From assembly GCA_017411405.1 (NCBI GenBank), contig JAFQQE010000015.1, positions 25,204 to 89,203 on the forward strand: 64,000 bases of DNA, given 5' to 3'. Below, one piece after another: positions 1-64,000 of the stretch (position 1 is the stretch's first letter; each line of letters begins with the position of its first letter). The position numbers and the translations under genes are program-made. Source of the stretch: Bacilli bacterium (GTDB lineage Bacteria > Bacillota_I > Bacilli_A > RF39 > UBA660). The notes beneath the pieces are model-generated. The model saw only the letters and a program-made list of their open reading frames with translations, was not told where the DNA came from and did no database searches.

Positions 1-46
1 TGTCGAAAAAATAAAACTTTACACTTTTTATACAAAAAAATATTAA

Positions 47-1240
47 CTATTCACTAGTTAATATTCTTATTGCTTCATTTAATTGATTATCATTTTCTTC
101 TGTAGGATTATCTATAAATGTTTCACTTAATTTAACTTCTATATCAGGAACTAAGCCAACTTCATCAATAGAATCTCCATTTGGAGTATACCATAAAGCA
201 CTAGTATATTTTATCATAGTTCCATCTTCTAACTCTCCAGTTGTTTGTACTTTACCTTTTCCATATGACTTTACACCAACTATAGTTGCGCCATAACTAT
301 ATTTTAAAGATGCTGCTAAAATTTCACTAGCACTAGCACTTCCTCCATTTATCAAAACTACAACTGGATAATTTTTCTTGTTTTCTGTACTATCTCTATA
401 ATCTATACTTTCTTTTTTAGATTTAATAGAATACATTAATTTATCTTTTTCTAAAAACATTTCTATAATATTTGTACAATTAGTTAAATATCCTCCTGTA
501 TTACCTCTAACATCTATTATTAAAGAATCTATTCCATCATTTTCCATACTTGATAAAGTTGCTTCTACTTGAGTATCAACAGTACTAGAAAAAGTTTTAA
601 TATTAATATAACCTATTTTTTTACCATTAACTTCTTTTATAGAACTATTTATAGCAGGAACTATTAATGTTTTTCTTGTTATATCAAAACATTGTTCTAC
701 ATCATCTCTCTTTATACACATATTAATATTTTTATCTTTTGAATTCTTTATAATTTTAGAAGCTTCTTCAATACCTTTATTAAAAACATCTTCTCCATTA
801 ATAGAAACTATGATATCATTAACCATTAAACCAGCTTCTTTAGCAGGACTATCTTCAAATATTTCAAATATATATATTTCACCTTTTTCATTAGAAGTAA
901 TTCTAATCCCTACTCCTTCATAAATACCCTCTAATTTTTCATTTAAAGCCTCAGTAGCATCTTCATTCATATATATAGTATAATCATCACCAGCATATGT
1001 TAACATACCACTTATGGCTGCATCGACTAATTCATTCTCATCTAAATCTTCATAATAATCATCTAATAATCTATTATAAGTATTAATAAATTCGTTAACA
1101 TACTTATTATTAGTATGACTAACTTTACCAGCATAATTTAATCTACTATATATTAAAGAGCCACTAATTATAGACATAATTATAGTAGGTACTGTTATTA
1201 ACAAAACAATTTGTATAAAATTTAATTTAATCTTTTTCAT
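47..1240 (-). CDS. S41 family C-terminal processing peptidase (membrane-anchored, PDZ domain)
   Basis: 397-aa ORF. N-terminal TM helix, PDZ-like segment (GLMVNDIIVSINGEDV), S41 catalytic region with NGGSASASEILA and downstream YGKGKVQ. Confidence 0.9.
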   Translation of the reverse strand: MKKIKLNFIQIVLLITVPTIIMSIISGSLIYSRLNYAGKVSHTNNKYVNEFINTYNRLLDDYYEDLDENELVDAAISGMLTYAGDDYTIYMNEDATEALNEKLEGIYEGVGIRITSNEKGEIYIFEIFEDSPAKEAGLMVNDIIVSINGEDVFNKGIEEASKIIKNSKDKNINMCIKRDDVEQCFDITRKTLIVPAINSSIKEVNGKKIGYINIKTFSSTVDTQVEATLSSMENDGIDSLIIDVRGNTGGYLTNCTNIIEMFLEKDKLMYSIKSKKESIDYRDSTENKKNYPVVVLINGGSASASEILAASLKYSYGATIVGVKSYGKGKVQTTGELEDGTMIKYTSALWYTPNGDSIDEVGLVPDIEVKLSETFIDNPTEENDNQLNEAIRILTSE

Positions 1241-1301
1241 AAGTCCCCTCCATAATAGAATTCTATCATAAATTAATAATAAAAAAAAGATGATAATTCA
1301 T

Positions 1302-1799
1302 CTATTTTAAAACATCAATTATATTATCTACTCCACTATAACATTTAGTAACTTTACCAGATTCAATTTTAAATAATGTAGCTTCTTTAACACTAATCTC
1401 ATTGCTATTATTAGGTTTTTCAACTAATTTTCCCTTTAAAGCACTTTTATTAATTTTTAAATTTAAATCAACATAATAAGTCTTAATATAGTTATCACTA
1501 CTTCTATAACTATCTAGAACACTATCTAATTCACTACCACTATCTTTACTAGAATACAAAATAACATAATACTCATCTTCTATTCTATTAAACATAGTAC
1601 CAATACTAGCGATATCATAATTTATTTCTACTTTTTTATCAGTTTGATTGCTTTCAGTTTCTTTATTTAATACATGCTCAGTTAAAAAATATACTCCTAC
1701 ACAAATAACAATAACACTTACTAATAGAATTATTAAATTTCTTATCTTTAATTCATCGCCACTAACAATTTTATTTTGTTTTATTCTATTCTTTACCAT
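1302..1799 (-). CDS. membrane-anchored hypothetical protein
   Basis: ORF 1302..1808. AGGTGG RBS sits 5 nt before the ATG at 1799, and the GTG at 1808 lies inside that RBS. One N-terminal TM helix. No motif recognised. Confidence 0.6.
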   Translation of the reverse strand: MVKNRIKQNKIVSGDELKIRNLIILLVSVIVICVGVYFLTEHVLNKETESNQTDKKVEINYDIASIGTMFNRIEDEYYVILYSSKDSGSELDSVLDSYRSSDNYIKTYYVDLNLKINKSALKGKLVEKPNNSNEISVKEATLFKIESGKVTKCYSGVDNIIDVLK

Positions 1800-1880
1800 T
1801 ATAACCACCTATAAAATATTTTAGCATATATTTAATTAAACTCAAGAGAAAAATAAAAAAAGATGCTAAAAATACATCTT

Positions 1881-2900
1881 TTATGGTTTTATAATAATCT
1901 TTATAGCAGAATCTTTTCCACTAGTCAAACGTATAAATGATTCTTGTACTCTATCCAAAGAAACAATATCATCAATATATTTTTTAACATCTATTTCTTT
2001 CTTAGAAATCATATCAATCACATTTTCAAATTCTTGTGGAGTATAAGCAATAGCACCTTGTAAAGTAACTTCTCCCATTACACTCATTACTAAAGGAATA
2101 TTTACATTACCTAACGCCACCCCAACTAAAACTATTTTACCTCCCGGTTTAACAGCCATAATAGCTTCGCTTACAGCAGGACTATTACCACAACATTCCA
2201 TAACAACATCAAATCCACCAATAGTCTTCTTTATTAATTCTGGAATTATTTTTTCATCTAAAGCATTATAATATTCATCAACTTTTCCATATCCTAATGC
2301 TTTTTTACCTCTCTCATCATTTGTTTCTAATAATGTAACATTTTTAGCTCCTTGTAGTTTTGCAAATTCCGCACACATTAAACCAATTATACCGCCTCCG
2401 ATAACAAGAACATTATCTCCTTTTTTTATATTACCTAAATTAACTGCATGCAAACTTACTGCACTAGGTTCAACCATAGCAGCTTCTTCATCAGTAACAT
2501 TATCAGGTAATTTTTTTACTAAATCACTTCTACAACTTGAAACTTCAGCATAACCTCCATTATTAGATAAAGATAATCCTACAGCTTTAGACCAAGTTAA
2601 CTTACAATATTGAGGATTACCACTTTTACAAGCATTACAATATCCACACGGAGAAATAGGTAAACCAGTAATTCTATCTCCTGCTTTTAAATCACTTCTA
2701 GAGCCCGGATCAATAACAGTACCAGCAAATTCATGCCCCATTATTAAACCCTTAGGTTCTCCAACTTCCCAATAATGTATATCACTACCACAAATTCCAC
2801 AAGCAGTAACTTTAAAAACAACACTACCATTCTTACTTATCGGTTCTTCCGTTTCACATACTTCTAACTTCTTTTCTTCTACAATTTTAACACACTTCAC
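1881..2900 (-). CDS. zinc-dependent alcohol/polyol dehydrogenase (MDR family, sorbitol/threonine dehydrogenase-like)
   Basis: CGICGSDIHYW and GHEFAGTV zinc-ADH motifs, and a VIGGGIIG Rossmann motif. AGGGAGG RBS precedes an in-frame GTG at 2900, so the true start is probably 12 codons inside ORF 1881..2936. Confidence 0.88.
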   Translation of the reverse strand: MKCVKIVEEKKLEVCETEEPISKNGSVVFKVTACGICGSDIHYWEVGEPKGLIMGHEFAGTVIDPGSRSDLKAGDRITGLPISPCGYCNACKSGNPQYCKLTWSKAVGLSLSNNGGYAEVSSCRSDLVKKLPDNVTDEEAAMVEPSAVSLHAVNLGNIKKGDNVLVIGGGIIGLMCAEFAKLQGAKNVTLLETNDERGKKALGYGKVDEYYNALDEKIIPELIKKTIGGFDVVMECCGNSPAVSEAIMAVKPGGKIVLVGVALGNVNIPLVMSVMGEVTLQGAIAYTPQEFENVIDMISKKEIDVKKYIDDIVSLDRVQESFIRLTSGKDSAIKIIIKP

Positions 2901-2974
2901 AATAATCCTCCCTATTCTAATATTATTATAATACAAAATTTAAAGGATTAAACAAAAAAATTTTATGCTTTACA

Positions 2975-3337
2975 TTATATTACAGGAGCACCAATAAAAT
3001 CAGTATTTTTATATTGAAAATAAATTAAACAACATATTCCTGCAATTAATAAGCTGCTACCTATAAGTTTAATTAAAAATAATTGTTTTTCTTCTTCATT
3101 AACTTTATTATAAGCATTTAAATTTCTAATAAAAAAATAAATATATATAAACAAACTAATAATAAGCACAAAGAAAAATATTTTATTAGCATAAACTTCA
3201 TCAGTTTTATCTTTATTTTTAATAAATTCTTTTAATAAATTATCACCAAATATATTAAGTAAAGATAATATAATAAATATAACCCATATAAAATCTTCAA
3301 AATCAAGTCTTTCTAATTCATTATCAAAAATATTCAT
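2975..3337 (-). CDS. small polytopic membrane protein, unknown function
   Basis: 120-aa ORF with 3-4 hydrophobic helices. No motif recognised. Confidence 0.5.
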   Translation of the reverse strand: MNIFDNELERLDFEDFIWVIFIILSLLNIFGDNLLKEFIKNKDKTDEVYANKIFFFVLIISLFIYIYFFIRNLNAYNKVNEEEKQLFLIKLIGSSLLIAGICCLIYFQYKNTDFIGAPVI

Positions 3338-3368
3338 ACTAATAATATGAAAAAAAAGTAAATATTAT

Positions 3369-4442
3369 TTACTTTTCTCCTGAAACTATAATACTAGTTC
3401 CTGTTAATCCTTCTGCAATTGTCATTAATTCCTCACCATCTAAACTAGTACTACTTAAATAATAATCAACACCACCACTAGTCCAATATAAAGAATTACT
3501 TGATAAAGCACCAATACAATCTGACATAATTAAAGGTTCACCATTTACAGGAATAATTTCCATCTCATCATATCGTTGACTAACTTCTTCTACTAATACA
3601 AAAGGACTATCTCCAGCAAAAGTTAATATCGCCCTGTTACCATTATCTGTATTTATAGTATCTTGAGTACTTAACGAAGTATTTTGAGGCACATATAATG
3701 GATAAATAATCTCATCTAATATATTACTAGTATTTTCAGTATCTTCGCTACTTGAAACGTTGTTTTGATTGTTATCTGTTTCTTCCTTATCTTTAATATC
3801 ATCAATATTTTGTTCTTCTTCAGGAACTGTTATTAAACTTTCCAAAGAAAAATATTCGTCATTAAATTTAGGTTTATATTCTATACTATTTACATTTAAG
3901 GTTATCTTTACATTGCCTTCTTGATCAAGAACTAATACTTTTTTAACATTATAATCATCATCCAAATATATTTTTTCACTATATAAAGCATTATTATTAG
4001 GATAATTTACTCTACACTGTATATAATTAACTTTATCTTCTTTTCCTACATATACGTTATTATCATTGACGACATCATTAACTAAAACATCTAATAAGTA
4101 AGATTGACTACCATTATTTGGCCAATCACTCTGAAATTTAAAACTTTTATTTAAATCTGGTGTAACAACATAAACCCCATCTTTATTTTTTAAAATAACT
4201 TGTTCATGATCATTAGTCTTATTAATTAAACTAACTTTATAATAATCATTTTTACTTTTACTAGATTCTATATCATAATTAAATGTATCTTCATTACTAA
4301 CTATATCCATAGTACCTTTTAATAAATAACTATTACTATCATTAATTTTATCTTTAAATTTATTAATTACATTATCATTACCACTCTTACCACACCCACA
4401 AGTAAATAAAAACAAACATAATATAACTAAATATTTTTTCAT
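3369..4442 (-). CDS. probable secreted lipoprotein, unknown function
   Basis: 357-aa ORF. Signal peptide ends in LFLFTCGCGKS (lipobox-like Cys). Acidic/Asn-rich low-complexity linker in the middle. Confidence 0.65.
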   Translation of the reverse strand: MKKYLVILCLFLFTCGCGKSGNDNVINKFKDKINDSNSYLLKGTMDIVSNEDTFNYDIESSKSKNDYYKVSLINKTNDHEQVILKNKDGVYVVTPDLNKSFKFQSDWPNNGSQSYLLDVLVNDVVNDNNVYVGKEDKVNYIQCRVNYPNNNALYSEKIYLDDDYNVKKVLVLDQEGNVKITLNVNSIEYKPKFNDEYFSLESLITVPEEEQNIDDIKDKEETDNNQNNVSSSEDTENTSNILDEIIYPLYVPQNTSLSTQDTINTDNGNRAILTFAGDSPFVLVEEVSQRYDEMEIIPVNGEPLIMSDCIGALSSNSLYWTSGGVDYYLSSTSLDGEELMTIAEGLTGTSIIVSGEK

Positions 4443-4567
4443 AACTTCCCCTTTTCTAATTAAATATATTTTTATAAATCTTATTTATTACTTAAATTAA
4501 AAAAATTTTAAATAATACGTATATATATATTAAAACGATCCATAATAATAACAGAAAAGAGGTTATT

Positions 4568-4768
4568 ATGAGCACATTACAAAAAATATGTTTAAGTGTA
4601 ACAATTATAGGAGCTATAAATTGGGGTTTAATAGGATTATTAGATTTTAATTTAGTAGAAGCTATATTTGGTGCAGAATCTATTATTCCTAGAATAATAT
4701 ATTCTTTAGTAGGTTTAACTGGTTTAGTTAATATTGGTATTTTAGTAATGGATTTAGGTGAACATTAA
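4568..4768 (+). CDS. DUF378 family small membrane protein (YuzA-like)
   Basis: 66 aa with two TM helices. GAINWGLIGLLDFNLVEAIFG matches the DUF378 signature as I remember it. GAGG RBS upstream. Confidence 0.75.
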   Translation: MSTLQKICLSVTIIGAINWGLIGLLDFNLVEAIFGAESIIPRIIYSLVGLTGLVNIGILVMDLGEH

Positions 4769-4841
4769 AAAAATAGTTAGAAATAATCCAACTATTTACT
4801 AAATCTATTTATGATATTCTTTCTAGGAATATCTTTTTTTA

Positions 4842-5447
4842 TTAATTTTTTTCAACAACATATAAATAACTATCTACCTTAATCATAACTACTTCAGCCT
4901 TAGTATCATATTTTAAATCTTTAACATATTCTATACTTAAATTAGCTTTATAACCACTATATTCCTCTTCACCTAAAACAAAAGTATTTTCTTCTATAGA
5001 ATCAATAATTACTTTTTTAACTAATGGTAATTCTTGCTTCCTTTCACCATCACTATTATCTTCCATATACTTATATAAAGTATTTTCAACATTTAATTTA
5101 TAATTATCAACTATAGACGGATAAACAAATTCTACACCACCAATATCATACATATTCTTTTTATTAGATAAAGAATATAAATCTATAATAAACATTTTAC
5201 TTACACTCTTAGCATATTCTAAATAATCTATACTTTCATTCTCTAAATTACTTTTTAACTTCTTAAATTCATCCTTATATATACTTGTATCATTATCATG
5301 TAATATATAACTATATCCTCGTATAGTAACATTCTTATCAATCTTTTTATCTATAAATTCATTTTTAGTAAAACTATATACTATACCACCTACAAAATAT
5401 ATAAATACAATTATAGAAATTATTAACAATATTTTTTTAGCTTTCAT
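4842..5447 (-). CDS. membrane-anchored extracytoplasmic protein, unknown function
   Basis: 201 aa with one N-terminal TM helix. Its start codon overlaps the stop of the upstream LtaS-family gene by 1 nt (TAATG), implying translational coupling. Confidence 0.6.
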   Translation of the reverse strand: MKAKKILLIISIIVFIYFVGGIVYSFTKNEFIDKKIDKNVTIRGYSYILHDNDTSIYKDEFKKLKSNLENESIDYLEYAKSVSKMFIIDLYSLSNKKNMYDIGGVEFVYPSIVDNYKLNVENTLYKYMEDNSDGERKQELPLVKKVIIDSIEENTFVLGEEEYSGYKANLSIEYVKDLKYDTKAEVVMIKVDSYLYVVEKN

Positions 5448-7477
5448 TATTTAATTATACGATCTCCTTCATTTTTTATTAAATCATATACAATAATATC
5501 ATTAGATAGTTCAATAATTGTTTCTGTATATAACTTACATTCTTCTATATAAGTTTCATCTATTGGTGAATTAGTTAATGGCATATATTCTTCTTTACTA
5601 CTATTATAGTAAACTTTACTAGTTAAGAAATTACCATTAGGAAAAGGTATAATATTATTCCATTTAGTTTCAAATATATCATGTCCTAAAGCAAATTCAT
5701 TTTTTATACCTAACATATTGCCAATAGTTGGTAAAACATCAACCATACCCATATAATATTTTACTTCTTTTTTTAATCCATCTTCTTTAGTCCACACTAT
5801 TAAAGGTGTTTTTCTATTTAATTCATTTTGATAATAATCAAATTCTATATATGTTGGATCTTCTTCATCTTTAATTTCACCAGTCGTAAAATCAAAATTA
5901 TAATAATAATTAAATTCATTTTTTGATAATTTTGCATCATGATCTCCATACATAACAAATACAGTATCATTCATTATATCATTTTCATATAAAGAATTTA
6001 TAAATTCTCCTAATGCTTTATCAGCATAATGAGCACTCTTAATATAATTACCTAATTTTGTTCCTTCCAAATAATCATAAGTTACTTCTTCTTTTACTCC
6101 ATCATCATTTACTATAGTTGTAGTATAAGTTAAGTCTAATAAATTCCCATATACATCTAGATCTTCAAAAGGAGTATGATTAGATAATGTAATTATTGTA
6201 CCCATATAATTTTCATGATTATTTTCAATATTAGTTAAAATAGGAGTTATTTGCTTATAGAACGAAAAATCTGATAACCCTAATCCAACTACTTCATCTA
6301 TATTATATTTATCTTCAAAATACATATCTTGATATCCTAGACTTGGATGCATTTTATGTCTATTCCACATACTAGCTTTATTACCATGCATACTAAAAGT
6401 GTAATAACCATTTTTAGATAGTAATTTTTCTATACTTTCAAAATATCTATCATAATAACTTACAAATACAGTTCCACTAGATACAGGTAGTAAAGATGTA
6501 TTAACTGTTAACTCTGTATCACTACTTGTACCTACACTTATTTCTGGATAAAAATTACTAAAATATAACCCTTCTTTAGTTAGTTTATTTAAATTAGGAG
6601 TTATCTCTTGTCCATTTATTTTTAAATCTACAAAGAAAGTCATCATACTTTCTAAATGCATAAATATAACATTTTTCCCTTTATATATATCAGTATACTT
6701 ATTATCTGATTCTTCTTTTTCTTTATTCGTAAAATATTCTACAAATTTACGTGAAGCTTCATCATATCCAAATAAACTATTTAATTTGCTACCCATAGTT
6801 TGAATTAAATCATTACCTTGATATATTACAATACCAAAACTTTTAACAATGCTCTCTCTATTCCATTGTTTAACTAAACTACCATAACTAGTTTTAGAAA
6901 TCATAGATAAATTAATACCTAAAAGCATGATACTTACTAATATAGTATATAAAAATAATCTTTTACCCTTTTCTATCTTTCTAACTAAACTAAAATAATC
7001 CTTCTTTTTTAATCTAACATTAATATACCAAAATATAAATATTGGTACTAAATATATAAAATGTATAATTTTTAGTTTTTCAAATATAGCATCTCCCACT
7101 TCACCCACTTGACCTAAAGCAGAAAGTAAACTAAATGATGCAAAAGATGAATACCAAGTATAATATATAGAATTTATAACACATATCAATACATTTACAA
7201 TAAATAATGTAAATAAATAATAAAACTGTTTGTTAGGCTTAATCAAATAAGCAAAAGAACCAAAAAATACTCCAATAGCAAAATCTATAAAAAATGTTTT
7301 TTCATTATACCAATTACCAACTGTTAAATATCTAACTAAAAAACAATTTATAAAAGTCAACAATATAAATGATAAAAACAATCTATTATGTTTTATATAA
7401 TTAATAACATTTTTTTTACACTTTTTATATAAATTAATAGTTTTATTCCTATACTTTTTTATTACTTCTTTATTCAT
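5447..7477 (-). CDS. LTA synthase (LtaS) family sulfatase-fold phosphoglycerol transferase
   Basis: 676 aa. Five N-terminal TM helices plus an extracytoplasmic alkaline-phosphatase/sulfatase-type domain (FMHLESMMTF, VGTSSDTE nucleophile region, MYGDHD). Confidence 0.88.
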   Translation of the reverse strand: MNKEVIKKYRNKTINLYKKCKKNVINYIKHNRLFLSFILLTFINCFLVRYLTVGNWYNEKTFFIDFAIGVFFGSFAYLIKPNKQFYYLFTLFIVNVLICVINSIYYTWYSSFASFSLLSALGQVGEVGDAIFEKLKIIHFIYLVPIFIFWYINVRLKKKDYFSLVRKIEKGKRLFLYTILVSIMLLGINLSMISKTSYGSLVKQWNRESIVKSFGIVIYQGNDLIQTMGSKLNSLFGYDEASRKFVEYFTNKEKEESDNKYTDIYKGKNVIFMHLESMMTFFVDLKINGQEITPNLNKLTKEGLYFSNFYPEISVGTSSDTELTVNTSLLPVSSGTVFVSYYDRYFESIEKLLSKNGYYTFSMHGNKASMWNRHKMHPSLGYQDMYFEDKYNIDEVVGLGLSDFSFYKQITPILTNIENNHENYMGTIITLSNHTPFEDLDVYGNLLDLTYTTTIVNDDGVKEEVTYDYLEGTKLGNYIKSAHYADKALGEFINSLYENDIMNDTVFVMYGDHDAKLSKNEFNYYYNFDFTTGEIKDEEDPTYIEFDYYQNELNRKTPLIVWTKEDGLKKEVKYYMGMVDVLPTIGNMLGIKNEFALGHDIFETKWNNIIPFPNGNFLTSKVYYNSSKEEYMPLTNSPIDETYIEECKLYTETIIELSNDIIVYDLIKNEGDRIIK

Positions 7478-7546
7478 AATATTCCCTCTTCGTTAATCAA
7501 TTATACCATATATTTTAAAAAATAAAAAGTTCATAATTAAATGAAC

Positions 7547-7732
7547 TTAAATTGTAAAATAACATAACATAATCGCTATAAAAAGTGCAATTATAAAATA
7601 TAAACTTTTTAAAATAATATTAATTATTTTTCTAACACTATTATTATTAATTTTATTAATTAATTTTTCTAATGGATAATATATACTTTTACCTAAACCT
7701 TCATAATATATTTGATCTATATATTTTTTCAT
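7547..7732 (-). CDS. small membrane protein coupled to the GT2 synthase
   Basis: 61 aa with a C-terminal TM helix. Its start overlaps the GT2 stop by 1 nt. Confidence 0.45.
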   Translation of the reverse strand: MKKYIDQIYYEGLGKSIYYPLEKLINKINNNSVRKIINIILKSLYFIIALFIAIMLCYFTI

Positions 7733-9216
7733 TATTTCACCCCATTAGAAGTATCTACTTCATCTATTGTTACTTTACTAGTATGTGGTATAGGTTTCCA
7801 CTCTACTTTTTTAAATATTGCAAAGTATGTTGTATAACGACCAATAATATCAAATGTAGGCCAAGTTAAAGTAAACAACACTTTTTTTAAAAAAGGAATT
7901 TTTTTTATTCTATGTCTTTCTACTATAAATACGTATATAGCAACCCACATATTTTTTATATAAGCACCCATTCTATAAAGTAATCTTAACCATATAGCAA
8001 GTAACATTGATAAGAAAAATGCACTTATTCCAGAATTTATTGTAATAATCGGTTTATTAAATATAAATGATAAAAATTTAGCAAAAATACTACTACCACC
8101 AAATAGATAAGCAGTTACCCCATTACCATAAGAAAAACAAGCATATATTAAAACACTAACTAATAACCATCTAGCAAAATTAAACACTACTAAAGGAGTT
8201 AATTGCATCAAAGTATCATAAGAAGCAAAACGATGCCTGATAGATTCTAATAAACCAGAAAAAAAACCACGTTTTTTATCTTCAATACCCCACTTATCTT
8301 TTATAAAAAATTTACCAAAAAATATATTAACAAATAATTTAGGACCTGTTTCTAAAAATGCTAACAAATGTCCTTTACTCCAACGTAATCTCTGTCTTAA
8401 AGCTACTTTCAAACTTATAGGTTGTTCATCAAAAAACTCAGCTTCATCTTGGTAAGTTATTTGATACCCACGCGCAACAGCATCAGCAGTTAATGCTCTA
8501 TCTTCTGTAAGCCCAGTATAATTCCAACCATTCTTTACTATTTCATTAGCAAACAAAAATCCAGTACCTTGAATATTAGTAGCTAAATGTAAAACACTTC
8601 TTGCTCTATGATTAGAACGTATACTACGTATCCAATGTAAAGCATACGTAGATGCAATCCAGTTTTCATCAAAATTCTTAGTATTTCTATAAGACGTAAT
8701 AATCTTTTCACCACTATCAAAAGCATCATTCATTTTAGTTATATAATTCTTATTTAATAAATTATCTGCATCAAATATAAAATAACCTTCAAAAGATTCA
8801 ATACCATAATCACGTTTTATATTTTCAAATAAAAATTGCAAAGCAAAACCTTTAGTTCTACGAGTCGGATCTTGTCTTTCATAAACTTTCGCTCCATACT
8901 TACGAGCAACTCCAGCCGTATCATCAGTACAGTTATCTGCAACAACAAATACAGTTAAATGTTCTTTAGGATAATCTTGTTTATTAATACTATCTAATAA
9001 ATTACCAATAACAGCCTCTTCATTACGAGCCGCAATTAAAATACCATATTTATGATAATTCTTAGCAGGTTTAAACTTTCTAGTAAATAAAAAACCTATA
9101 GCCCAATATATAGCTTTATAAGCTAACATAATACTTAATACTGTCCCTATTATATTATATATATTTTTAGCACATAAATAACTTTCTCCAATAAAATCAA
9201 TTATACTTCCTAACAT
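7732..9216 (-). CDS. membrane-embedded processive family-2 glycosyltransferase (IcaA/PgaC/BcsA/NodC-like architecture)
   Basis: 494 aa. N-terminal TM region, GT2 core with ADNCTDDT, FDADN (DxD), LTEDRAL (TED) and QRLRWSKG (QxxRW), followed by 4-5 C-terminal TM helices. Confidence 0.85.
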   Translation of the reverse strand: MLGSIIDFIGESYLCAKNIYNIIGTVLSIMLAYKAIYWAIGFLFTRKFKPAKNYHKYGILIAARNEEAVIGNLLDSINKQDYPKEHLTVFVVADNCTDDTAGVARKYGAKVYERQDPTRRTKGFALQFLFENIKRDYGIESFEGYFIFDADNLLNKNYITKMNDAFDSGEKIITSYRNTKNFDENWIASTYALHWIRSIRSNHRARSVLHLATNIQGTGFLFANEIVKNGWNYTGLTEDRALTADAVARGYQITYQDEAEFFDEQPISLKVALRQRLRWSKGHLLAFLETGPKLFVNIFFGKFFIKDKWGIEDKKRGFFSGLLESIRHRFASYDTLMQLTPLVVFNFARWLLVSVLIYACFSYGNGVTAYLFGGSSIFAKFLSFIFNKPIITINSGISAFFLSMLLAIWLRLLYRMGAYIKNMWVAIYVFIVERHRIKKIPFLKKVLFTLTWPTFDIIGRYTTYFAIFKKVEWKPIPHTSKVTIDEVDTSNGVK

Positions 9217-9293
9217 AATATACCTCTCAAAAATAAATTATATAAAAATTATATCATAAATTTATCTAAAATAAAAAAATAGTTAAAAAAAAA

Positions 9294-9896
9294 CTATTCT
9301 TTCTTAATATCTGAAATAGATAATTTATTATGTTTAGCATTTCTATTCCAAAACATATTAGCAAAATAACAATATATATTATTGTTTATATAATCTACTG
9401 TTGTAAAAAATTCTTCAGTTTCTTTTTTTTCTTTTATAAAAGTTGCAAAATTCTCTATATCTTTCAAAAATTTCTTAGAAATAAATCTAAATTTTTTATT
9501 ACCAACTACTTCACCAGCTCCTATTAATATTGATGAACAATATTTCAAATTAACTTTCTTACACCAATTTTTAATTATATTTAAAGCTGTAACATTTTGT
9601 TCAGCTTCTCTAAAGCCACAATTTATAACAAAATAAACCAACTTAGATTCAAATTTAATATTATTATCAATAATATAATCAAAAAACTCTAACAATTTTG
9701 AAGGAGGAGCATCAACATATAAAGGAAGCGCAAATACTATCACATCAGATTTATATATATTAGATATTATATCTTCTCTACTATCTTTATTTATACTAAA
9801 AAACACATAATTGTCTAATTCTTTAGAAATAATATCCAAAAACTTTAAAGAATTACTACTTTCTAATTTTGGACTACAATTAATTAAAGTATACAT
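9294..9896 (-). CDS. flavodoxin-like fold / NAD(P)H-dependent FMN reductase family protein
   Basis: 200 aa. The N-terminus MYTLINCSPKLESSNS resembles the xxINGSPKxxxSNT start of flavodoxin_2-type reductases. Confidence 0.55.
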   Translation of the reverse strand: MYTLINCSPKLESSNSLKFLDIISKELDNYVFFSINKDSREDIISNIYKSDVIVFALPLYVDAPPSKLLEFFDYIIDNNIKFESKLVYFVINCGFREAEQNVTALNIIKNWCKKVNLKYCSSILIGAGEVVGNKKFRFISKKFLKDIENFATFIKEKKETEEFFTTVDYINNNIYCYFANMFWNRNAKHNKLSISDIKKE

Positions 9897-10378
9897 TTAT
9901 TTATCTCCTTTAATTTACTAATATATTTAACATTATAAGATTGAGCATTTAAATTTATAGCATTTGCTTTTACTAACCTTTCTAAACACATTTTATCTTC
10001 TTTAGAAACTTCACCATAAATATAAATAGAAAGTTTTAACTTTTCATCATATCTACTTTCATGATGAACTTCACCATTTCTAATAGTAAAATATGGTAAA
10101 ACATATCCTATACTTCTCTCTAAAACTTTCTTAACACTATGACTATAACAACCATATCTGTTTTTGCTAATAATTATAAGTTCACTAGAGTCCTTTAAAT
10201 AATCACACATAGAAAAAAATTCATCATTAAAAATACATCTTTTAGGATGTTTAATCCAACAAGAAAAACATCCAATACAATTATTATTACAACAATTAGA
10301 TGACAATATTTTATCATCTGTATTAAAGCTTATATTTTTTAAATCTTTATCATTTAAATCATGTATTATTGTTCTCAT
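9884..10378 (-). CDS. flavodoxin-family-like protein with Cys cluster
   Basis: 164 aa. CIGCFSCWIKHPKRC resembles the Cys motif of iron-sulfur flavoprotein/flavodoxin-family proteins. Overlaps the downstream gene by 13 nt. Confidence 0.45.
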   Translation of the reverse strand: MRTIIHDLNDKDLKNISFNTDDKILSSNCCNNNCIGCFSCWIKHPKRCIFNDEFFSMCDYLKDSSELIIISKNRYGCYSHSVKKVLERSIGYVLPYFTIRNGEVHHESRYDEKLKLSIYIYGEVSKEDKMCLERLVKANAINLNAQSYNVKYISKLKEINKCIL

Positions 10379-10418
10379 ATTAAAACATATTTATTAAAAG
10401 GATTATTATTACAATTAT

Positions 10419-11111
10419 TTAAATAAATAATCTTTGTTTAATTTCATCCAATAATTTCTTGTTATATGATATTAAAAATAATAATATACTTATTATCAAA
10501 ATTGGTAAAATCGCATATAAAGACCATGTTAAAGAAATCTTTTCATATTTAAATAAATCTATACTACTTTCAATACCAATTATAGCAACAGAACTAACAA
10601 CTAAACATAAAACAATACTTCTAATTAAACTCTTTCTTCGTTTTTTTATCAAGAAAGTACATAACATAACATATATCCATAATATAAATATAAATGGCAA
10701 AACCAAATAAATAAACCAATGCATCCCACTATTTAAATAAGCAATTACAAAAAGTAACAATTCTATTCCAACAAAAGCCAAAGTATGTGAAATATACACA
10801 CTTTTAAAATTTAAATAACTTAATAAAGAACCAAAACATATAATCGAAAAAACCACATATATAGACCACGTAACAGAATGAGTAATAATTATATTACATA
10901 ATACAGTTACTAAAGCTAAAACAAATAAAACAAAATAACATATTTTTACTAAAAACTTAAAATCAACACTTTTAAATTTTTCAATTTGATTTGAGTATAC
11001 AGAATAAGAAACTTCATCCTTTAAATTTGGATTAATAACTTTTGTATTACATAAAGGACACTTTTTTTCGGATTTTGCAAGTTTCACCCCACAATTAACA
11101 CAATATGACAT
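10419..11111 (-). CDS. zinc-ribbon polytopic membrane protein (DUF6320-like architecture)
   Basis: 230 aa. N-terminal CVNCG...CPLCN zinc ribbon followed by about 6 TM helices. Confidence 0.6.
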   Translation of the reverse strand: MSYCVNCGVKLAKSEKKCPLCNTKVINPNLKDEVSYSVYSNQIEKFKSVDFKFLVKICYFVLFVLALVTVLCNIIITHSVTWSIYVVFSIICFGSLLSYLNFKSVYISHTLAFVGIELLLFVIAYLNSGMHWFIYLVLPFIFILWIYVMLCTFLIKKRRKSLIRSIVLCLVVSSVAIIGIESSIDLFKYEKISLTWSLYAILPILIISILLFLISYNKKLLDEIKQRLFI

Positions 11112-11113
11112 AA

Positions 11114-12400
11114 TTACCTCCTATTATTACTTTCTATTAAAACAGGAATTCCCATTTCAACCAATTTTGTAAAAAATAATTTTTCTAACTCTGTTTCTTT
11201 TATTCTTCTAGAAAAAGATATATATAATTTATCATTACAACTAACACATGATATTGTTCCCGGATTATTACGAGATCTTCCAATTATAAAATTAATATTT
11301 TTAATATATTTTGACATACTATTAGGTAAATCAATATTACCTAAATTAGAAAACGTTGTACTACAATACCTATCACCCATTAAATACTCACTAAAAGATA
11401 ATATATATTTTTTTAAAAACATAGGAATTAATCTAATAAAATAATTTCTTGCTAATTTAACATTACTAGATATTTTTGCATTCAACTTCTTTTCAGTAAT
11501 CATTAAACCCATACTGTTTTTTACTATTTTAATAATTTCATCAAAATTATAATGCCCATACTTAGTTTCAATACCGATATTAACATATGAAGAAAAGTTT
11601 CTCATAGTATTAGACTTATAAAAATTTCTTAAATTAATTGGAACTAAAACTTTTAAAGGCTTATTATTTTTTCTTCTTTCTTTTTCTTGAATATCCTGTA
11701 AACTAGATAATATAACAGATACAAAAAACTGAGTTATAGTACAATCATATCTTTTACTTATTTTTTTTATATCATCAACTAAAATTTCACCAGTTATTAT
11801 ATTTAATAAATGACTATCTATTAATGTTCCTTTATAATGATATGCAGTTTTTTCTTGCTCCAAAAAAGTTGTTTTTCTAGCATATTTTTGAAAACTATCC
11901 ATAATTTCTTCTTTTTTAGGGGATTTTTTAGGATTTAATATTTTATCTGAATATTCAATGCTTATTTTATTCTTTATTTTTAAATATTCAGCAACTAAAG
12001 AAAGTAAAAATGTTATAGCTCCAGTTCCATCAGTAAGAGCATGAAAGCATTCGAAAGAAATACTTTTATCATAATAACGAACTCTAAACATAAATCCTTT
12101 ATTTTCCTTAAAATTTATCCTAATCATTGGATTATTAACATCCTCTTCTATTATAGGCACACTATTAATATGTTTAAAATAATGCCAAAACAATCCTTGA
12201 TTTAGTTTATAATTAAAAGTAGGAAATCTTTTTAAAATTATCTTTAAAGCCTTATTTAATATAAGTTCATCTACTTGTTCTTTTAAAGTTACACTAACTC
12301 TAAACATAGATGCATATTTTCTAGTTAAAGTAGATGGATATATTGTTGCAGCATTATCTAATTTTATCCAATTAGGAATAATTTTCAACTTTTTTACCAT
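11114..12400 (-). CDS. HxxxD-type acyltransferase (condensation / alcohol acetyltransferase / WS-DGAT-like superfamily)
   Basis: 428 aa. CFHALTDGTG carries the HxxxDG catalytic motif. Only 2 nt separate it from the downstream gene. Confidence 0.65.
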   Translation of the reverse strand: MVKKLKIIPNWIKLDNAATIYPSTLTRKYASMFRVSVTLKEQVDELILNKALKIILKRFPTFNYKLNQGLFWHYFKHINSVPIIEEDVNNPMIRINFKENKGFMFRVRYYDKSISFECFHALTDGTGAITFLLSLVAEYLKIKNKISIEYSDKILNPKKSPKKEEIMDSFQKYARKTTFLEQEKTAYHYKGTLIDSHLLNIITGEILVDDIKKISKRYDCTITQFFVSVILSSLQDIQEKERRKNNKPLKVLVPINLRNFYKSNTMRNFSSYVNIGIETKYGHYNFDEIIKIVKNSMGLMITEKKLNAKISSNVKLARNYFIRLIPMFLKKYILSFSEYLMGDRYCSTTFSNLGNIDLPNSMSKYIKNINFIIGRSRNNPGTISCVSCNDKLYISFSRRIKETELEKLFFTKLVEMGIPVLIESNNRR

Positions 12401-12671
12401 AATATCCCTCCTACTTAATTAATCTTTATACTATCATACTTACAAATATAAAACAATTAAAAACAAATAATTTTATATAATGCATAAAATTATAGCACCG
12501 TTATAAGTATCTATTATTCTTAAATTTCTTTTTTCACAATATTCATTTTTCCCTTATTTGAGCATCAATAGAATATCCAAAGTCTTTTAGTTCTTCTCTT
12601 GTATATGATTTTTTATTTTCTAATATTAAAAAAATCAAACACTCATATAAAGTGTGCGAGTATTAACCTCA

Positions 12672-12707
12672 ATGGAGCAAATGCGTTATTGGTAACAACC
12701 TTTTTCA
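12672..12707. repeat. direct repeat DR-1 (tRNA 3'-half-like; att-like)
   Basis: ATGGAGCAAATGCGTTATTGGTAACAACCTTTTTCA is 34/36 identical to 15667..15702. Its first 15 nt (from TGGAGC) match the plus-strand image of the tRNA-Gly 3' end (TGGAGCAAGTGAGCG) at 11/15. GGTAACAACC resembles the T-arm GGAATCGAACC. Confidence 0.8.
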
Positions 12708-12750
12708 TATTTAATTTATCATATGTAATTTAATATATCAATATGAAATT

Positions 12751-12785
12751 AACCGACAAGATAACCGACAAGATATAAGCAAGAT
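12751..12785. repeat. tandem 12-mer AACCGACAAGAT x2 plus a degenerate third unit
   Basis: aaccgacaagat aaccgacaagat ataagcaagat read directly. It lies 9 nt beyond the LysR stop and about 45 nt inside DR-1. Confidence 0.8.
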
Positions 12786-12793
12786 GATTAAAA

Positions 12794-13663
12794 TTATTTT
12801 AAATAATTTATAAATGTTTTACTTGCAAAAGTTGATGTTATTGATTTATTAGTCGCCAAATAAACATTTATATTTGGTATTTTTTTATTTAATTTTAATT
12901 CTTTTAAATTTGGATAATTTCTTTTAGCTAAGTCTATTATAACAAAACCAATGCCTAAACCAATATTTGTAAATTCTGTAATTAATTCTTGACTTATAAC
13001 TTCCATTTTAGGAATTAATTTAACATTATTTTGTAATGCTATATAATCTAATAATTTTCTGCTATTAGATTCTTCTTTTTGTAATATTAAAGGATATTTA
13101 TTTAAATCTTCAAATTTATTAATTTCATCATTATAAAATTCATGATTATAAACAAAACCTTGTTTTAATTCTTTTATTTTTTCTAAATTTAAGTTAGTTT
13201 CTTTTATATTACTTTCATTAAAAATTACAAAATCTAATTTACCTAATTTTAAATCATTAATTAGATTACTTGTTAAATCATTTATTATGTTAATGTTGAT
13301 ATTAGCATAATCAGTGTGAAATTTTTTTAAAACATCTATTAGAATTAATTTGGTTAAAGTTGTTGAACATCCAATATTAATTTCTCCTTTTGTTAAATCT
13401 TTGAAAGAAGTAAATTCATTTTCTGCATTATTAATTAATTCCAAAGCTCCTTTAACATATTGATAAAACATTTTACCTTCTTCTGTTAATTCCATACCTT
13501 TATTACTTCGTAAAAATAAAGTACCACCTAAGCTATCTTCTAATTTCCTTATTGATTGTGATATAGCTGGTTGAGATATGTGTAATTCTTCACTGGCTTT
13601 AGTCATATGTTTGTATTTTGCAACAGTATAAAAAACTCTATATAACTCTAAATCTATATTCAT
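12794..13663 (-). CDS. LysR family transcriptional regulator
   Basis: N-terminal HTH (MTKASEELHISQPAISQSIRKLE) and a LysR-type substrate-binding C-terminal domain. AAGGAG RBS precedes the ATG at 13663; the ORF-track start at 13672 is a GTG inside the RBS. Confidence 0.9.
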   Translation of the reverse strand: MNIDLELYRVFYTVAKYKHMTKASEELHISQPAISQSIRKLEDSLGGTLFLRSNKGMELTEEGKMFYQYVKGALELINNAENEFTSFKDLTKGEINIGCSTTLTKLILIDVLKKFHTDYANININIINDLTSNLINDLKLGKLDFVIFNESNIKETNLNLEKIKELKQGFVYNHEFYNDEINKFEDLNKYPLILQKEESNSRKLLDYIALQNNVKLIPKMEVISQELITEFTNIGLGIGFVIIDLAKRNYPNLKELKLNKKIPNINVYLATNKSITSTFASKTFINYLK

Positions 13664-13754
13664 TATAAGCACTCCTTATGGATATGATAACATAAATATA
13701 TTGTACTTATCAACAAAAAGTTTGTAAAATACAAGTGAAGGGAAGAAAAATAAT

Positions 13755-14747
13755 ATGGAATTATTAAATAATAAAAAAGAAATTGATAAACCAATATATA
13801 TATTTACTGGATATTATGATTCAAGCGAAGATTGCTATGGTCCTTGTTTTGGACAGCCTGATTCTTATATATATGCAGAATACGAAAATATAAAAAGTAG
13901 TGTATATAATAGAGATAATAAAAGTGTTTTAAAAAAAGATATGTCTGATTTTGAAAAAGATAAAATAATAATTAAAGCTGAAATGTATGTTACTACTAAA
14001 GAAGTTAGAAAAGTTTTTAATGAAGAATTAAATAATATAAATAATAAAACAATTTATGAGTGTATTGAAGAAACAAGAAAAAGAATTAAAAATTTAAGCT
14101 ATTTAAAAAGTCCAGAATATAAAGAGAAAGTTTTATTAGATAAAATTCATGAATTATATAATAAAGTTAATAGTAAATTTATAAAAAAAGAAATATTATA
14201 TAGTGGAAAATTTCTTGATATTTTAAGAGAAATATATAAATTACCAAATGAAAAAGTAATTGAAAAAGAAAAAGTTATTAAAAATAATGGAAAAGATTCT
14301 GTAATAGTAGTTTCAATAACTAAAGATAATGAATATATAATTACTTTTCAAAACAGAATAAAAGATAAAATAATAGCAGAGTTTCCATCAGGATACATAG
14401 AAAATAATGAAGATGTAATAGAAGCAGTTAAAAGAGAATTGAAAGAAGAAACAGGTTATATATCTAATAATATATATATAATTGATCAAGCTTATACTTC
14501 TCCTGGAATTGATAATTCTATAACATATATTGTAATTGCAAAAGATTGTTTTAAAGAAGAAAAAACAGAAAGAGATAGTAATGAATTAATATCATTTGAT
14601 TTGTTTTCAGAAAAGGAATTAGAATATTTAATAAAAAGCAATATAATGAATGGTGCTTTAAATAAATTGGCCTATTATAATTTGATTAGTAATTCAAAAA
14701 AATATAACAAACCTTCTAATCAATGTTTACAAAAAATATTATTATAA
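13755..14747 (+). CDS. Nudix hydrolase (ADP-ribose pyrophosphatase-like C-terminal domain) with unknown ~140-aa N-terminal extension
   Basis: 330 aa. Perfect Nudix box Gx5Ex7REUxEExGU in GYIENNEDVIEAVKRELKEETGY. The preceding LYSGKFLDILREIYKLPNEKVIEKEKV resembles the NudF/ADPRase N-terminal strand region. Residues 1-140 have no recognisable motif. Confidence 0.8.
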   Translation: MELLNNKKEIDKPIYIFTGYYDSSEDCYGPCFGQPDSYIYAEYENIKSSVYNRDNKSVLKKDMSDFEKDKIIIKAEMYVTTKEVRKVFNEELNNINNKTIYECIEETRKRIKNLSYLKSPEYKEKVLLDKIHELYNKVNSKFIKKEILYSGKFLDILREIYKLPNEKVIEKEKVIKNNGKDSVIVVSITKDNEYIITFQNRIKDKIIAEFPSGYIENNEDVIEAVKRELKEETGYISNNIYIIDQAYTSPGIDNSITYIVIAKDCFKEEKTERDSNELISFDLFSEKELEYLIKSNIMNGALNKLAYYNLISNSKKYNKPSNQCLQKILL

Positions 14748-14794
14748 AAAATTTAGAGTATCAGTTTATTTAAAATAAAAAAGGAGGAGTTTGT

Positions 14795-15604
14795 ATGCCA
14801 AAAAAAATTATATATCATTATAAAAGAAATGGGGATAATAAAGATTGTATATTAGAAGTTCCATATTATGAAACAATTCAAAAAATAAACGGAAATGATT
14901 TTAGAAAAATTTTTATATTAGACATACGCTATTTAAAACATCGGGAAGAGATTTTTAGAAATTTTGATAATTTTCAAACACAATTGTTAGCTGATGAATT
15001 TTTCTCTTTACCTAAAGATACTGAATATCCTATGACTTTCTCTTTATATTTTTTAAATTATAATAATAAGATAGTAAATTGTGAAGAGATTTTATATGAT
15101 TATCATTTTGCATTGAAAGATTTCATAAGTATTGATGAATATAACAAAATTTTAAGAAAAGAACTAAATTTAATAGTTGTAAATAGTAATTCATCTTATA
15201 ATTATAATGGTAAAACAATACAAACTAATAATTTTAATTTAATATACGGATTGAATGGTAGTGGTAAAACCAGATTTTTAAAAGATATGGCATCTAAAAA
15301 AAATATACCTTTATTTTATCTAAATAAAAAATTTGAAGAAAAAAACATTTTACTCTCTAATTCTTTTCAATATTTAGAAAATTTATCAAAAATAATTGAT
15401 TATTGTCAAACTCAAAACATTCCACTTTTATTAGATGATTTATGTTGGTATTCTTTTGATTGGAGAAATCAAATAAAAGTTATTGATACATTATATGATT
15501 ATTCTCATAATAATGATGTTTTTTTTACATCTGCTCAGTATGAAATAAAGCGATTAGTAAAAAAACGTTCACATAAACCTAATATAATTGAGTTTGACAT
15601 ATAA
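14795..15604 (+). CDS. P-loop NTPase with unknown N-terminal domain
   Basis: 269 aa. Walker A is YGLNGSGKTRF and Walker B-like is IPLLLDDL about 55 residues later. The N-terminal ~140 aa are unrecognised. AAGGAGGAG RBS precedes the ATG, and the gap from the Nudix gene is 47 nt. Confidence 0.7.
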   Translation: MPKKIIYHYKRNGDNKDCILEVPYYETIQKINGNDFRKIFILDIRYLKHREEIFRNFDNFQTQLLADEFFSLPKDTEYPMTFSLYFLNYNNKIVNCEEILYDYHFALKDFISIDEYNKILRKELNLIVVNSNSSYNYNGKTIQTNNFNLIYGLNGSGKTRFLKDMASKKNIPLFYLNKKFEEKNILLSNSFQYLENLSKIIDYCQTQNIPLLLDDLCWYSFDWRNQIKVIDTLYDYSHNNDVFFTSAQYEIKRLVKKRSHKPNIIEFDI

Positions 15605-15639
15605 AAAAACTAATTCATTTCTGAATTAGTTGTAATAAA

Positions 15640-15666
15640 GCTTGATCGGTTCAAGCGTTTTTTCTT
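15640..15666 (+). terminator. rho-independent terminator after the ATPase gene
   Basis: GCTTGA-tcgg-TTCAAGC hairpin followed by GTTTTTTCTT. A second hairpin, CTAATTCA-tttc-TGAATTAG, lies at 15610..15629. The terminator directly abuts DR-2. Confidence 0.7.
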
Positions 15667-15702
15667 ATGGAGCAAATGCGCTAGTGGTAACAACCTTTTT
15701 CA
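15667..15702. repeat. direct repeat DR-2 (tRNA 3'-half-like; att-like)
   Basis: ATGGAGCAAATGCGCTAGTGGTAACAACCTTTTTCA is 34/36 identical to DR-1, in the same orientation. Confidence 0.8.
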
Positions 15703-15775
15703 ACAATATTTTATAAAAATTAAATAATCTTGTCAATATTGAAAAGCGTAAAAATATATTTGATTTTTTATCAAT

Positions 15776-16261
15776 TTATTTAATATACGAAGTATCAAAT
15801 CCTTCTGTAATATATCCATCACATTTAATGAAAGCTTTGGAATTTGGTGTGTTGTCATATATAAAAATAGCATATCCATAACAATTACAAGCTAAATTTG
15901 AATAACCTAAATCTTTAAGTGATACAATATATTCTTTGTTTTTCGACCAAGCTTCATAAAAAATTTTTTCAGTTCCATAATTATCCATTTTATTTTTTAT
16001 TTGCCATTCGATATCATCTGCAATTTGACATGATTTAATTTCATCAATATTATCTTTAACTTTTTTTGTATATGTAAATATACTAAATATAATGAAACCT
16101 AAAATTATGATATTAAGTATTAATATAAGTATATTAAAGATTCCTTTACTCCTTAAGTTTTTTGCACAAATAATAGTATTTATAATTAAACATATTATTC
16201 CTAATATATTCATTCCAAATTTAATAAGGACCAAACTTATAACTAATAAAATAAATGACAT
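15776..16261 (-). CDS. membrane protein (3 TM) with Cys-containing C-terminal soluble domain, unknown function
   Basis: 161-aa ORF. Hydrophobic N-terminal half; the C-terminal ~85 aa contain CNCYGY...KCDGY. No family recognised. Confidence 0.5.
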   Translation of the reverse strand: MSFILLVISLVLIKFGMNILGIICLIINTIICAKNLRSKGIFNILILILNIIILGFIIFSIFTYTKKVKDNIDEIKSCQIADDIEWQIKNKMDNYGTEKIFYEAWSKNKEYIVSLKDLGYSNLACNCYGYAIFIYDNTPNSKAFIKCDGYITEGFDTSYIK

Positions 16262-16400
16262 ATTAAATTCTCCTTTCTATCTTTAATATAATTATAAATC
16301 TAATTGTATGGTACTTCAATAAATAATTTTTACTATATTAAAAATATTTAAAATATGTTAATATATTTCTTGTAAATTATTTTTTTAAAAGGAGCATTTT

Positions 16401-17168
16401 ATGAAAGAAATAAAAGATTTAGTAGAAATTATACCTGATGATGTAAAAAAAGAGATATATAAGGATGGAATTAAAACTACTGTTATTGAAACAGGGGAAA
16501 CTTTATCACTAATTCCAAGAACAATAAAAAATGCTTTTTCTCCACTTAAAATGTGGTGTATGAATAGAGAGTTTAGAGTTAAAGAGTTAGAATTAGAGTT
16601 ACAAAAAAAATTAGAAATAAAAAAAGAAGAGAATATTGTCGATTGCGATCCTAGTATTTTTATTCCATCAGCGCAAGCTATTAGTTATAATTGGGATAAA
16701 ATAGATATTAGAGAGATGTATTTAAATTTAATGGTTTCTGATATGGATATTACAAAAAAAGAAAATGTTCATCCAAGTTTTTCAGAAATTATAAAACAAA
16801 TGGATTCAATAGATGTTCAAGTTTTTACAAAACTTTATAGACAACACATTATACCAGTTTATGTATTAAAACATAAAAAAATAGAAGGAACAACTCCAAT
16901 ACTAGATTATTTATTAGATGACGGATTTTATATCAATATATCTGAATATAGATTAATTAAAAGTTTAAACAATTTGGAGAGATTAAAATTAATTGATATT
17001 GATGTTGATAGTTATTATGTAGATAAAAAAGTATATAATTTAATAGAAAATAGTACTATTTTTAAAAATTACAAAGCTGAATTTTTAGATACATTGGTTA
17101 TTAAAAAAGGAATGATTAAAAAAACAGAATTTGGAAAAGGTTTTTTTAATGTGTGTTGTGGGCAATAA
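16401..17168 (+). CDS. Abi-alpha (DUF4393) family protein, abortive-infection associated
   Basis: 255 aa. IFIPSAQAISYNWDKIDIREMYLNLMVSDMD...VHPSFSEIIKQMDSIDVQVF matches the conserved core I recall for DUF4393/Abi_alpha (..LrnmFanLLassm....vHPaFveIIkqLsp.da..l). AAGGAG RBS. Confidence 0.65.
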   Translation: MKEIKDLVEIIPDDVKKEIYKDGIKTTVIETGETLSLIPRTIKNAFSPLKMWCMNREFRVKELELELQKKLEIKKEENIVDCDPSIFIPSAQAISYNWDKIDIREMYLNLMVSDMDITKKENVHPSFSEIIKQMDSIDVQVFTKLYRQHIIPVYVLKHKKIEGTTPILDYLLDDGFYINISEYRLIKSLNNLERLKLIDIDVDSYYVDKKVYNLIENSTIFKNYKAEFLDTLVIKKGMIKKTEFGKGFFNVCCGQ

Positions 17169-17255
17169 TGTTTTCTATAATAAAAAATTATTAGAATTAA
17201 CTATAAGTTTTATATTTATGTGTTATAATAAAATAGATAAATGGAGGTTTTGGAA

Positions 17256-18029
17256 ATGGAAAATTATACTTACAAACATATTTTATTAGGATTAAGAAAA
17301 GAATATTTAGAAAACAATGAAAAACTAGATAAATTAAGAGAATATGTATATTTCACTAAAGATAAAAAAAGTAATTATTATTTCAATATGATTTCTAACT
17401 CAAAAAATAAAACAGAAATGGTAGTAGATAGAGATAATATAAGAGAGAGTATATTTAGAAAATATGGATATAATAGAGTACCTACTCGTGCTTTTATGCG
17501 TATGTATGAAATAGAATTAAATTGTTTATTAAGAAAAAAATCTTTTAAGAAAAAAGACTTTAATATGAATATTATTGAGGGTAAAGAACGAGAATTTCAA
17601 GAGTTAATTAAAGAAATATTAAATTCGGATTTTGCTATTAATATGTTTTTAACTGATATCATTAAATCTAAAAGTTATTTAGATGAAGATTTAAAAAATG
17701 CTATTCTTCAACCGAATGTTTGTAATTATATATTTACTTTACGTACAGATAAATCTGAATTTGAATATGAAGGAAGAAAAGATATTATAGAATTTAGTAG
17801 TGTAAGTAAAATGAATGAAAAATTTAAGCCTTTGACTCAAGAACATATAGACGTTATTACTAATATTGAATTTCCTAAAGAATCATTTTCTTCTTATCAT
17901 CAAAATGTTATTGAAAAAAATTTAGATGCAAGACCTATAGTTTTATCTGAAGATTATATACCAAGCATTGGAGCAACATTTGAAATAAAAGAGGAACCTA
18001 AAAAATTAGTATTAATTAATAAAAAATAA
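17256..18029 (+). CDS. hypothetical protein (partner of the Abi-alpha gene)
   Basis: ORF 17241..18029. A GGAGG RBS lies 8 nt before the ATG at 17256, which favours the MENYTYK start. No motif recognised. Confidence 0.6.
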   Translation: MENYTYKHILLGLRKEYLENNEKLDKLREYVYFTKDKKSNYYFNMISNSKNKTEMVVDRDNIRESIFRKYGYNRVPTRAFMRMYEIELNCLLRKKSFKKKDFNMNIIEGKEREFQELIKEILNSDFAINMFLTDIIKSKSYLDEDLKNAILQPNVCNYIFTLRTDKSEFEYEGRKDIIEFSSVSKMNEKFKPLTQEHIDVITNIEFPKESFSSYHQNVIEKNLDARPIVLSEDYIPSIGATFEIKEEPKKLVLINKK

Positions 18030-18045
18030 AAGAGTTAAATTCGAT

Positions 18046-18078
18046 AAGTATATTGTAATCAATATGCTTTTTTCTTTT
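18046..18078 (+). terminator. rho-independent terminator
   Basis: AAGTATATT-gtaatc-AATATGCTT hairpin (one G-U pair) followed by a T-run. Confidence 0.6.
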
Positions 18079-18273
18079 GAAAGTTTGTGTACACAAATGC
18101 AGTATTTTATTAAAAAAATGACTAAAATCCCATAAAAAAATAATATGAGCATAAGAGGATGCTGGCAACAATGTGGACATTTTATTATTCTATGAAATAT
18201 GTGTATATTTTCACCATAATTACCATGTTTATATTTATCATATTGTTTTTGACATTTTTACTAAAAACTCAAT

Positions 18274-18309
18274 GGAGCGAATGAGAGTATACTTCCAAAC
18301 CCCTTTGAA
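18274..18309. repeat. direct repeat DR-3 (more diverged tRNA 3'-half-like copy)
   Basis: TGGAGCGAATGAGAGTATACTTCCAAACCCC. Its first 15 nt match TGGAGCAAGTGAGCG of the tRNA at 12/15. It shares the CTCAATGGAGC left flank with DR-1. Confidence 0.55.
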
Positions 18310-18635
18310 TTTTAAAAACCTTATAAATAAAGGATTTTGTGTTTTGACTCACCTCAAAGGGTTAATAGTTTTGTACAAAAAATTAATGATTAAAAATTAT
18401 TCTAAACACAGATTTAGTTGAATTATTAAATGAATAATTTGAGTTCTAGATATTGTGAAATATTCTTTATTTCATTCAACAATTAATAGCGCAATCATTC
18501 AACAAAACATTTATGCATCATTTGCACATTAGATTATAATAAACATACAATTATTCAACAAATTTAACTGAATCAATGGGAATATAGTAAAATAAGTGAA
18601 AATATGTTAAAATTATTTTGGACGTGATTTATATT

Positions 18636-19418
18636 ATGAAAATGTTAAGTGTAATAAATAATGATGAGATAAGAAACGAATTAAAAAAATTTGGAGAAAA
18701 AAATCAAATAAGTGAAGATGAAGTTATTTGTTCAATTGTTTATGAATTTGCAAGCAAACTTCCTTATTCAATGGATTACATGGATAAAGATTTTGTTCCA
18801 GGCATATTTTTGAATGTTTCACCAGTGAATCCTAGTAAATGGATTTTTAAAGATTATAGTAGTTTGTATTATAAGATGATTAATTGGGGCGATACAAAGA
18901 AAAGTGGTATTCTTCTTCAAATATGTAATATTTTTCAAGCTATGTTGATGGGACAATTTCCTAGTAATTATCAATTAACAGAAGAAGACTTTCATAATTT
19001 AGGTATTGATCAAATGACGAGTGATGATGAATATAATCGATTTTTATTTGAAACATTAGAAATGCTTCCTCAATATTGTTTGAAATTAAATTCAACTCAA
19101 AATTCATATGAAAGAAGAAAAATTTTAGATGATATATATTTGGTAATATTAGATAGAGTTGGTCAAAAGATTGGTGGTTTTAGAAGAACATCCGTGCATG
19201 GTGAAATAATTAGTGTTCAAGAACACAAGGCAACAATCCGTTTATTTCCCCACAGAGACTTAGATATGTTATATTATTTTGAAAGAATAGAATTTGGTTT
19301 TGGTGTTAGAAATTTAGTTGATAATATAAATAAAAAAATTGCTTTGGGAGTAAATCAAAGTAATGAAAATATGTATTTAGAATCTGAAAATGAAAATAAA
19401 GGACCAAAAAGGAAGTAA
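18636..19418 (+). CDS. hypothetical protein
   Basis: ORF 18618..19418 starts at a TTG; the first ATG is at 18636. No clear RBS and no motif recognised. A terminator follows it. Confidence 0.55.
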   Translation: MKMLSVINNDEIRNELKKFGEKNQISEDEVICSIVYEFASKLPYSMDYMDKDFVPGIFLNVSPVNPSKWIFKDYSSLYYKMINWGDTKKSGILLQICNIFQAMLMGQFPSNYQLTEEDFHNLGIDQMTSDDEYNRFLFETLEMLPQYCLKLNSTQNSYERRKILDDIYLVILDRVGQKIGGFRRTSVHGEIISVQEHKATIRLFPHRDLDMLYYFERIEFGFGVRNLVDNINKKIALGVNQSNENMYLESENENKGPKRK

Positions 19419-19426
19419 AAAAATAC

Positions 19427-19456
19427 CAGGCTATTGAATTAGCCTGTTTTATTTTT
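19427..19456 (+). terminator. rho-independent terminator
   Basis: CAGGCTA-ttgaat-TAGCCTG hairpin followed by TTTTATTTTT. Confidence 0.75.
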
Positions 19457-19525
19457 AAATTTTTACTAGATATTATTAAAATTATGCGGTATTGTTTGTG
19501 TGAAGTTAGTTATTAACTTCGGGAG

Positions 19526-19867
19526 GTGAACGATATTTGTAAGATTTCAGTAGAAATAATGATATTCAACAATGACACTAAAGAAGAATTGAATAAGATA
19601 GCTAAACATAATGGAATAAATGTTATATATTATGAGGGTTATATTGTTATGTTTGATAAGGTTAATATACATGCAATCACACCACATATGTTAGTTTTTT
19701 GTAAAAATGGAAATTATTTAGTAGTATTACATTATGATGAATATCATGAAGATGATGTCTTATTCTTCGTAGATGGAAAAAAGTATACATTGCTCACAAT
19801 AAAAAAATATATTAGAAATTATTTTAAAAATAATTCTAATATAAATGGTAAAATAAACAACAAATAA
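19526..19867 (+). CDS. hypothetical protein
   Basis: 113-aa ORF. The start is uncertain because the GTG at 19526 is embedded in a GGGAGGTG Shine-Dalgarno-like sequence. No motif recognised. Confidence 0.45.
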   Translation: MNDICKISVEIMIFNNDTKEELNKIAKHNGINVIYYEGYIVMFDKVNIHAITPHMLVFCKNGNYLVVLHYDEYHEDDVLFFVDGKKYTLLTIKKYIRNYFKNNSNINGKINNK

Positions 19868-19943
19868 AATACAATTGATTAGCAACGAGTGGGATTTGGG
19901 CATAAAAAAATTGATACAATTAAGCATCAATTAATCAACAATT

Positions 19944-20018
19944 TGGAGCAAGTGAGCGGAATCGAACCGCCGTCTCAGCCTTGGCAAGGCCGCATACTAA
20001 CCGCTGTACTACACCTGC
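19944..20018 (-). tRNA. tRNA-Gly (anticodon GCC), CCA encoded
   Basis: Reverse complement is GCAGGTG TA GTAC AGCGGTTA GTAT G CGGCC TTGCCAA GGCTG AGAC GGCGG TTCGATT CCGCT CACTTGC TCCA. This folds as a 75-nt cloverleaf with GCC in the anticodon loop. Confidence 0.93.
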
Positions 20019-20028
20019 ATGTAAAATT

Positions 20029-20057
20029 AATATATCAAAATTATAATAATTTTGCAA
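20029..20057 (-). promoter_or_regulatory. sigma-A-type promoter for tRNA-Gly
   Basis: On the minus strand: TTGCAA, 17 nt, TATATT. The -10 element ends about 10 nt before the mature tRNA 5' end. Confidence 0.5.
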
Positions 20058-20087
20058 TATTAAAATAACAATTTTATAAAATAAATA

Positions 20088-20954
20088 TCATTCTTCATAT
20101 GGATTTACATGTATTATAGTTAAATATATATCATCTATTCTATTATTTATTTCATTTTCTAATCTATCTGCTATTTCATGACTTTCTAAAGTAGATAAAT
20201 TACCATCTACAAATATAGTAAAAGTTATCTTATACTTATAACCTATTGGTGTAGAAATAAAATGTTGTACTCCTTTAATTTCCTTATGTTCAAAAATAAT
20301 TTTATATACTTCATCTTTAGTACTATCAGAAAAAGATTTATCCATCAAAACATCGTAACTCTCTTTAAATATTTTAACATATGAAATTATTATCCAAATA
20401 GAAATTAAAGTCCCTATTACACCATCTAAAAAATAAATATTAATTCTAGTAAATAATATAGAAACTAAACTTAATGAAGTAACTAAACAATCATTTATAT
20501 GATCTCTACTATTAGCTTTTAATAATAGATTTTTTTGTTCTTTAGATAACTTATTAGTATAAATATATAAAGAAAATTTTACTATTATAGTTACTATACA
20601 AACAATAATTAACCATATAGAGAAAATATATTTTTCATTTTCAAATATAGATATTACACTATTTTTTAACACTGATAAAGATAAAAAAATCATAATTATA
20701 CTCATTATAAGGGAATAAACATATTCAGCTTTTCCATGTCCCAAATTATGATCATCATCAGCTTGTTTACTAGCTATCTTATTTCCAATAAAAGTTATAA
20801 TAGAAGAAACAATATCTCCCCCACTATTAAAAGCATCAGCCAACATTGCACTACTATTAGTTAGTAATCCTATTATACTTTTAATAATAAATAAGAATAA
20901 ATTACCAATTATTCCCATTATACTTGCAATTTTAACTTTCTTAAATCTATCCAT
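20088..20954 (-). CDS. cation diffusion facilitator (CDF) family transporter
   Basis: 288 aa. TM domain with ADAFNSGGD and HGKAEY motifs, plus a C-terminal cytoplasmic CDF dimerisation-type domain. Confidence 0.85.
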   Translation of the reverse strand: MDRFKKVKIASIMGIIGNLFLFIIKSIIGLLTNSSAMLADAFNSGGDIVSSIITFIGNKIASKQADDDHNLGHGKAEYVYSLIMSIIMIFLSLSVLKNSVISIFENEKYIFSIWLIIVCIVTIIVKFSLYIYTNKLSKEQKNLLLKANSRDHINDCLVTSLSLVSILFTRINIYFLDGVIGTLISIWIIISYVKIFKESYDVLMDKSFSDSTKDEVYKIIFEHKEIKGVQHFISTPIGYKYKITFTIFVDGNLSTLESHEIADRLENEINNRIDDIYLTIIHVNPYEE

Positions 20955-21115
20955 TTAAACACTTCTTTTCATTTACTTATTTTTATATTTTAAATATTCT
21001 TCTATCGCAAATTTTTCAAATTTAATATTAAATAAATTAGCAACAAATATTGCATCTTTAATTCCAATATATTACCACCAATATATTTTATGCGTAAAAA
21101 AAATATAAGTTATTT

Positions 21116-21429
21116 TATATTTTTTAGCTTATTTAAAATTTTATCAAATATAGGTTTAATAAAATCTACTAATTGTTCTTCATGTAATTTAGTTATATTT
21201 ACCCACTTCACACCTTTACTTTCATCTTTTCTATAAGTTAAAGGTAATTTTTCATCTGCTAGAAATAAATATATTATATCATAATGTACATGACTAGAAA
21301 CATATTTTTTTCCTTTATATGCCCATTAATAGGTAAAACTTGTATACTAAATATATCTTTATCTACTATTTCTTGCTCATTATATGGTTCATATTTACCT
21401 ATTAAATTTCTTATATCTATATTATCCCC
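21116..21429 (-). pseudogene. decayed Nudix-family hydrolase fragment (C-terminal part only, frameshifted)
   Basis: No ATG/GTG/TTG start. Frame A reads GDNIDIRNLIGKYEPYNEQEIVDKDIFSIQVLPINGHIKEK up to an A7 run near 21305-21311. Frame B continues YVSSHVHYDIIYLFLADEKLPLTYRKDESKGVKWVNITKLHEEQLVDFIKPIFDKILNKLKI*. The pattern (..I.V.PI......H.HYDI.YLF) resembles the region downstream of the Nudix box in one Nudix subfamily. Confidence 0.45.
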
Positions 21430-22212
21430 TTATATCTTTTTAGTAATAAACCTACCAGCTAACTTATATTTATCTTTATTAATAATATATAAATAACCAA
21501 AAACACTATAAACAAAAGCACCAATAAAATTTACAAACAAATCATTCATAGTATCAATTAAACCAATATCTAAATACCCTTTTAACTCTATTTTTTCATC
21601 TAATCCATTATCTATAATAGTTTTATCAATATCATATATTTTAATGATCTTATTTTCATTATCACTTAAACTAACTGTATTTAATTTATATATATAAGTA
21701 TCTTTCTGCATATCAAAATTAAAATGTTTATCCATTCCATATTCAAAGAATTCCCATAAAACCCCTATTGTCATAGAAAAACAGAATGCTACCAAAGATA
21801 CAAATATTGGAGATAAATTAAAAGTACTAATATTTTTATTTAAAATATATACTAAAGAAAAACCAATACTTGCACATAAAAAACCATTTATAGTATGAAG
21901 TATATCATCAAAATGAGCATATAAACCATAAAAATTATTAATCTCACCTAATATTTCAGCTGAAAAAATAAATAAAAAAATAATAATTTCTAATACATTA
22001 GGTAAATCTATTTTAAATTTTTTTTCAACAAATGAAGGTAACAAAAATAGAATTAAAGATAATATACACAATAAAGCATTTTCTATATTACCTAACATTA
22101 ATTCTCTAATCATACAAAAAATAGTCATAAATCTTAATACTAAATATACTATTAAAGAAGATTTACTAGATCTTTTTATACCATATTTTACTCTTTTATA
22201 AAAATCTTTCAA
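21430..22212 (-). CDS. polytopic membrane protein, unknown function
   Basis: 260 aa with about 6 TM helices. Conserved-looking FDDILHTINGF and WEFFEYGMD segments. Family not confidently recognised. Confidence 0.6.
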   Translation of the reverse strand: MKDFYKRVKYGIKRSSKSSLIVYLVLRFMTIFCMIRELMLGNIENALLCILSLILFLLPSFVEKKFKIDLPNVLEIIIFLFIFSAEILGEINNFYGLYAHFDDILHTINGFLCASIGFSLVYILNKNISTFNLSPIFVSLVAFCFSMTIGVLWEFFEYGMDKHFNFDMQKDTYIYKLNTVSLSDNENKIIKIYDIDKTIIDNGLDEKIELKGYLDIGLIDTMNDLFVNFIGAFVYSVFGYLYIINKDKYKLAGRFITKKI

Positions 22213-22282
22213 TTTAACACCATCCTTATTAAATTATATCAATTAATACTATTTTTTTCCATATAATTAGTATAAAAGAACT

Positions 22283-22783
22283 TCATATTTTTTTACGAAG
22301 TTCTTTTGCTTTTAATAAAACTTTTTCATGTATATTAATCGCTTCATCTAAAATATACTTATCTAACAAAAACTTTTCACCAGATTTTATAGAATTAAGA
22401 TAAGCACTATTTTCTCTAGATATAATATCAAATAACTCTAGTTCACTATAATTTTTATATTTATTCCAAACATAATCTAATAAAATACTATAACTTTTAC
22501 CATTAGCTACTGATACTTCTTTTAAAGCATTTCTACCAAAAGTTAAAATATTTTTATTTTGATTACCAAATTTATTAAAAATACTATATAAAATTGGCCC
22601 TGACTTAGTTAAAGTAAATCTCTCAGAAAATAAACAACTATTATAATTAAATAAATAATCTCTATATAAAAAATATATTAAAAAATTTAATTTTAATGGA
22701 GTTAGTAATATATATTCTTCAAAAGATTTTTTTAGTATACTATTAGCAACTTGTATTGGTACTACCATAATTAATTTCTCCAT
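22283..22783 (-). CDS. Panacea / DUF4065 (SocA-like) domain protein, putative antitoxin
   Basis: 166 aa. LTPLKLNFLIYFLYRDYLFNYNSCLFSERFTLTKSGPILYSIFNKFG fits the DUF4065 core (..KLqKLlYf......l.....lf.e.feAw.yGPv...vy..f). Its start overlaps the upstream stop by 1 nt (TAATG). Confidence 0.6.
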   Translation of the reverse strand: MEKLIMVVPIQVANSILKKSFEEYILLTPLKLNFLIYFLYRDYLFNYNSCLFSERFTLTKSGPILYSIFNKFGNQNKNILTFGRNALKEVSVANGKSYSILLDYVWNKYKNYSELELFDIISRENSAYLNSIKSGEKFLLDKYILDEAINIHEKVLLKAKELRKKI

Positions 22784-23157
22784 TATACATGAGGTAAATT
22801 AGGATAATTAGGTTCTATTGAAAGTTCTCCAAAGTTGATAAAAATAAAAACAATTAATAATATAAAAAGTATCATTATTATTAAACTGAAAATCATTCCT
22901 CCAAGACTTAATCCAAAACCTATACCTAATTTACTACTTTCTTTTTTATACTTTTTAGCATATATAATACTAATAATTCCAGGTACAAAACATAATATAT
23001 TGAAAAAAAATGATGATATTAAACATATTATACCTAATACTAAACTAGTTTCTTTATTCCCACTACTTTTAACTGCACTTTCATATAACTTATTTCCACA
23101 ATTAAAACAATACATGCTTTCTTTGTTATTTTTTTGTCCACAATTATAACAATACAT
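22783..23157 (-). CDS. zinc-ribbon + DUF4190-like small membrane protein
   Basis: AAGAGGTG RBS precedes the ATG at 23157 (MYCYNCGQ...CFNCGNKL zinc ribbon). The C-terminal half has 2-3 TM helices. The ORF-track start at 23205 is less likely. Confidence 0.65.
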   Translation of the reverse strand: MYCYNCGQKNNKESMYCFNCGNKLYESAVKSSGNKETSLVLGIICLISSFFFNILCFVPGIISIIYAKKYKKESSKLGIGFGLSLGGMIFSLIIMILFILLIVFIFINFGELSIEPNYPNLPHV

Positions 23158-23240
23158 AATTACACCTCTTAACATAATTATATTGTCTTTTATTAAAGAT
23201 AACAATCTATATTTATAAACTTTACAAAAAAAGAGACAAA

Positions 23241-25613
23241 TTATTTATCTCTTAATACAGCATTAAATTTATTTTCAACGCCTCTGATTATATTGTTAAA
23301 AATAACCATAACTTCATCTTCAGTTAATGTTTTATTATTATCTCTAAAAGTTAAATTATAAGCTAAAGATTTTTTATTTTTATCTATTTTATCTCCAGTA
23401 TATATATCAAACACTAATACATCAACAAGTAATTTACCACCATTTTTCTTAATTACTTTAACTATTTCTTCATTTGTAATATCTTTGTCAATAATAAATG
23501 CTACATCTTTAACAATACTTGGATACTTAGGAATATCTTTATAAGTCATCTTTGTAGGATATAAATTTAGTAATTTATCTAAATTAATTTCAAATACAAA
23601 TATGTCTTTTTTAGAAACGTTAGGATGTAATTTACCAATAATACCTAGTTTTTCCCCTTGAACGATTATATTTGCACTTTGTCCTGGATGAAATTCATTT
23701 GGTAATAAAGAGTTTGCATCAAAACTATATCTACCAGTATATCCTAAATAATCTAATAATTCTTCAACTATACCTTTTATTACATAAAAATCAACAGAGG
23801 TATTTTTTATATCTAAATAATAATCTCCACTCATTAATATAGCAAGATGATTAGATTCTTTATATTCACCATTTTCTTTATAAAATGATTTACCAATTTC
23901 AAATATAGATATATCACTATTATTTCTAGCATTATTATAATCATAAATTTGTTTTAAAGATGATAGTAAACTATATCTCAAAGTATTTCTATCTTCACTC
24001 ATAGGATCAGCTAAACTAATACTTTCAAATTCATCTAAAGTATATTTATGTACATCTTCTATTGGTATTAAAGAATAAGATAGAGTTTCATTTAATCCTT
24101 TATCAACTAACCAATTTCTAATAACTCTTTTTATATTATTATTTTTAGTTAATTTTGATTCAAATACAGGTAATTTCCCTTCTATTTTATCCATACCATA
24201 AATTCTACCAACTTCTTCGATTAAGTCTTCAGTTATCTTAATATCTAATCTTCTTGAAGGTACAACTACAGTTAGATAATCATTATTATCAAATACTTTA
24301 AAACCTAATGCTTCAAAAATTTCTATAGTTTCTTCTTTTGTAACATTTACTCCTAAAACTTTATTAATTTTTTCCACTTTTATATCAATAGATTTATCTT
24401 CTTTTTTCTCATTATCATAAATAACCATACCACCAACTATAGTAGCATCAGCATATTTTTCTAATAAATTACAGCATCTATCTATAGCCATATAAGTTCT
24501 TTTAGGATCTAATCCTTTTTCAAATCTATTTGATGCTTCACTTCTCAATATTTTTTTAGAAGTTTTTCTTATTTTAATACTATTAAATATAGCTGATTCA
24601 ATTATTATTTCTTTAGTATTATCTTCTACTTCAGTAGATAAGCCACCCATAACTCCAGCTAATCCTACTGATTCTCTTTCATTTGATATTACAATATCTT
24701 CTATATTTAATGTTCTTAGAATACCATCTAATGTTGTTAATGTTTCTCCTTCATTTGCATTACGAACTATTAAAGTATTTCCTAAACTTAAAGAATCATA
24801 GAAATGTAAAGGTTGACCAGTTTCTAACATTACATAATTTGAAATATCCACAACATTATTAATAGGTCTTATACCACTTGCAATAAGTCTGGATTTTATA
24901 AAATCAGGACTTTCTTTAATAGTTATATTTTTAACTTTTTTTGCCAAAAACAAAGTACAATCTTCTGTTTGTATATCAATTTTAAATTCATTGTTAATAT
25001 CTTCATTGTTTTCAACATAACTTAAATCCATATCTTTTACATTTTTTCTATATATTGCTCCTAATTCGTAAGCCATTCCAAGAATACTCAATAAATCCCC
25101 ACGGTTACTAGTTAATTCAAAATCAATAACTTCATCATCTAATCCTAATAGTTTTATAGGATCACTACCTACTATTGCATCACTAGGTAATTCATGAATT
25201 CCTTCTTTATCTTTTGCTTCCAAAAATTTATTATCTATACCTAATTCAGCTTTAGAACACAACATACCATTAGAAACTTGACCTCTAATCATACCCTTTT
25301 TTATTTCTCCACCGGGAAGTTTTGCACCATCTAAAGCAACAATTACTTTTAAACCTTTACGAACATTTGGAGCTCCACAAACTATATCAAGTATTTCATC
25401 ACCAACATTAACTTTACAACAATGTAAATGATCACTATCTGGATGCATTTCACACTCAATAACTTCTCCAACTGTTAAGTTAGTACAATTAATTAATTTT
25501 TGAGCAGAATCATATTCATTACCAACACTTGTCATATCATCAGCAATTTGTTTTATACTTAAATCTTCTGGTAAATCAACATATTCACTGACAAATTTTC
25601 TACTTAATAACAT
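23241..25613 (-). CDS. pheT: phenylalanine--tRNA ligase beta subunit
   Basis: 790 aa. N-terminal tRNA-binding domain, B3/4, B5 and C-terminal anticodon-binding-like regions. Its start overlaps the pheS stop. Confidence 0.97.
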   Translation of the reverse strand: MLLSRKFVSEYVDLPEDLSIKQIADDMTSVGNEYDSAQKLINCTNLTVGEVIECEMHPDSDHLHCCKVNVGDEILDIVCGAPNVRKGLKVIVALDGAKLPGGEIKKGMIRGQVSNGMLCSKAELGIDNKFLEAKDKEGIHELPSDAIVGSDPIKLLGLDDEVIDFELTSNRGDLLSILGMAYELGAIYRKNVKDMDLSYVENNEDINNEFKIDIQTEDCTLFLAKKVKNITIKESPDFIKSRLIASGIRPINNVVDISNYVMLETGQPLHFYDSLSLGNTLIVRNANEGETLTTLDGILRTLNIEDIVISNERESVGLAGVMGGLSTEVEDNTKEIIIESAIFNSIKIRKTSKKILRSEASNRFEKGLDPKRTYMAIDRCCNLLEKYADATIVGGMVIYDNEKKEDKSIDIKVEKINKVLGVNVTKEETIEIFEALGFKVFDNNDYLTVVVPSRRLDIKITEDLIEEVGRIYGMDKIEGKLPVFESKLTKNNNIKRVIRNWLVDKGLNETLSYSLIPIEDVHKYTLDEFESISLADPMSEDRNTLRYSLLSSLKQIYDYNNARNNSDISIFEIGKSFYKENGEYKESNHLAILMSGDYYLDIKNTSVDFYVIKGIVEELLDYLGYTGRYSFDANSLLPNEFHPGQSANIIVQGEKLGIIGKLHPNVSKKDIFVFEINLDKLLNLYPTKMTYKDIPKYPSIVKDVAFIIDKDITNEEIVKVIKKNGGKLLVDVLVFDIYTGDKIDKNKKSLAYNLTFRDNNKTLTEDEVMVIFNNIIRGVENKFNAVLRDK

Positions 25614-26665
25614 TATTCATTATCCTTTCTATCAAATTGATTTAAAAATCTAATATCATTTCCATAAATAGTTCTTATATCAGGAATTCCATATTTAAAC
25701 ATAGCAAATCTATCCATACCTGTACCAAAAGCAAATCCTTGATATTTTTTACTATCATATCCACTCATTTCTAAAACATTAGGATGAACCATACCAGCAC
25801 CTAATACTTCTATCCATCCTGTTTGTTTACATAATGAACAACCTTTTCCACCACATTTAAAACAAGTAACATCAACTTCTACACTAGGTTCTGTAAATGG
25901 AAAGAAACTAGGTCTAAATCTTACTTGAGTCTTTTCACCCAATATTTTTTTACAAAACACTTCCAAAGTACCTTTTAAATCTGCCATAGAAACATTTTCA
26001 TCGATTACCAAACCTTCAATTTGCATAAATTGATGACTATGTGTAGCATCTTCATCTCTTCTATAAACTTTACCAGGACAAACTATTCTTAAAGGGCCTT
26101 TTTCTTTATTTTCTTCCATAGCACGAACTTGAGCAGTAGAAGTTTGACTTCTAATTAAAAATTTTTCATATTCATCTTTTAAATAAAACGTATCTTGAGC
26201 ATCTCTAGCTGGATGTCCTTTTGGTAAATTAAGTTTTTGAAAACAATTTTCATCACTTTCAATTTCTGGACCATCATATATTGTATATCCCATAGAAATA
26301 AATATATCTTCAAATTCTTCTTGAATTCTACTCATAGGATGTTTACTACCTCTTTTAACCTTTTTACCAGGTAAAGTAATATCAATTCTTTCACTTTCTA
26401 ATTTTTCATTAATCGCTTTTAATTCAAATTCACTATTTAATCTTTCATATTCTTCATTAAAGTACGTTTTAACTTCATTAACTTTCATACCAAATTCACG
26501 TTTCTCTTCATTTGGAACTTCTTTAATCAAACTATTAATTTGAGTTATTTTACCATTTTTACTTAAATATTCTTGTTTCAAAGATTCTAACTCAGTTTTA
26601 TCTTTAACACTTAAAAAAATATTTTTTACTTCATTTAATAACTCTTCTACTTTTTCATTATACAT
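25613..26665 (-). CDS. pheS: phenylalanine--tRNA ligase alpha subunit
   Basis: 350 aa with class II aaRS motifs (HPARD, FRPSFFPFTEPS, GFAFGTGMDR). Confidence 0.97.
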   Translation of the reverse strand: MYNEKVEELLNEVKNIFLSVKDKTELESLKQEYLSKNGKITQINSLIKEVPNEEKREFGMKVNEVKTYFNEEYERLNSEFELKAINEKLESERIDITLPGKKVKRGSKHPMSRIQEEFEDIFISMGYTIYDGPEIESDENCFQKLNLPKGHPARDAQDTFYLKDEYEKFLIRSQTSTAQVRAMEENKEKGPLRIVCPGKVYRRDEDATHSHQFMQIEGLVIDENVSMADLKGTLEVFCKKILGEKTQVRFRPSFFPFTEPSVEVDVTCFKCGGKGCSLCKQTGWIEVLGAGMVHPNVLEMSGYDSKKYQGFAFGTGMDRFAMFKYGIPDIRTIYGNDIRFLNQFDRKDNE

Positions 26666-26681
26666 ATAATATCCTCCTATA

Positions 26682-26905
26682 ATATAAAAACAGTGTCATC
26701 CTATATAAAGGACGAAACACTGTTAAATTCCGCGGTACCACCTTTGTTCTAGTTACCTAGCACTCTTATCTATAACGTAGATTATACGATTAACACTCCT
26801 ATGTTGAAATTTCTTTTATGTTATTCTTGTAATTGCTTTCAGCTAATAACAATCACTCTCTTTAAAGAACATTACATAAAATACTAGACATATTCATTGC
26901 ATTAC
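26682..26905 (-). promoter_or_regulatory. T-box leader (Phe, UUC specifier) with intrinsic terminator, controlling pheST
   Basis: Read on the minus strand. Promoter is TTGTAA-17-TAAAAT (26940..26912). AGAGAGTG lies at the Stem I base. A UUC followed by A lies in the specifier region (about 26806-26808). The T-box is AACAAAGGTGGTACCGCGG (26731-26749). The terminator is AACAGTGTTTCGTCC...GGATGACACTGTTTTTAT. Confidence 0.9.
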
Positions 26906-26978
26906 GCAACTATTTTAACATAAATTATTTTTTGTTACAAGTATTAATTAAAGAAAAAGCAATGATCGCTCATTACTT

Positions 26979-28754
26979 TTATTTATTCTTTTTTAATGTG
27001 TATTTAGATTTATCAAATGCTATTATCATCATAAATATTACATCTAAGAATATTAGTCCAACTGTAAATAAATCGGATTTTCCAAATGCTTTAGCTAATT
27101 TAACATATACGTAAACCATAACAGCTATATTAACAATTGGTATTAACAATAATAAACATGATAATCCAGGTAATCCAACTACTTTAAATAATACATAAAT
27201 GTTATAGAAAGGAATTATTGCTTCCCAACCATGTCTACCAGCTTTTTTGAAAATTTTCCATAAAGCTACTAAAGAAATTATTAAAGCAACTGAACAAATA
27301 CCTATTAAAATCATTAATACTACAAAAGATATCTTAGTTAATTTGTCTATTCCATATATTGTTAATAATGATACTAAAATAATAGCACCTAACATAATCA
27401 ATAAGAATTTCCAAATATGTTTAATCCAATCTTTATATGGAATATCTAAATAAGATAAACCAATAAATAATATAGCACTAGTTGGAGCAACAAATGATAC
27501 TAATCCAAATGTAGATTGTAATATTAAAGCTACAACATTTAAATCATTTGCATAATTAGTTGTAAAGAAAGAATATAATATATTTGCAGTATATTGATAT
27601 TCACTAGTAAATAAACCTGTGATAATACCTGAAATAGTAGTTGTAGCAATATTAAATGTAGAACCCAATATCTTACTAATTATTGTAGGTATTACAGGAT
27701 ACATTACAGTAAACTCAAGTACTATATATGCTAATAATAGAATAACAACTAATTTACTAGTTTTTTTAAATCCAGTACCAAATGATTCTATAACATCATT
27801 AAATGATTTTTTATAACAAAGTTTTAATACTAAAACACTTAATAACATTACTATTTGAACCCCAAAAATATCCCATGCACCAAATTCACTTACATTACCT
27901 AATATATAAGAGAATATAGGAACATTAAATACTTTAACTGAAGTTACCCAATTATAAGCATTAGTAAACCATTCAACTTGGAAAACATCTTTCCATGGTA
28001 AATAAGCAAGTAATACTGTAATAATAGCAATAATACCAACAATTATTATTGGAATTATACTATTTTTCTCATCTTTACTATCACTATTTTCAAATAAATC
28101 TTCTACTTTTTCTTCTTTAGCAGTATTTTTTAAAGATTTACTAATATGTAAAGCATTAAATACACTATAAACAGTAAATGCAATAATAAATAATATAATT
28201 CTTTCAATCATATTATCACTATATTTTAAACCAAAATAAGTAACATTCATTCCAACAATTTTAGAACTAATTATAGAACCAATTACACCAACTAATAAAG
28301 AACCAAATGTAGATGCAAATATAGATATTTTATCTAATTTAGCTTTACTTAATATAGTTATAATAAATGGTAAAAATGCTATTAAAATATAGTATTCATT
28401 AACCATACTAGCTAATACTGCTAATAAATAACTAATTACTAAAGAGAATATTATTTCCTTTCCTTTAATTTTTTTAGCAATTGAACTAGTTAACTTTTGA
28501 TAAGCTTCTATACTTGATAAAAATTGATAAAAACCACCTAAAACAAATAAGAAAGTAACTAAAACAGTAAAATAATACATACCTAATAATCCATAAGTAA
28601 AGAAATCAAATATACCAATTCTAGTAATTTCACTTTCAACTAATTCTCCTGCATTAAAATATCCTTGAGGTATAGCCCATGTTAAAACTAATGTTAACAA
28701 AATCATAATCAAAGATATTTTAATTAAATCATGTTTTTCAAAAAACTTTTTCAT
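26979..28754 (-). CDS. YfcC-like (DcuC/AbgT-type) permease fused to a C-terminal DUF5684-like membrane module
   Basis: 591 aa. The N-terminal ~480 aa are polytopic, with a YfcC-like start (TWAIPQGYF...LGGFYQFL...KKIKGKE). The C-terminal LWKIFKKAGRHGWEAIIPFYNIYVLFKVVGLPG...AKAFGKSDLFTVGLIFL matches the DUF5684 pattern. Confidence 0.6.
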   Translation of the reverse strand: MKKFFEKHDLIKISLIMILLTLVLTWAIPQGYFNAGELVESEITRIGIFDFFTYGLLGMYYFTVLVTFLFVLGGFYQFLSSIEAYQKLTSSIAKKIKGKEIIFSLVISYLLAVLASMVNEYYILIAFLPFIITILSKAKLDKISIFASTFGSLLVGVIGSIISSKIVGMNVTYFGLKYSDNMIERIILFIIAFTVYSVFNALHISKSLKNTAKEEKVEDLFENSDSKDEKNSIIPIIIVGIIAIITVLLAYLPWKDVFQVEWFTNAYNWVTSVKVFNVPIFSYILGNVSEFGAWDIFGVQIVMLLSVLVLKLCYKKSFNDVIESFGTGFKKTSKLVVILLLAYIVLEFTVMYPVIPTIISKILGSTFNIATTTISGIITGLFTSEYQYTANILYSFFTTNYANDLNVVALILQSTFGLVSFVAPTSAILFIGLSYLDIPYKDWIKHIWKFLLIMLGAIILVSLLTIYGIDKLTKISFVVLMILIGICSVALIISLVALWKIFKKAGRHGWEAIIPFYNIYVLFKVVGLPGLSCLLLLIPIVNIAVMVYVYVKLAKAFGKSDLFTVGLIFLDVIFMMIIAFDKSKYTLKKNK

Positions 28755-28845
28755 TTTCTAACCTCCTCTTAATAATTATAACATAATTTGTAGTCTGTAT
28801 AGTGTTTTTCAACAAAATTTCACAAAAAAAGAACTAATTTTTCAA

Positions 28846-30330
28846 TTAATTCCTTTGTTTCATAGTTGGGAATAAGATAACATCTCTAATAGAATCACTT
28901 TCAGTAAATAACATACATAATCTATCTATTCCATAACCAATTCCACCAGCTGGTGGCATACCATATTCTAAAGCTTCAATGAAATCCATATCAATATCAT
29001 TAGCTTCATCATTTCCTAATTCTCTTTCTTTCAATTGATTTTCAAATCTTTCTAATTGATCTATCGGATCATTTAACTCTGTATAAGCATTAGCAAATTC
29101 TTTTCCTCCAATAAATAATTCAAATCTATCAACAAATCTAGGATCGTCTGGATTAGCCTTAGTTAATGGAGAAATTTCAACTGGATGACCATATAAGAAT
29201 GTAGGTTGAATTAATGTTTCTTCTACGTAACGTTCAAAGAATAAATTAATAATATGCCCCACATTTTCTTGATGACTTTCCACTACTATATCGTGTGCAC
29301 TAGCTAATTTCATAGCTTCTTCAACAGTCATTTCTTTACTAAAATCTATTCCTGTCTTTTCTTTTATAGCATCAACCATGCTAATTCTTTTCCAAGTTCC
29401 ATCTAAATTAATTTCATTTCCACACCAATTAAAAGTATATTTTCCAAAAACTTCTTTAGCAATAGTTTTATACATTGCTTCAGTCATTTCCATCATACCT
29501 TCTAAATTAGAATAAGCTAAGTATGCTTCCATTAAAGTGAATTCTGGATTATGTTTAGGATCCATACCTTCATTTCTAAATGTTCTACCAATCTCATATA
29601 CAGCTTCCATACCACCAACTAAAAGTCTTTTTAAAGGTAACTCTAAAGCTATACGTAAATACATATCTAAATCTTGAGTATTATGATGAGTTTCAAAAGG
29701 TCTAGCACTCGCTCCAGTTAATAAAGTTTGTAATACTGGAGTCTCTACTTCAACAAAACCTCTATTATCCATAAAATTTTGTATACATCTAATAATCTTT
29801 GGTCTAGTAAATGCAATCTTTTTAGCATCTTCATTCATTATTAGATCAACATATCTTCTTCTATATCTTTCTTCGATATCAGTTAAACCATGAAATTTTT
29901 CAGGAAGTGGTCTTAAGGCTTTAACTAAATGAGTATACTCTAAACATTTTAAAGTGACTTCACCAGTCTTAGTTTTCATAACACGACCTTTAACACCAAC
30001 GATATCACCTAAATCAGCAGATTTAAATAATTCATAAGTTTCTTCACCAACATCATTTATAGAAATATAAATTTGCATCATACCTGTTTTATCTTGTATA
30101 GAAAAGAACGAAGCTTTGCCCATCTTTCTTATAAACATTATTCTTCCTGCTACAACAAATTCATCATTAATATTTTCAAATTCATCATGTTCAACATCTT
30201 TATATTTTTCTTTAATTTCTAAGTTAAAAGCAGTTCTATCAAATCTATTCCCATAAGGATCTATACCTAATGCTTTAATCTTATCTGCTTTTTCTCTTCT
30301 AATAATTTCTTGATCAGTAAATTCACGCAT
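28846..30330 (-). CDS. lysS: lysine--tRNA ligase (class II)
   Basis: 494 aa. OB-fold N-terminal domain and class II motifs (FRNEG, GGIGYGIDRL). Confidence 0.97.
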   Translation of the reverse strand: MREFTDQEIIRREKADKIKALGIDPYGNRFDRTAFNLEIKEKYKDVEHDEFENINDEFVVAGRIMFIRKMGKASFFSIQDKTGMMQIYISINDVGEETYELFKSADLGDIVGVKGRVMKTKTGEVTLKCLEYTHLVKALRPLPEKFHGLTDIEERYRRRYVDLIMNEDAKKIAFTRPKIIRCIQNFMDNRGFVEVETPVLQTLLTGASARPFETHHNTQDLDMYLRIALELPLKRLLVGGMEAVYEIGRTFRNEGMDPKHNPEFTLMEAYLAYSNLEGMMEMTEAMYKTIAKEVFGKYTFNWCGNEINLDGTWKRISMVDAIKEKTGIDFSKEMTVEEAMKLASAHDIVVESHQENVGHIINLFFERYVEETLIQPTFLYGHPVEISPLTKANPDDPRFVDRFELFIGGKEFANAYTELNDPIDQLERFENQLKERELGNDEANDIDMDFIEALEYGMPPAGGIGYGIDRLCMLFTESDSIRDVILFPTMKQRN

Positions 30331-30429
30331 AATTAATCAACTTCTTTCGTCCAATAGTATACTAGTATTTTTTAAAAAAATCAACATATAAGAATAAAAT
30401 TATTCATATATTTAAATGAGGTGAAATAA

Positions 30430-30759
30430 GTGAACGGTACATATTACCAAAATCCAACATTTCCAACAGCAACATCTAACAATTATACAGATACTATAGT
30501 ACCTGTTGGAACAAATTTAACAATGGAACAAAGTTACATTGAAAATATTCTTAGACTTAATAAAGGTAAAAAAGTCAAAGTATATGCAGCATTCCCTGAC
30601 TCTTTAGATTGGAAAGATTCTATTTACAACGGAATAATAGAACAAGCAGGAAGAGATCACCTAATAATAAGTAATCCTGAAACAGGAAAATGGTATCTAA
30701 TTCCAATGATATATTTAAACTTTGTTGAATTCGATGAAAGAGTTAATTATCAACTATAA
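30430..30759 (+). CDS. gerQ: spore coat protein GerQ-like
   Basis: 109 aa with a GTG start after a GAGGTG RBS. SYIENILRLNKGKKVKVY...GIIEQAGRDHLIISNPETGKWYLIPMIYLNFVEFDE closely follows the GerQ/YwdL conserved core. Confidence 0.7.
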   Translation: MNGTYYQNPTFPTATSNNYTDTIVPVGTNLTMEQSYIENILRLNKGKKVKVYAAFPDSLDWKDSIYNGIIEQAGRDHLIISNPETGKWYLIPMIYLNFVEFDERVNYQL

Positions 30760-30783
30760 AAAATTATCACGAACGATAATTTT

Positions 30784-31299
30784 TTATTTTATATAACTTT
30801 CTAACATGTTTTTCTCATCACTTAATGTAGTTGATTCCCCATGACCCGGATAAATATTATAGTTTATATTAGTTTCGATTAACTTAGTTATACTATCCTT
30901 CATCAAATTAAAATCTCCACCCAAATCCCATCTGCCAATACAACCCTTAAATATAAAATCACCACTAAACATAATATTATCAAATATAAAACTAATAGAA
31001 TCCATAGTATGACCAGGATTATAATTAACTAAAAAATCAAATGTAGAAATTTTATTGAATCCTTCTTTTAAATTTTCAAAATTATATAAAATTACTTTAT
31101 AGTATTCTAAACAATTCTTTATAGCACCAACATGATCAAAATGATTATGAGTTAAAAGTATACCAACTACTTTTTTATCTACATTATTCTTTATAACTTC
31201 AAAATCACTTCCTGGATCAATAATCAAACATTCATTATCATTTTCTAAAATGTAACAATTAGTTTCTAGCATACCAACAATAAGTCTTTTTATTTTCAT
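30784..31299 (-). CDS. MBL-fold metallo-hydrolase (glyoxalase II-like)
   Basis: 171 aa with THNHFDHVG (HxHxDH) and a downstream GH motif. Confidence 0.85.
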   Translation of the reverse strand: MKIKRLIVGMLETNCYILENDNECLIIDPGSDFEVIKNNVDKKVVGILLTHNHFDHVGAIKNCLEYYKVILYNFENLKEGFNKISTFDFLVNYNPGHTMDSISFIFDNIMFSGDFIFKGCIGRWDLGGDFNLMKDSITKLIETNINYNIYPGHGESTTLSDEKNMLESYIK

Positions 31300-31368
31300 A
31301 ATTAAACACCCACAAATATTTTACAATAATTATAAACTTTATGCTATAATTATTCTAGGTGAAATAAA

Positions 31369-31917
31369 ATGAAGTTAATAATGATAATAATACTAATAAT
31401 AATTATAATACTAGGAACAATAATAGTAGAATATATATTAAACTACAATAAATTACAATCATTAAATATAAAAATAAATGAATCAGAAAGTATAATAGAT
31501 AATGAATTACGTAATAAATATGATTTAATAATAAGATCTTCTAATATAATAAATAAATTATTAAAAAAAGAAATATCTTATTTTAAAGAATTAGAAGAAT
31601 TAAAGACAAAGAAAATATCTAACTTCGAAATGGATAGAAAAATAACTGAAGGAGAAAACTTAATTGAAAAAGTTAAAAACGATTATAACTCTTTAAATGA
31701 TAACGAAGAATATTTAGATATTACAAATTCATTAAAAGATAGTGATGAAGTATTGGAAGCAGCCAAATCATTTTATAACAAATACACTACAGAAATAAAT
31801 CTTATTATAAAAAAATTTCCAACTAATTTAATAGCTAAAATACATAAAATAAAATTAAGAAACTACTTTGATGGAAAAAATATGTTTGATGACGAAATAA
31901 AAGATTTTAAATTATAA
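31369..31917 (+). CDS. lemA: LemA family protein
   Basis: 182 aa. N-terminal TM helix. LemA-like segments (ELRNKYDLI, AKSFYNKYTTEINLIIKKFPTNLIA). Confidence 0.75.
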   Translation: MKLIMIIILIIIIILGTIIVEYILNYNKLQSLNIKINESESIIDNELRNKYDLIIRSSNIINKLLKKEISYFKELEELKTKKISNFEMDRKITEGENLIEKVKNDYNSLNDNEEYLDITNSLKDSDEVLEAAKSFYNKYTTEINLIIKKFPTNLIAKIHKIKLRNYFDGKNMFDDEIKDFKL

Positions 31918-31933
31918 TTAATAGGGCAGTACC

Positions 31934-33871
31934 ATGAATAAATATTTAAAAAATATATTATCATTTTTTATTAATTTTTTTACGTTAAATTATTTAGAAA
32001 TATTATTTAAAATATTTTGTATAAATAATATATTTAACACAAACATAATACACATATTATTATTTAATTTAATAATTTCTTTAATAATAACATTTATAAC
32101 ATCACTATTTAACCAAAAGACAAACAAAATTATTTCAAATATTGTTTTATTGTTAATAACTTTATACTTTTGCACATGTACTATATATAAATTAAAATTA
32201 GATGTATTTTTTTCAATAAATAGTTTAGGTCTTGCAAATCAGCTTGTATCATTTATAAAAGATACTTTAACTACAATTATAAAAAATACACATATTATAA
32301 TTATAATGTTTATTCCTTTCATATTTACTTTAATATTTAACAAAAAAATAAATTATAATAAAAAAAATATTAAAGAATTAATAATAAATACCATATTTTT
32401 AATAACATCAATTATAATATTTCTTATACTATTACAAATTAATAAAAAAGAAGAATATTCAGCATATAACTTATTTTATAAAAACAATAATCATTCTTTA
32501 TCAGTAGAAAAACTAGGAATAAATATATCAACTTTTATAGAAGTTAAAAACAAAATATTGAATAAAAAAGAAAAAATAACCCATATCCAAGAAAACAAAG
32601 AAAATATAACAAACGAAGTTGTAGATTATAATACCTTAAATATAAACTTTACAAATTCAGATAGTGAAATAATAAATTCCATGAATGAATACATAAAAAA
32701 TGATTCTGGAACAAATAAAAATAAATATACAGGATTATATAAAGATAAAAATTTAATATTAATAATGGCAGAAAGTTTTAATTCTATTGCAGTATCTAAA
32801 GAATTAACTCCAACATTATATAAATTATCTAACGAAGCTTTTGTTTTTGAAAACTTTTATTCACCAGTAATATTAAGTACAATTGGTGGCGAGTTTCAAT
32901 TGTTAACTGGTCTATATCCAAATATAAACCTACTATCCAAAATATGGAGAAAAGGAAACAACTACTTTGAATATGGAATAGGAAATGTTTTTAACAAAAT
33001 CAATTATAAAACTTTTGCATATCATAACAATCAATATAATTTTCAAAATAGAGATAAATATTTAAAATCAATTGGTTTTAACAATTATATTGGTTGCAAT
33101 AATGGACTTGAAAAAAAAATTAATTGTAATATATGGCCAGAAAGTGATGTAGAATTAATAGAAGCAACTACTGAAGATTACTTATATATAAACGAGCCAT
33201 TTATGACATACTACGTTACTGTAAGTGGTCATATGAATTATAACTGGAAAAATGCAATGAGCAAAAAACATAAAAATTTAGTTGATAATCTACCATACAG
33301 CGAAAAAGTAAAGGCATATATAGCAACACAAATAGAATTAGATAAAGCACTAGAAAAATTAATTTTAGAATTAGAAAAAGCTAACAAATTAGAAAGTACA
33401 GTAATCGCATTAGTAGGAGATCACTATCCATATGAATTAACAATAGACGAAATAAACGAGGCTTCAAACTACGAAAAAGATAATATAATAGAGATCAATA
33501 GAAGCAACTTTATATTATGGAATAAAAACACACCCACTACTAAAATAGAAAAAATAGGAAGCCAAATAGATGTACTACCTACCTTATTAAACTTATTTGG
33601 AATAGAATACGACTCTAGATTAATTGTAGGAAAAGATATTCTTTCAAATACAGAAGGAATAGCAATATTTTCGAATAATAGTTGGATAAGCGATAAAGGA
33701 AAATATTTTAGTAATAGTAATAAATTCATTCCAAAAAACAATAATAGTATAATACCAGAAAATTATATTAAAACCACAAATATAAATGTAAATCAAAAAA
33801 TATTAATGAGTAAAAATATAATAAAAGAAAATTATTATTATTACTTATTTAAAAACAAAGAAACTAGTTAA
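31934..33871 (+). CDS. LTA synthase (LtaS) family sulfatase-fold protein, second paralogue
   Basis: 645 aa. Multi-TM N-terminus plus a sulfatase-type domain (LIMAESFNS, TIGGEF, VGDHYP). Confidence 0.85.
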   Translation: MNKYLKNILSFFINFFTLNYLEILFKIFCINNIFNTNIIHILLFNLIISLIITFITSLFNQKTNKIISNIVLLLITLYFCTCTIYKLKLDVFFSINSLGLANQLVSFIKDTLTTIIKNTHIIIIMFIPFIFTLIFNKKINYNKKNIKELIINTIFLITSIIIFLILLQINKKEEYSAYNLFYKNNNHSLSVEKLGINISTFIEVKNKILNKKEKITHIQENKENITNEVVDYNTLNINFTNSDSEIINSMNEYIKNDSGTNKNKYTGLYKDKNLILIMAESFNSIAVSKELTPTLYKLSNEAFVFENFYSPVILSTIGGEFQLLTGLYPNINLLSKIWRKGNNYFEYGIGNVFNKINYKTFAYHNNQYNFQNRDKYLKSIGFNNYIGCNNGLEKKINCNIWPESDVELIEATTEDYLYINEPFMTYYVTVSGHMNYNWKNAMSKKHKNLVDNLPYSEKVKAYIATQIELDKALEKLILELEKANKLESTVIALVGDHYPYELTIDEINEASNYEKDNIIEINRSNFILWNKNTPTTKIEKIGSQIDVLPTLLNLFGIEYDSRLIVGKDILSNTEGIAIFSNNSWISDKGKYFSNSNKFIPKNNNSIIPENYIKTTNINVNQKILMSKNIIKENYYYYLFKNKETS

Positions 33872-33886
33872 AACTAGTTTCTTTTT
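33857..33886 (+). terminator. rho-independent terminator
   Basis: AAAGAAACTAGTT/AACTAGTTTCTTT near-perfect hairpin spanning the stop codon, followed by Ts. Confidence 0.7.
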
Positions 33887-34026
33887 ACGAATTAGTGCTA
33901 ACTAACCCAACCCTATAGCAATATTCTATTCTTGCTACTTTAAATATATTACTTTACAATATACTTTTCAATAGATTTATAGTTTGTTTACATACCAACT
34001 TTACATTCTCTAAACAAAAAAAGAAG

Positions 34027-34689
34027 TTACTTAACTTCCCAATTGATCGCACTACTACCATTTTCAATTAAAATTTTATTACATTTACTAAAAGGTTTGC
34101 TTCCAAAAAAACCATTTCTAGCACTAAAAGGACTTGGATGTGTACTTTCTATAACGAAATGTTTTGGATTAGTTATCAAAGACTTTTTACTTCTGGCAAA
34201 ATTACCCCATAATATATATACAACAACTTCATCTTTTTTTTCTATTCTTTTTATAATTTCATCTGTAAAATCTTGCCATCCAAGATTTTTATGGCTTGCA
34301 GGGCAATCTTTTCTAACTGTTAAAACACTATTTAAAAGTAATACTCCCTCATTTGCCCAACAAGTTAAATTTCCACTCTTACTTGGTATAATTCCTAAAT
34401 CATCATATAATTCTTTGTATATATTTTGTAAACTAGGAGGAAGTTTTTCACATAAAACACTAAATGATAAACCATGAGCTTCACCTACTCCATGATAAGG
34501 ATCTTGACCAACTATAACAACCTTTACCTTATTATATGGTGTTAATTTTATAGCATTAAATACCTCTTGTTTTATTGGAAAACAAGTATTTTTATTATAT
34601 TCATCATTTACTTTTAATATTAATTCTCTAAAACTATTAGATTCAAATATATCTTTTAATACTATATCCCAATCATTACCTATATGCAT
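34027..34689 (-). CDS. ung: uracil-DNA glycosylase (family 1)
   Basis: GQDPYHG water-activating motif and HPSPFSA leucine-loop region. The start is placed at the ATG at 34689 to avoid overlapping rlmH. Confidence 0.93.
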   Translation of the reverse strand: MHIGNDWDIVLKDIFESNSFRELILKVNDEYNKNTCFPIKQEVFNAIKLTPYNKVKVVIVGQDPYHGVGEAHGLSFSVLCEKLPPSLQNIYKELYDDLGIIPSKSGNLTCWANEGVLLLNSVLTVRKDCPASHKNLGWQDFTDEIIKRIEKKDEVVVYILWGNFARSKKSLITNPKHFVIESTHPSPFSARNGFFGSKPFSKCNKILIENGSSAINWEVK

Positions 34690-34699
34690 AAAACCACTC

Positions 34700-35134
34700 C
34701 TACTTATGATAAGTTTCATTATTTAAGATTTTAAAACTTCTATAAATTTGTTCTAATAATACTCCTCTAAATAAACCATGAGGAAAAGTTAAACAACTAA
34801 AACTTAATGCAAAATTACTTCTTTTCTTTATCTCATCACTTATTCCTAAAGAACCACCAATTATAAAAGTAATATTACCATAATTCATTAACCAATCATC
34901 TATTTTTTTACTTAATTCTATACTGTTAATTTTATTACCATCAATATCTAAAGTAACAATAAAATCTCCAGGCTTAATATATTTACCAATTTCTATTGCT
35001 TCTTTATCTATATCACTATCTTTTAATTCTATTAATTCTATTTTATGATACTTTTTTATTCTTTCATAATAATCATTAACTAAGTCAATTAAATATTTTT
35101 CTTTTAATTTACCTACACATATAACTTTTATCAT
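34700..35134 (-). CDS. rlmH: 23S rRNA (pseudouridine1915-N3)-methyltransferase RlmH
   Basis: 144-aa SPOUT protein. It starts MIKVICVGKLKEKYL and has the FSCLTFPHGL C-terminal motif. Confidence 0.9.
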   Translation of the reverse strand: MIKVICVGKLKEKYLIDLVNDYYERIKKYHKIELIELKDSDIDKEAIEIGKYIKPGDFIVTLDIDGNKINSIELSKKIDDWLMNYGNITFIIGGSLGISDEIKKRSNFALSFSCLTFPHGLFRGVLLEQIYRSFKILNNETYHK

Positions 35135-35895
35135 ATTATAAAATTCTCCGTTTTCTCATTTTGCTTAGCAACATATATATTATTAAACTCTATATTATAT
35201 TCATTTAATGTATCTTTTAAAGTTGCAATTGCTATATCTTCAGTATTATTTTCATGACTTAAATGTGCTAATATAATATAGTTAGTATTTTCTCCTATTA
35301 ATTTTGATAAATATAAACTACTAGCATTATTAGATAAATGTCCTTTATCACCAAATACTCTTTGTTTCAACCAAGTTGGATAACTCCCATGCATAAGCAT
35401 TTCAACATCATGATTACTCTCCATTATATACATAGTTTTATTTCTAAGTTTATCAAAATATTTATTATTTATATAACCAGTATCTGTTATATATACAAGA
35501 GATGAATTGTTATTGGAAAATATATATCCCTTAGATTCACTAGCATCATGACTAGTATTTATTATATCTACATGTATATCTTCTAATTCTAATTCATCTA
35601 CTAATATAATAATATCTTCATATTCATTTAAATATTTTAAATCCATAAACATTTTTGCACCCATACAAATAACTGGATTATATTTTTTTATAAAACTTTC
35701 TAAAGCTCCAATATGATCTTTATGAGTATGAGTTAAAAATATATAATTAATATCTTCTGGTTTAGTATCAAGTTCTTTTAATTTTTGAGTTAAATACTTC
35801 ATGTTCATACCAGCATCAACTAATATATTTAATTTATCTGTTTTAATTAATGTTGAATTCCCTTTAGATCCACTTGCTAATACACTTACTAACAC
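35131..35895 (-). CDS. MBL-fold metallo-hydrolase (YycJ/WalJ-like)
   Basis: SVLASGSKGNSTLI and LTHTHKDHIG motifs. The start is ambiguous: TTG at 35913 or GTG at 35895, the latter preceded by GGGAG. Confidence 0.85.
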   Translation of the reverse strand: MLVSVLASGSKGNSTLIKTDKLNILVDAGMNMKYLTQKLKELDTKPEDINYIFLTHTHKDHIGALESFIKKYNPVICMGAKMFMDLKYLNEYEDIIILVDELELEDIHVDIINTSHDASESKGYIFSNNNSSLVYITDTGYINNKYFDKLRNKTMYIMESNHDVEMLMHGSYPTWLKQRVFGDKGHLSNNASSLYLSKLIGENTNYIILAHLSHENNTEDIAIATLKDTLNEYNIEFNNIYVAKQNEKTENFII

Positions 35896-37406
35896 GAGAA
35901 CAAGCTCCCACAAGGATTTACAAATTTGCCACCAGTATAAGGATAACCTATAGTAAAACCTAAATGTAAATGTGTTCCAGTAGAACGTCCAGTGTTACCC
36001 ATAGTACCTATTTGTTGTCCACGACTCACAGTTTGTCCAACACTAACTATATCTTTAGCCATATGCATATAAATAGTATAATAATTATTTCCATGGGCTA
36101 TATAAACATAATTTCCCATAGAGTAATGATATCCAGCTTCTACTACCACACCATTACCTACTGAATATATTGGTGAACCATGTCCACATCCTGATATATC
36201 TATACCTTTATGTAATTCTCCCCATCGCCATCCATATCTACTTGTTATAACGTATGGAGTTATAGTAGGCCATGCCCAACTATCATTAGAAAAATCTGTA
36301 TCAAAATATTCATAACCACCGGTTGATGCATATTTTTTTGTACCTTTTTTAACAATTTTATTTACAGCTGGTATCAATTCAGTTTTATTAGTAATAACAA
36401 GACCTTGAATTTCTCCATTAATATACTGTATCTTTTCAGTAACTCTTGTTTCACCATTTTGCCCTTGTTGTATAGTTTCTTTAGTTCCAACATATTTTGT
36501 ATCATCTTCTTGATATTCAGTTTCAAAAGGAACCTCAACATCCTCTATTTTTTCAGTTTCATATACGATATTAACAAGAGGATCAATTAATGCAGTATTA
36601 ACAACTTGACCTGCACTAAGTAAAACATTAGCACTAGTAAAATTCGGATTTGCTACCAAAAATTCATCTACATTTAAATTATTAGCTTCCGCAACACTAG
36701 CAATATTATCTCCAAATTTAACAGTATATTTTTTACCTTCTTCTAAAGTACCAAATAATAAATACTTACTTATATCATTACTATTAATGTAAATATGATC
36801 TTCTACACTCAAAAAATCTTCTTTTATTTTAATATCTTCTTGCCAATAAACATTCTCTATTTTAGATCCGGTTTCAACTATTTCTAATTGAGTACCATTT
36901 TTATATCTATCTAAATCTTCGCTACCTATGAAAGCTGCAATTGTATTATAAAATCCATCTTCAAAATCTTCTTTTCTTAATACATTTAAAGTAATAGGAT
37001 CTTTAATAATTTCTTTTCCTTCCTCTTCTTCACTTTCTTCAGGTTTATATGTAATTGTTACTTTATAACCACTTACAGTAAATGGCTCTTTATCCTTTAT
37101 CTTTTCATATACTTTATTTATAGAAATAATGTCGTCTTCATAAGTAACAATACTTTGTATATCAAGACCATTAGGAGGATATACTTTGTCTACATTATAT
37201 TTCTTCTTAATAGCAATTTGTTCTTTATCTATTAAATTCAATAATTTTTCTTTATCTTCAATTAAACCAATCTTTTCTCCATTTAAATATACTTGATATA
37301 AATTATTAGGCTCTTTTTCTTTCTTTAAATCAATCCCCATAAAGAATACTATAATTCCAATTAAGATAGTAACAATTACCCCCATAATCTTACTTACCGT
37401 ATTCAT
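35889..37406 (-). CDS. M23 family metallopeptidase with LysM and G5-like domains
   Basis: 505 aa. N-terminal TM helix, LysM-like segment (VKFGDNIASVAEANNLNVDEFLVANP), G5-like segment (QQGQNGETRVTEKIQYINGE), and M23 motifs HKGIDISG and GRSTGTHLHLG. Confidence 0.9.
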   Translation of the reverse strand: MNTVSKIMGVIVTILIGIIVFFMGIDLKKEKEPNNLYQVYLNGEKIGLIEDKEKLLNLIDKEQIAIKKKYNVDKVYPPNGLDIQSIVTYEDDIISINKVYEKIKDKEPFTVSGYKVTITYKPEESEEEEGKEIIKDPITLNVLRKEDFEDGFYNTIAAFIGSEDLDRYKNGTQLEIVETGSKIENVYWQEDIKIKEDFLSVEDHIYINSNDISKYLLFGTLEEGKKYTVKFGDNIASVAEANNLNVDEFLVANPNFTSANVLLSAGQVVNTALIDPLVNIVYETEKIEDVEVPFETEYQEDDTKYVGTKETIQQGQNGETRVTEKIQYINGEIQGLVITNKTELIPAVNKIVKKGTKKYASTGGYEYFDTDFSNDSWAWPTITPYVITSRYGWRWGELHKGIDISGCGHGSPIYSVGNGVVVEAGYHYSMGNYVYIAHGNNYYTIYMHMAKDIVSVGQTVSRGQQIGTMGNTGRSTGTHLHLGFTIGYPYTGGKFVNPCGSLFSC

Positions 37407-37415
37407 TTATTCACC

Positions 37416-38762
37416 TTAACTTTCTTCTGTTTTCTTTAAATAATTTCTAAAATTACTCATACTTCTTTCAAACAACAATTCAATTGTACCTGTACTACCA
37501 TTACGATGTTTTCCAATAATCAACTCTGTAACACTGACGTTAGTTTGTTCAGCAGCAGTCTTATTATAATAATCATCTCTATATAAGAATCCAACTATAT
37601 CTGCATCTTGTTCTATAGAACCTGATTCCCTTAAATCACTCATAATAGGTCTCTTATTCTCACGTAATTCTACACTACGAGATAACTGAGCCAAAGCAAT
37701 TACAGGTACACGTAGTTCCATCGCCATAGTCTTAAGCGATCTTGAAATTTCAGATACTTCTTGTTGTCGATTACCAGCATATTTGGCTCCACCTTCAATT
37801 AATTGTAAGTAATCTATTACAACTAATCCTAAACCAGGCCCTTGTGTTGCTAACCTACGACACTTTGCTCTGATTTCAGATACACTAACTCCCGATGCAT
37901 CTTCTATAAATAAATTAATATTTGATAATTCACTAATTGCTTCGTTTACCTTTTTCCAATCATTATGCTCTAATTTTCCAGTTTTTAATTTATTTTGTTC
38001 TATCCCACCTGCAGCCGCAATCATACGCATTGCTAATTGTTCTGCACTCATTTCAAGATTAAATAAAGCAACATTCTTTTTAGAATTAATTGCAGCATTA
38101 ACTGCAATATTAACACCAAAAGCAGTTTTTCCCATTGCCGGACGAGCAGCTAAAATAATAAGTTCATTTTCATGTAAACCGCTAGTTAATTTATCAAAAT
38201 CATAAAATCCAGTAGCAATACCAGTTATTTCTTTATCATTTTTAGCTAAATCTTCCAATCTTTGTTGAGTATTTTTTAATACATCTGTTATCTTTTTAAA
38301 TTCTCCTGCTTTACGAGCCTTAGTAACACTGAATATATTCTTTTCAGCATTATCTATTACCTCATTAGTTTCACTTTCTTCATCAAAAGCACTAGTTGTA
38401 ATAGATGTGCTTACTTCAATTAATTTTCTTCTTAAAGCTTTATCTCTTACTATATCAATATAATAATCTATATTAGCAGCAGTAATTACAGAATCTATTA
38501 CTTCACTTAAATATTCAACTCCACCAATACTATTTATATTATCTTTTTTTTCAATTTGATTTATTAATGTAGTTGAATCTAAAGGAATTTTATTTTGATG
38601 TAATTCATATATAGCCTCAAATATTTTTTTATTAGCTTCGCTAAAAAATATATCACTGCTAACTTCTTCACATACTTTATCCAAAGCATAACTACTTAAA
38701 AAACAAGCACCTAATATAGACATTTCTGCTTCTAAATTTTGTGGCATTTTTCTTTCAGCCAT
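37416..38762 (-). CDS. dnaB: replicative DNA helicase DnaB
   Basis: PQNLEAEMSILG N-terminal motif, Walker A ARPAMGKTAF, and RecA-like C-terminal domain. AGGAAGTG RBS precedes the ATG at 38762. Confidence 0.96.
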   Translation of the reverse strand: MAERKMPQNLEAEMSILGACFLSSYALDKVCEEVSSDIFFSEANKKIFEAIYELHQNKIPLDSTTLINQIEKKDNINSIGGVEYLSEVIDSVITAANIDYYIDIVRDKALRRKLIEVSTSITTSAFDEESETNEVIDNAEKNIFSVTKARKAGEFKKITDVLKNTQQRLEDLAKNDKEITGIATGFYDFDKLTSGLHENELIILAARPAMGKTAFGVNIAVNAAINSKKNVALFNLEMSAEQLAMRMIAAAGGIEQNKLKTGKLEHNDWKKVNEAISELSNINLFIEDASGVSVSEIRAKCRRLATQGPGLGLVVIDYLQLIEGGAKYAGNRQQEVSEISRSLKTMAMELRVPVIALAQLSRSVELRENKRPIMSDLRESGSIEQDADIVGFLYRDDYYNKTAAEQTNVSVTELIIGKHRNGSTGTIELLFERSMSNFRNYLKKTEES

Positions 38763-38773
38763 AATAACACTTC

Positions 38774-39211
38774 CTAACAAACAACAACTGTTAACATAAT
38801 ACTAACCCTCTTATGAACATTCGCTACAACTTTATGAACTCCTAATGTATCGATAACATGATCCATAACAATTGTTTTTTTATCAATATTATAACCCATC
38901 TTCTTTAATTCTTCACTAATTTGTTTACTACTTATAGTACCAAATATTTTTCCAGATTCTCCGGACTTAACTGTAAAACATATTTTTTTACTTTCTATTT
39001 CTTTCTTCATTTTTTCTAATTCAGCGACTAATTTATCTTCTTCCTTTTGTCTTGTAGATAATTCATAATTTAATTTATTTTTACTACCTTCAGTATATCT
39101 TATAGCTAATTTATTTTTTATTAAATAGTTATTTGCATAACCATCACTAACTTCTATAACTTCATCTTTTTTACCTTGCTTTTTAACATCTTTAAGTAAT
39201 ATAACTTTCAT
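38774..39211 (-). CDS. rplI: 50S ribosomal protein L9
   Basis: Starts [30 protein letters not shown]. Confidence 0.93.
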
Positions 39212-39273
39212 ATATACCTCCCAAATTCAAAATTATTATATCATAAATATTATCTTTTTACTAATCATATTAA

Positions 39274-39301
39274 CAAAAAAATATAGTAATGAATACTATA
39301 T
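39274..39301 (-). terminator. rho-independent terminator after rpsR
   Basis: Minus strand reads ATATAGTA-ttcat-TACTATAT followed by TTTTTTG. Confidence 0.65.
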
Positions 39302-39516
39302 TATTTAACAAATGGTATTAAAGCCATAAATCTTGCTCTTTTTATTTGCATTGCTATATGTCTTTGATGTTTTGCACAAGCACCAGTCATACGTCTTGGC
39401 ATAATTTTACCTTTTTCATTTATATATTTGGTAATAATATTAACATCTTTATAATCTACGCTTTTTCCAGCACACATTTGACATATTTTCTTTTTTTTAC
39501 GAAAAAATTCAGCCAT
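39301..39516 (-). CDS. rpsR: 30S ribosomal protein S18
   Basis: 71 aa with a conserved S18 core ([30 protein letters not shown]). Confidence 0.95.
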
Positions 39517-39527
39517 TTTTATCCTCC

Positions 39528-40016
39528 TTAAAATGGTAAATCATCATCGCTTAATACTACTTCACTACCAAAATCCTTAAATGGATCATCTATTAAATCA
39601 GTAGTAGGAGTAGGATTGCTATTTTGATTTACTGTATTATAATCAGGCATAGCATCCATAAATGCTTCGTTAGAAGCATATTGAGTACTATTACCACTTC
39701 TATTGCTACCTCCTAAAAAAGTAACATTATCTGCAACAACTTCTGTTACATATCTTTTAGTTCCATCATTAGCATCATAACTTCTAGTATGTATTCTACC
39801 AACTACACCAACTTGACTTCCCTTAGCACAATATTTACTAACATTCTCAGCTTGTCTTCTCCAAACTTGTACATTAATAAAATCAGTAGTTCTTTCACCA
39901 TTTTGATTAGGTAAACCATTTACTGCTAAACTAATTTGACAAGTTGCAATACCATTTGGAGTAGTTCTTAATTCTGGATCTCTAGTTAATCTACCAACTA
40001 ATACAACATTATTCAT
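39528..40016 (-). CDS. ssb: single-stranded DNA-binding protein
   Basis: OB fold ([17 protein letters not shown]), Gly/Asn-rich linker, and acidic DDDLPF tail. Confidence 0.96.
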
Positions 40017-40019
40017 ATT

Positions 40020-40307
40020 TTACTCCTCATCTAATCTAATAATTAAATGTCTAATAACGTTTTCACTAATTCTAGCTTTACGATCAAATTCAGCTACAAC
40101 TTCACTATTAGCATTACAATTAATTACATAATAATATCCATTTAATTCTTTATTGATTGGATAAGCTAATTTTTTATTTCCCATTTCTTTTTCATCAGTA
40201 ATTTCACCTTTTCCTTCAGTGATAATTGATTTTAATTCAGAAACTTGAGTTTTAATAGCTTCTTCATCATTAGATTTCAAAATGAACATAATTTCATATT
40301 TGTTCAT
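40020..40307 (-). CDS. rpsF: 30S ribosomal protein S6
   Basis: 95 aa starting MNKYEIMFILKSN, in the rpsF-ssb-rpsR arrangement. Confidence 0.95.
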   Translation of the reverse strand: MNKYEIMFILKSNDEEAIKTQVSELKSIITEGKGEITDEKEMGNKKLAYPINKELNGYYYVINCNANSEVVAEFDRKARISENVIRHLIIRLDEE

Positions 40308-40380
40308 AATACACCTCCTTCTGGTCTATTCGGCTTAAAATAAATTTAAGCAAGGAGCTTTTCGCTCGAATGTATTATAG
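40308..40380 (-). promoter_or_regulatory. rpsF promoter and structured 5' leader (possible S6:S18 autoregulatory element)
   Basis: Minus strand carries TATAAT at 40380..40375 with TTGCAT 16 nt upstream. The leader has GAGC-gaaaa-GCTC and GCTTAAA-tttat-TTTAAGC hairpins followed by CCGAAUAG and the GGAGG RBS. Confidence 0.3.
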
Positions 40381-40429
40381 CATACTAATAATTTATATGC
40401 AAACAAAAAATGTCTATGAAAGACACCTT

Positions 40430-41620
40430 TTATAACGAAAAATTTCCATTTTCAAATATTTTTACTTTTTCACCATGAAAAGTAGTTCCTATAATTTCTA
40501 AATCTTCTGTTCCAATCATAAAATCAACATGCTCACTAGAAACATTTAATCCATTTTCTAATAATTCTTCTTCACTTAAATCAAAACCATTTTTTATACA
40601 TTCACAATAACTACTACCTAATGCCAAATGACAAGATGCATTTTCATCTATTAAAGTAGTACCAAATACAATATCAGTATTAGAAATTGGTGAATCATAC
40701 GGAACTAAAGCACATTCTCCTAAATAACTGGAATTACCATCCGACTCCAAAATCCCTTTTAATAAATCTTTTCCTACTTTAGCATCAAAATTTACTACTT
40801 TACCATCTTTAAATTCTAACCAAAAATCATTGATTTTTCCTCCGCCATATATAAGTGGCTTAGAAGAATAAACAATTCCATTTGTTTGTTTATAATTTGG
40901 ACAAGTAAATACTTCATAGCTAGGCATATTTACTAAACCATTACTAGCAGCATAAGACCAAATAGTATCACTTAATAATTCCACAACTAAATCTGTTCCA
41001 ATACTATTTTTATAATGCAACTCTTTTAATTTTAAATTATTCAATTTATCAATAATTTTTTTATTTTCTTTTAAATAATTATCCCAACTAACTATAGGAT
41101 TATCTGTATCTACCATACATATCTTATAAATCATATCACTTAATAATTCATAAGCATTATCTTCTTTAAATATATCTTTTGCCCATACTCTATTAGGATA
41201 TGAACAAATACACCATGGAACTTCATAATTTAATTGTTTTTTCTTAAATTCCTTCATAGTACTTTGTCTAACAGACGATACTTTAGCTATGTTTTCAGCT
41301 GGAATATCATCCATAACACCAGGTACCGGAGATTTAATAATTAAAAAACTAGCATTTTTAGAAGCATATAAATCCCAAATACTTGTATCAAAATATTTCT
41401 CTTTTTCTATGTCTTCTATACTTAATTTATTTAATAATTCACTTTCATAATACACATCAGTCTTATCTAAATATATATCATTTATTCCCATATCATTCGC
41501 ATATTTTACTACTTTACGAACAAAATCCTCAACAATTACATCATAACTAATAAATAAAGATTTACTCTTATCAAAATTAATACATTTCTCTAATAATAAT
41601 TCAATATATTTTTGTTCCAT
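40430..41620 (-). CDS. M29 family aminopeptidase (AmpS/PepS-like)
   Basis: 396 aa. C-terminal CHLALGSSY...SSEHVDFMIGT matches the M29 conserved metal-binding region. Confidence 0.85.
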   Translation of the reverse strand: MEQKYIELLLEKCINFDKSKSLFISYDVIVEDFVRKVVKYANDMGINDIYLDKTDVYYESELLNKLSIEDIEKEKYFDTSIWDLYASKNASFLIIKSPVPGVMDDIPAENIAKVSSVRQSTMKEFKKKQLNYEVPWCICSYPNRVWAKDIFKEDNAYELLSDMIYKICMVDTDNPIVSWDNYLKENKKIIDKLNNLKLKELHYKNSIGTDLVVELLSDTIWSYAASNGLVNMPSYEVFTCPNYKQTNGIVYSSKPLIYGGGKINDFWLEFKDGKVVNFDAKVGKDLLKGILESDGNSSYLGECALVPYDSPISNTDIVFGTTLIDENASCHLALGSSYCECIKNGFDLSEEELLENGLNVSSEHVDFMIGTEDLEIIGTTFHGEKVKIFENGNFSL

Positions 41621-41632
41621 ATTATCCTTTCT

Positions 41633-42187
41633 CTATTCTACATTAACTTGACACATCTCAACTTCTACTGGAGTTTCTTGACCAAATAAGTCAATTAAAA
41701 CAGTTAAAGTACTCTTTTCAACATCAATAGAATCGATAACACCAAACATACCTTTGAATGGTCCATCTGTAATACTAACCTTATTACCAACAGCTAATTC
41801 TTTATCTACATCTAATCTAGTCATTCCCATCATACCTAATATTTTATCAATTTCTTGAGGTAATAATGGCGTAGGTTTTGCACCCTTACCACTAGATCCT
41901 ATAAATCCTGTAACACCTGGAGTATTTCTAACTATATACCAAGCTTCATCAGTCATTATCATTTCTACTAAAATATATCCTGGAAATATCTTCTTTTTTC
42001 TTTCTTTAGTAGAACCATCTTTTAAAGTTTCAGTTACTGTTTCTTCAGGAACAACAACTCTAAAAATATAGTCTTGAAATCCCATAGTTTGAGCACGACT
42101 TAAAAGTTTTTCTTGTACTTTACTTTCATGACCACTATAAGTATTTACAACATACCATAGTTTTTCTACACTATCTAAATTTTCCAT
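41633..42187 (-). CDS. nusG: transcription termination/antitermination factor NusG
   Basis: KWYVVNTYSGHE NGN domain and a C-terminal KOW domain. Confidence 0.96.
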   Translation of the reverse strand: MENLDSVEKLWYVVNTYSGHESKVQEKLLSRAQTMGFQDYIFRVVVPEETVTETLKDGSTKERKKKIFPGYILVEMIMTDEAWYIVRNTPGVTGFIGSSGKGAKPTPLLPQEIDKILGMMGMTRLDVDKELAVGNKVSITDGPFKGMFGVIDSIDVEKSTLTVLIDLFGQETPVEVEMCQVNVE

Positions 42188-42393
42188 TAACCAATCAACC
42201 CCTTAATAAACGCAAATATAGTTTCTAGACCAAAGAAATATAATGCAAATAAAACAATAAAACATAAAGTTGTAACTGTATATTTGATCATTTCCTTTTT
42301 AGAAAGCCATTTCACCTTTTTCAATTCGCTATTAACTTCATCCCAAAAACCAACATTTTTCTTTTCAATTTTTTTTCCTTTAACCATTTCCAC
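42187..42393 (-). CDS. secE: preprotein translocase subunit SecE
   Basis: 68 aa with a single C-terminal TM helix, immediately upstream of nusG. Confidence 0.88.
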   Translation of the reverse strand: MEMVKGKKIEKKNVGFWDEVNSELKKVKWLSKKEMIKYTVTTLCFIVLFALYFFGLETIFAFIKGLIG

Positions 42394-42471
42394 ACCTCTA
42401 AATTATTGTATTAAAAAAACACTCCCGTGTACACACATAATATATCACAAAAAAAATAGAGATGCAATACT

Positions 42472-43062
42472 CTATTTTAATTTTTTTAACTTAATTCTAA
42501 TTCTTTGTATAGTGTTATCAATTTGCTTAGTAGTTTTATTTAAAACATTAGCAATTTCAACATAATCCATACCTTCTAACATTAATTTAAATACTTCTAA
42601 TTCATTAGAAGATAATACTTTATTTAATTCACTATTTATATATTTTAAAGTATCAGCCTCTTCAATCATTTTGCTAGGTTCATAAGTGTTATCTGCAATA
42701 GTTTCTTCCAAAGACATAAAACTTAGACTATCATCATAAAGTGAAATTGATTCACTTAATATTTTATTCTTACTAGTTTCATATTTTTTTATTACACCCC
42801 TAATCTTCCTTTCAACACACATAGTAATAAAAGTACTTAAAGATGTATCTTTTTTTTCATCATAACTATATAAAGCATTAGAAAAAGCTAAATTTGCTTC
42901 CTGTCTAACTTCTTCAAAATCTATATTTAAAGCATAAAAAACTCTCTTATATTTAGCAAATAAAACATCTATAATATATTTATACTTCTCATATAATAAA
43001 TCTCTAGCTTCTTCATTATTATCATGTAAATAATAAGTTAATTCATTATCAGGATATTCCAT
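42472..43062 (-). CDS. sigH: sigma-70 family sigma factor, SigH-like
   Basis: 196 aa. Regions 2 and 4; FITMCVERKIRGVIKKYETSKNKILSESISL parallels the SigH FAELCITRQIITAIKTATRQKHIPLNSYVSL. Sits in the mrnC-rlmB-sigH-secE-nusG synteny seen in Bacillus. Confidence 0.65.
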   Translation of the reverse strand: MEYPDNELTYYLHDNNEEARDLLYEKYKYIIDVLFAKYKRVFYALNIDFEEVRQEANLAFSNALYSYDEKKDTSLSTFITMCVERKIRGVIKKYETSKNKILSESISLYDDSLSFMSLEETIADNTYEPSKMIEEADTLKYINSELNKVLSSNELEVFKLMLEGMDYVEIANVLNKTTKQIDNTIQRIRIKLKKLK

Positions 43063-43740
43063 TTAATTACCCATCTCATAAATAAGAATACCAGCAGCAA
43101 CACTTGCATTTAAACTGTTAATATGACCTTTCATAGGTAAACTAACTATTTCATCACAATTATTTCTAACAACACTACTTAAACCTTTACCTTCACTGCC
43201 AACAACTAAGCATTTTTTATCACTATAATTAACATTTTTATAATGTATACCATCTGCTTCAGCACCATATATAAAGAAACCTTTATCTTTTAAATAATTT
43301 ATAGCATTAACTAAATTAGTAACACGAATTATATTAACATGATTTAAAGTCCCAGCACTCGTTTTCATAACTGTTTCAGTAACCATAACACTTCTATCTT
43401 TTGGAATAATAATATTTTTAACACCAATACTTTCAGCAGTACGTATAATTGCACCAAAATTATGAGGATCTTCTAAATGATCTAACATAATAACAAAATC
43501 ATCATCGATAACATCCAAATCAAAGTAACTATAATCATCTATTTCAACAATTATACCTTGATTATTTCTAACCATCTTGTCCATAACATTACTATCACTT
43601 AAAACATATTTTATTTTATTATCTTTAATATAATTTAATATATCTTTATCTTTAAAACTTTTACTTAAATATACTTTTCTTATTTTAGATATATCTAATT
43701 CATTAAATACATTTTTTCCACTTACTCTCATTTTATTCAC
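43063..43740 (-). CDS. rlmB: 23S rRNA (guanosine-2'-O)-methyltransferase RlmB (TrmH family)
   Basis: SPOUT motifs LDHLEDPHNFGAIIRTAE and SLNASVAAGILIYE. Confidence 0.88.
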   Translation of the reverse strand: MNKMRVSGKNVFNELDISKIRKVYLSKSFKDKDILNYIKDNKIKYVLSDSNVMDKMVRNNQGIIVEIDDYSYFDLDVIDDDFVIMLDHLEDPHNFGAIIRTAESIGVKNIIIPKDRSVMVTETVMKTSAGTLNHVNIIRVTNLVNAINYLKDKGFFIYGAEADGIHYKNVNYSDKKCLVVGSEGKGLSSVVRNNCDEIVSLPMKGHINSLNASVAAGILIYEMGN

Positions 43741-44089
43741 CTACTATAAATCCCATAATTTCTTCTATTCTTTTTATATTATTATCTATCTTTAAACTCC
43801 CAATTAAACACTCTAACCCAGTACTTCTCTTATAAGTAATAATATCAGTAGTTTTACTTTTATGACTAGACATATTCCTACCTCGTTTAACCATTTCAAT
43901 TTCACTATCCGTTAAAAAATTAGCATCTATTAGTCTTTCTAAATGCATACTTTGACTTTTAGCAGTAACATACTTCATACTCTCATTTTGTAATTCATTT
44001 ACTTTCGCTATTCCTTTACGAATTAAATATTCTCTTATATAAAGTTCATAAACTGCATCCCCTAAATAAGCAAGTACTAAGTTATTCAT
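43733..44089 (-). CDS. mrnC: Mini-ribonuclease 3
   Basis: 118 aa with the LAYLGDAVYELYIREYL RNase III-like signature. Confidence 0.88.
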   Translation of the reverse strand: MNNLVLAYLGDAVYELYIREYLIRKGIAKVNELQNESMKYVTAKSQSMHLERLIDANFLTDSEIEMVKRGRNMSSHKSKTTDIITYKRSTGLECLIGSLKIDNNIKRIEEIMGFIVGE

Positions 44090-44150
44090 AAAACCACCGC
44101 CTAAATAATAACATAATTAATTAAAATAAACAAGTAAAGAAAAACCAAGT

Positions 44151-45290
44151 TTATTTACTTGGTCTTAAAACTTTAATAGCATTATCTATTATATTAGAAT
44201 ATTGTTTGTTTTGTTCAATTAATTCTTGATTTGATACAACTAATTCTTCATTCTTATTTTTAGTTTCTTCTAATTCTTGTTTTACTTTCAACAACTCATC
44301 TTTAAAACTATTTCTTTCTTCTACAACAGAAGAATAAGATTCACTAATTTCGGAATTATTAATATTAGTAACACATAAATAGTCATTAAAAGCACTCGCT
44401 AAATTATATAAGTTAGTCCCATCATACTTGTCTATATTAATTAATTTACCACTAGATATTTCATCTATTAATTGTTGAATTAGTATATTACTATCACTAT
44501 TTCTACCTAAATGTTTAATAGATTCAGATAAAGCATATTTAAAATCTTCTAGAATATCTATTTCACAACCATATTTTTTCTTATATTCTTTTAATTTGCC
44601 CAATTTAGTTATTTTTAAATCTAAAGGCAAATAGAAGAATCTTCTTTGATTGTCATTAAATTGAATACTACTCATACCATTTAAAAGTGTAATTTCTTGT
44701 TTAGAAATAATCCCTTTTAACCATTGATTTAACTCTTCTTCATTATTAAAATATAAAGAACTCATTGGAACAAAATAATAATTATTTGAATTCTTAACGA
44801 ATGTTAAAACAGTATAAATATTATCTTCTATATTCTTTTTTATTACTATATAATCACATTTTTCATTTTTAATAGATACATCATAAGATCTTTTTGAATC
44901 ATATTTACACACAAATTCAGTAGTATAAATATTAGTTTTTATATTATCTTTAAAAATCTTAACTTTATCTAATATATGTTCAGAAAAAATTTGATTATAT
45001 GAAATATGTCCCTCATTATATAAATTATTAATTCTATATGCATTATTAACAACCTCTTTTAATAATTCATATGAAGACGTATTTTTAAACAAACCAGTAG
45101 CTATTAAAGCAGTAGTATTAATCCCTAATAAATGAGCTACACTTTCTTTTGGTACTTTATAATTAAATTTTTCACCATTAGATAAAAATAACGTAATTTC
45201 TCTATTTTGTAATTGAGAATACTCAAAAAAATCAATAATATCCTGTATATCAGCAAACAGTGATTCTAATTCACTTAAATTAAACTTCAT
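44151..45290 (-). CDS. hypothetical protein with C-terminal coiled coil
   Basis: 379-aa ORF. No catalytic motif recognised. The last ~60 aa (KDELLKVKQELEETKNKNEELVVSNQELIEQNKQ) are coiled-coil-like. Confidence 0.6.
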   Translation of the reverse strand: MKFNLSELESLFADIQDIIDFFEYSQLQNREITLFLSNGEKFNYKVPKESVAHLLGINTTALIATGLFKNTSSYELLKEVVNNAYRINNLYNEGHISYNQIFSEHILDKVKIFKDNIKTNIYTTEFVCKYDSKRSYDVSIKNEKCDYIVIKKNIEDNIYTVLTFVKNSNNYYFVPMSSLYFNNEEELNQWLKGIISKQEITLLNGMSSIQFNDNQRRFFYLPLDLKITKLGKLKEYKKKYGCEIDILEDFKYALSESIKHLGRNSDSNILIQQLIDEISSGKLINIDKYDGTNLYNLASAFNDYLCVTNINNSEISESYSSVVEERNSFKDELLKVKQELEETKNKNEELVVSNQELIEQNKQYSNIIDNAIKVLRPSK

Positions 45291-45349
45291 AATTAACCCC
45301 CATAATTAACTAAATTATAGCATAGATTAAGGTTAAAGTCAAATTTACA

Positions 45350-46435
45350 TCATACATTTGTTTTTATGCTTGTTTCTATAATTTTTTTGTTTTCTAACAA
45401 TCTCATATCTTCTTTATTATACTCTAAAGCTTTATTAATATGATATAAAGCCAAATCATAAATACCTAAATTAAAATAATTAACGCTTAATAAATCATCT
45501 ATAGTATTATCCCAACAAAATATTTCATTTACATAAACCATATCTTTTGTTTTAATACTTAATGCTTTTAATAAACAATTTATACTATCTAACCATTTCT
45601 TTTGATTATAATATAAATAAGCTAATTCTACGTATCCCTCTCTAACATTACTTGCTTCTTTTATAGCACTTTTATACCAAAATTCTGCCTCTATCTCATT
45701 ATGTAAATTAAAATAACTTCTTGCTATATAACGCATACTAGCTGCTCTTTCTAAGTTCCATGTAGCATTTTCTAAAGTCAAATGCCTTTTTAAAACATTT
45801 ATACAATCTTCCCATCTATTATAATACATATACTCTCTACCTAAATAATGCATATTTCTATCATCGTTAGGATCTTCTTCAACACTTAACTCCAACAATT
45901 CTAAGTAACTCCCCCTACTTTTACTACTATCTGGATGATGATTTAACACAATATCTTTTATAACTACATTTTTTTCTTCATATAAAGGAGTCAAAACTTC
46001 ATGAACAGGATGAGTCCAAACATACCCTTCTCGAGGATGGATTTTATTTAACATAAAACTTACATCAGCCACACCATTTTCATTAATATGCCAATTATAT
46101 GTATAACTAACTCTACTTCCACTAATATAAGCATTCTCTAACTTTTCTCTCCATCCAGATTCAAAAACTTCATCTAAATCTGTACATACACAAATATCAG
46201 TATCTTTAGGCACTAATTCTAATGATTTATTTCTAGCAACATCAAATCTCCAAGGTTTAATAACTTCAACACTAACATTAACACCAGCCTTTTTCAAATA
46301 TTTTACTGTATTATCAGTACTTCCAGTATCTAAAACATATACTTCATCTGCTTCCTTCATACTATTTACCCAACACTTTACAAACTTCTCTTCATTTTTA
46401 CAAATTGCATAAACACAAACTTTATATTTCCCCAT
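45350..46435 (-). CDS. family-2 glycosyltransferase with C-terminal TPR repeats
   Basis: 361 aa. N-terminal CVYAICKNEEKFV...VLDTGSTDNT...CTDLDE GT-A features. The C-terminal half has TPR-like repeats (HYLGREYMYYNRWEDCINVLKRHL, ARSYFNLHNEIEAEFWYKSAI, and others). Confidence 0.8.
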   Translation of the reverse strand: MGKYKVCVYAICKNEEKFVKCWVNSMKEADEVYVLDTGSTDNTVKYLKKAGVNVSVEVIKPWRFDVARNKSLELVPKDTDICVCTDLDEVFESGWREKLENAYISGSRVSYTYNWHINENGVADVSFMLNKIHPREGYVWTHPVHEVLTPLYEEKNVVIKDIVLNHHPDSSKSRGSYLELLELSVEEDPNDDRNMHYLGREYMYYNRWEDCINVLKRHLTLENATWNLERAASMRYIARSYFNLHNEIEAEFWYKSAIKEASNVREGYVELAYLYYNQKKWLDSINCLLKALSIKTKDMVYVNEIFCWDNTIDDLLSVNYFNLGIYDLALYHINKALEYNKEDMRLLENKKIIETSIKTNV

Positions 46436-46500
46436 AATTCCTCCTTATATATTTATATGTTTTTTTTTAAAATATATTAAAAAAGAGCTTAGCTCTTTTA

Positions 46501-47166
46501 CTATGCTCCAGCAGGTCCTGTCGGTCCTTGTGGTATTGTTAAGTTAAGTACAAAATTTGGTGAAGTTCCTGTTATTGAAGCAGTAGCCTCTGTACCAGGA
46601 TCTCCAGTAGTTATAGTACCTATTGTTAAAGTTGGAGTTTCAGCATCAGCGCCTGTTGGGCCTGTTGGGCCTGTTGCTCCTATTTCACCAGCTATTCCTT
46701 GTGGTCCTGTCGGTCCTGTTGGACCTGTTGCTCCTATTTCACCAGCTATTCCTTGTGGTCCTGTCGGTCCTGTTGGGCCTGTTGCTCCTATTTCACCAGC
46801 TATTCCTTGAGGTCCTATCGGTCCTGTTGGGCCTGTTGCTCCTATTTCACCAGCTATTCCTTGTGGTCCTGTCGGTCCTGTTGGGCCTGTTGATCCCGTT
46901 GCTCCTGTAACACCTTGTATACCTTGTGGACCTGTTGCTCCTGTTAATCCAATTTCACCTTGTATACCTTGTAATCCTTGAATTCCTTGCGGACCAGTTG
47001 GTCCTTGTATACCTTGCTGACCTTGTATACCTTGCACTCCTTGAGGCCCTGTTGGACCTAAAAATCCTCTAGGTCCTGTTGGGCCAGTTGGACCTGTTGG
47101 TCCTACAGTACCGGGATTTCCATTACAATAAGGTGAACATCTAAAATAATTCATTCCGTCATTCAT
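46501..47166 (-). CDS. collagen-like triple-helix repeat protein with globular C-terminal domain
   Basis: Long GXY run ([28 protein letters not shown]...). GAAGGAGG RBS precedes the ATG at 47166; the ORF-track start at 47223 is unlikely. The C-terminal [36 protein letters not shown] is non-collagenous. Confidence 0.88.
46670..46885. repeat. 4 x 54-bp near-perfect tandem repeat inside the collagen-like gene
   Basis: The unit cctgttgctcctatttcaccagctattccttgtggtcctgtcggtcctgttggg repeats from 46670, 46724, 46778 and 46832 with 1-3 substitutions. Each unit encodes [18 protein letters not shown]. Confidence 0.92.
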
Positions 47167-47235
47167 TTTTTTGCCTCCTTCAATAATATAATATGTAATC
47201 ATATTAAAAAAAGAATAGGACAAAAAAATAAGAAA

Positions 47236-48138
47236 CTAATTTTTATTACCGTTTCTTATTTTTTTACTAATATAATTTGCAGCAATCGCTCCATCACTAA
47301 CCGCTGTAACTAATTGATATAGATCTTTTTTTATTATATCCCCACAAGCAAATATTCCTTTAATATTTGTTTCCATATTTTTATCAACTATAATATAATT
47401 ATTATCCATCTCTATATTTAATGATTTTAAAATACCTATACTTGGTTCATATCCTATATTAACAAAAATACCATCTACTTTTAAATCTTCTTTATTAGTT
47501 TTTACTCCAACTATTTTTGAATCATTAATTATTAATTTTTTTATTTCTGTTTCATACATAATTTTTATATTATCTTTACTTTTTGCTTCTTTAACTAAAC
47601 TTTCATCAGCAACTGTTTTATCTTTTCTGACTAACAAATAAACGTACTCACATATATTAGATAAATATAATACACTTTCTAAAGCACTATTTCCGCCACC
47701 TATAACACATGTTATTTTATTTTTATATAAATTACCATCACAAACAGCACAATAACTTATACCATTTCCAATGTATCGATTTTCTAATTCTAAACCCAAC
47801 TTTTTAGGTTTTCTACCACTACATATAATAACATTCTTGGCTTCATAACTATTGTTAGTAGTTACTACTTTTTTTGTATCACCATCAATAATATCAATTA
47901 CTTCTTCATTATATAAAGGAACATCCAAACTATTAAAATGTTCAAAAAACTGATAAGCTAAATCTGTTCCACTTATACTAGTTATACCAGGATAATTTTC
48001 AACAATACTAGATTCGCTTATTATTCCACCAGGCGTAGATAAATTAATAACACATACATTTAATCCACTTCTCTTAGCATATATAGCAGCACTAACGCCA
48101 CTAGCACCCAATCCAATAATTATTACATCATATACCAT
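47236..48138 (-). CDS. trxB: thioredoxin-disulfide reductase
   Basis: 300 aa. FAD motif IIGLGASG, redox CAVCDG, and NADPH motif GGGNSALE. Confidence 0.92.
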   Translation of the reverse strand: MVYDVIIIGLGASGVSAAIYAKRSGLNVCVINLSTPGGIISESSIVENYPGITSISGTDLAYQFFEHFNSLDVPLYNEEVIDIIDGDTKKVVTTNNSYEAKNVIICSGRKPKKLGLELENRYIGNGISYCAVCDGNLYKNKITCVIGGGNSALESVLYLSNICEYVYLLVRKDKTVADESLVKEAKSKDNIKIMYETEIKKLIINDSKIVGVKTNKEDLKVDGIFVNIGYEPSIGILKSLNIEMDNNYIIVDKNMETNIKGIFACGDIIKKDLYQLVTAVSDGAIAANYISKKIRNGNKN

Positions 48139-48145
48139 AAATCAC

Positions 48146-48961
48146 CTAAAACTTTATAACATCAATATTGTTTTTATCATTATAAAGATCTTCAAACTTG
48201 CCTTTCTTACTATTTATTATTAACATAATTATCCCAATTATAACCATAATTACACTAACTATTATAGCAATTCTAAATCCACCAATCATTAGAGCATCCG
48301 TTCTAACTCTTTCTATAAAAAACCTAATAATTCCATATATTATTAAATAAATTGCTGTTGGTGTTCCAACCTTAATATATTTATTTCTTCTAATTATTAA
48401 TAAAAATATAAAACCTATTAAACAACATAATGATTCATATAGAAAAGTAGGTGTATAATAGACACCATTAATTTGCATACCATTTATTATAAATTCTGGA
48501 ATATGTAAATTTTCTAAATGTTCTAAACTTGTAGCAAGCCCATGAGCTTCCCCATTAAAAAAATTTCCCCATCTTCCTATAGATTGTCCTATAATTAATC
48601 CAACAACTATAAAATCTAAATATCTTATTACCCTTAAATTATATTTTTTAGTATAAACTATTATTGTGAGTAAACCTGCAATTATTCCTCCATGAATAGC
48701 TAAACCACCATTCCAAACTTTCCATATTTCACTTAAATTGCTTCCAAAATATTCCCAGTCAAATATGACATAATATATTCTAGCTCCAACAAGTCCAAAT
48801 ATCAAAGCCCAAAATAGCATATTAAAAATAAAATCTTTTTCTATCCCAAATTTTTTTGCTTCTTTATTTATTAGAAAACTTGCAACTAAAAACGCAACTA
48901 ATAAAATAACAGAATACCATCTAATTTCAAAATTACCAATACTAAATATAACTGGATTCAT
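48146..48961 (-). CDS. lgt: prolipoprotein diacylglyceryl transferase
   Basis: WNGGLAIHGG and GRWGNFFNGE motifs. GAAGGTGA RBS precedes the ATG at 48961. Confidence 0.93.
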   Translation of the reverse strand: MNPVIFSIGNFEIRWYSVILLVAFLVASFLINKEAKKFGIEKDFIFNMLFWALIFGLVGARIYYVIFDWEYFGSNLSEIWKVWNGGLAIHGGIIAGLLTIIVYTKKYNLRVIRYLDFIVVGLIIGQSIGRWGNFFNGEAHGLATSLEHLENLHIPEFIINGMQINGVYYTPTFLYESLCCLIGFIFLLIIRRNKYIKVGTPTAIYLIIYGIIRFFIERVRTDALMIGGFRIAIIVSVIMVIIGIIMLIINSKKGKFEDLYNDKNNIDVIKF

Positions 48962-48965
48962 ATAA

Positions 48966-49364
48966 TCACCTTCTAATCTCTTTTCCAATTAAAACATCTA
49001 TTATAATAGTCATAATAGAAATAAAAATTGATATAAAAAACGCTGAAAACCATCCAACTAATACAAAATGACTACCTAATAATAAACTAATTAATTTTAA
49101 TATAATAACATTCACAAATGGATAGGTTATCCCCAAAGTGTAAATATTAATAGGTAACATTATTATATTTAATATAGGTTTTATAGACTTATTAAATAAC
49201 ATCAATAATAAAGAAACAACAAAAGTATAAAACACTCCATCAACACTAATATTTTTGAAAATTTTAGTAGCCATTATAATAACTAACATATTAACTATAA
49301 CAGTGCTTATTATATCTAATAATATATCTTTTATACTTTTATCTTTTTTATAACCTATTAACAT
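48966..49364 (-). CDS. DUF360 / phage_holin_4_2 family membrane protein (YvlD-like)
   Basis: 132 aa with 4 TM helices. GITYPFVNVIILKLISLLLG..F.V.GWFSAFF resembles this family. Confidence 0.6.
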   Translation of the reverse strand: MLIGYKKDKSIKDILLDIISTVIVNMLVIIMATKIFKNISVDGVFYTFVVSLLLMLFNKSIKPILNIIMLPINIYTLGITYPFVNVIILKLISLLLGSHFVLVGWFSAFFISIFISIMTIIIDVLIGKEIRR

Positions 49365-49443
49365 AATACCACTCCCATAATAATTATATAATCATTATAT
49401 AATTTTTTCAATAAACAAAAAAGTTTACCCAAAATTAGTAAAC

Positions 49444-52254
49444 TTATTTATCCAACACTTTTTTTAAAAATTCTCCAGTATAACTTTTTTTACATTTTGC
49501 TACTTCCTCAGGAGTTCCAGCAATTAAAACTTTTCCTCCGCCATTACCACCATCAGGTCCTAAATCTATAATATAATCTGCTACTTTAATTACATCTAAA
49601 TTATGTTCAATAATTAAAACTGTATCTCCATTATCAACGATTCTTTCAAGAATAACTAATAATTTCTTTATATCATCTACATGTAATCCAGTAGTTGGTT
49701 CATCTAAGATAAACAAACTCTTTCCAGTAGGTTTCTTTTGTAACTCTTTAGCAAGTTTAACACGCCCAGCTTCACCACCTGACAAAGTAGGAGCGCTTTG
49801 TCCCAATTTCATATAACCTAAGCCTACATCAACTAACATCTGTAACTTATCTCTTACTTTAGGAACGTTTGAAAAGAAATCTAAAGCTTCACTAATTCTC
49901 ATATCAAGTACTTCAGCAATATTTTTATCCTTAAATTTAACTTCTAAAGTTTCACTATTATATCTTGTACCTTTACATAAATCACACGGAACATATACAT
50001 CTGGTAAGAAATGCATTTCTATCTTTTTAACTCCATCACCAGAACAAGCTTCACATCTTCCACCTTTTACATTAAATGAAAATCTGCTTTTATTATATCC
50101 ACGTATTTTACTTTCTTTCATATCAGCAAATACATCTCTAATATCATCAAAAACACCAACATACGTTGCAGGATTACTTCTAGGTGTACGCCCAATAGGG
50201 TCCTGACTTATATCTATTACTTTATCTATATTTTCTATACCAAATATTTCTTTACATTTACCCGGTATATCTTTACTATTATATAATTCTTTTTTTAAAG
50301 TTTTATATAATATTTCATTTACTAAAGTACTCTTTCCACTACCACTAACTCCAGTAACAACCGTAAATGTATTAAGTGGTATCTTTACGTTAATATTTTT
50401 TAAATTGTTCTCTTTAGCACCTTTAATATCTAAAAATAACCCATTACCTTTTCTTCTAACGCTAGGAACTTCAATTTTATCTTTACCACTTAAATATCTA
50501 CCAGTTAAACTATTATCATCTCTCATCACTTCATCAGGAGTTCCTTTAGAAACTATATAACCACCTTTTTCTCCGGCTTCAGGACCAATATCAATTAAAT
50601 AGTCTGCTGCCCTCATTGTATCTTCATCATGTTCTACAACTATTAAAGTATTCCCTAAATCTCTCATCTCTTTTAAAGAATTGATAAGTCTTTCATTATC
50701 TTTTTGATGTAATCCAATGCTAGGTTCATCCAAAACATATAAAACTCCACTTAATCTACTACCTATTTGTGTTGCAAGTCTTATACGTTGTGATTCTCCT
50801 CCACTTAATGTACCAGCACTACGATTTAAAGTTAAATAAGATAATCCAACATTATTTAAAAAATCCAATCTAGACTTTATCTCTTTAATAATCAACTCAC
50901 TAATCTTAGTTTCTTCTTCACTTAATTTTAAATTATCAAAAAAATCTATCAAATCTAAAATACTCATACAAGTTAATTCATAAATGTTTTTCTTGTTAAT
51001 TAAAACACTTAAAACATTATTGTTAAGTCTAGCACCATGACACTTTGGACAATTAGTTTCTACCATATAACCTTCGATCCACTCTCTTATCCAAGCGCTA
51101 TTAGTTTCTATATAACGTCTTTCAAAATTATTTATAACACCTTCGTAAAAATCAGTAGTATATCTTTTATTACCATTTTTACTAGTATATTCAAAATTAA
51201 TTGGTTCACTAGTTCCATAAAGTATTATATCTAAATCTTTTTTATCCATATCTTCTACAGGTATACTTAAATCTATATTATAATATTTAGCAACTGTTAA
51301 AATATTTGTAGTATAAATATTAGGATCCATACTTAAAGGTTTAATTGCACCATCTAAAATGCTTTTAGTCTTATCAGGAATAATTAAATCAACATTTATA
51401 TTTTGTTTTACTCCCAATCCTTTACATTCACCGCAAGCACCATATGGAGCATTAAAAGAAAATAATCTGGGTTCTAATTCAGGCAATGAAAAATCACACT
51501 CAGGACAAGCATAATGTTCACTCCAAATAAGTTCTTTATCACCTATAATATTAATTACAACTTTTCCATCACTTAATTTTAAAGCACTTTCTAAACTATC
51601 AAAAATACGACTTCTATCCTCTAATCTAACTACTATTCGATCTACTACAACCAAGATATTATCTTTCTTATTTTTTTCTAACTTAATATTTTCACTTAAA
51701 TCTCTAAGTTCACCATTAACCTTAACTCTAGTAAATCCTTTTTTTCTTAAATCATCAAATACTTTTTCATGACTTCCTTTTTCGCCATAAACTGCTGGAC
51801 TTAATATTTCTAACTTAGTACCCTCTTCCATATCTAAGATTTTATTAGTCATTTCTTCTACACTTTGACTCTTTATAGGTCTTTTATGTTTTGGACAATA
51901 TGGCACACCAATTCTAGCATATAACAATCTAAAATAATCATATATTTCTGTTACGGTTGCAACTGTACTTCTAGGATTTTTATTAGTAGTCTTTTGATCT
52001 ATAGAAATACTAGGACTTAATCCTTCAATAGAATCTACATTAGCTTTATCAGTTCCACCCAAAAACTGTCTTGCATAACTAGATAAACTTTCTACATATC
52101 TTCTTTGACCTTCAGCATATATAGTATCAAAAGCCAAACTACTTTTCCCACTACCACTTACTCCAGTCATAACAACCAATTTATTCTTAGGTATCTCTAT
52201 ATCTATATTTTTTAGATTGTTCTCTCTAGCACCTTTTATTGTTATCTTATCCAT
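49444..52254 (-). CDS. uvrA: excinuclease ABC subunit UvrA
   Basis: Two ABC ATPase modules (GVSGSGKSSL and GVSGSGKSTL Walker A; LSGGESQR and LSGGEAGR signatures) and zinc-finger Cys clusters. GAAGGTG RBS precedes the ATG at 52254. Confidence 0.98.
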   Translation of the reverse strand: MDKITIKGARENNLKNIDIEIPKNKLVVMTGVSGSGKSSLAFDTIYAEGQRRYVESLSSYARQFLGGTDKANVDSIEGLSPSISIDQKTTNKNPRSTVATVTEIYDYFRLLYARIGVPYCPKHKRPIKSQSVEEMTNKILDMEEGTKLEILSPAVYGEKGSHEKVFDDLRKKGFTRVKVNGELRDLSENIKLEKNKKDNILVVVDRIVVRLEDRSRIFDSLESALKLSDGKVVINIIGDKELIWSEHYACPECDFSLPELEPRLFSFNAPYGACGECKGLGVKQNINVDLIIPDKTKSILDGAIKPLSMDPNIYTTNILTVAKYYNIDLSIPVEDMDKKDLDIILYGTSEPINFEYTSKNGNKRYTTDFYEGVINNFERRYIETNSAWIREWIEGYMVETNCPKCHGARLNNNVLSVLINKKNIYELTCMSILDLIDFFDNLKLSEEETKISELIIKEIKSRLDFLNNVGLSYLTLNRSAGTLSGGESQRIRLATQIGSRLSGVLYVLDEPSIGLHQKDNERLINSLKEMRDLGNTLIVVEHDEDTMRAADYLIDIGPEAGEKGGYIVSKGTPDEVMRDDNSLTGRYLSGKDKIEVPSVRRKGNGLFLDIKGAKENNLKNINVKIPLNTFTVVTGVSGSGKSTLVNEILYKTLKKELYNSKDIPGKCKEIFGIENIDKVIDISQDPIGRTPRSNPATYVGVFDDIRDVFADMKESKIRGYNKSRFSFNVKGGRCEACSGDGVKKIEMHFLPDVYVPCDLCKGTRYNSETLEVKFKDKNIAEVLDMRISEALDFFSNVPKVRDKLQMLVDVGLGYMKLGQSAPTLSGGEAGRVKLAKELQKKPTGKSLFILDEPTTGLHVDDIKKLLVILERIVDNGDTVLIIEHNLDVIKVADYIIDLGPDGGNGGGKVLIAGTPEEVAKCKKSYTGEFLKKVLDK

Positions 52255-52401
52255 ATTATGCACCTTCTTCCGTATTATTTTACCACAAATTTATGAAATT
52301 AAAATATATTTTTATACAAAAAAATAGACTAAAATTATAATCTCTACAGTTTATCAATACTTTTTTATAATTAAAAAAAACTATTAAAATAAATAGTTTT
52401 T

Positions 52402-53436
52402 TTATCTTCTTCGTTGGTTAAAACCAGCACTGACATTTTTAGAAGAATTATTTCGATTACTAGAAAAATTATTTGGATTATTTAATTCTTTTTGTTTTGC
52501 ACTTTGTGCTGCTTTTTTTAAGTTCATCAAATAATTAATCTTAGTAGCTCTTGAAATTTTTTTATCTTCTTTTGTTTCTGTTTCTAATACAGAACTTAAT
52601 GATTTAACTTTTTTATAAACCTCTTCATTTACTTCATAAACTAAATAATCAAAATTCTTTTCACCATATGAAGTCGGTTGAAAATGATCAGTATGAGAAT
52701 CATAATATAAGGATTTAAGTGTCTTCTCCATTATACTATCAATCTCTTCAAAATCATATTCTTTGCCATCAAGCAATTTATTTATTCTCTTAAGTTGTTT
52801 TCTCTCTATTGATAAATCAAATACCTTTTTTTCTGGTTTTACAATTTTCTCTTCAACGATACCACCAGGCAACGTTACACTCTCTTTATATTCTTTATAT
52901 GTAATAGTAATGGTTTGTCCTTCATAATTCTCTCCATTATAAGCATATTCCCCAAAATATTTATCTTCAATCTTTATGCTTTCAAAATTTTCAGGATCAA
53001 TTTGATAAAGACGTAAAATATGTGCTTTTAAAACAATATCCTCGAAATTTCCTAAAGCCTTCCTAGTTTGTTTTATATCATTTCCTTGTTTTCTTGCTAT
53101 AATATAACTTTTATAAGCTTTATCAGCATTTAAAATTTTAAGATACTTATCTAAAGTCACTTCATTACTATCACTACTTTTGCTTACTAGTTCTATAATA
53201 TTTACTATATCATAATAAGTTATTTTATTATTAAACTCTACTTCATCAGCTTGTTCCACAGTTAAAAAAGGCAACTCTGATGGATCGAAATCACTATTAT
53301 ACTCAGATACTGTATCATAAGCGTTTTTTTCATCTTTATGCTTATTTTTATCATTACCATCATCCACAACACGGATAGTAAAACCAAGTATTAAAGCAAG
53401 AATAGTAGATATTACAGATTTTAATTTATCTTTCAT
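52402..53436 (-). CDS. membrane-anchored hypothetical protein
   Basis: 344 aa. N-terminal TM/signal anchor and a basic Asn/Ser-rich tail. No motif recognised. Confidence 0.6.
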   Translation of the reverse strand: MKDKLKSVISTILALILGFTIRVVDDGNDKNKHKDEKNAYDTVSEYNSDFDPSELPFLTVEQADEVEFNNKITYYDIVNIIELVSKSSDSNEVTLDKYLKILNADKAYKSYIIARKQGNDIKQTRKALGNFEDIVLKAHILRLYQIDPENFESIKIEDKYFGEYAYNGENYEGQTITITYKEYKESVTLPGGIVEEKIVKPEKKVFDLSIERKQLKRINKLLDGKEYDFEEIDSIMEKTLKSLYYDSHTDHFQPTSYGEKNFDYLVYEVNEEVYKKVKSLSSVLETETKEDKKISRATKINYLMNLKKAAQSAKQKELNNPNNFSSNRNNSSKNVSAGFNQRRR

Positions 53437-53482
53437 TTTTTACCTTTTCACCTCTCCTAATTTAATGAGTATAGAAAAATTT

Positions 53483-53518
53483 CTAACAAATATTTCTTAT
53501 CTAACAAATATTTCTTAT
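53483..53518. repeat. perfect 18-bp tandem duplication (CTAACAAATATTTCTTAT x2)
   Basis: Read directly in the divergent intergenic region between 53436 and 53633. Confidence 0.9.
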
Positions 53519-53632
53519 ACAATATATACATATCATAAAAAATATTGTTAGTCAACGCACAGAATCTATTTGTTGTAAATCATTTGTAAAATAACAATAA
53601 TTATGTTATTATAAAAAAACAGGTGAAAAAAT

Positions 53633-54637
53633 ATGCAAAAATGGAATGAACCACAAATGAAAAAACAAATAAATTATTTAACTAATATATTATTAGATAA
53701 TCCAAATAACGCTATGGCAAAACATGATCTAGAAATATTAAAGGAATTACTAAGAAGTTTTAAATTTGAAAAATCAATAGAATACACGGTTGAAGATGAT
53801 AAAGAAGATATAAAACAAATAAAAGAATATAAAAATATTATTTCAAAATTATATGAATTAGCCAATAAAAATGAAGATATAGATGAAAACATAGAATTTA
53901 AAAAAATAAATCATACAGAAGAATATATAGTAAATTTTACAAAAAATTTACTAGAATTTATAAGCCCCAAATGGTACTCTGAAATAATATCAAATAATAC
54001 TACAAGTATTAACTTTACAAACTCTAATTACGTATGTTATTTACCATATATAGATAAATTTTATGTATCATTATCTAAAGATAATACTATAAACGATTTA
54101 TTTTATTCAATACATGAATTTAGCCATATTTATACTTATAAATTAAATCCAAATATAGATAAAAAAATAGAAAAAGAATTTTTAAGTATATTATCAGAAC
54201 TAATATTAGCGCATGAAATGAAAAAAAGAAATTTTCATAAAGAAGAAGTAATAAAGTATGAATTTGATAACTTTATACAATTACTTAATTATGTAAATAT
54301 ATATGTTTTAAGAAAACATATTAGCAATTATGATATAAAAGAAAAAGAAAAAATAAAAATAATTGAAGAATTATCAGATTTAAATAAAAAAGATATAAAA
54401 CAAATATATAAAGATTCTATTATATACTTTTATTCATATATAATATCTTATTTAATAGCAATAGAACTATTCTATATATATTTAGAAGATGAAAAAAAAT
54501 GTTTTAAGATATGTGATGATATACTAAAAAATAATGATTTAGAAAACACTTTAAATACAAATAATATTAATTTATTAGAAAATACAGATAATTATATAAA
54601 AACATTAAAAAAGAAAATATTAACTAATACCTTCTAA
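53633..54637 (+). CDS. hypothetical protein with HExxH motif (possible zinc metallopeptidase)
   Basis: 334 aa. SIHEFSHIYTY contains HExxH. No other family signature recognised. Its 3' end overlaps the dusB 3' end (convergent genes). Confidence 0.5.
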   Translation: MQKWNEPQMKKQINYLTNILLDNPNNAMAKHDLEILKELLRSFKFEKSIEYTVEDDKEDIKQIKEYKNIISKLYELANKNEDIDENIEFKKINHTEEYIVNFTKNLLEFISPKWYSEIISNNTTSINFTNSNYVCYLPYIDKFYVSLSKDNTINDLFYSIHEFSHIYTYKLNPNIDKKIEKEFLSILSELILAHEMKKRNFHKEEVIKYEFDNFIQLLNYVNIYVLRKHISNYDIKEKEKIKIIEELSDLNKKDIKQIYKDSIIYFYSYIISYLIAIELFYIYLEDEKKCFKICDDILKNNDLENTLNTNNINLLENTDNYIKTLKKKILTNTF

Positions 54638-55582
54638 TATATCAAATATCTCTTGAACACTTTTAGCACTGCAAATCATATTTTTTACTTTAGCACAATT
54701 AGGTACACCTTTTAAATACCATATTGCATGACTTCTAATTTCAAGTAAAGCAACTTTTTCACACTTATCATGAACCAATAACTCAAAATGTTTTTTTAAC
54801 ATATTGAGTTTTTCTTTTATACTTATATTACTATCATATTTACCATTTTCTAAATAGTTTATAGTGTTTTTTATTAGCCACGGATTTCCTAATACTCCTC
54901 TTCCTATCATCACAGCATCGCAACCAATTTCTTCTAGCATCTTCTTAGCTAATTCTGGAGTAGTTATATCTCCATTTCCTATTACAGGAATACTAACGCT
55001 TTCTTTTACTTTTTTTATTAAATCCCAATTAGCTTTACCACTATATCCTTGACTACGTGTTCTAGCATGAAGTGTTATAGCACTTGCTCCATTCTCTTCG
55101 ATTATTTTTGCAACTTCTACACAATTTATATGTTTTTCATCCCAGCCACTTCTAATTTTTACAGTTACAGGAACACTAACTGCATTTACTACAGCTTTAA
55201 CAATTTCTCCAATCTTCTTAGGATCTTTAAGCAAAGCGCTACCTGCTTGACTACTAATAGCTATTTTCGGTACTGGACACCCCATATTAATATCTATAAT
55301 ATCCGGATGCATCAATTCTTCTACTTTTTTAGCTGCAGTTACAAACGAATCAACATCACTTCCAAATATTTGTTGAGCAATTGGTCTTTCGTAATCATCC
55401 ATTTTAAGTAATCCAAGCGTTTTTTCATTACCATACATAACAGCTTTATCACTAACCATTTCTGCATAAATAAGACCACAGCCCATACTTTTAATAATCT
55501 TTCTATAACTAGTATTACTTATACCAGCCATAGGAGCTAAAACAACACGATTCTTTATCTCTACATTACCAATTTTCCACAT
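54620..55582 (-). CDS. dusB: tRNA dihydrouridine synthase DusB
   Basis: 320 aa. LAPMAGISN, DINMGCP and TLHARTR motifs of Dus TIM-barrel enzymes. Confidence 0.93.
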   Translation of the reverse strand: MWKIGNVEIKNRVVLAPMAGISNTSYRKIIKSMGCGLIYAEMVSDKAVMYGNEKTLGLLKMDDYERPIAQQIFGSDVDSFVTAAKKVEELMHPDIIDINMGCPVPKIAISSQAGSALLKDPKKIGEIVKAVVNAVSVPVTVKIRSGWDEKHINCVEVAKIIEENGASAITLHARTRSQGYSGKANWDLIKKVKESVSIPVIGNGDITTPELAKKMLEEIGCDAVMIGRGVLGNPWLIKNTINYLENGKYDSNISIKEKLNMLKKHFELLVHDKCEKVALLEIRSHAIWYLKGVPNCAKVKNMICSAKSVQEIFDILEGIS

Positions 55583-55659
55583 AACTTCACCCCATTAGCA
55601 ATAGTAGTTTACCACAACAAAATCAAAAAAACAACAAAAAAAACTAACCTTAAGTTAGT

Positions 55660-56097
55660 CTATAAAAAGCTTTTTAAAAATTCAATATTTTCTTGTTGAA
55701 ACTTTTTAAATTCTTCTGCCAATTTTAAAACTTCTTTATTAGCATCTCCCTTAAAACTATCAATCTTTTTACTAACACTTAATACACCCATAGTAAAACC
55801 TTGTATTAGCATATCAGCAATCCTCGAATCACTGTTATCTTTCATAACTTCCATATTTATACCAAAATAAGCTCCTACTTTACTTATTAAAGGTTTACTT
55901 TTTACATCATAATTATTTTCTTTAATATATTCTTTTACTTTTTTTAAATAATTTTCATATCCTTTAATTTCGCCTTCTATGATTTTTTTAATTTTATTAT
56001 CTTTCTTATTTATTTTATTAATTAATAAAGTTAAATTATTTAAAGCCATATCAGCATCTTGATATAAATAAGTTAAAAGTTCTAAATTTTCATCCAT
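55660..56097 (-). CDS. hypothetical helical protein
   Basis: TGGAGGA RBS precedes the ATG at 56097 (MDENLEL). The composition suggests an all-helical protein. No motif recognised. Confidence 0.55.
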   Translation of the reverse strand: MDENLELLTYLYQDADMALNNLTLLINKINKKDNKIKKIIEGEIKGYENYLKKVKEYIKENNYDVKSKPLISKVGAYFGINMEVMKDNSDSRIADMLIQGFTMGVLSVSKKIDSFKGDANKEVLKLAEEFKKFQQENIEFLKSFL

Positions 56098-56152
56098 AAA
56101 ATATCCTCCATTTATAATATTAACCAAATTAATAAAATTATACAAAAAAAGA

Positions 56153-56524
56153 TTAGAAACTAACTTCGTAACTAATCAAACCAACTTCATCTCTATTAAC
56201 TATAACATATTCATCATCTATATCAAAATATTCTTCATTCATCGGATTATATATTTTACTTTCAATTAACCCACAATCACTTATACTATTTAAATATATT
56301 TTAACAGTATCATCACTAATTAAATTATTATAATAATCTTTACCACATTTAGTATTTAAATACACATTAGTAGCATCTATAACATCATTTCTTATACTTT
56401 CTAATTGATCCGCTCTACTCTCTTTAAATGCATTGTTTATTTTAGGTATTAAAATTACACCTATTATACTAAGAAAAGCAATAACAGTAATCAATTCCAT
56501 TAATGTAAATCCTTTTTTATTCAT
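56153..56524 (-). CDS. prepilin-type N-terminal cleavage/methylation domain protein (ComGC/pseudopilin-like)
   Basis: MNKKGFTLMELITVIAFLSIIGVIL has the class III signal peptide G/FTLxE plus a hydrophobic helix. 123 aa. Confidence 0.8.
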   Translation of the reverse strand: MNKKGFTLMELITVIAFLSIIGVILIPKINNAFKESRADQLESIRNDVIDATNVYLNTKCGKDYYNNLISDDTVKIYLNSISDCGLIESKIYNPMNEEYFDIDDEYVIVNRDEVGLISYEVSF

Positions 56525-56525
56525 A

Positions 56526-57248
56526 TCAATACCTTACACTTTCTAAATACAATCCATTAGCAGGTACAGTCATATAAGTATACTTACTATCATCACTATC
56601 CAACATATTTTTAAATTCATCAACACTAATTTTATTTTTCCCTACTAATATTAATGCTCCAACCATATTCCTTACCATGTATCTATAAAAACTTTTACCT
56701 ACAAAAGTAATAGATAAAAAATCTTTATCTTTATTAAAAATAACTTTAAATATCTCGCTATTATAGTTATCCCTATCTCCACTAACAAACACTTTAAAGG
56801 AATGCTTACCAATTAAATATTTACTAGCTCTCTTCATATTAGTAATATTTAATTCATTATTATAATTATAAACATAATCTTCTAATATTGGATTAAACTT
56901 ACCTGTATTTATAATATATTTATATTTCTTCTCTTTAACTAAAAATCTAGCATGAAAATCACTACTTACTATTTTACAATCTAAAACATGAATATATTTA
57001 TCAATCATAGAATTAACTGCTTTAATAAGCCCATCAACACTTATATTTATATCCAAATCAAAGTGAACACATTGACCATAAGCATGAACTCCTCTATCAG
57101 TTCTTCCAGCACCTTTAACAAAAACCTCGCGTTTATTTATTTTAGATAAAACCCTCTCTAATTCACCTTGTATAGACTTCTTATCATTTAATTTTTGAAA
57201 ACCATAATATTTACTACCATCATAGCTTATAGTCATTAAATATCTCAT
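56526..57248 (-). CDS. truA: tRNA pseudouridine(38-40) synthase TruA
   Basis: 240 aa with MTISYDGSKYYGFQ and GAGRTDRGVHA (catalytic Asp). Confidence 0.94.
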   Translation of the reverse strand: MRYLMTISYDGSKYYGFQKLNDKKSIQGELERVLSKINKREVFVKGAGRTDRGVHAYGQCVHFDLDINISVDGLIKAVNSMIDKYIHVLDCKIVSSDFHARFLVKEKKYKYIINTGKFNPILEDYVYNYNNELNITNMKRASKYLIGKHSFKVFVSGDRDNYNSEIFKVIFNKDKDFLSITFVGKSFYRYMVRNMVGALILVGKNKISVDEFKNMLDSDDSKYTYMTVPANGLYLESVRY

Positions 57249-57877
57249 CTAACACTCCTATATATATCCTTTAATAATTCATGTACTTCTACAGTATAAG
57301 AAAGTTTCGCTTTTTTCTTATTAGCAATTCTAATAAACTTTATAATTTCAGGATAATCCACTTTTATTCTACTCTTATAAATATACTCTATTTTATCATT
57401 AAATACAATATTACTATTATCGAAAACAATCAAATTATTGCATAATAAATTTAAAAATACCAAATCATTACTTATAACAACCAACGTACCTTCATACTTA
57501 CTTTTTAAATAATTAATTACTCTTTTTTTTACCTTATAACTTAAACCTTTATCAAAATAATCCAATATAACGATCTCTTTTTTATTTAGTAAAATATAAA
57601 CTAATAATATTAATTTAAATTCACTTTTACTTAAATTCTTTATTTTTTTATTAAGTATATTATAATTTATTTCTAATTCATTAAACAAATTTAAAATACT
57701 ATCACTTATTTTAAACTTTAGCCCATTTAAAAATCTTTTAACAGTCCACTCATCATCATAATCAATACCACATATAGATAAACCACTATTAATTAAATCT
57801 AATTTATCACCATATATTCCACAAAACGAATTTTTTTTAATTATTTCATTATAATTATTACTATACATTATTTCCAT
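57245..57877 (-). CDS. degenerate ABC/EcfA-like ATPase homologue (motifs eroded)
   Basis: 210 aa. Walker A region reads GIYGDKLDL, signature reads LSKSEF, Walker B reads IVILDYFDKGLS, and H-loop position reads VVISNDL. Confidence 0.55.
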   Translation of the reverse strand: MEIMYSNNYNEIIKKNSFCGIYGDKLDLINSGLSICGIDYDDEWTVKRFLNGLKFKISDSILNLFNELEINYNILNKKIKNLSKSEFKLILLVYILLNKKEIVILDYFDKGLSYKVKKRVINYLKSKYEGTLVVISNDLVFLNLLCNNLIVFDNSNIVFNDKIEYIYKSRIKVDYPEIIKFIRIANKKKAKLSYTVEVHELLKDIYRSVR

Positions 57878-58614
57878 AATAGATCCACCAATTCTTTATT
57901 ATTTAAATGTTCTTCATTTATAAGTTCATAACTCTTTAACATATTATTTAAATCATATATAAAAGGTAAAGATAGCCCTAATGATTTAAATAATTTTTCA
58001 TCAAGTAACACTTCTTTTACATAATCATACTTTAAAACATTCTCTTTATTATAAACTAATACTTTATCAAATAATAAACAATCTTCTAAGTCACTTAATA
58101 TAGATATTAATGTTATATTATGATCTTTAATATAATTTAAAATCCTCATTTTCTTATCATTACTTAAATAAGTTAATAAATCATCTATACAAAATAAACT
58201 AGGATTAATAATTAATAAAGATAAAATCTTAATATATATTCTATCTTCTATACTAAGCTCATTAAAGTCGATATCAATAATACTTTCTAATTTAAAATAA
58301 ATTATAAAATCATCTAATCTTGAAGTTATTTCATAAACATTATATTTTAATAATTCTAAATAATATTTTAATTCATTTCTAGGATTAAAAGTACTATACT
58401 TATTATCATTAAATACACATAATATATTGTTTTTCTTATATTCTAATTCAAAGTCTTTTATATCTTTATCATCTAAATACAAATAATCTCTATTACATTT
58501 CCCTGATATATTTTTTATAAAAGTAGTTTTACCACATGAATTCGGACCAACAATACTTATTAATTCACCAGATTTTATATTTATATCTAATTTCTTAAAA
58601 TAAATGTTTTTCAT
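57868..58614 (-). CDS. EcfA-like ABC ATPase homologue with partly degenerate catalytic motifs
   Basis: 248 aa. Walker A is intact (GPNSCGKTTF). The signature reads LSIEDR, Walker B reads LFCIDDL and the H-loop reads ISILSDL. The C-terminal LFKSLGLSLPFIYDLNNMLKSY resembles the EcfA C-terminal helix region. Confidence 0.65.
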   Translation of the reverse strand: MKNIYFKKLDINIKSGELISIVGPNSCGKTTFIKNISGKCNRDYLYLDDKDIKDFELEYKKNNILCVFNDNKYSTFNPRNELKYYLELLKYNVYEITSRLDDFIIYFKLESIIDIDFNELSIEDRIYIKILSLLIINPSLFCIDDLLTYLSNDKKMRILNYIKDHNITLISILSDLEDCLLFDKVLVYNKENVLKYDYVKEVLLDEKLFKSLGLSLPFIYDLNNMLKSYELINEEHLNNKELVDLLWK

Positions 58615-58691
58615 CCAAAATCACGCCCTTTATTAAGCTAATTATATCACTAAAAATTATACGTGTAAATTAAAAAAAGAGTATACTATAC

Positions 58692-60341
58692 TCACTTTAG
58701 ACTTACTACATAATATCTACCAAATTCTTTAATATCTACCTTAGATTTATCAAAATACTGTAAATCATAATAAGTAACAACATACTCTGCATCTTCCTCA
58801 TAATCTATATTTATACTATCAATATTTTTTATATTATATTTTTCTTTAAAAGAAAGTCCATCTTCCATTACCAAACCTCTATAATATTTAGAATCTATTT
58901 CTAAATAAAATAAAGTTAATATCTCAGCTACATCATATGAACTTTGACTTTGTACATAAGGTGTAATATAAAACTTTTTTGAATCACTTGTCTTTAAAGA
59001 CAATATAGCATTTTTAAAATCTTTAAAGAATACATCCCCTATAGTTTCACTATAAGAAGTAAAATAAGTATATCCAAACATTATAAATGCACATAAATAA
59101 ACTAATAAAATACTCCATTTAAAACGTTTTAAATATTGCATAATAAAATACACACCAATAGAACTTATTATAATAATAGGATAATATATAATATTAAGTC
59201 TATTTATATTTACCTCATTAGTCGCTATGCCACACCAAAAACTTGTTAATAATAATATAAAAATAATCTTAGACCCACTAGACTTTTTATATTTTTTAAA
59301 TAAAACATAACAACCAATAATTATAAATGGGATAGTAAAATAATACAATGTCCCAAAACCTTCAATATAGTTCCATGGAGCTTCATAAGCATGTATAATG
59401 ATAACATTTATAAAATATATTATATTAATAATTAATTGAGATAAAATATTATCTGAAAAGAATAATATATCTTTAGAACGCGTACTACTTTCAAAAAAAG
59501 GTATTGTAAAAAACGGAGTCTTAATAGTGTCAATTTTCAAGAAATTTATAACCATAGTTAGAATAAAAGGCCATGCAACTAAAATGTAAATAATAAAAGA
59601 TATAAATGCATCTTTTATAGTAATTTTCTTAGTTTTTATTAAATAAATACAAGTAGCTAACAAAAATACAGGTATTGTATAAATAGAAATACCATAACAA
59701 TACATAGATAACCCAAATAATATCATAGATATCCACAAATATACTTTTTTAGATAATCCCTTATTTAAAAAATATACTCCCATAATAATAAAATGAGGAA
59801 ATAAATTACAATCTAAAATCCATCTACTTTGCATAATATGCCATGGATTGATCGAAGTCATAAAAAGAACTATTAAAGCAACATTTTTTCCGAATACATC
59901 TTTAGAGAATAAATATAAACAAATCATAGAAATAATACTGATAATTAAAATAGGTAATCTTACAACAATAATAGAAAAACCAAATATTTTAACAAATAAA
60001 GCAACCATATAAGATAGCAGCGAACTCATCTGTCCATAACCCCAAGCAGTTAAATGGACTGGCATAAACATTCCATATCTATCAGTACCGTATTCTGCTA
60101 AAGCTATACCATCTACAACAGCCATTGCTCCATCTTGATTAAAACCATCTGGTACACTTCCAAATTTATAAACTCTAATAAATATCCCAATTAATAAAAT
60201 AAAACAAAATAAAATTTTATAACACTTATTAGAACACAATTTCTTTTCTCTTATTTTTTTATTATTCGATAACGTTTTATATAAAATAAATAAACTTAAA
60301 AACATAAAAATAATTGTAAAAAAATAATTAAAAACTTTCAT
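58692..60341 (-). CDS. glycosyltransferase family 39 (PMT_2/ArnT-like) membrane protein
   Basis: Polytopic. FGSVPDGFNQDGAMAVVDGIALAEYGTDRYG resembles the GT39 first-loop motif. AAGAGG RBS precedes the ATG at 60341. Confidence 0.75.
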   Translation of the reverse strand: MKVFNYFFTIIFMFLSLFILYKTLSNNKKIREKKLCSNKCYKILFCFILLIGIFIRVYKFGSVPDGFNQDGAMAVVDGIALAEYGTDRYGMFMPVHLTAWGYGQMSSLLSYMVALFVKIFGFSIIVVRLPILIISIISMICLYLFSKDVFGKNVALIVLFMTSINPWHIMQSRWILDCNLFPHFIIMGVYFLNKGLSKKVYLWISMILFGLSMYCYGISIYTIPVFLLATCIYLIKTKKITIKDAFISFIIYILVAWPFILTMVINFLKIDTIKTPFFTIPFFESSTRSKDILFFSDNILSQLIINIIYFINVIIIHAYEAPWNYIEGFGTLYYFTIPFIIIGCYVLFKKYKKSSGSKIIFILLLTSFWCGIATNEVNINRLNIIYYPIIIISSIGVYFIMQYLKRFKWSILLVYLCAFIMFGYTYFTSYSETIGDVFFKDFKNAILSLKTSDSKKFYITPYVQSQSSYDVAEILTLFYLEIDSKYYRGLVMEDGLSFKEKYNIKNIDSINIDYEEDAEYVVTYYDLQYFDKSKVDIKEFGRYYVVSLK

Positions 60342-60467
60342 AATAAACCTCTTTACTATATAATTTAATAATACCATAAAAATAAAAAAAAGAAACAAAA
60401 TTAAATTTGTTTCTCAAGTATTAACCCACAATATTTTTTAATTCAAACATCAAATTAATTTAATATC

Positions 60468-60502
60468 GCAGAATAAAGTACTCAGTTAATACTCGTGAGT
60501 AC
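60468..60502 (-). terminator. possible rho-independent terminator after the yihY-like gene
   Basis: Minus strand reads GTACTCA-11 nt-TGAGTAC followed by TTTATTCT. The loop is rather large. Confidence 0.4.
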
Positions 60503-60516
60503 AATATTATTATTTA

Positions 60517-61407
60517 CTATGTTTCATTATTTATTATACCAGTTTTTTCCAACTCATGATTTTCTACTTTAACATTCAAACATAAACCTATTACAAATAT
60601 ATAACATAACCAATATATCCATAACATTAATATTGCTAAACTACTTAAGCTTCCATAATACATATCATATCTATTAAAATTATTAATCCATCCACTATAT
60701 AAATATGTTGCTAAAACCCAAAATACAGTTGTAAATAAAGCACCTAAATTGAAACCTTTATGATCTACATTTTTATCAGGAGCCATAACATATATAGATT
60801 TAACAAAATAATATATAACTATCCAAGTAATAGGTCCTCTTATTACAGCAAGAATTGGATCTAATACTGCTTTAATATTAAAATAATCAAAACTAGATAT
60901 AATCTTATTACCTAATAAAGGTACCAACAAGATAAAAATATATAATACACATAGTAAAATAGTCATAACTATTGCTTTTATTTCTCTTTTTATAACACTC
61001 TTTTGCTTAATACCATATATTTGATTGCTTGCAACAATAATAGAATTAGCACCATTAGCAGCGATAAAACACATAACTAAGATAACTGTCAAATATTTAA
61101 AACTAAATTCTTGCCCAATAATATTAGGTACAATCCAATCAAACTTAACTGTACTAAATATTTGTTCTAAAAATTCAATAAAACTAGCTTCAGTAACCCC
61201 CATAAGACTGCCTATCCAAGTTACTATGGATATTAAAGGTACAAAACTCATTATTATAAAGAAAGCCAAATGCCCTGGTAATACCATCATCTCTGGCTTC
61301 TTTATAATTTCCCAAACTTTCCCAAAAAAATCTTTAAAATATTTTTTGTTTTTTCTAAATATTTTACTTAATAATTCAAATATTTTATTCTTCATCTTCA
61401 TCCTCAA
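60517..61407 (-). CDS. YihY/BrkB (virulence factor BrkB) family membrane protein
   Basis: 296 aa with 6 TM helices and a YihY-like pattern (GHLAFFIIMSFVPL ... YGSLSSLAILMLWIYW). The start is uncertain among ATGs at 61407, 61401 and 61395. Confidence 0.8.
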   Translation of the reverse strand: MRMKMKNKIFELLSKIFRKNKKYFKDFFGKVWEIIKKPEMMVLPGHLAFFIIMSFVPLISIVTWIGSLMGVTEASFIEFLEQIFSTVKFDWIVPNIIGQEFSFKYLTVILVMCFIAANGANSIIVASNQIYGIKQKSVIKREIKAIVMTILLCVLYIFILLVPLLGNKIISSFDYFNIKAVLDPILAVIRGPITWIVIYYFVKSIYVMAPDKNVDHKGFNLGALFTTVFWVLATYLYSGWINNFNRYDMYYGSLSSLAILMLWIYWLCYIFVIGLCLNVKVENHELEKTGIINNET

Positions 61408-63421
61408 AAGTCTTCTTATTTTCTCTCATTTGTAAAGTTGCTTCATTAAATGCATCTTCTATTAATTTTAAATCATCATTAATCATACTAAATCCAACAG
61501 CTACACCGTATTCATATGGTAAATCTTTAAATTCTTTTAATAATTTTTTAATATAACTAATAACTTGTTTTTCACTATATCCAACTAAATATATCATAAA
61601 CTCATTACCATCAGTTCTTATTAATTCTGTATTTTCTAATTGAGTTTTAAATAATATATTCGCAGCTGCTTTAATTTGTTTATCTCCTTCTTCATGACCA
61701 AAAGTATCATTTAAATATTTTACATTATTTAAATCTAAAACAATTACACCTTGTGGATAAACAGTATTTTGATTCCATATCTCTATTCTATCATTTAAAT
61801 AATTTCTATTCTTTAAACTAGTTAACATATCTACATATCTAATTTTTTCATTATTTTTAACTTTAGTATTTAAAACTATTTTCTTTTTATTTCTTATAAT
61901 TAAATATACACCAATTAATATAACTATAATAAGCAAAATAATATATTTAGCAAGTTTTACTGATCTGCTTCCTGCTTCATAAGTTTCAAAATATTCATGT
62001 AAACTATTATCAATAACTTCTTTAGGATTCAAAGTATTAACATAACTTCTAAATAATCTATAGAAAACATCATTATTATTCTTATAATTAAATGTATAAG
62101 TTTTATTAATTGTATCACTTAATATAATATGTACTTCATTCAAACTATCTATTAAATAATTATCATAATATAACTTATCAACTATAACTACATTATCTTT
62201 ATTAATAATTCTTTTAATTTTACTAGTTTTATCAAATGTTTTAACTGTTATATTTTTAAAATTACTTAAATAATTATATAATAATGAATTTTCTTCTACA
62301 TATATAATTCCTTCATAAGCATTTAAACTATCAATATTAATACTTATTTTTCTATTACTAATTAAATAATAATTAATTGGTAGATTTACATTAATATTAT
62401 TATAATTTCTATCATAATTATACATGTTAAAATATAAATCTACTTTTTTCTTATCTATATCATATTTTAAATTATTAAAGTTTTTAACTTTGTTATATTT
62501 AAATTCTATTTCACTAAATTCTGTAAACTTATTTAAATATTCACTAACTATACCTGTAAAATTACCACGTGATAATAATTGGTAAGGTTGACTAACAACA
62601 TATTCAAAACTATAAGTTTTATCAGTTAAAGCATCCTCTTCTATATCAGTTATATTTAAACACTTTATAAATAAATCATAATTATTATCATTATAACTAT
62701 CATTATATTCTTCTTTCATCCAATTATTATAGTATTTTGTAACTATAGAATTTAATGTTTTATCATTACTTAAATGTAAATAATAATATACTTTAGCATC
62801 ATTAAAGAAATAACTTACATTATAATTTAAAGATATAACTTTATCTTTATATCTATTTAAAGGAACAATAATATAATCCACTTCTTTATCTTTAAAACCA
62901 GTAAATAAAGCATCGCTACTATCATAAGTCTTTATAGTACCACTAATATTATAATAAGTACTAACATAACTTAAATCAGTTGATATTATACCTATATTTT
63001 TATTATTTAAACTATCTAAATCTACTATAGTATTATTATCTTGACTTACTAATACATAATAATCAACATACATTAATAAATCTCTATTATCATAGTTAGT
63101 AGAAACATTAAAACCAAACGAATCATTTGAAGAATCTACAGAATATACAGTACTATTTAATTTCAAACCTAATTCTTCATCTAAATCAGATATAAAATCA
63201 AAATAAACTCCATTACCACTTTTACCAAAAACATTAACATCATTTGGAACATATACAGTATATACACTATTTTTATTATTATTTATCCAAGTTTTTTCAC
63301 TTATTGTTAAATTATTTTCATCTTTAAACAATTTAAAAAAAGCAAATATTATCCCACCTATAACAACTATAGTTAGTGAAATAATTAAAACTATCTTTTT
63401 AATATTTTTCATCTTACTCAC
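61385..63421 (-). CDS. membrane sensor protein with large extracytoplasmic domain and degenerate GGDEF domain
   Basis: 678 aa. TM helix, then a ~450-aa extracytoplasmic region, a second TM helix, then a GGDEF fold (DMLTSLKNRNYL, DLNNVKYLNDTFGHEEGD). The signature position reads RTDGNEF instead of GG(D/E)EF. Confidence 0.8.
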   Translation of the reverse strand: MSKMKNIKKIVLIISLTIVVIGGIIFAFFKLFKDENNLTISEKTWINNNKNSVYTVYVPNDVNVFGKSGNGVYFDFISDLDEELGLKLNSTVYSVDSSNDSFGFNVSTNYDNRDLLMYVDYYVLVSQDNNTIVDLDSLNNKNIGIISTDLSYVSTYYNISGTIKTYDSSDALFTGFKDKEVDYIIVPLNRYKDKVISLNYNVSYFFNDAKVYYYLHLSNDKTLNSIVTKYYNNWMKEEYNDSYNDNNYDLFIKCLNITDIEEDALTDKTYSFEYVVSQPYQLLSRGNFTGIVSEYLNKFTEFSEIEFKYNKVKNFNNLKYDIDKKKVDLYFNMYNYDRNYNNINVNLPINYYLISNRKISINIDSLNAYEGIIYVEENSLLYNYLSNFKNITVKTFDKTSKIKRIINKDNVVIVDKLYYDNYLIDSLNEVHIILSDTINKTYTFNYKNNNDVFYRLFRSYVNTLNPKEVIDNSLHEYFETYEAGSRSVKLAKYIILLIIVILIGVYLIIRNKKKIVLNTKVKNNEKIRYVDMLTSLKNRNYLNDRIEIWNQNTVYPQGVIVLDLNNVKYLNDTFGHEEGDKQIKAAANILFKTQLENTELIRTDGNEFMIYLVGYSEKQVISYIKKLLKEFKDLPYEYGVAVGFSMINDDLKLIEDAFNEATLQMRENKKTFEDEDEE

Positions 63422-63905
63422 CTATTACATAATTAGTCCATCTAATTACGGCATTTTCATTTTTTAAATATCCCATTATTGGAAAATTATCTTCTACTTC
63501 TTTATCATTATTAGAAACTATAAATTGTAAATCATAAAAATTCTTTATATCATCACCAAATACTTCTAAAGAAGCTTGAGCAATTGACTCTGCATCAGAA
63601 TGACTTCCAGTAGTTAAAGAAATCATAACATATACTAATTTACCTTTTATATCTATTTCTACACTACTTACTTTTTCATTAGATTTTATAGATTCTTCTA
63701 TTTCATTAATCTTTTCACTATTTATAGGTATGCTTTCAATACCTTCTAATCTATTACCATATTTATCTTGATTAGTTTGATTAATAAAATATAATATAAT
63801 ACCAACCATAATAGAAATAATACACACTACAGAAATAATCATTAATATAGAATATACTCTATTTCTTCTATAAAAATCTCTTAATTTTTTAAACATTAAA
63901 TCCAC
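63414..63905 (-). CDS. membrane-anchored hypothetical protein
   Basis: 163 aa with one TM helix. Its 3' end overlaps the start of the GGDEF gene by 8 nt. Confidence 0.55.
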   Translation of the reverse strand: MDLMFKKLRDFYRRNRVYSILMIISVVCIISIMVGIILYFINQTNQDKYGNRLEGIESIPINSEKINEIEESIKSNEKVSSVEIDIKGKLVYVMISLTTGSHSDAESIAQASLEVFGDDIKNFYDLQFIVSNNDKEVEDNFPIMGYLKNENAVIRWTNYVIGE

Positions 63906-64000
63906 CTCTTCGTAAATACATTATACAATATAATTAATAACTAATCAATTTTAAAAAAACATATTGAAATATAATATTCGATATGATACGATCAACTTAG

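Follow-up and report, generated by a model that had tools for sequence, protein, structure and literature searches.

For the ICESt1/ICESt3 elements of Streptococcus, tandem arrays have been modelled as the outcome of integration, decay to a recombinase-less element that still bears att sites, and further integration (PMC5704250). tRNA genes are classically targeted by tyrosine integrases (PMC4383910), and among the tycheposons of Prochlorococcus, a large serine recombinase (LSR) replaces the tyrosine recombinase in 27 of 937 elements (bioRxiv 10.1101/2020.12.28.424599). Here we describe a locus in a 64,000-nt stretch of DNA (the window), where the segment 12495-19943 is very likely a fossil tandem array of small LSR islands at an attB overlapping the extreme 3′ end of tRNA-Gly(GCC). 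What the sequence shows directly is its anatomy, its homology to intact elements, the symmetry of its sites and a breakpoint at the tRNA end (Table 1). The first-pass annotation had likewise described a composite at this 3′ end; its modules are indeed site-specifically integrated, but they are not bounded by tRNA-half duplicates of the tyrosine-integrase type.

Table 1. Features of the array and of the adjoining variable slot, in window coordinates.
Feature	Position	Strand	Basis or remark
Acyltransferase operon (DUF6320, ORF164, ORF200, AATase)	9243..12494	-	variable slot
AATase	11114-12400	-	acyltransferase operon
Element D remnant	12495..12671	-	just outside site 1; blastn, tblastn
D LSR codons ~12-46	12495-12601	-	frameshift, catalytic serine missing; blastn 90% to L014
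D partner-ORF 3′ end (87-aa ORF)	12583-12631	-	blastn 96% to L014
D flank, TTGAG-type with decayed hairpin	12632-12671	-	83% over 47 nt to L003 tRNA flank
Site 1, 36-mer: P half-site + core	12672..12707	-	nhmmer; alignment to relatives
Module A	12708..15666	+	Pfam
LysR regulator	12794-13672	-	Pfam; module A
NUDIX-domain protein	13755-14747	+	Pfam; weak PADLOC match PDC-S07
P-loop ATPase-like protein	14795-15604	+	Pfam; weak PADLOC match IetA/AriA-like
Site 2, 36-mer: P half-site GGTTGTTACC...GCATTTG + core CT-CCA	15667..15702	-	nhmmer E=4e-17
Module B cargo	15703..18091	+	three ORFs
ORF161	15776-16261	-	module B
Abi_alpha / PDC-S47 candidate defence protein	16401-17168	+	Pfam PF14337 E=2.7e-39; PADLOC PDC-S47 E=3.7e-62
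ORF262	17241-18029	+	module B
Module B LSR pseudogene remnant	18092..18257	-	tblastn, blastn
Site 3, attL-type junction	18258..18309	-	left half Y GGGGTTTGGAAGTATACTCTCATTCG, core CT-CCA, 15 nt of P′ arm TTGAGTTTTTAGTAA
Module C	18302..19899	+	two ORFs, antisense to tRNA
Module C ORF, 266 aa	18618-19418	+	ORF list
Module C ORF, 113 aa	19526-19867	+	ORF list
Flank X1 AATTGTTGATTAATTGATGCTTAATTGTATCAATTTTTTT	19900..19943	-	terminator-like hairpin + T-run, directly 3′ of tRNA
Intact tRNA-Gly(GCC)	19944..20018	-	ARAGORN; Rfam tRNA 61.4 bits
tRNA last 11 nt CACTTGCTCCA	19944-19954	-	B half of attB; proposed LSR crossover

The tRNA-Gly(GCC) gene of the first-pass annotation is confirmed at 19944-20018. 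Synteny with L003, L008, L010, L011 and L013 (the comparison loci are all metagenome assemblies) ends exactly at its 3′ end. The sister strain L003 is 99.96% identical to the window up to the tRNA and carries entirely different DNA from the 3′ end on. Homology between L011 and L010, L013 and L008 (92-95% nt) is also lost exactly at this end. On the other side, homology to relatives picks up again at 9242, a position upstream of the glycosyltransferase gene. The first-pass limits fall short here: the array runs ~180 bp further left, to 12495, and the wider variable slot probably reaches ~9243. The acyltransferase operon is placed inside the slot because it is absent at the same position in L008, L011 and L013; L010 has only a paralogue, 31.6% identical.

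Such a slot might also arise as a hotspot of homologous recombination between conserved flanks (the efflux gene plus tRNA, and the glycosyltransferase gene), with the att-like repeats as mere passengers. Each relative examined has something else in the whole stretch between the efflux gene and the tRNA, the loci share no cargo, and in four relatives the tRNA-plus-slot unit has the opposite orientation, showing that non-site-specific rearrangement occurred as well. However, breakpoints and tRNA 3′ terminus agree to the nucleotide, and the module edges coincide with att half-sites and LSR remnants. Moreover, one and the same element, with the LSR identical, is joined differently on its left in L019/L020 than in L021, and these junctions diverge immediately left of GCTCCA. 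We therefore regard a hotspot of this kind as improbable.

The three strings that the first-pass annotation quoted are present at 12673, 15668 and 18273 (the last had been written as 18274), and the measured spacings of 2995, 2605 and 1671 nt agree with its ~3.0, 2.6 and 1.7 kb. Against the tRNA 15-mer, the first and third sites match at 11/15 and 12/15 as counted by eye, whereas the second matches at 12/15 rather than 11/15. Matches of at least 12/15 occur in the window only at 15668, 18273 and the tRNA itself, with 0.2 expected. Sites 1 and 2 are a genuine repeat: they share a 36-mer block (33/36 identical), and a 28-mer pattern has two matches against 0.00 expected. The evidence for site 3 is weaker. 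It has no match to the 36-mer profile (nhmmer E=71), and its 11-mer is two mismatches from the tRNA, a level reached 21 times in the window. Nevertheless, it shares 15 of 16 positions with a 16-mer that spans the core and adjoining flank at site 1 (CATTYGCTCCATTGAG) and is found with at most three mismatches at sites 1 and 3 only (0.30 expected), and positions 18258-18285 have 93% identity to the junction between tRNA and P′ in L011 and L014. The outer half of its P′ half-site is deleted, leaving only the first 15 nt of the P′ arm, and its left half Y shows no recognisable P arm in the profile search and no tRNA likeness in the shuffle test.

According to the first-pass annotation, these sites are decayed copies of the tRNA 3′ half left by serial site-specific integration; as a tyrosine-integrase model, this would have the integrase lost or located elsewhere. 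The sites do share one orientation and adjoin an intact tRNA, and their terminal 11 nt match it at 10/11, 10/11 and 9/11, respectively. Upstream of this core, however, similarity to the tRNA is not above chance: once the terminal 11 nt were removed, the 74 nt upstream of each site aligned locally to the tRNA no better than shuffles (p=0.56, 0.71 and 0.66). The supposed T-arm remnant is thus unsupported, and the tRNA likeness is confined to ~11 nt around the crossover, rather than extending over decayed tRNA halves. In addition, the 33/36 agreement of the two 36-mers and the identity of site 1 to copies in other species (36/36 to L008 and L009, 35/36 to L011) mark conserved element sequence instead of independent decay products. 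No tyrosine recombinase was found among the Pfam-scanned element genes of the window and L011, nor among the Pfam families recorded for genes called at the other element loci; what the intact elements encode is an LSR, pseudogene fragments of which are found at the sites. Altogether, the tyrosine-integrase model is largely refuted, and we consider it very unlikely. The 36-mers at 12672 and 15667 are rather the P half-site plus the short crossover core of an LSR attachment site, and the ~11-nt likeness most likely arises because a single protein recognises all four half-sites.

The association of the 36-mer with tRNA-Gly, part of the first-pass reading, was borne out by genome scans. There is one match among 185,579 species genomes, one in the JGI metagenomes, and none in viral contigs. 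All copies on sufficiently long contigs, from related uncultured Bacilli, lie beside tRNA-Gly(GCC); in L008, L011 and the window the 36-mer has the same orientation as the tRNA and lies 0.6-7.3 kb downstream, and the contig of L012, of the same species as L011, stops short of the tRNA position. The 36-mer is 100% conserved among species only ~80% identical in neighbour genes, as might suit a host regulatory element, an sRNA or a dispersed repeat unrelated to mobile DNA. This reading is contradicted by the scans, which give only two copies in the 64 kb and essentially one locus per genome in the collections. An Rfam search was empty, and the 36-mer pairs by dyad symmetry with the P′ arm beside the LSR gene, making a host repeat extremely unlikely.

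Between its tRNA and its 36-mer, L011 has an intact LSR of 574 aa, which contains Resolvase and Recombinase domains, and a conserved partner ORF of 87 aa. In L014, a 97%-identical LSR directly follows tRNA-Gly with the same junction. Followed in the direction of the tRNA, an intact element leads from the tRNA through the core, a P′ arm bearing a terminator hairpin, the 87-aa partner ORF, the LSR, mostly antisense cargo and the P arm to the core again and the host flank. The reconstructed attP is a ~48-bp imperfect palindrome, GGTTGTTAC...CATTTG / CT / CCATTGAG...GTAACRACC, with its centre at the CT within GCTCCA, where the tRNA ends; it has a dyad symmetry of 17/23 in L011 and L019 (null 7.2 ± 2.3, p~6.5e-5). 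On the basis of sequence, we propose this CT (tRNA positions 72-73) as the crossover, where the LSR presumably catalyses strand exchange; a crossover there would spare the tRNA because P′ supplies CCA. The direct repeats of attL/attR are only 6-11 nt. In L009, the sequence flanking the 36-mer can be aligned to the native terminator of tRNA-Gly at two unoccupied loci, L013 and L010, and this junction is an attR of the form P-O-B′. The role of the LSR is suggested by its position and by the site architecture.

As judged from their junctions, tRNA siting is seen for part of the family, since the left halves in L017, L019 and L021 are not intact tRNAs. Related LSRs sit at other tRNA 3′ ends: that of L023, 71% identical, directly adjoins one and is accompanied by a P-core site at the distal side, and that of L024, 46% identical, belongs to a 10-kb element with tRNA-His on one side and, on the other, a P-like site with a terminator behind it. 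The LSR of the present islands shares only ~35% identity over its N-terminal half with the best phage LSRs, and is distinct from the characterised LSRs.

In the window itself, the LSR genes have shrunk to fragments. The first-pass annotation had reported no recombinase ORF, which is correct for intact ORFs (Pfam, PADLOC, PHROGs) and overlooks two LSR pseudogene fragments; a working integrase is indeed missing from the region, and tblastn found no intact LSR within the 64-kb window. The two deletion remnants point to an LSR as the type of recombinase. Both lie exactly where the element model would place them. In module B, positions 18168-18257, just inside site 3 and immediately next to its 15-nt P′ remnant, correspond to residues 258-287 of the L011 recombinase (30/30 aa, tblastn), the LSR remnant is 94-97% identical to L011/L014 by blastn, and positions 18092-18168 match the region 3′ of the LSR stop codon in L011 (83%, blastn). 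Module B, from site 3 to site 2, is an integrated LSR element in which two internal deletions cut the LSR to 90 nt and the P′ arm was trimmed to 15 nt. Its other end, site 2, is an attR-type junction: the outer flank at 15605-15666, with two hairpins, is homologous to the 36-mer flank in L008, and the region 15645-15720 is 79% identical to L008 (blastn).

Site 1, whose P arm continues its homology to L008 up to ~12751, is a P-core junction adjoining the remnant of a further element, D. The partner-ORF and LSR pieces of D begin ~40 nt beyond site 1, after the TTGAG-type flank. The GTAACRACC motif, which marks the P′ arms in L011, L014, L017, L019 and L023, is missing from the flank next to site 1 (TTGAGGTTAATACTC...), although these remnants come after it; the proximal end of D is therefore atypical or rearranged, and no distal att site of D was found left of 12495. 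Overall, the LSR fragments in the window have 90-97% DNA identity to L011/L014, compared to ~79-82% for host genes, which indicates horizontal spread.

Cargo, in part candidate anti-phage genes, is retained; it comprises the Abi_alpha/PDC-S47 protein, the NUDIX protein with the ATPase, and the LysR regulator. Modules A and C are recombinase-less segments, the origin of which is less clear. The half-site table shows that X1 is unlike the P′ arm of LSR elements, so that the tRNA/X1 junction looks like an unoccupied attB (B-O-B′), and simple serial integration into the tRNA does not explain module C. Its ORFs have no Pfam, PADLOC or PHROGs match, and a homologue is absent from all fetched loci. 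Module C (18302-19943) may be either a third integrated element or native DNA beside the unoccupied attB.

The recombinase-less modules could still be mobile (cis- or trans-mobilisable, as CIMEs) and acted on by an LSR located elsewhere or incoming. The tRNA attB would then recombine with the P-core sites at 12672 and 15667, and the defence cassettes would be deleted, excised or shuffled. At sites 1 and 2, conservation of the P half-site and core is still perfect, the tRNA junction resembles an intact attB, and the 99.96%-identical strain has other DNA past the tRNA, which points to very recent turnover. Recombinase-less segments also lie by the tRNA in L003, L008 and the window, and the same study's samples include related LSR elements that are intact. 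However, besides the absence of an intact LSR from the window, the truncated P′ arm at site 3 and the host-type right half of site 2 leave no complete attL/attR pairs, and the same array is found in all nine of the nine contigs that carry the flanking acyltransferase. Continuing mobility is thus unlikely. For the fossil array, we infer both the order of the integrations and its present immobility.

Similar to CIMEs and other cases of tandem accretion, the array would be built by site-specific integration, decay and the arrival of further elements at the same target. It differs in that those systems use tyrosine integrases and have longer direct repeats, whereas the att pairs of the present array are incomplete and any cis-mobilisation is putative. 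As in Islander-type tRNA islands, an intact tRNA is abutted, element DNA restores its 3′ end and the cargo consists of accessory genes, but the present locus lacks a tyrosine integrase, and its displaced tDNA does not exceed ~11 nt. SCCmec and the Enterococcus cassette chromosome are also LSR (Ccr) islands, located at the 3′ end of rlmH without inactivating the gene. Compared to SCCmec, the target here is a tRNA instead of a protein gene, one LSR with a conserved 87-101-aa ORF stands in place of the ccrAB pair, and the elements are small (4-10 kb). Tycheposons resemble this locus in forming additive islands adjoining tRNAs, where strain heterogeneity is greatest, with tandem junctions and defence or adaptation cargo. 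They differ in host phylum and element gene sets, being overwhelmingly tyrosine-recombinase based and flanked by partial tRNA copies. Altogether, the array is of an ordinary kind, similar to tandem integrative-island arrays at other sites; its unusual point is the use of a serine, not a tyrosine, recombinase at a tRNA target.

Sequence comparison across the interval between the acyltransferase operon and the tRNA gene located the three strings reported by the first-pass annotation on the plus strand at 12673, 15668 and 18273 (sites 1, 2 and 3), in the orientation of the tRNA 3' end. Their likeness to the tRNA 15-mer is 11, 12 and 12 of 15, compared to the 11, 11 and 12 first counted by eye; at least 12/15 is reached only at 15668, at 18273 and in the tRNA itself, with 0.2 expected. 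Sites 1 and 2 share a 36-mer, ATGGAGCAAATGCG[T/C]TA[T/G]TGGTAACAACCTTTTTCA, the two copies of which are 33/36 identical, and a 28-mer pattern covering both finds 2 matches in the window versus 0.00 expected. Site 3 is not recovered by the 36-mer profile (E=71), and its 11-nt end differs from the tRNA by two mismatches, a degree of similarity that occurs 21 times in the window. The P arm, the half-site that makes up the 36-mer together with the core, was also searched as an nhmmer profile, which gave no extra copies in the window or in the sister strain L003 and ruled out site 3 as a P-arm copy. Site 3 instead matches the core and outer flank of site 1, CATTYGCTCCATTGAG, at 15/16 positions, and these two sites are the only matches to this 16-mer at no more than 3 mismatches (0.30 expected). 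Close to the P arm, in the intergenic stretch from site 1 to the LysR gene, there is a perfect tandem duplication of the 12-mer AACCGACAAGAT, absent at site 2, which could be a candidate protein-binding site.

The sites had been taken for decayed tRNA 3' halves, each with a T-arm-like remnant. With the last 11 nt removed, the 74 nt upstream of the sites resemble the tRNA no better than shuffled sequence does (p=0.56-0.71), so the T-arm remnant is unsupported and nothing outside the 11-nt core speaks for decayed halves or pseudo-tRNAs. Rfam searches of the region at gathering and permissive thresholds returned the tRNA and no second tRNA-like match, and the 36-mer corresponds to no known RNA. 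Reading it as a short leader ORF (ATG GAG CAA ATG...) was dropped because stop codons close the frames after 5-7 codons and the frames vary from copy to copy. An Islander-type island, built by a tyrosine integrase at a tRNA, fails on both of its marks. In place of a displaced tRNA fragment there is no more than a 10/11-nt match in the terminal core. A tyrosine recombinase (PF00589-type) is found neither in any ORF of the window between 7.7 and 25.6 kb nor among the genes scanned in the element of L011, a related Bacilli locus, and no tyrosine-recombinase family is among the Pfam assignments listed for called genes in the comparison loci L011-L024.

A dispersed intergenic repeat of the REP or MITE kind would also yield several copies in one region. 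Searching with a degenerate 27-nt pattern revealed a single locus (L008, from a Bacilli MAG) among 185,579 species-representative genomes, a single 2-kb contig (L009) in the JGI metagenomes and no match in IMG/VR, in addition to the two copies of the 36-mer in the 64-kb window. Every copy whose contig reaches far enough adjoins tRNA-Gly; that of L008 lies 610 nt downstream of tRNA-Gly(GCC) in the same orientation, with one unrelated ORF in between. The dispersed-repeat reading was rejected on these counts, and the tie to tRNA-Gly, on which the first-pass annotation had staked its reading, holds. A viral origin was rejected as well: the 36-mer has no match in IMG/VR, and the large serine recombinase (LSR) found beside it in relatives has no close relative there, and its identity to phage integrases in GenBank is at most ~35% across half of its length.

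The same locus in relatives was reached via homologues of the cation-efflux protein adjoining the tRNA, which are 75-77% identical to that of the window; the DNA of the relatives is 92-95% identical among themselves. The entire interval from the efflux gene to the tRNA 3' end differs in each relative, and homology restarts exactly at the tRNA 3' terminus. Two relatives (L010 and L013) have no 36-mer and a native terminator after the tRNA. In two others of one species (L011 and L012), the 36-mer is present at 35/36. From the tRNA to the 36-mer, L011 carries an 87-aa ORF, a 574-aa LSR and two cargo genes without assigned function. The LSR consists of a Resolvase domain (PF00239, E=6.8e-33) and a Recombinase domain (PF07508, E=9.5e-24), and its catalytic domain matches TP901-1 integrase (3bvp). 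An LSR 97% identical to it follows tRNA-Gly directly in L014, at the same junction, CTCCA followed by TTGAGTTTTTAGTAACGACC. Moreover, the DNA past the 36-mer in the metagenomic contig L009 can be aligned to the terminator native to tRNA-Gly in L013 and L010, which is how an attR (P-core-B') should look.

We rebuilt attP from the P arm of attR and the P' arm of attL, which gave GGTTGTTACCAATAACGCATTTG-CT-CCATTGAGTTTTTAGTAACGACC, in full AAAGGTTGTTACCAATAACGCATTTGCTCCATTGAGTTTTTAGTAACGACCTAG. It has the form of a short attP: ~50 bp, with an imperfect dyad around a central dinucleotide and a short core. Over 23-nt arms, P matches the reverse complement of P' at 17/23 positions in L011 and in the related locus L019 (null mean 7.2, sd 2.3, p~6.5e-5), and the direct repeat shared by attL and attR spans only 6-11 nt. 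The dyad is centered on CT, tRNA positions 72-73. Judged by its sequence, this anatomy is predicted to be that of a serine-integrase att site. For one element with an identical LSR, the left junctions of L019 and L020 part from that of L021 immediately left of GCTCCA, and the conserved part of every 36-mer copy stops at GCTCCA(T), which together would bracket the crossover to GCTCCA. The half-sites share the motif CTCA.T.G near their center; we propose that the 36-mer end resembles the last 11 nt of the tRNA because half-sites recognised by a single protein come to share a central motif.

The window contains no intact recombinase of any type, as the first-pass annotation had held, and no functional element beside the array. 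It does contain two LSR pseudogene fragments, which that annotation had missed and which were found by tblastn and blastn with the L011 proteins; the domain pair of N-terminal Resolvase and Recombinase, encoded at one element end, is intact in relatives. The first fragment directly follows the 15-nt P' remnant of site 3, and the 77 nt after it are homologous to DNA downstream of the LSR stop codon. The second, past site 1, joins a piece of the small partner ORF that precedes the LSR to a piece of the LSR itself by a microhomology-mediated deletion that has removed the catalytic serine. These fragments resemble the elements of other species far more closely than the host genes resemble their counterparts (79-82%), indicating that the elements moved horizontally.

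Features of the tRNA-Gly slot, the array listed in order from the tRNA, with other parts of the window and comparison loci
Feature	Sequence	Position	Remarks
tRNA-Gly(GCC)	window	19944-20018	minus strand; sole tRNA in the window
X1 (flank after the tRNA)	window	19900-19943
Module C	window	18302-19899
Site 3	window	18258-18309
LSR fragment, residues 258-287	window	18168-18257	30/30 aa; DNA 94-97% to L011 and L014
Module B cargo	window	15703-18091
Site 2	window	15667
Flank past the site 2 36-mer	window	15605-15666	two hairpins
Module A	window	12708-15666
12-mer tandem duplication	window	12751-12774
Site 1	window	12672
Element D remnants	window	12495-12671
Partner-ORF 3' end (in D)	window	12583-12631	96%; ~40 nt past site 1, after TTGAG-type flank
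LSR codons ~12-46 (in D)	window	12495-12601	90%, one frameshift
Acyltransferase operon	window	ends 12400	left limit of the gene interval up to the tRNA
LysR regulator	window		between operon and tRNA
NUDIX-domain protein	window		same interval; weak PADLOC match PDC-S07, 2e-7
P-loop ATPase-like protein	window		same interval; weak IetA/AriA match, about 1e-4 to 1e-5
161-aa ORF	window		same interval
Abi_alpha protein	window		same interval; PADLOC candidate PDC-S47, E=3.7e-62
Three more ORFs	window		same interval; no assigned function
Inverted tRNA-Gly and slot unit	window	9243-20044
Genes between pheT and efflux gene	window	22283-23205	SocA/Panacea-domain antitoxin-like and zinc-ribbon membrane proteins
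Second plus-strand ORF patch	window	30430-33871	109, 182 and 645 aa
Flank past the 36-mer	L008	4790-4857	two hairpins
Post-tRNA genes	L003	11012-13297	class II aldolase-like and DFP-like flavoprotein, antisense, directly after tRNA; contig ends after 2.3 kb
Partner ORF	L011	11462-11725
Partner ORF	L015	84-347
Partner ORF	L017	144-416
Partner ORF	L019	6562-6852
Partner ORF	L022	9674-9907
Partner ORF	L023	142-414
Partner ORF	L024	9583-9888
Tandem LSR locus	L022	6181-11737
Mobilisable element	L024	9407-19461	10 kb

The window is otherwise almost all minus-strand with a strong negative GC skew, and the ORF list and the skew bear out that most genes of the slot lie on the plus strand. Among the anti-phage candidates there, whose clustering would make the slot a defence island, the Abi_alpha match is strong, and those of the NUDIX and ATPase proteins are weak. 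Next to the tRNA, X1 is a terminator and not P'-like. Site 3 is composed of a left half (Y), the core and the P' remnant, with the LSR remnant directly after it. Site 2 is P-core followed by a flank homologous to that past the L008 36-mer, and at site 1 the P-core precedes a TTGAG-type flank, after which come the element D remnants of the partner ORF and LSR. Module B is clearly an LSR element gutted by deletions, and element D is a stump. The tRNA junction of the window looks like an unoccupied attB, and module C may thus be native or imported by another route. A single simple series of integrations does not account for the array, since X1, Y and the atypical site 1 flank misfit. The feature is a decayed remnant, probably no longer active, and not a new kind of system. 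In both flanks past the 36-mer, at site 2 and in L008, the first of the two hairpins has a common ACCGAT center and differing stems (GCTTGA/TCAAGC versus CGTCGC/GTGACG), which suggests a conserved structured terminator. Elsewhere in the window, the GC skew rises from about -0.4 to -0.06 over the second patch of plus-strand ORFs, which may be a further accessory insertion.

The sister strain L003 is 99.96% identical to the window up to the tRNA and then continues into a TTGAG-type flank, 83% identical to that after site 1, and unrelated genes; its aldolase and flavoprotein genes are absent from the 64-kb window. Such identity up to the tRNA, followed by different DNA, indicates that turnover at the tRNA end is recent. 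The empty site suggested by the first-pass annotation, in which the acyltransferase operon would adjoin the tRNA, was not found: the same array is present in 9/9 contigs with an identical acyltransferase, and the operon is absent at this position in the relatives. The cargo proteins of the window have no homologue at the related loci, except a 31.6% acyltransferase paralogue in L010. The tRNA-Gly and slot unit is inverted relative to conserved neighbours in L008, L010, L011 and L013, together with ~26 nt upstream of the tRNA. In these four relatives the tRNA abuts a glycosyltransferase gene and points to the efflux gene; the arrangement is reversed in the window and L003, where the efflux gene adjoins the tRNA and the glycosyltransferase is the gene it points to. 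Between pheT and the efflux gene, at the position of the antitoxin-like and zinc-ribbon genes, the relatives carry cytidine deaminase and UDG-family genes.

Beyond this locus, the LSR has ~500 homologues, and a small ORF of 77-101 aa precedes the LSR in every homologue examined. These partner ORFs share 33-74% identity, belong to no Pfam family and have the invariant residues G30, T38-N39-I40, P45-I46 and Y48 (alignment A1), making them candidate accessory or directionality factors. In L023 (LSR 71% identical), the element directly adjoins the 3' end of a genuine tRNA, a P-core site lies on its distal side, and a restriction-modification pair and an OLD-family ATPase make up the cargo; the related elements L015 and L017 have large helicases in their cargo. 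On the 959-kb contig L024 (LSR 46%), an element with a Mob_Pre relaxase is flanked by tRNA-His(GTG) and a P-like site, GGGGGTAACAACC...GGCCCCA, with a terminator after it, and it looks like an integrative mobilisable element whose serine recombinase would act at the tRNA-His 3' end. L022 has, in tandem, a pair of resolvase-domain fragments, an LSR of 556 aa, and a partner ORF with an LSR of 578 aa; ahead of this partner ORF, the junction falls between ...ACTATGGTGCCA and TTTAGAATTTAATAACAACC, giving a core of TGCCA, unlike the tRNA-Gly type. The left halves of L017, L019 and L021 are not intact tRNAs and may be tandem junctions or decayed targets. We lean slightly towards a reading in which this LSR clade, with its partner ORF, targets the last nucleotides of tRNAs (CT 72-73 of tRNA-Gly(GCC), and the equivalent in tRNA-His for the 46% member), its P' arm restoring CCA and supplying a terminator, and builds exchangeable arrays of defence cassettes in low-GC uncultured gut Bacilli.

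Integration into a tRNA gene is usually taken as a hallmark of tyrosine integrases. Software that relies on a tRNA, a displaced fragment and a tyrosine-integrase signature would miss such elements, because they have a serine-family recombinase and a direct repeat of only 6-11 nt. Should the clade indeed use tRNA 3' ends, it would offer integrases that are compact and unidirectional and whose landing site is universally conserved and non-disruptive, of interest for genome engineering, and a concrete 50-bp attP/attB pair that can be tested; it would also explain a hypervariable slot for defence genes in an uncultured lineage of the ruminant gut.

Reviews of streptococcal elements place serine integrases in protein genes, and a 2026 provirus survey found RNA loci to be preferred by tyrosine integrases. 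According to a 2015 reference database paper, no serine-recombinase counterpart of the tyrosine-integrase tRNA islands was known, and the clade, if read correctly here, would be that counterpart. The idea of LSR islands at tRNAs is not wholly without precedent, since a preprint on Prochlorococcus tycheposons, which are tRNA-adjacent islands, reports an LSR in a minority of them (27/937; bioRxiv 10.1101/2020.12.28.424599). The window itself holds a site-specific island array with decay, in which the tRNA target is the unusual feature. The CIME/accretion model comes close to it (PMC5704250), a CIME being defined by the absence of integration and transfer genes and the retention of functional attL and attR; in the window, sites 1 and 2 have complete P-core halves, only 15 nt of the P' arm are left at site 3, and no proximal P' is recognisable in module A. 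Mechanistically, the array comes closest to SCCmec and the enterococcal cassette chromosome, in which LSR islands occupy the 3' end of rlmH and ccr-less remnants occur (PMC6222049).
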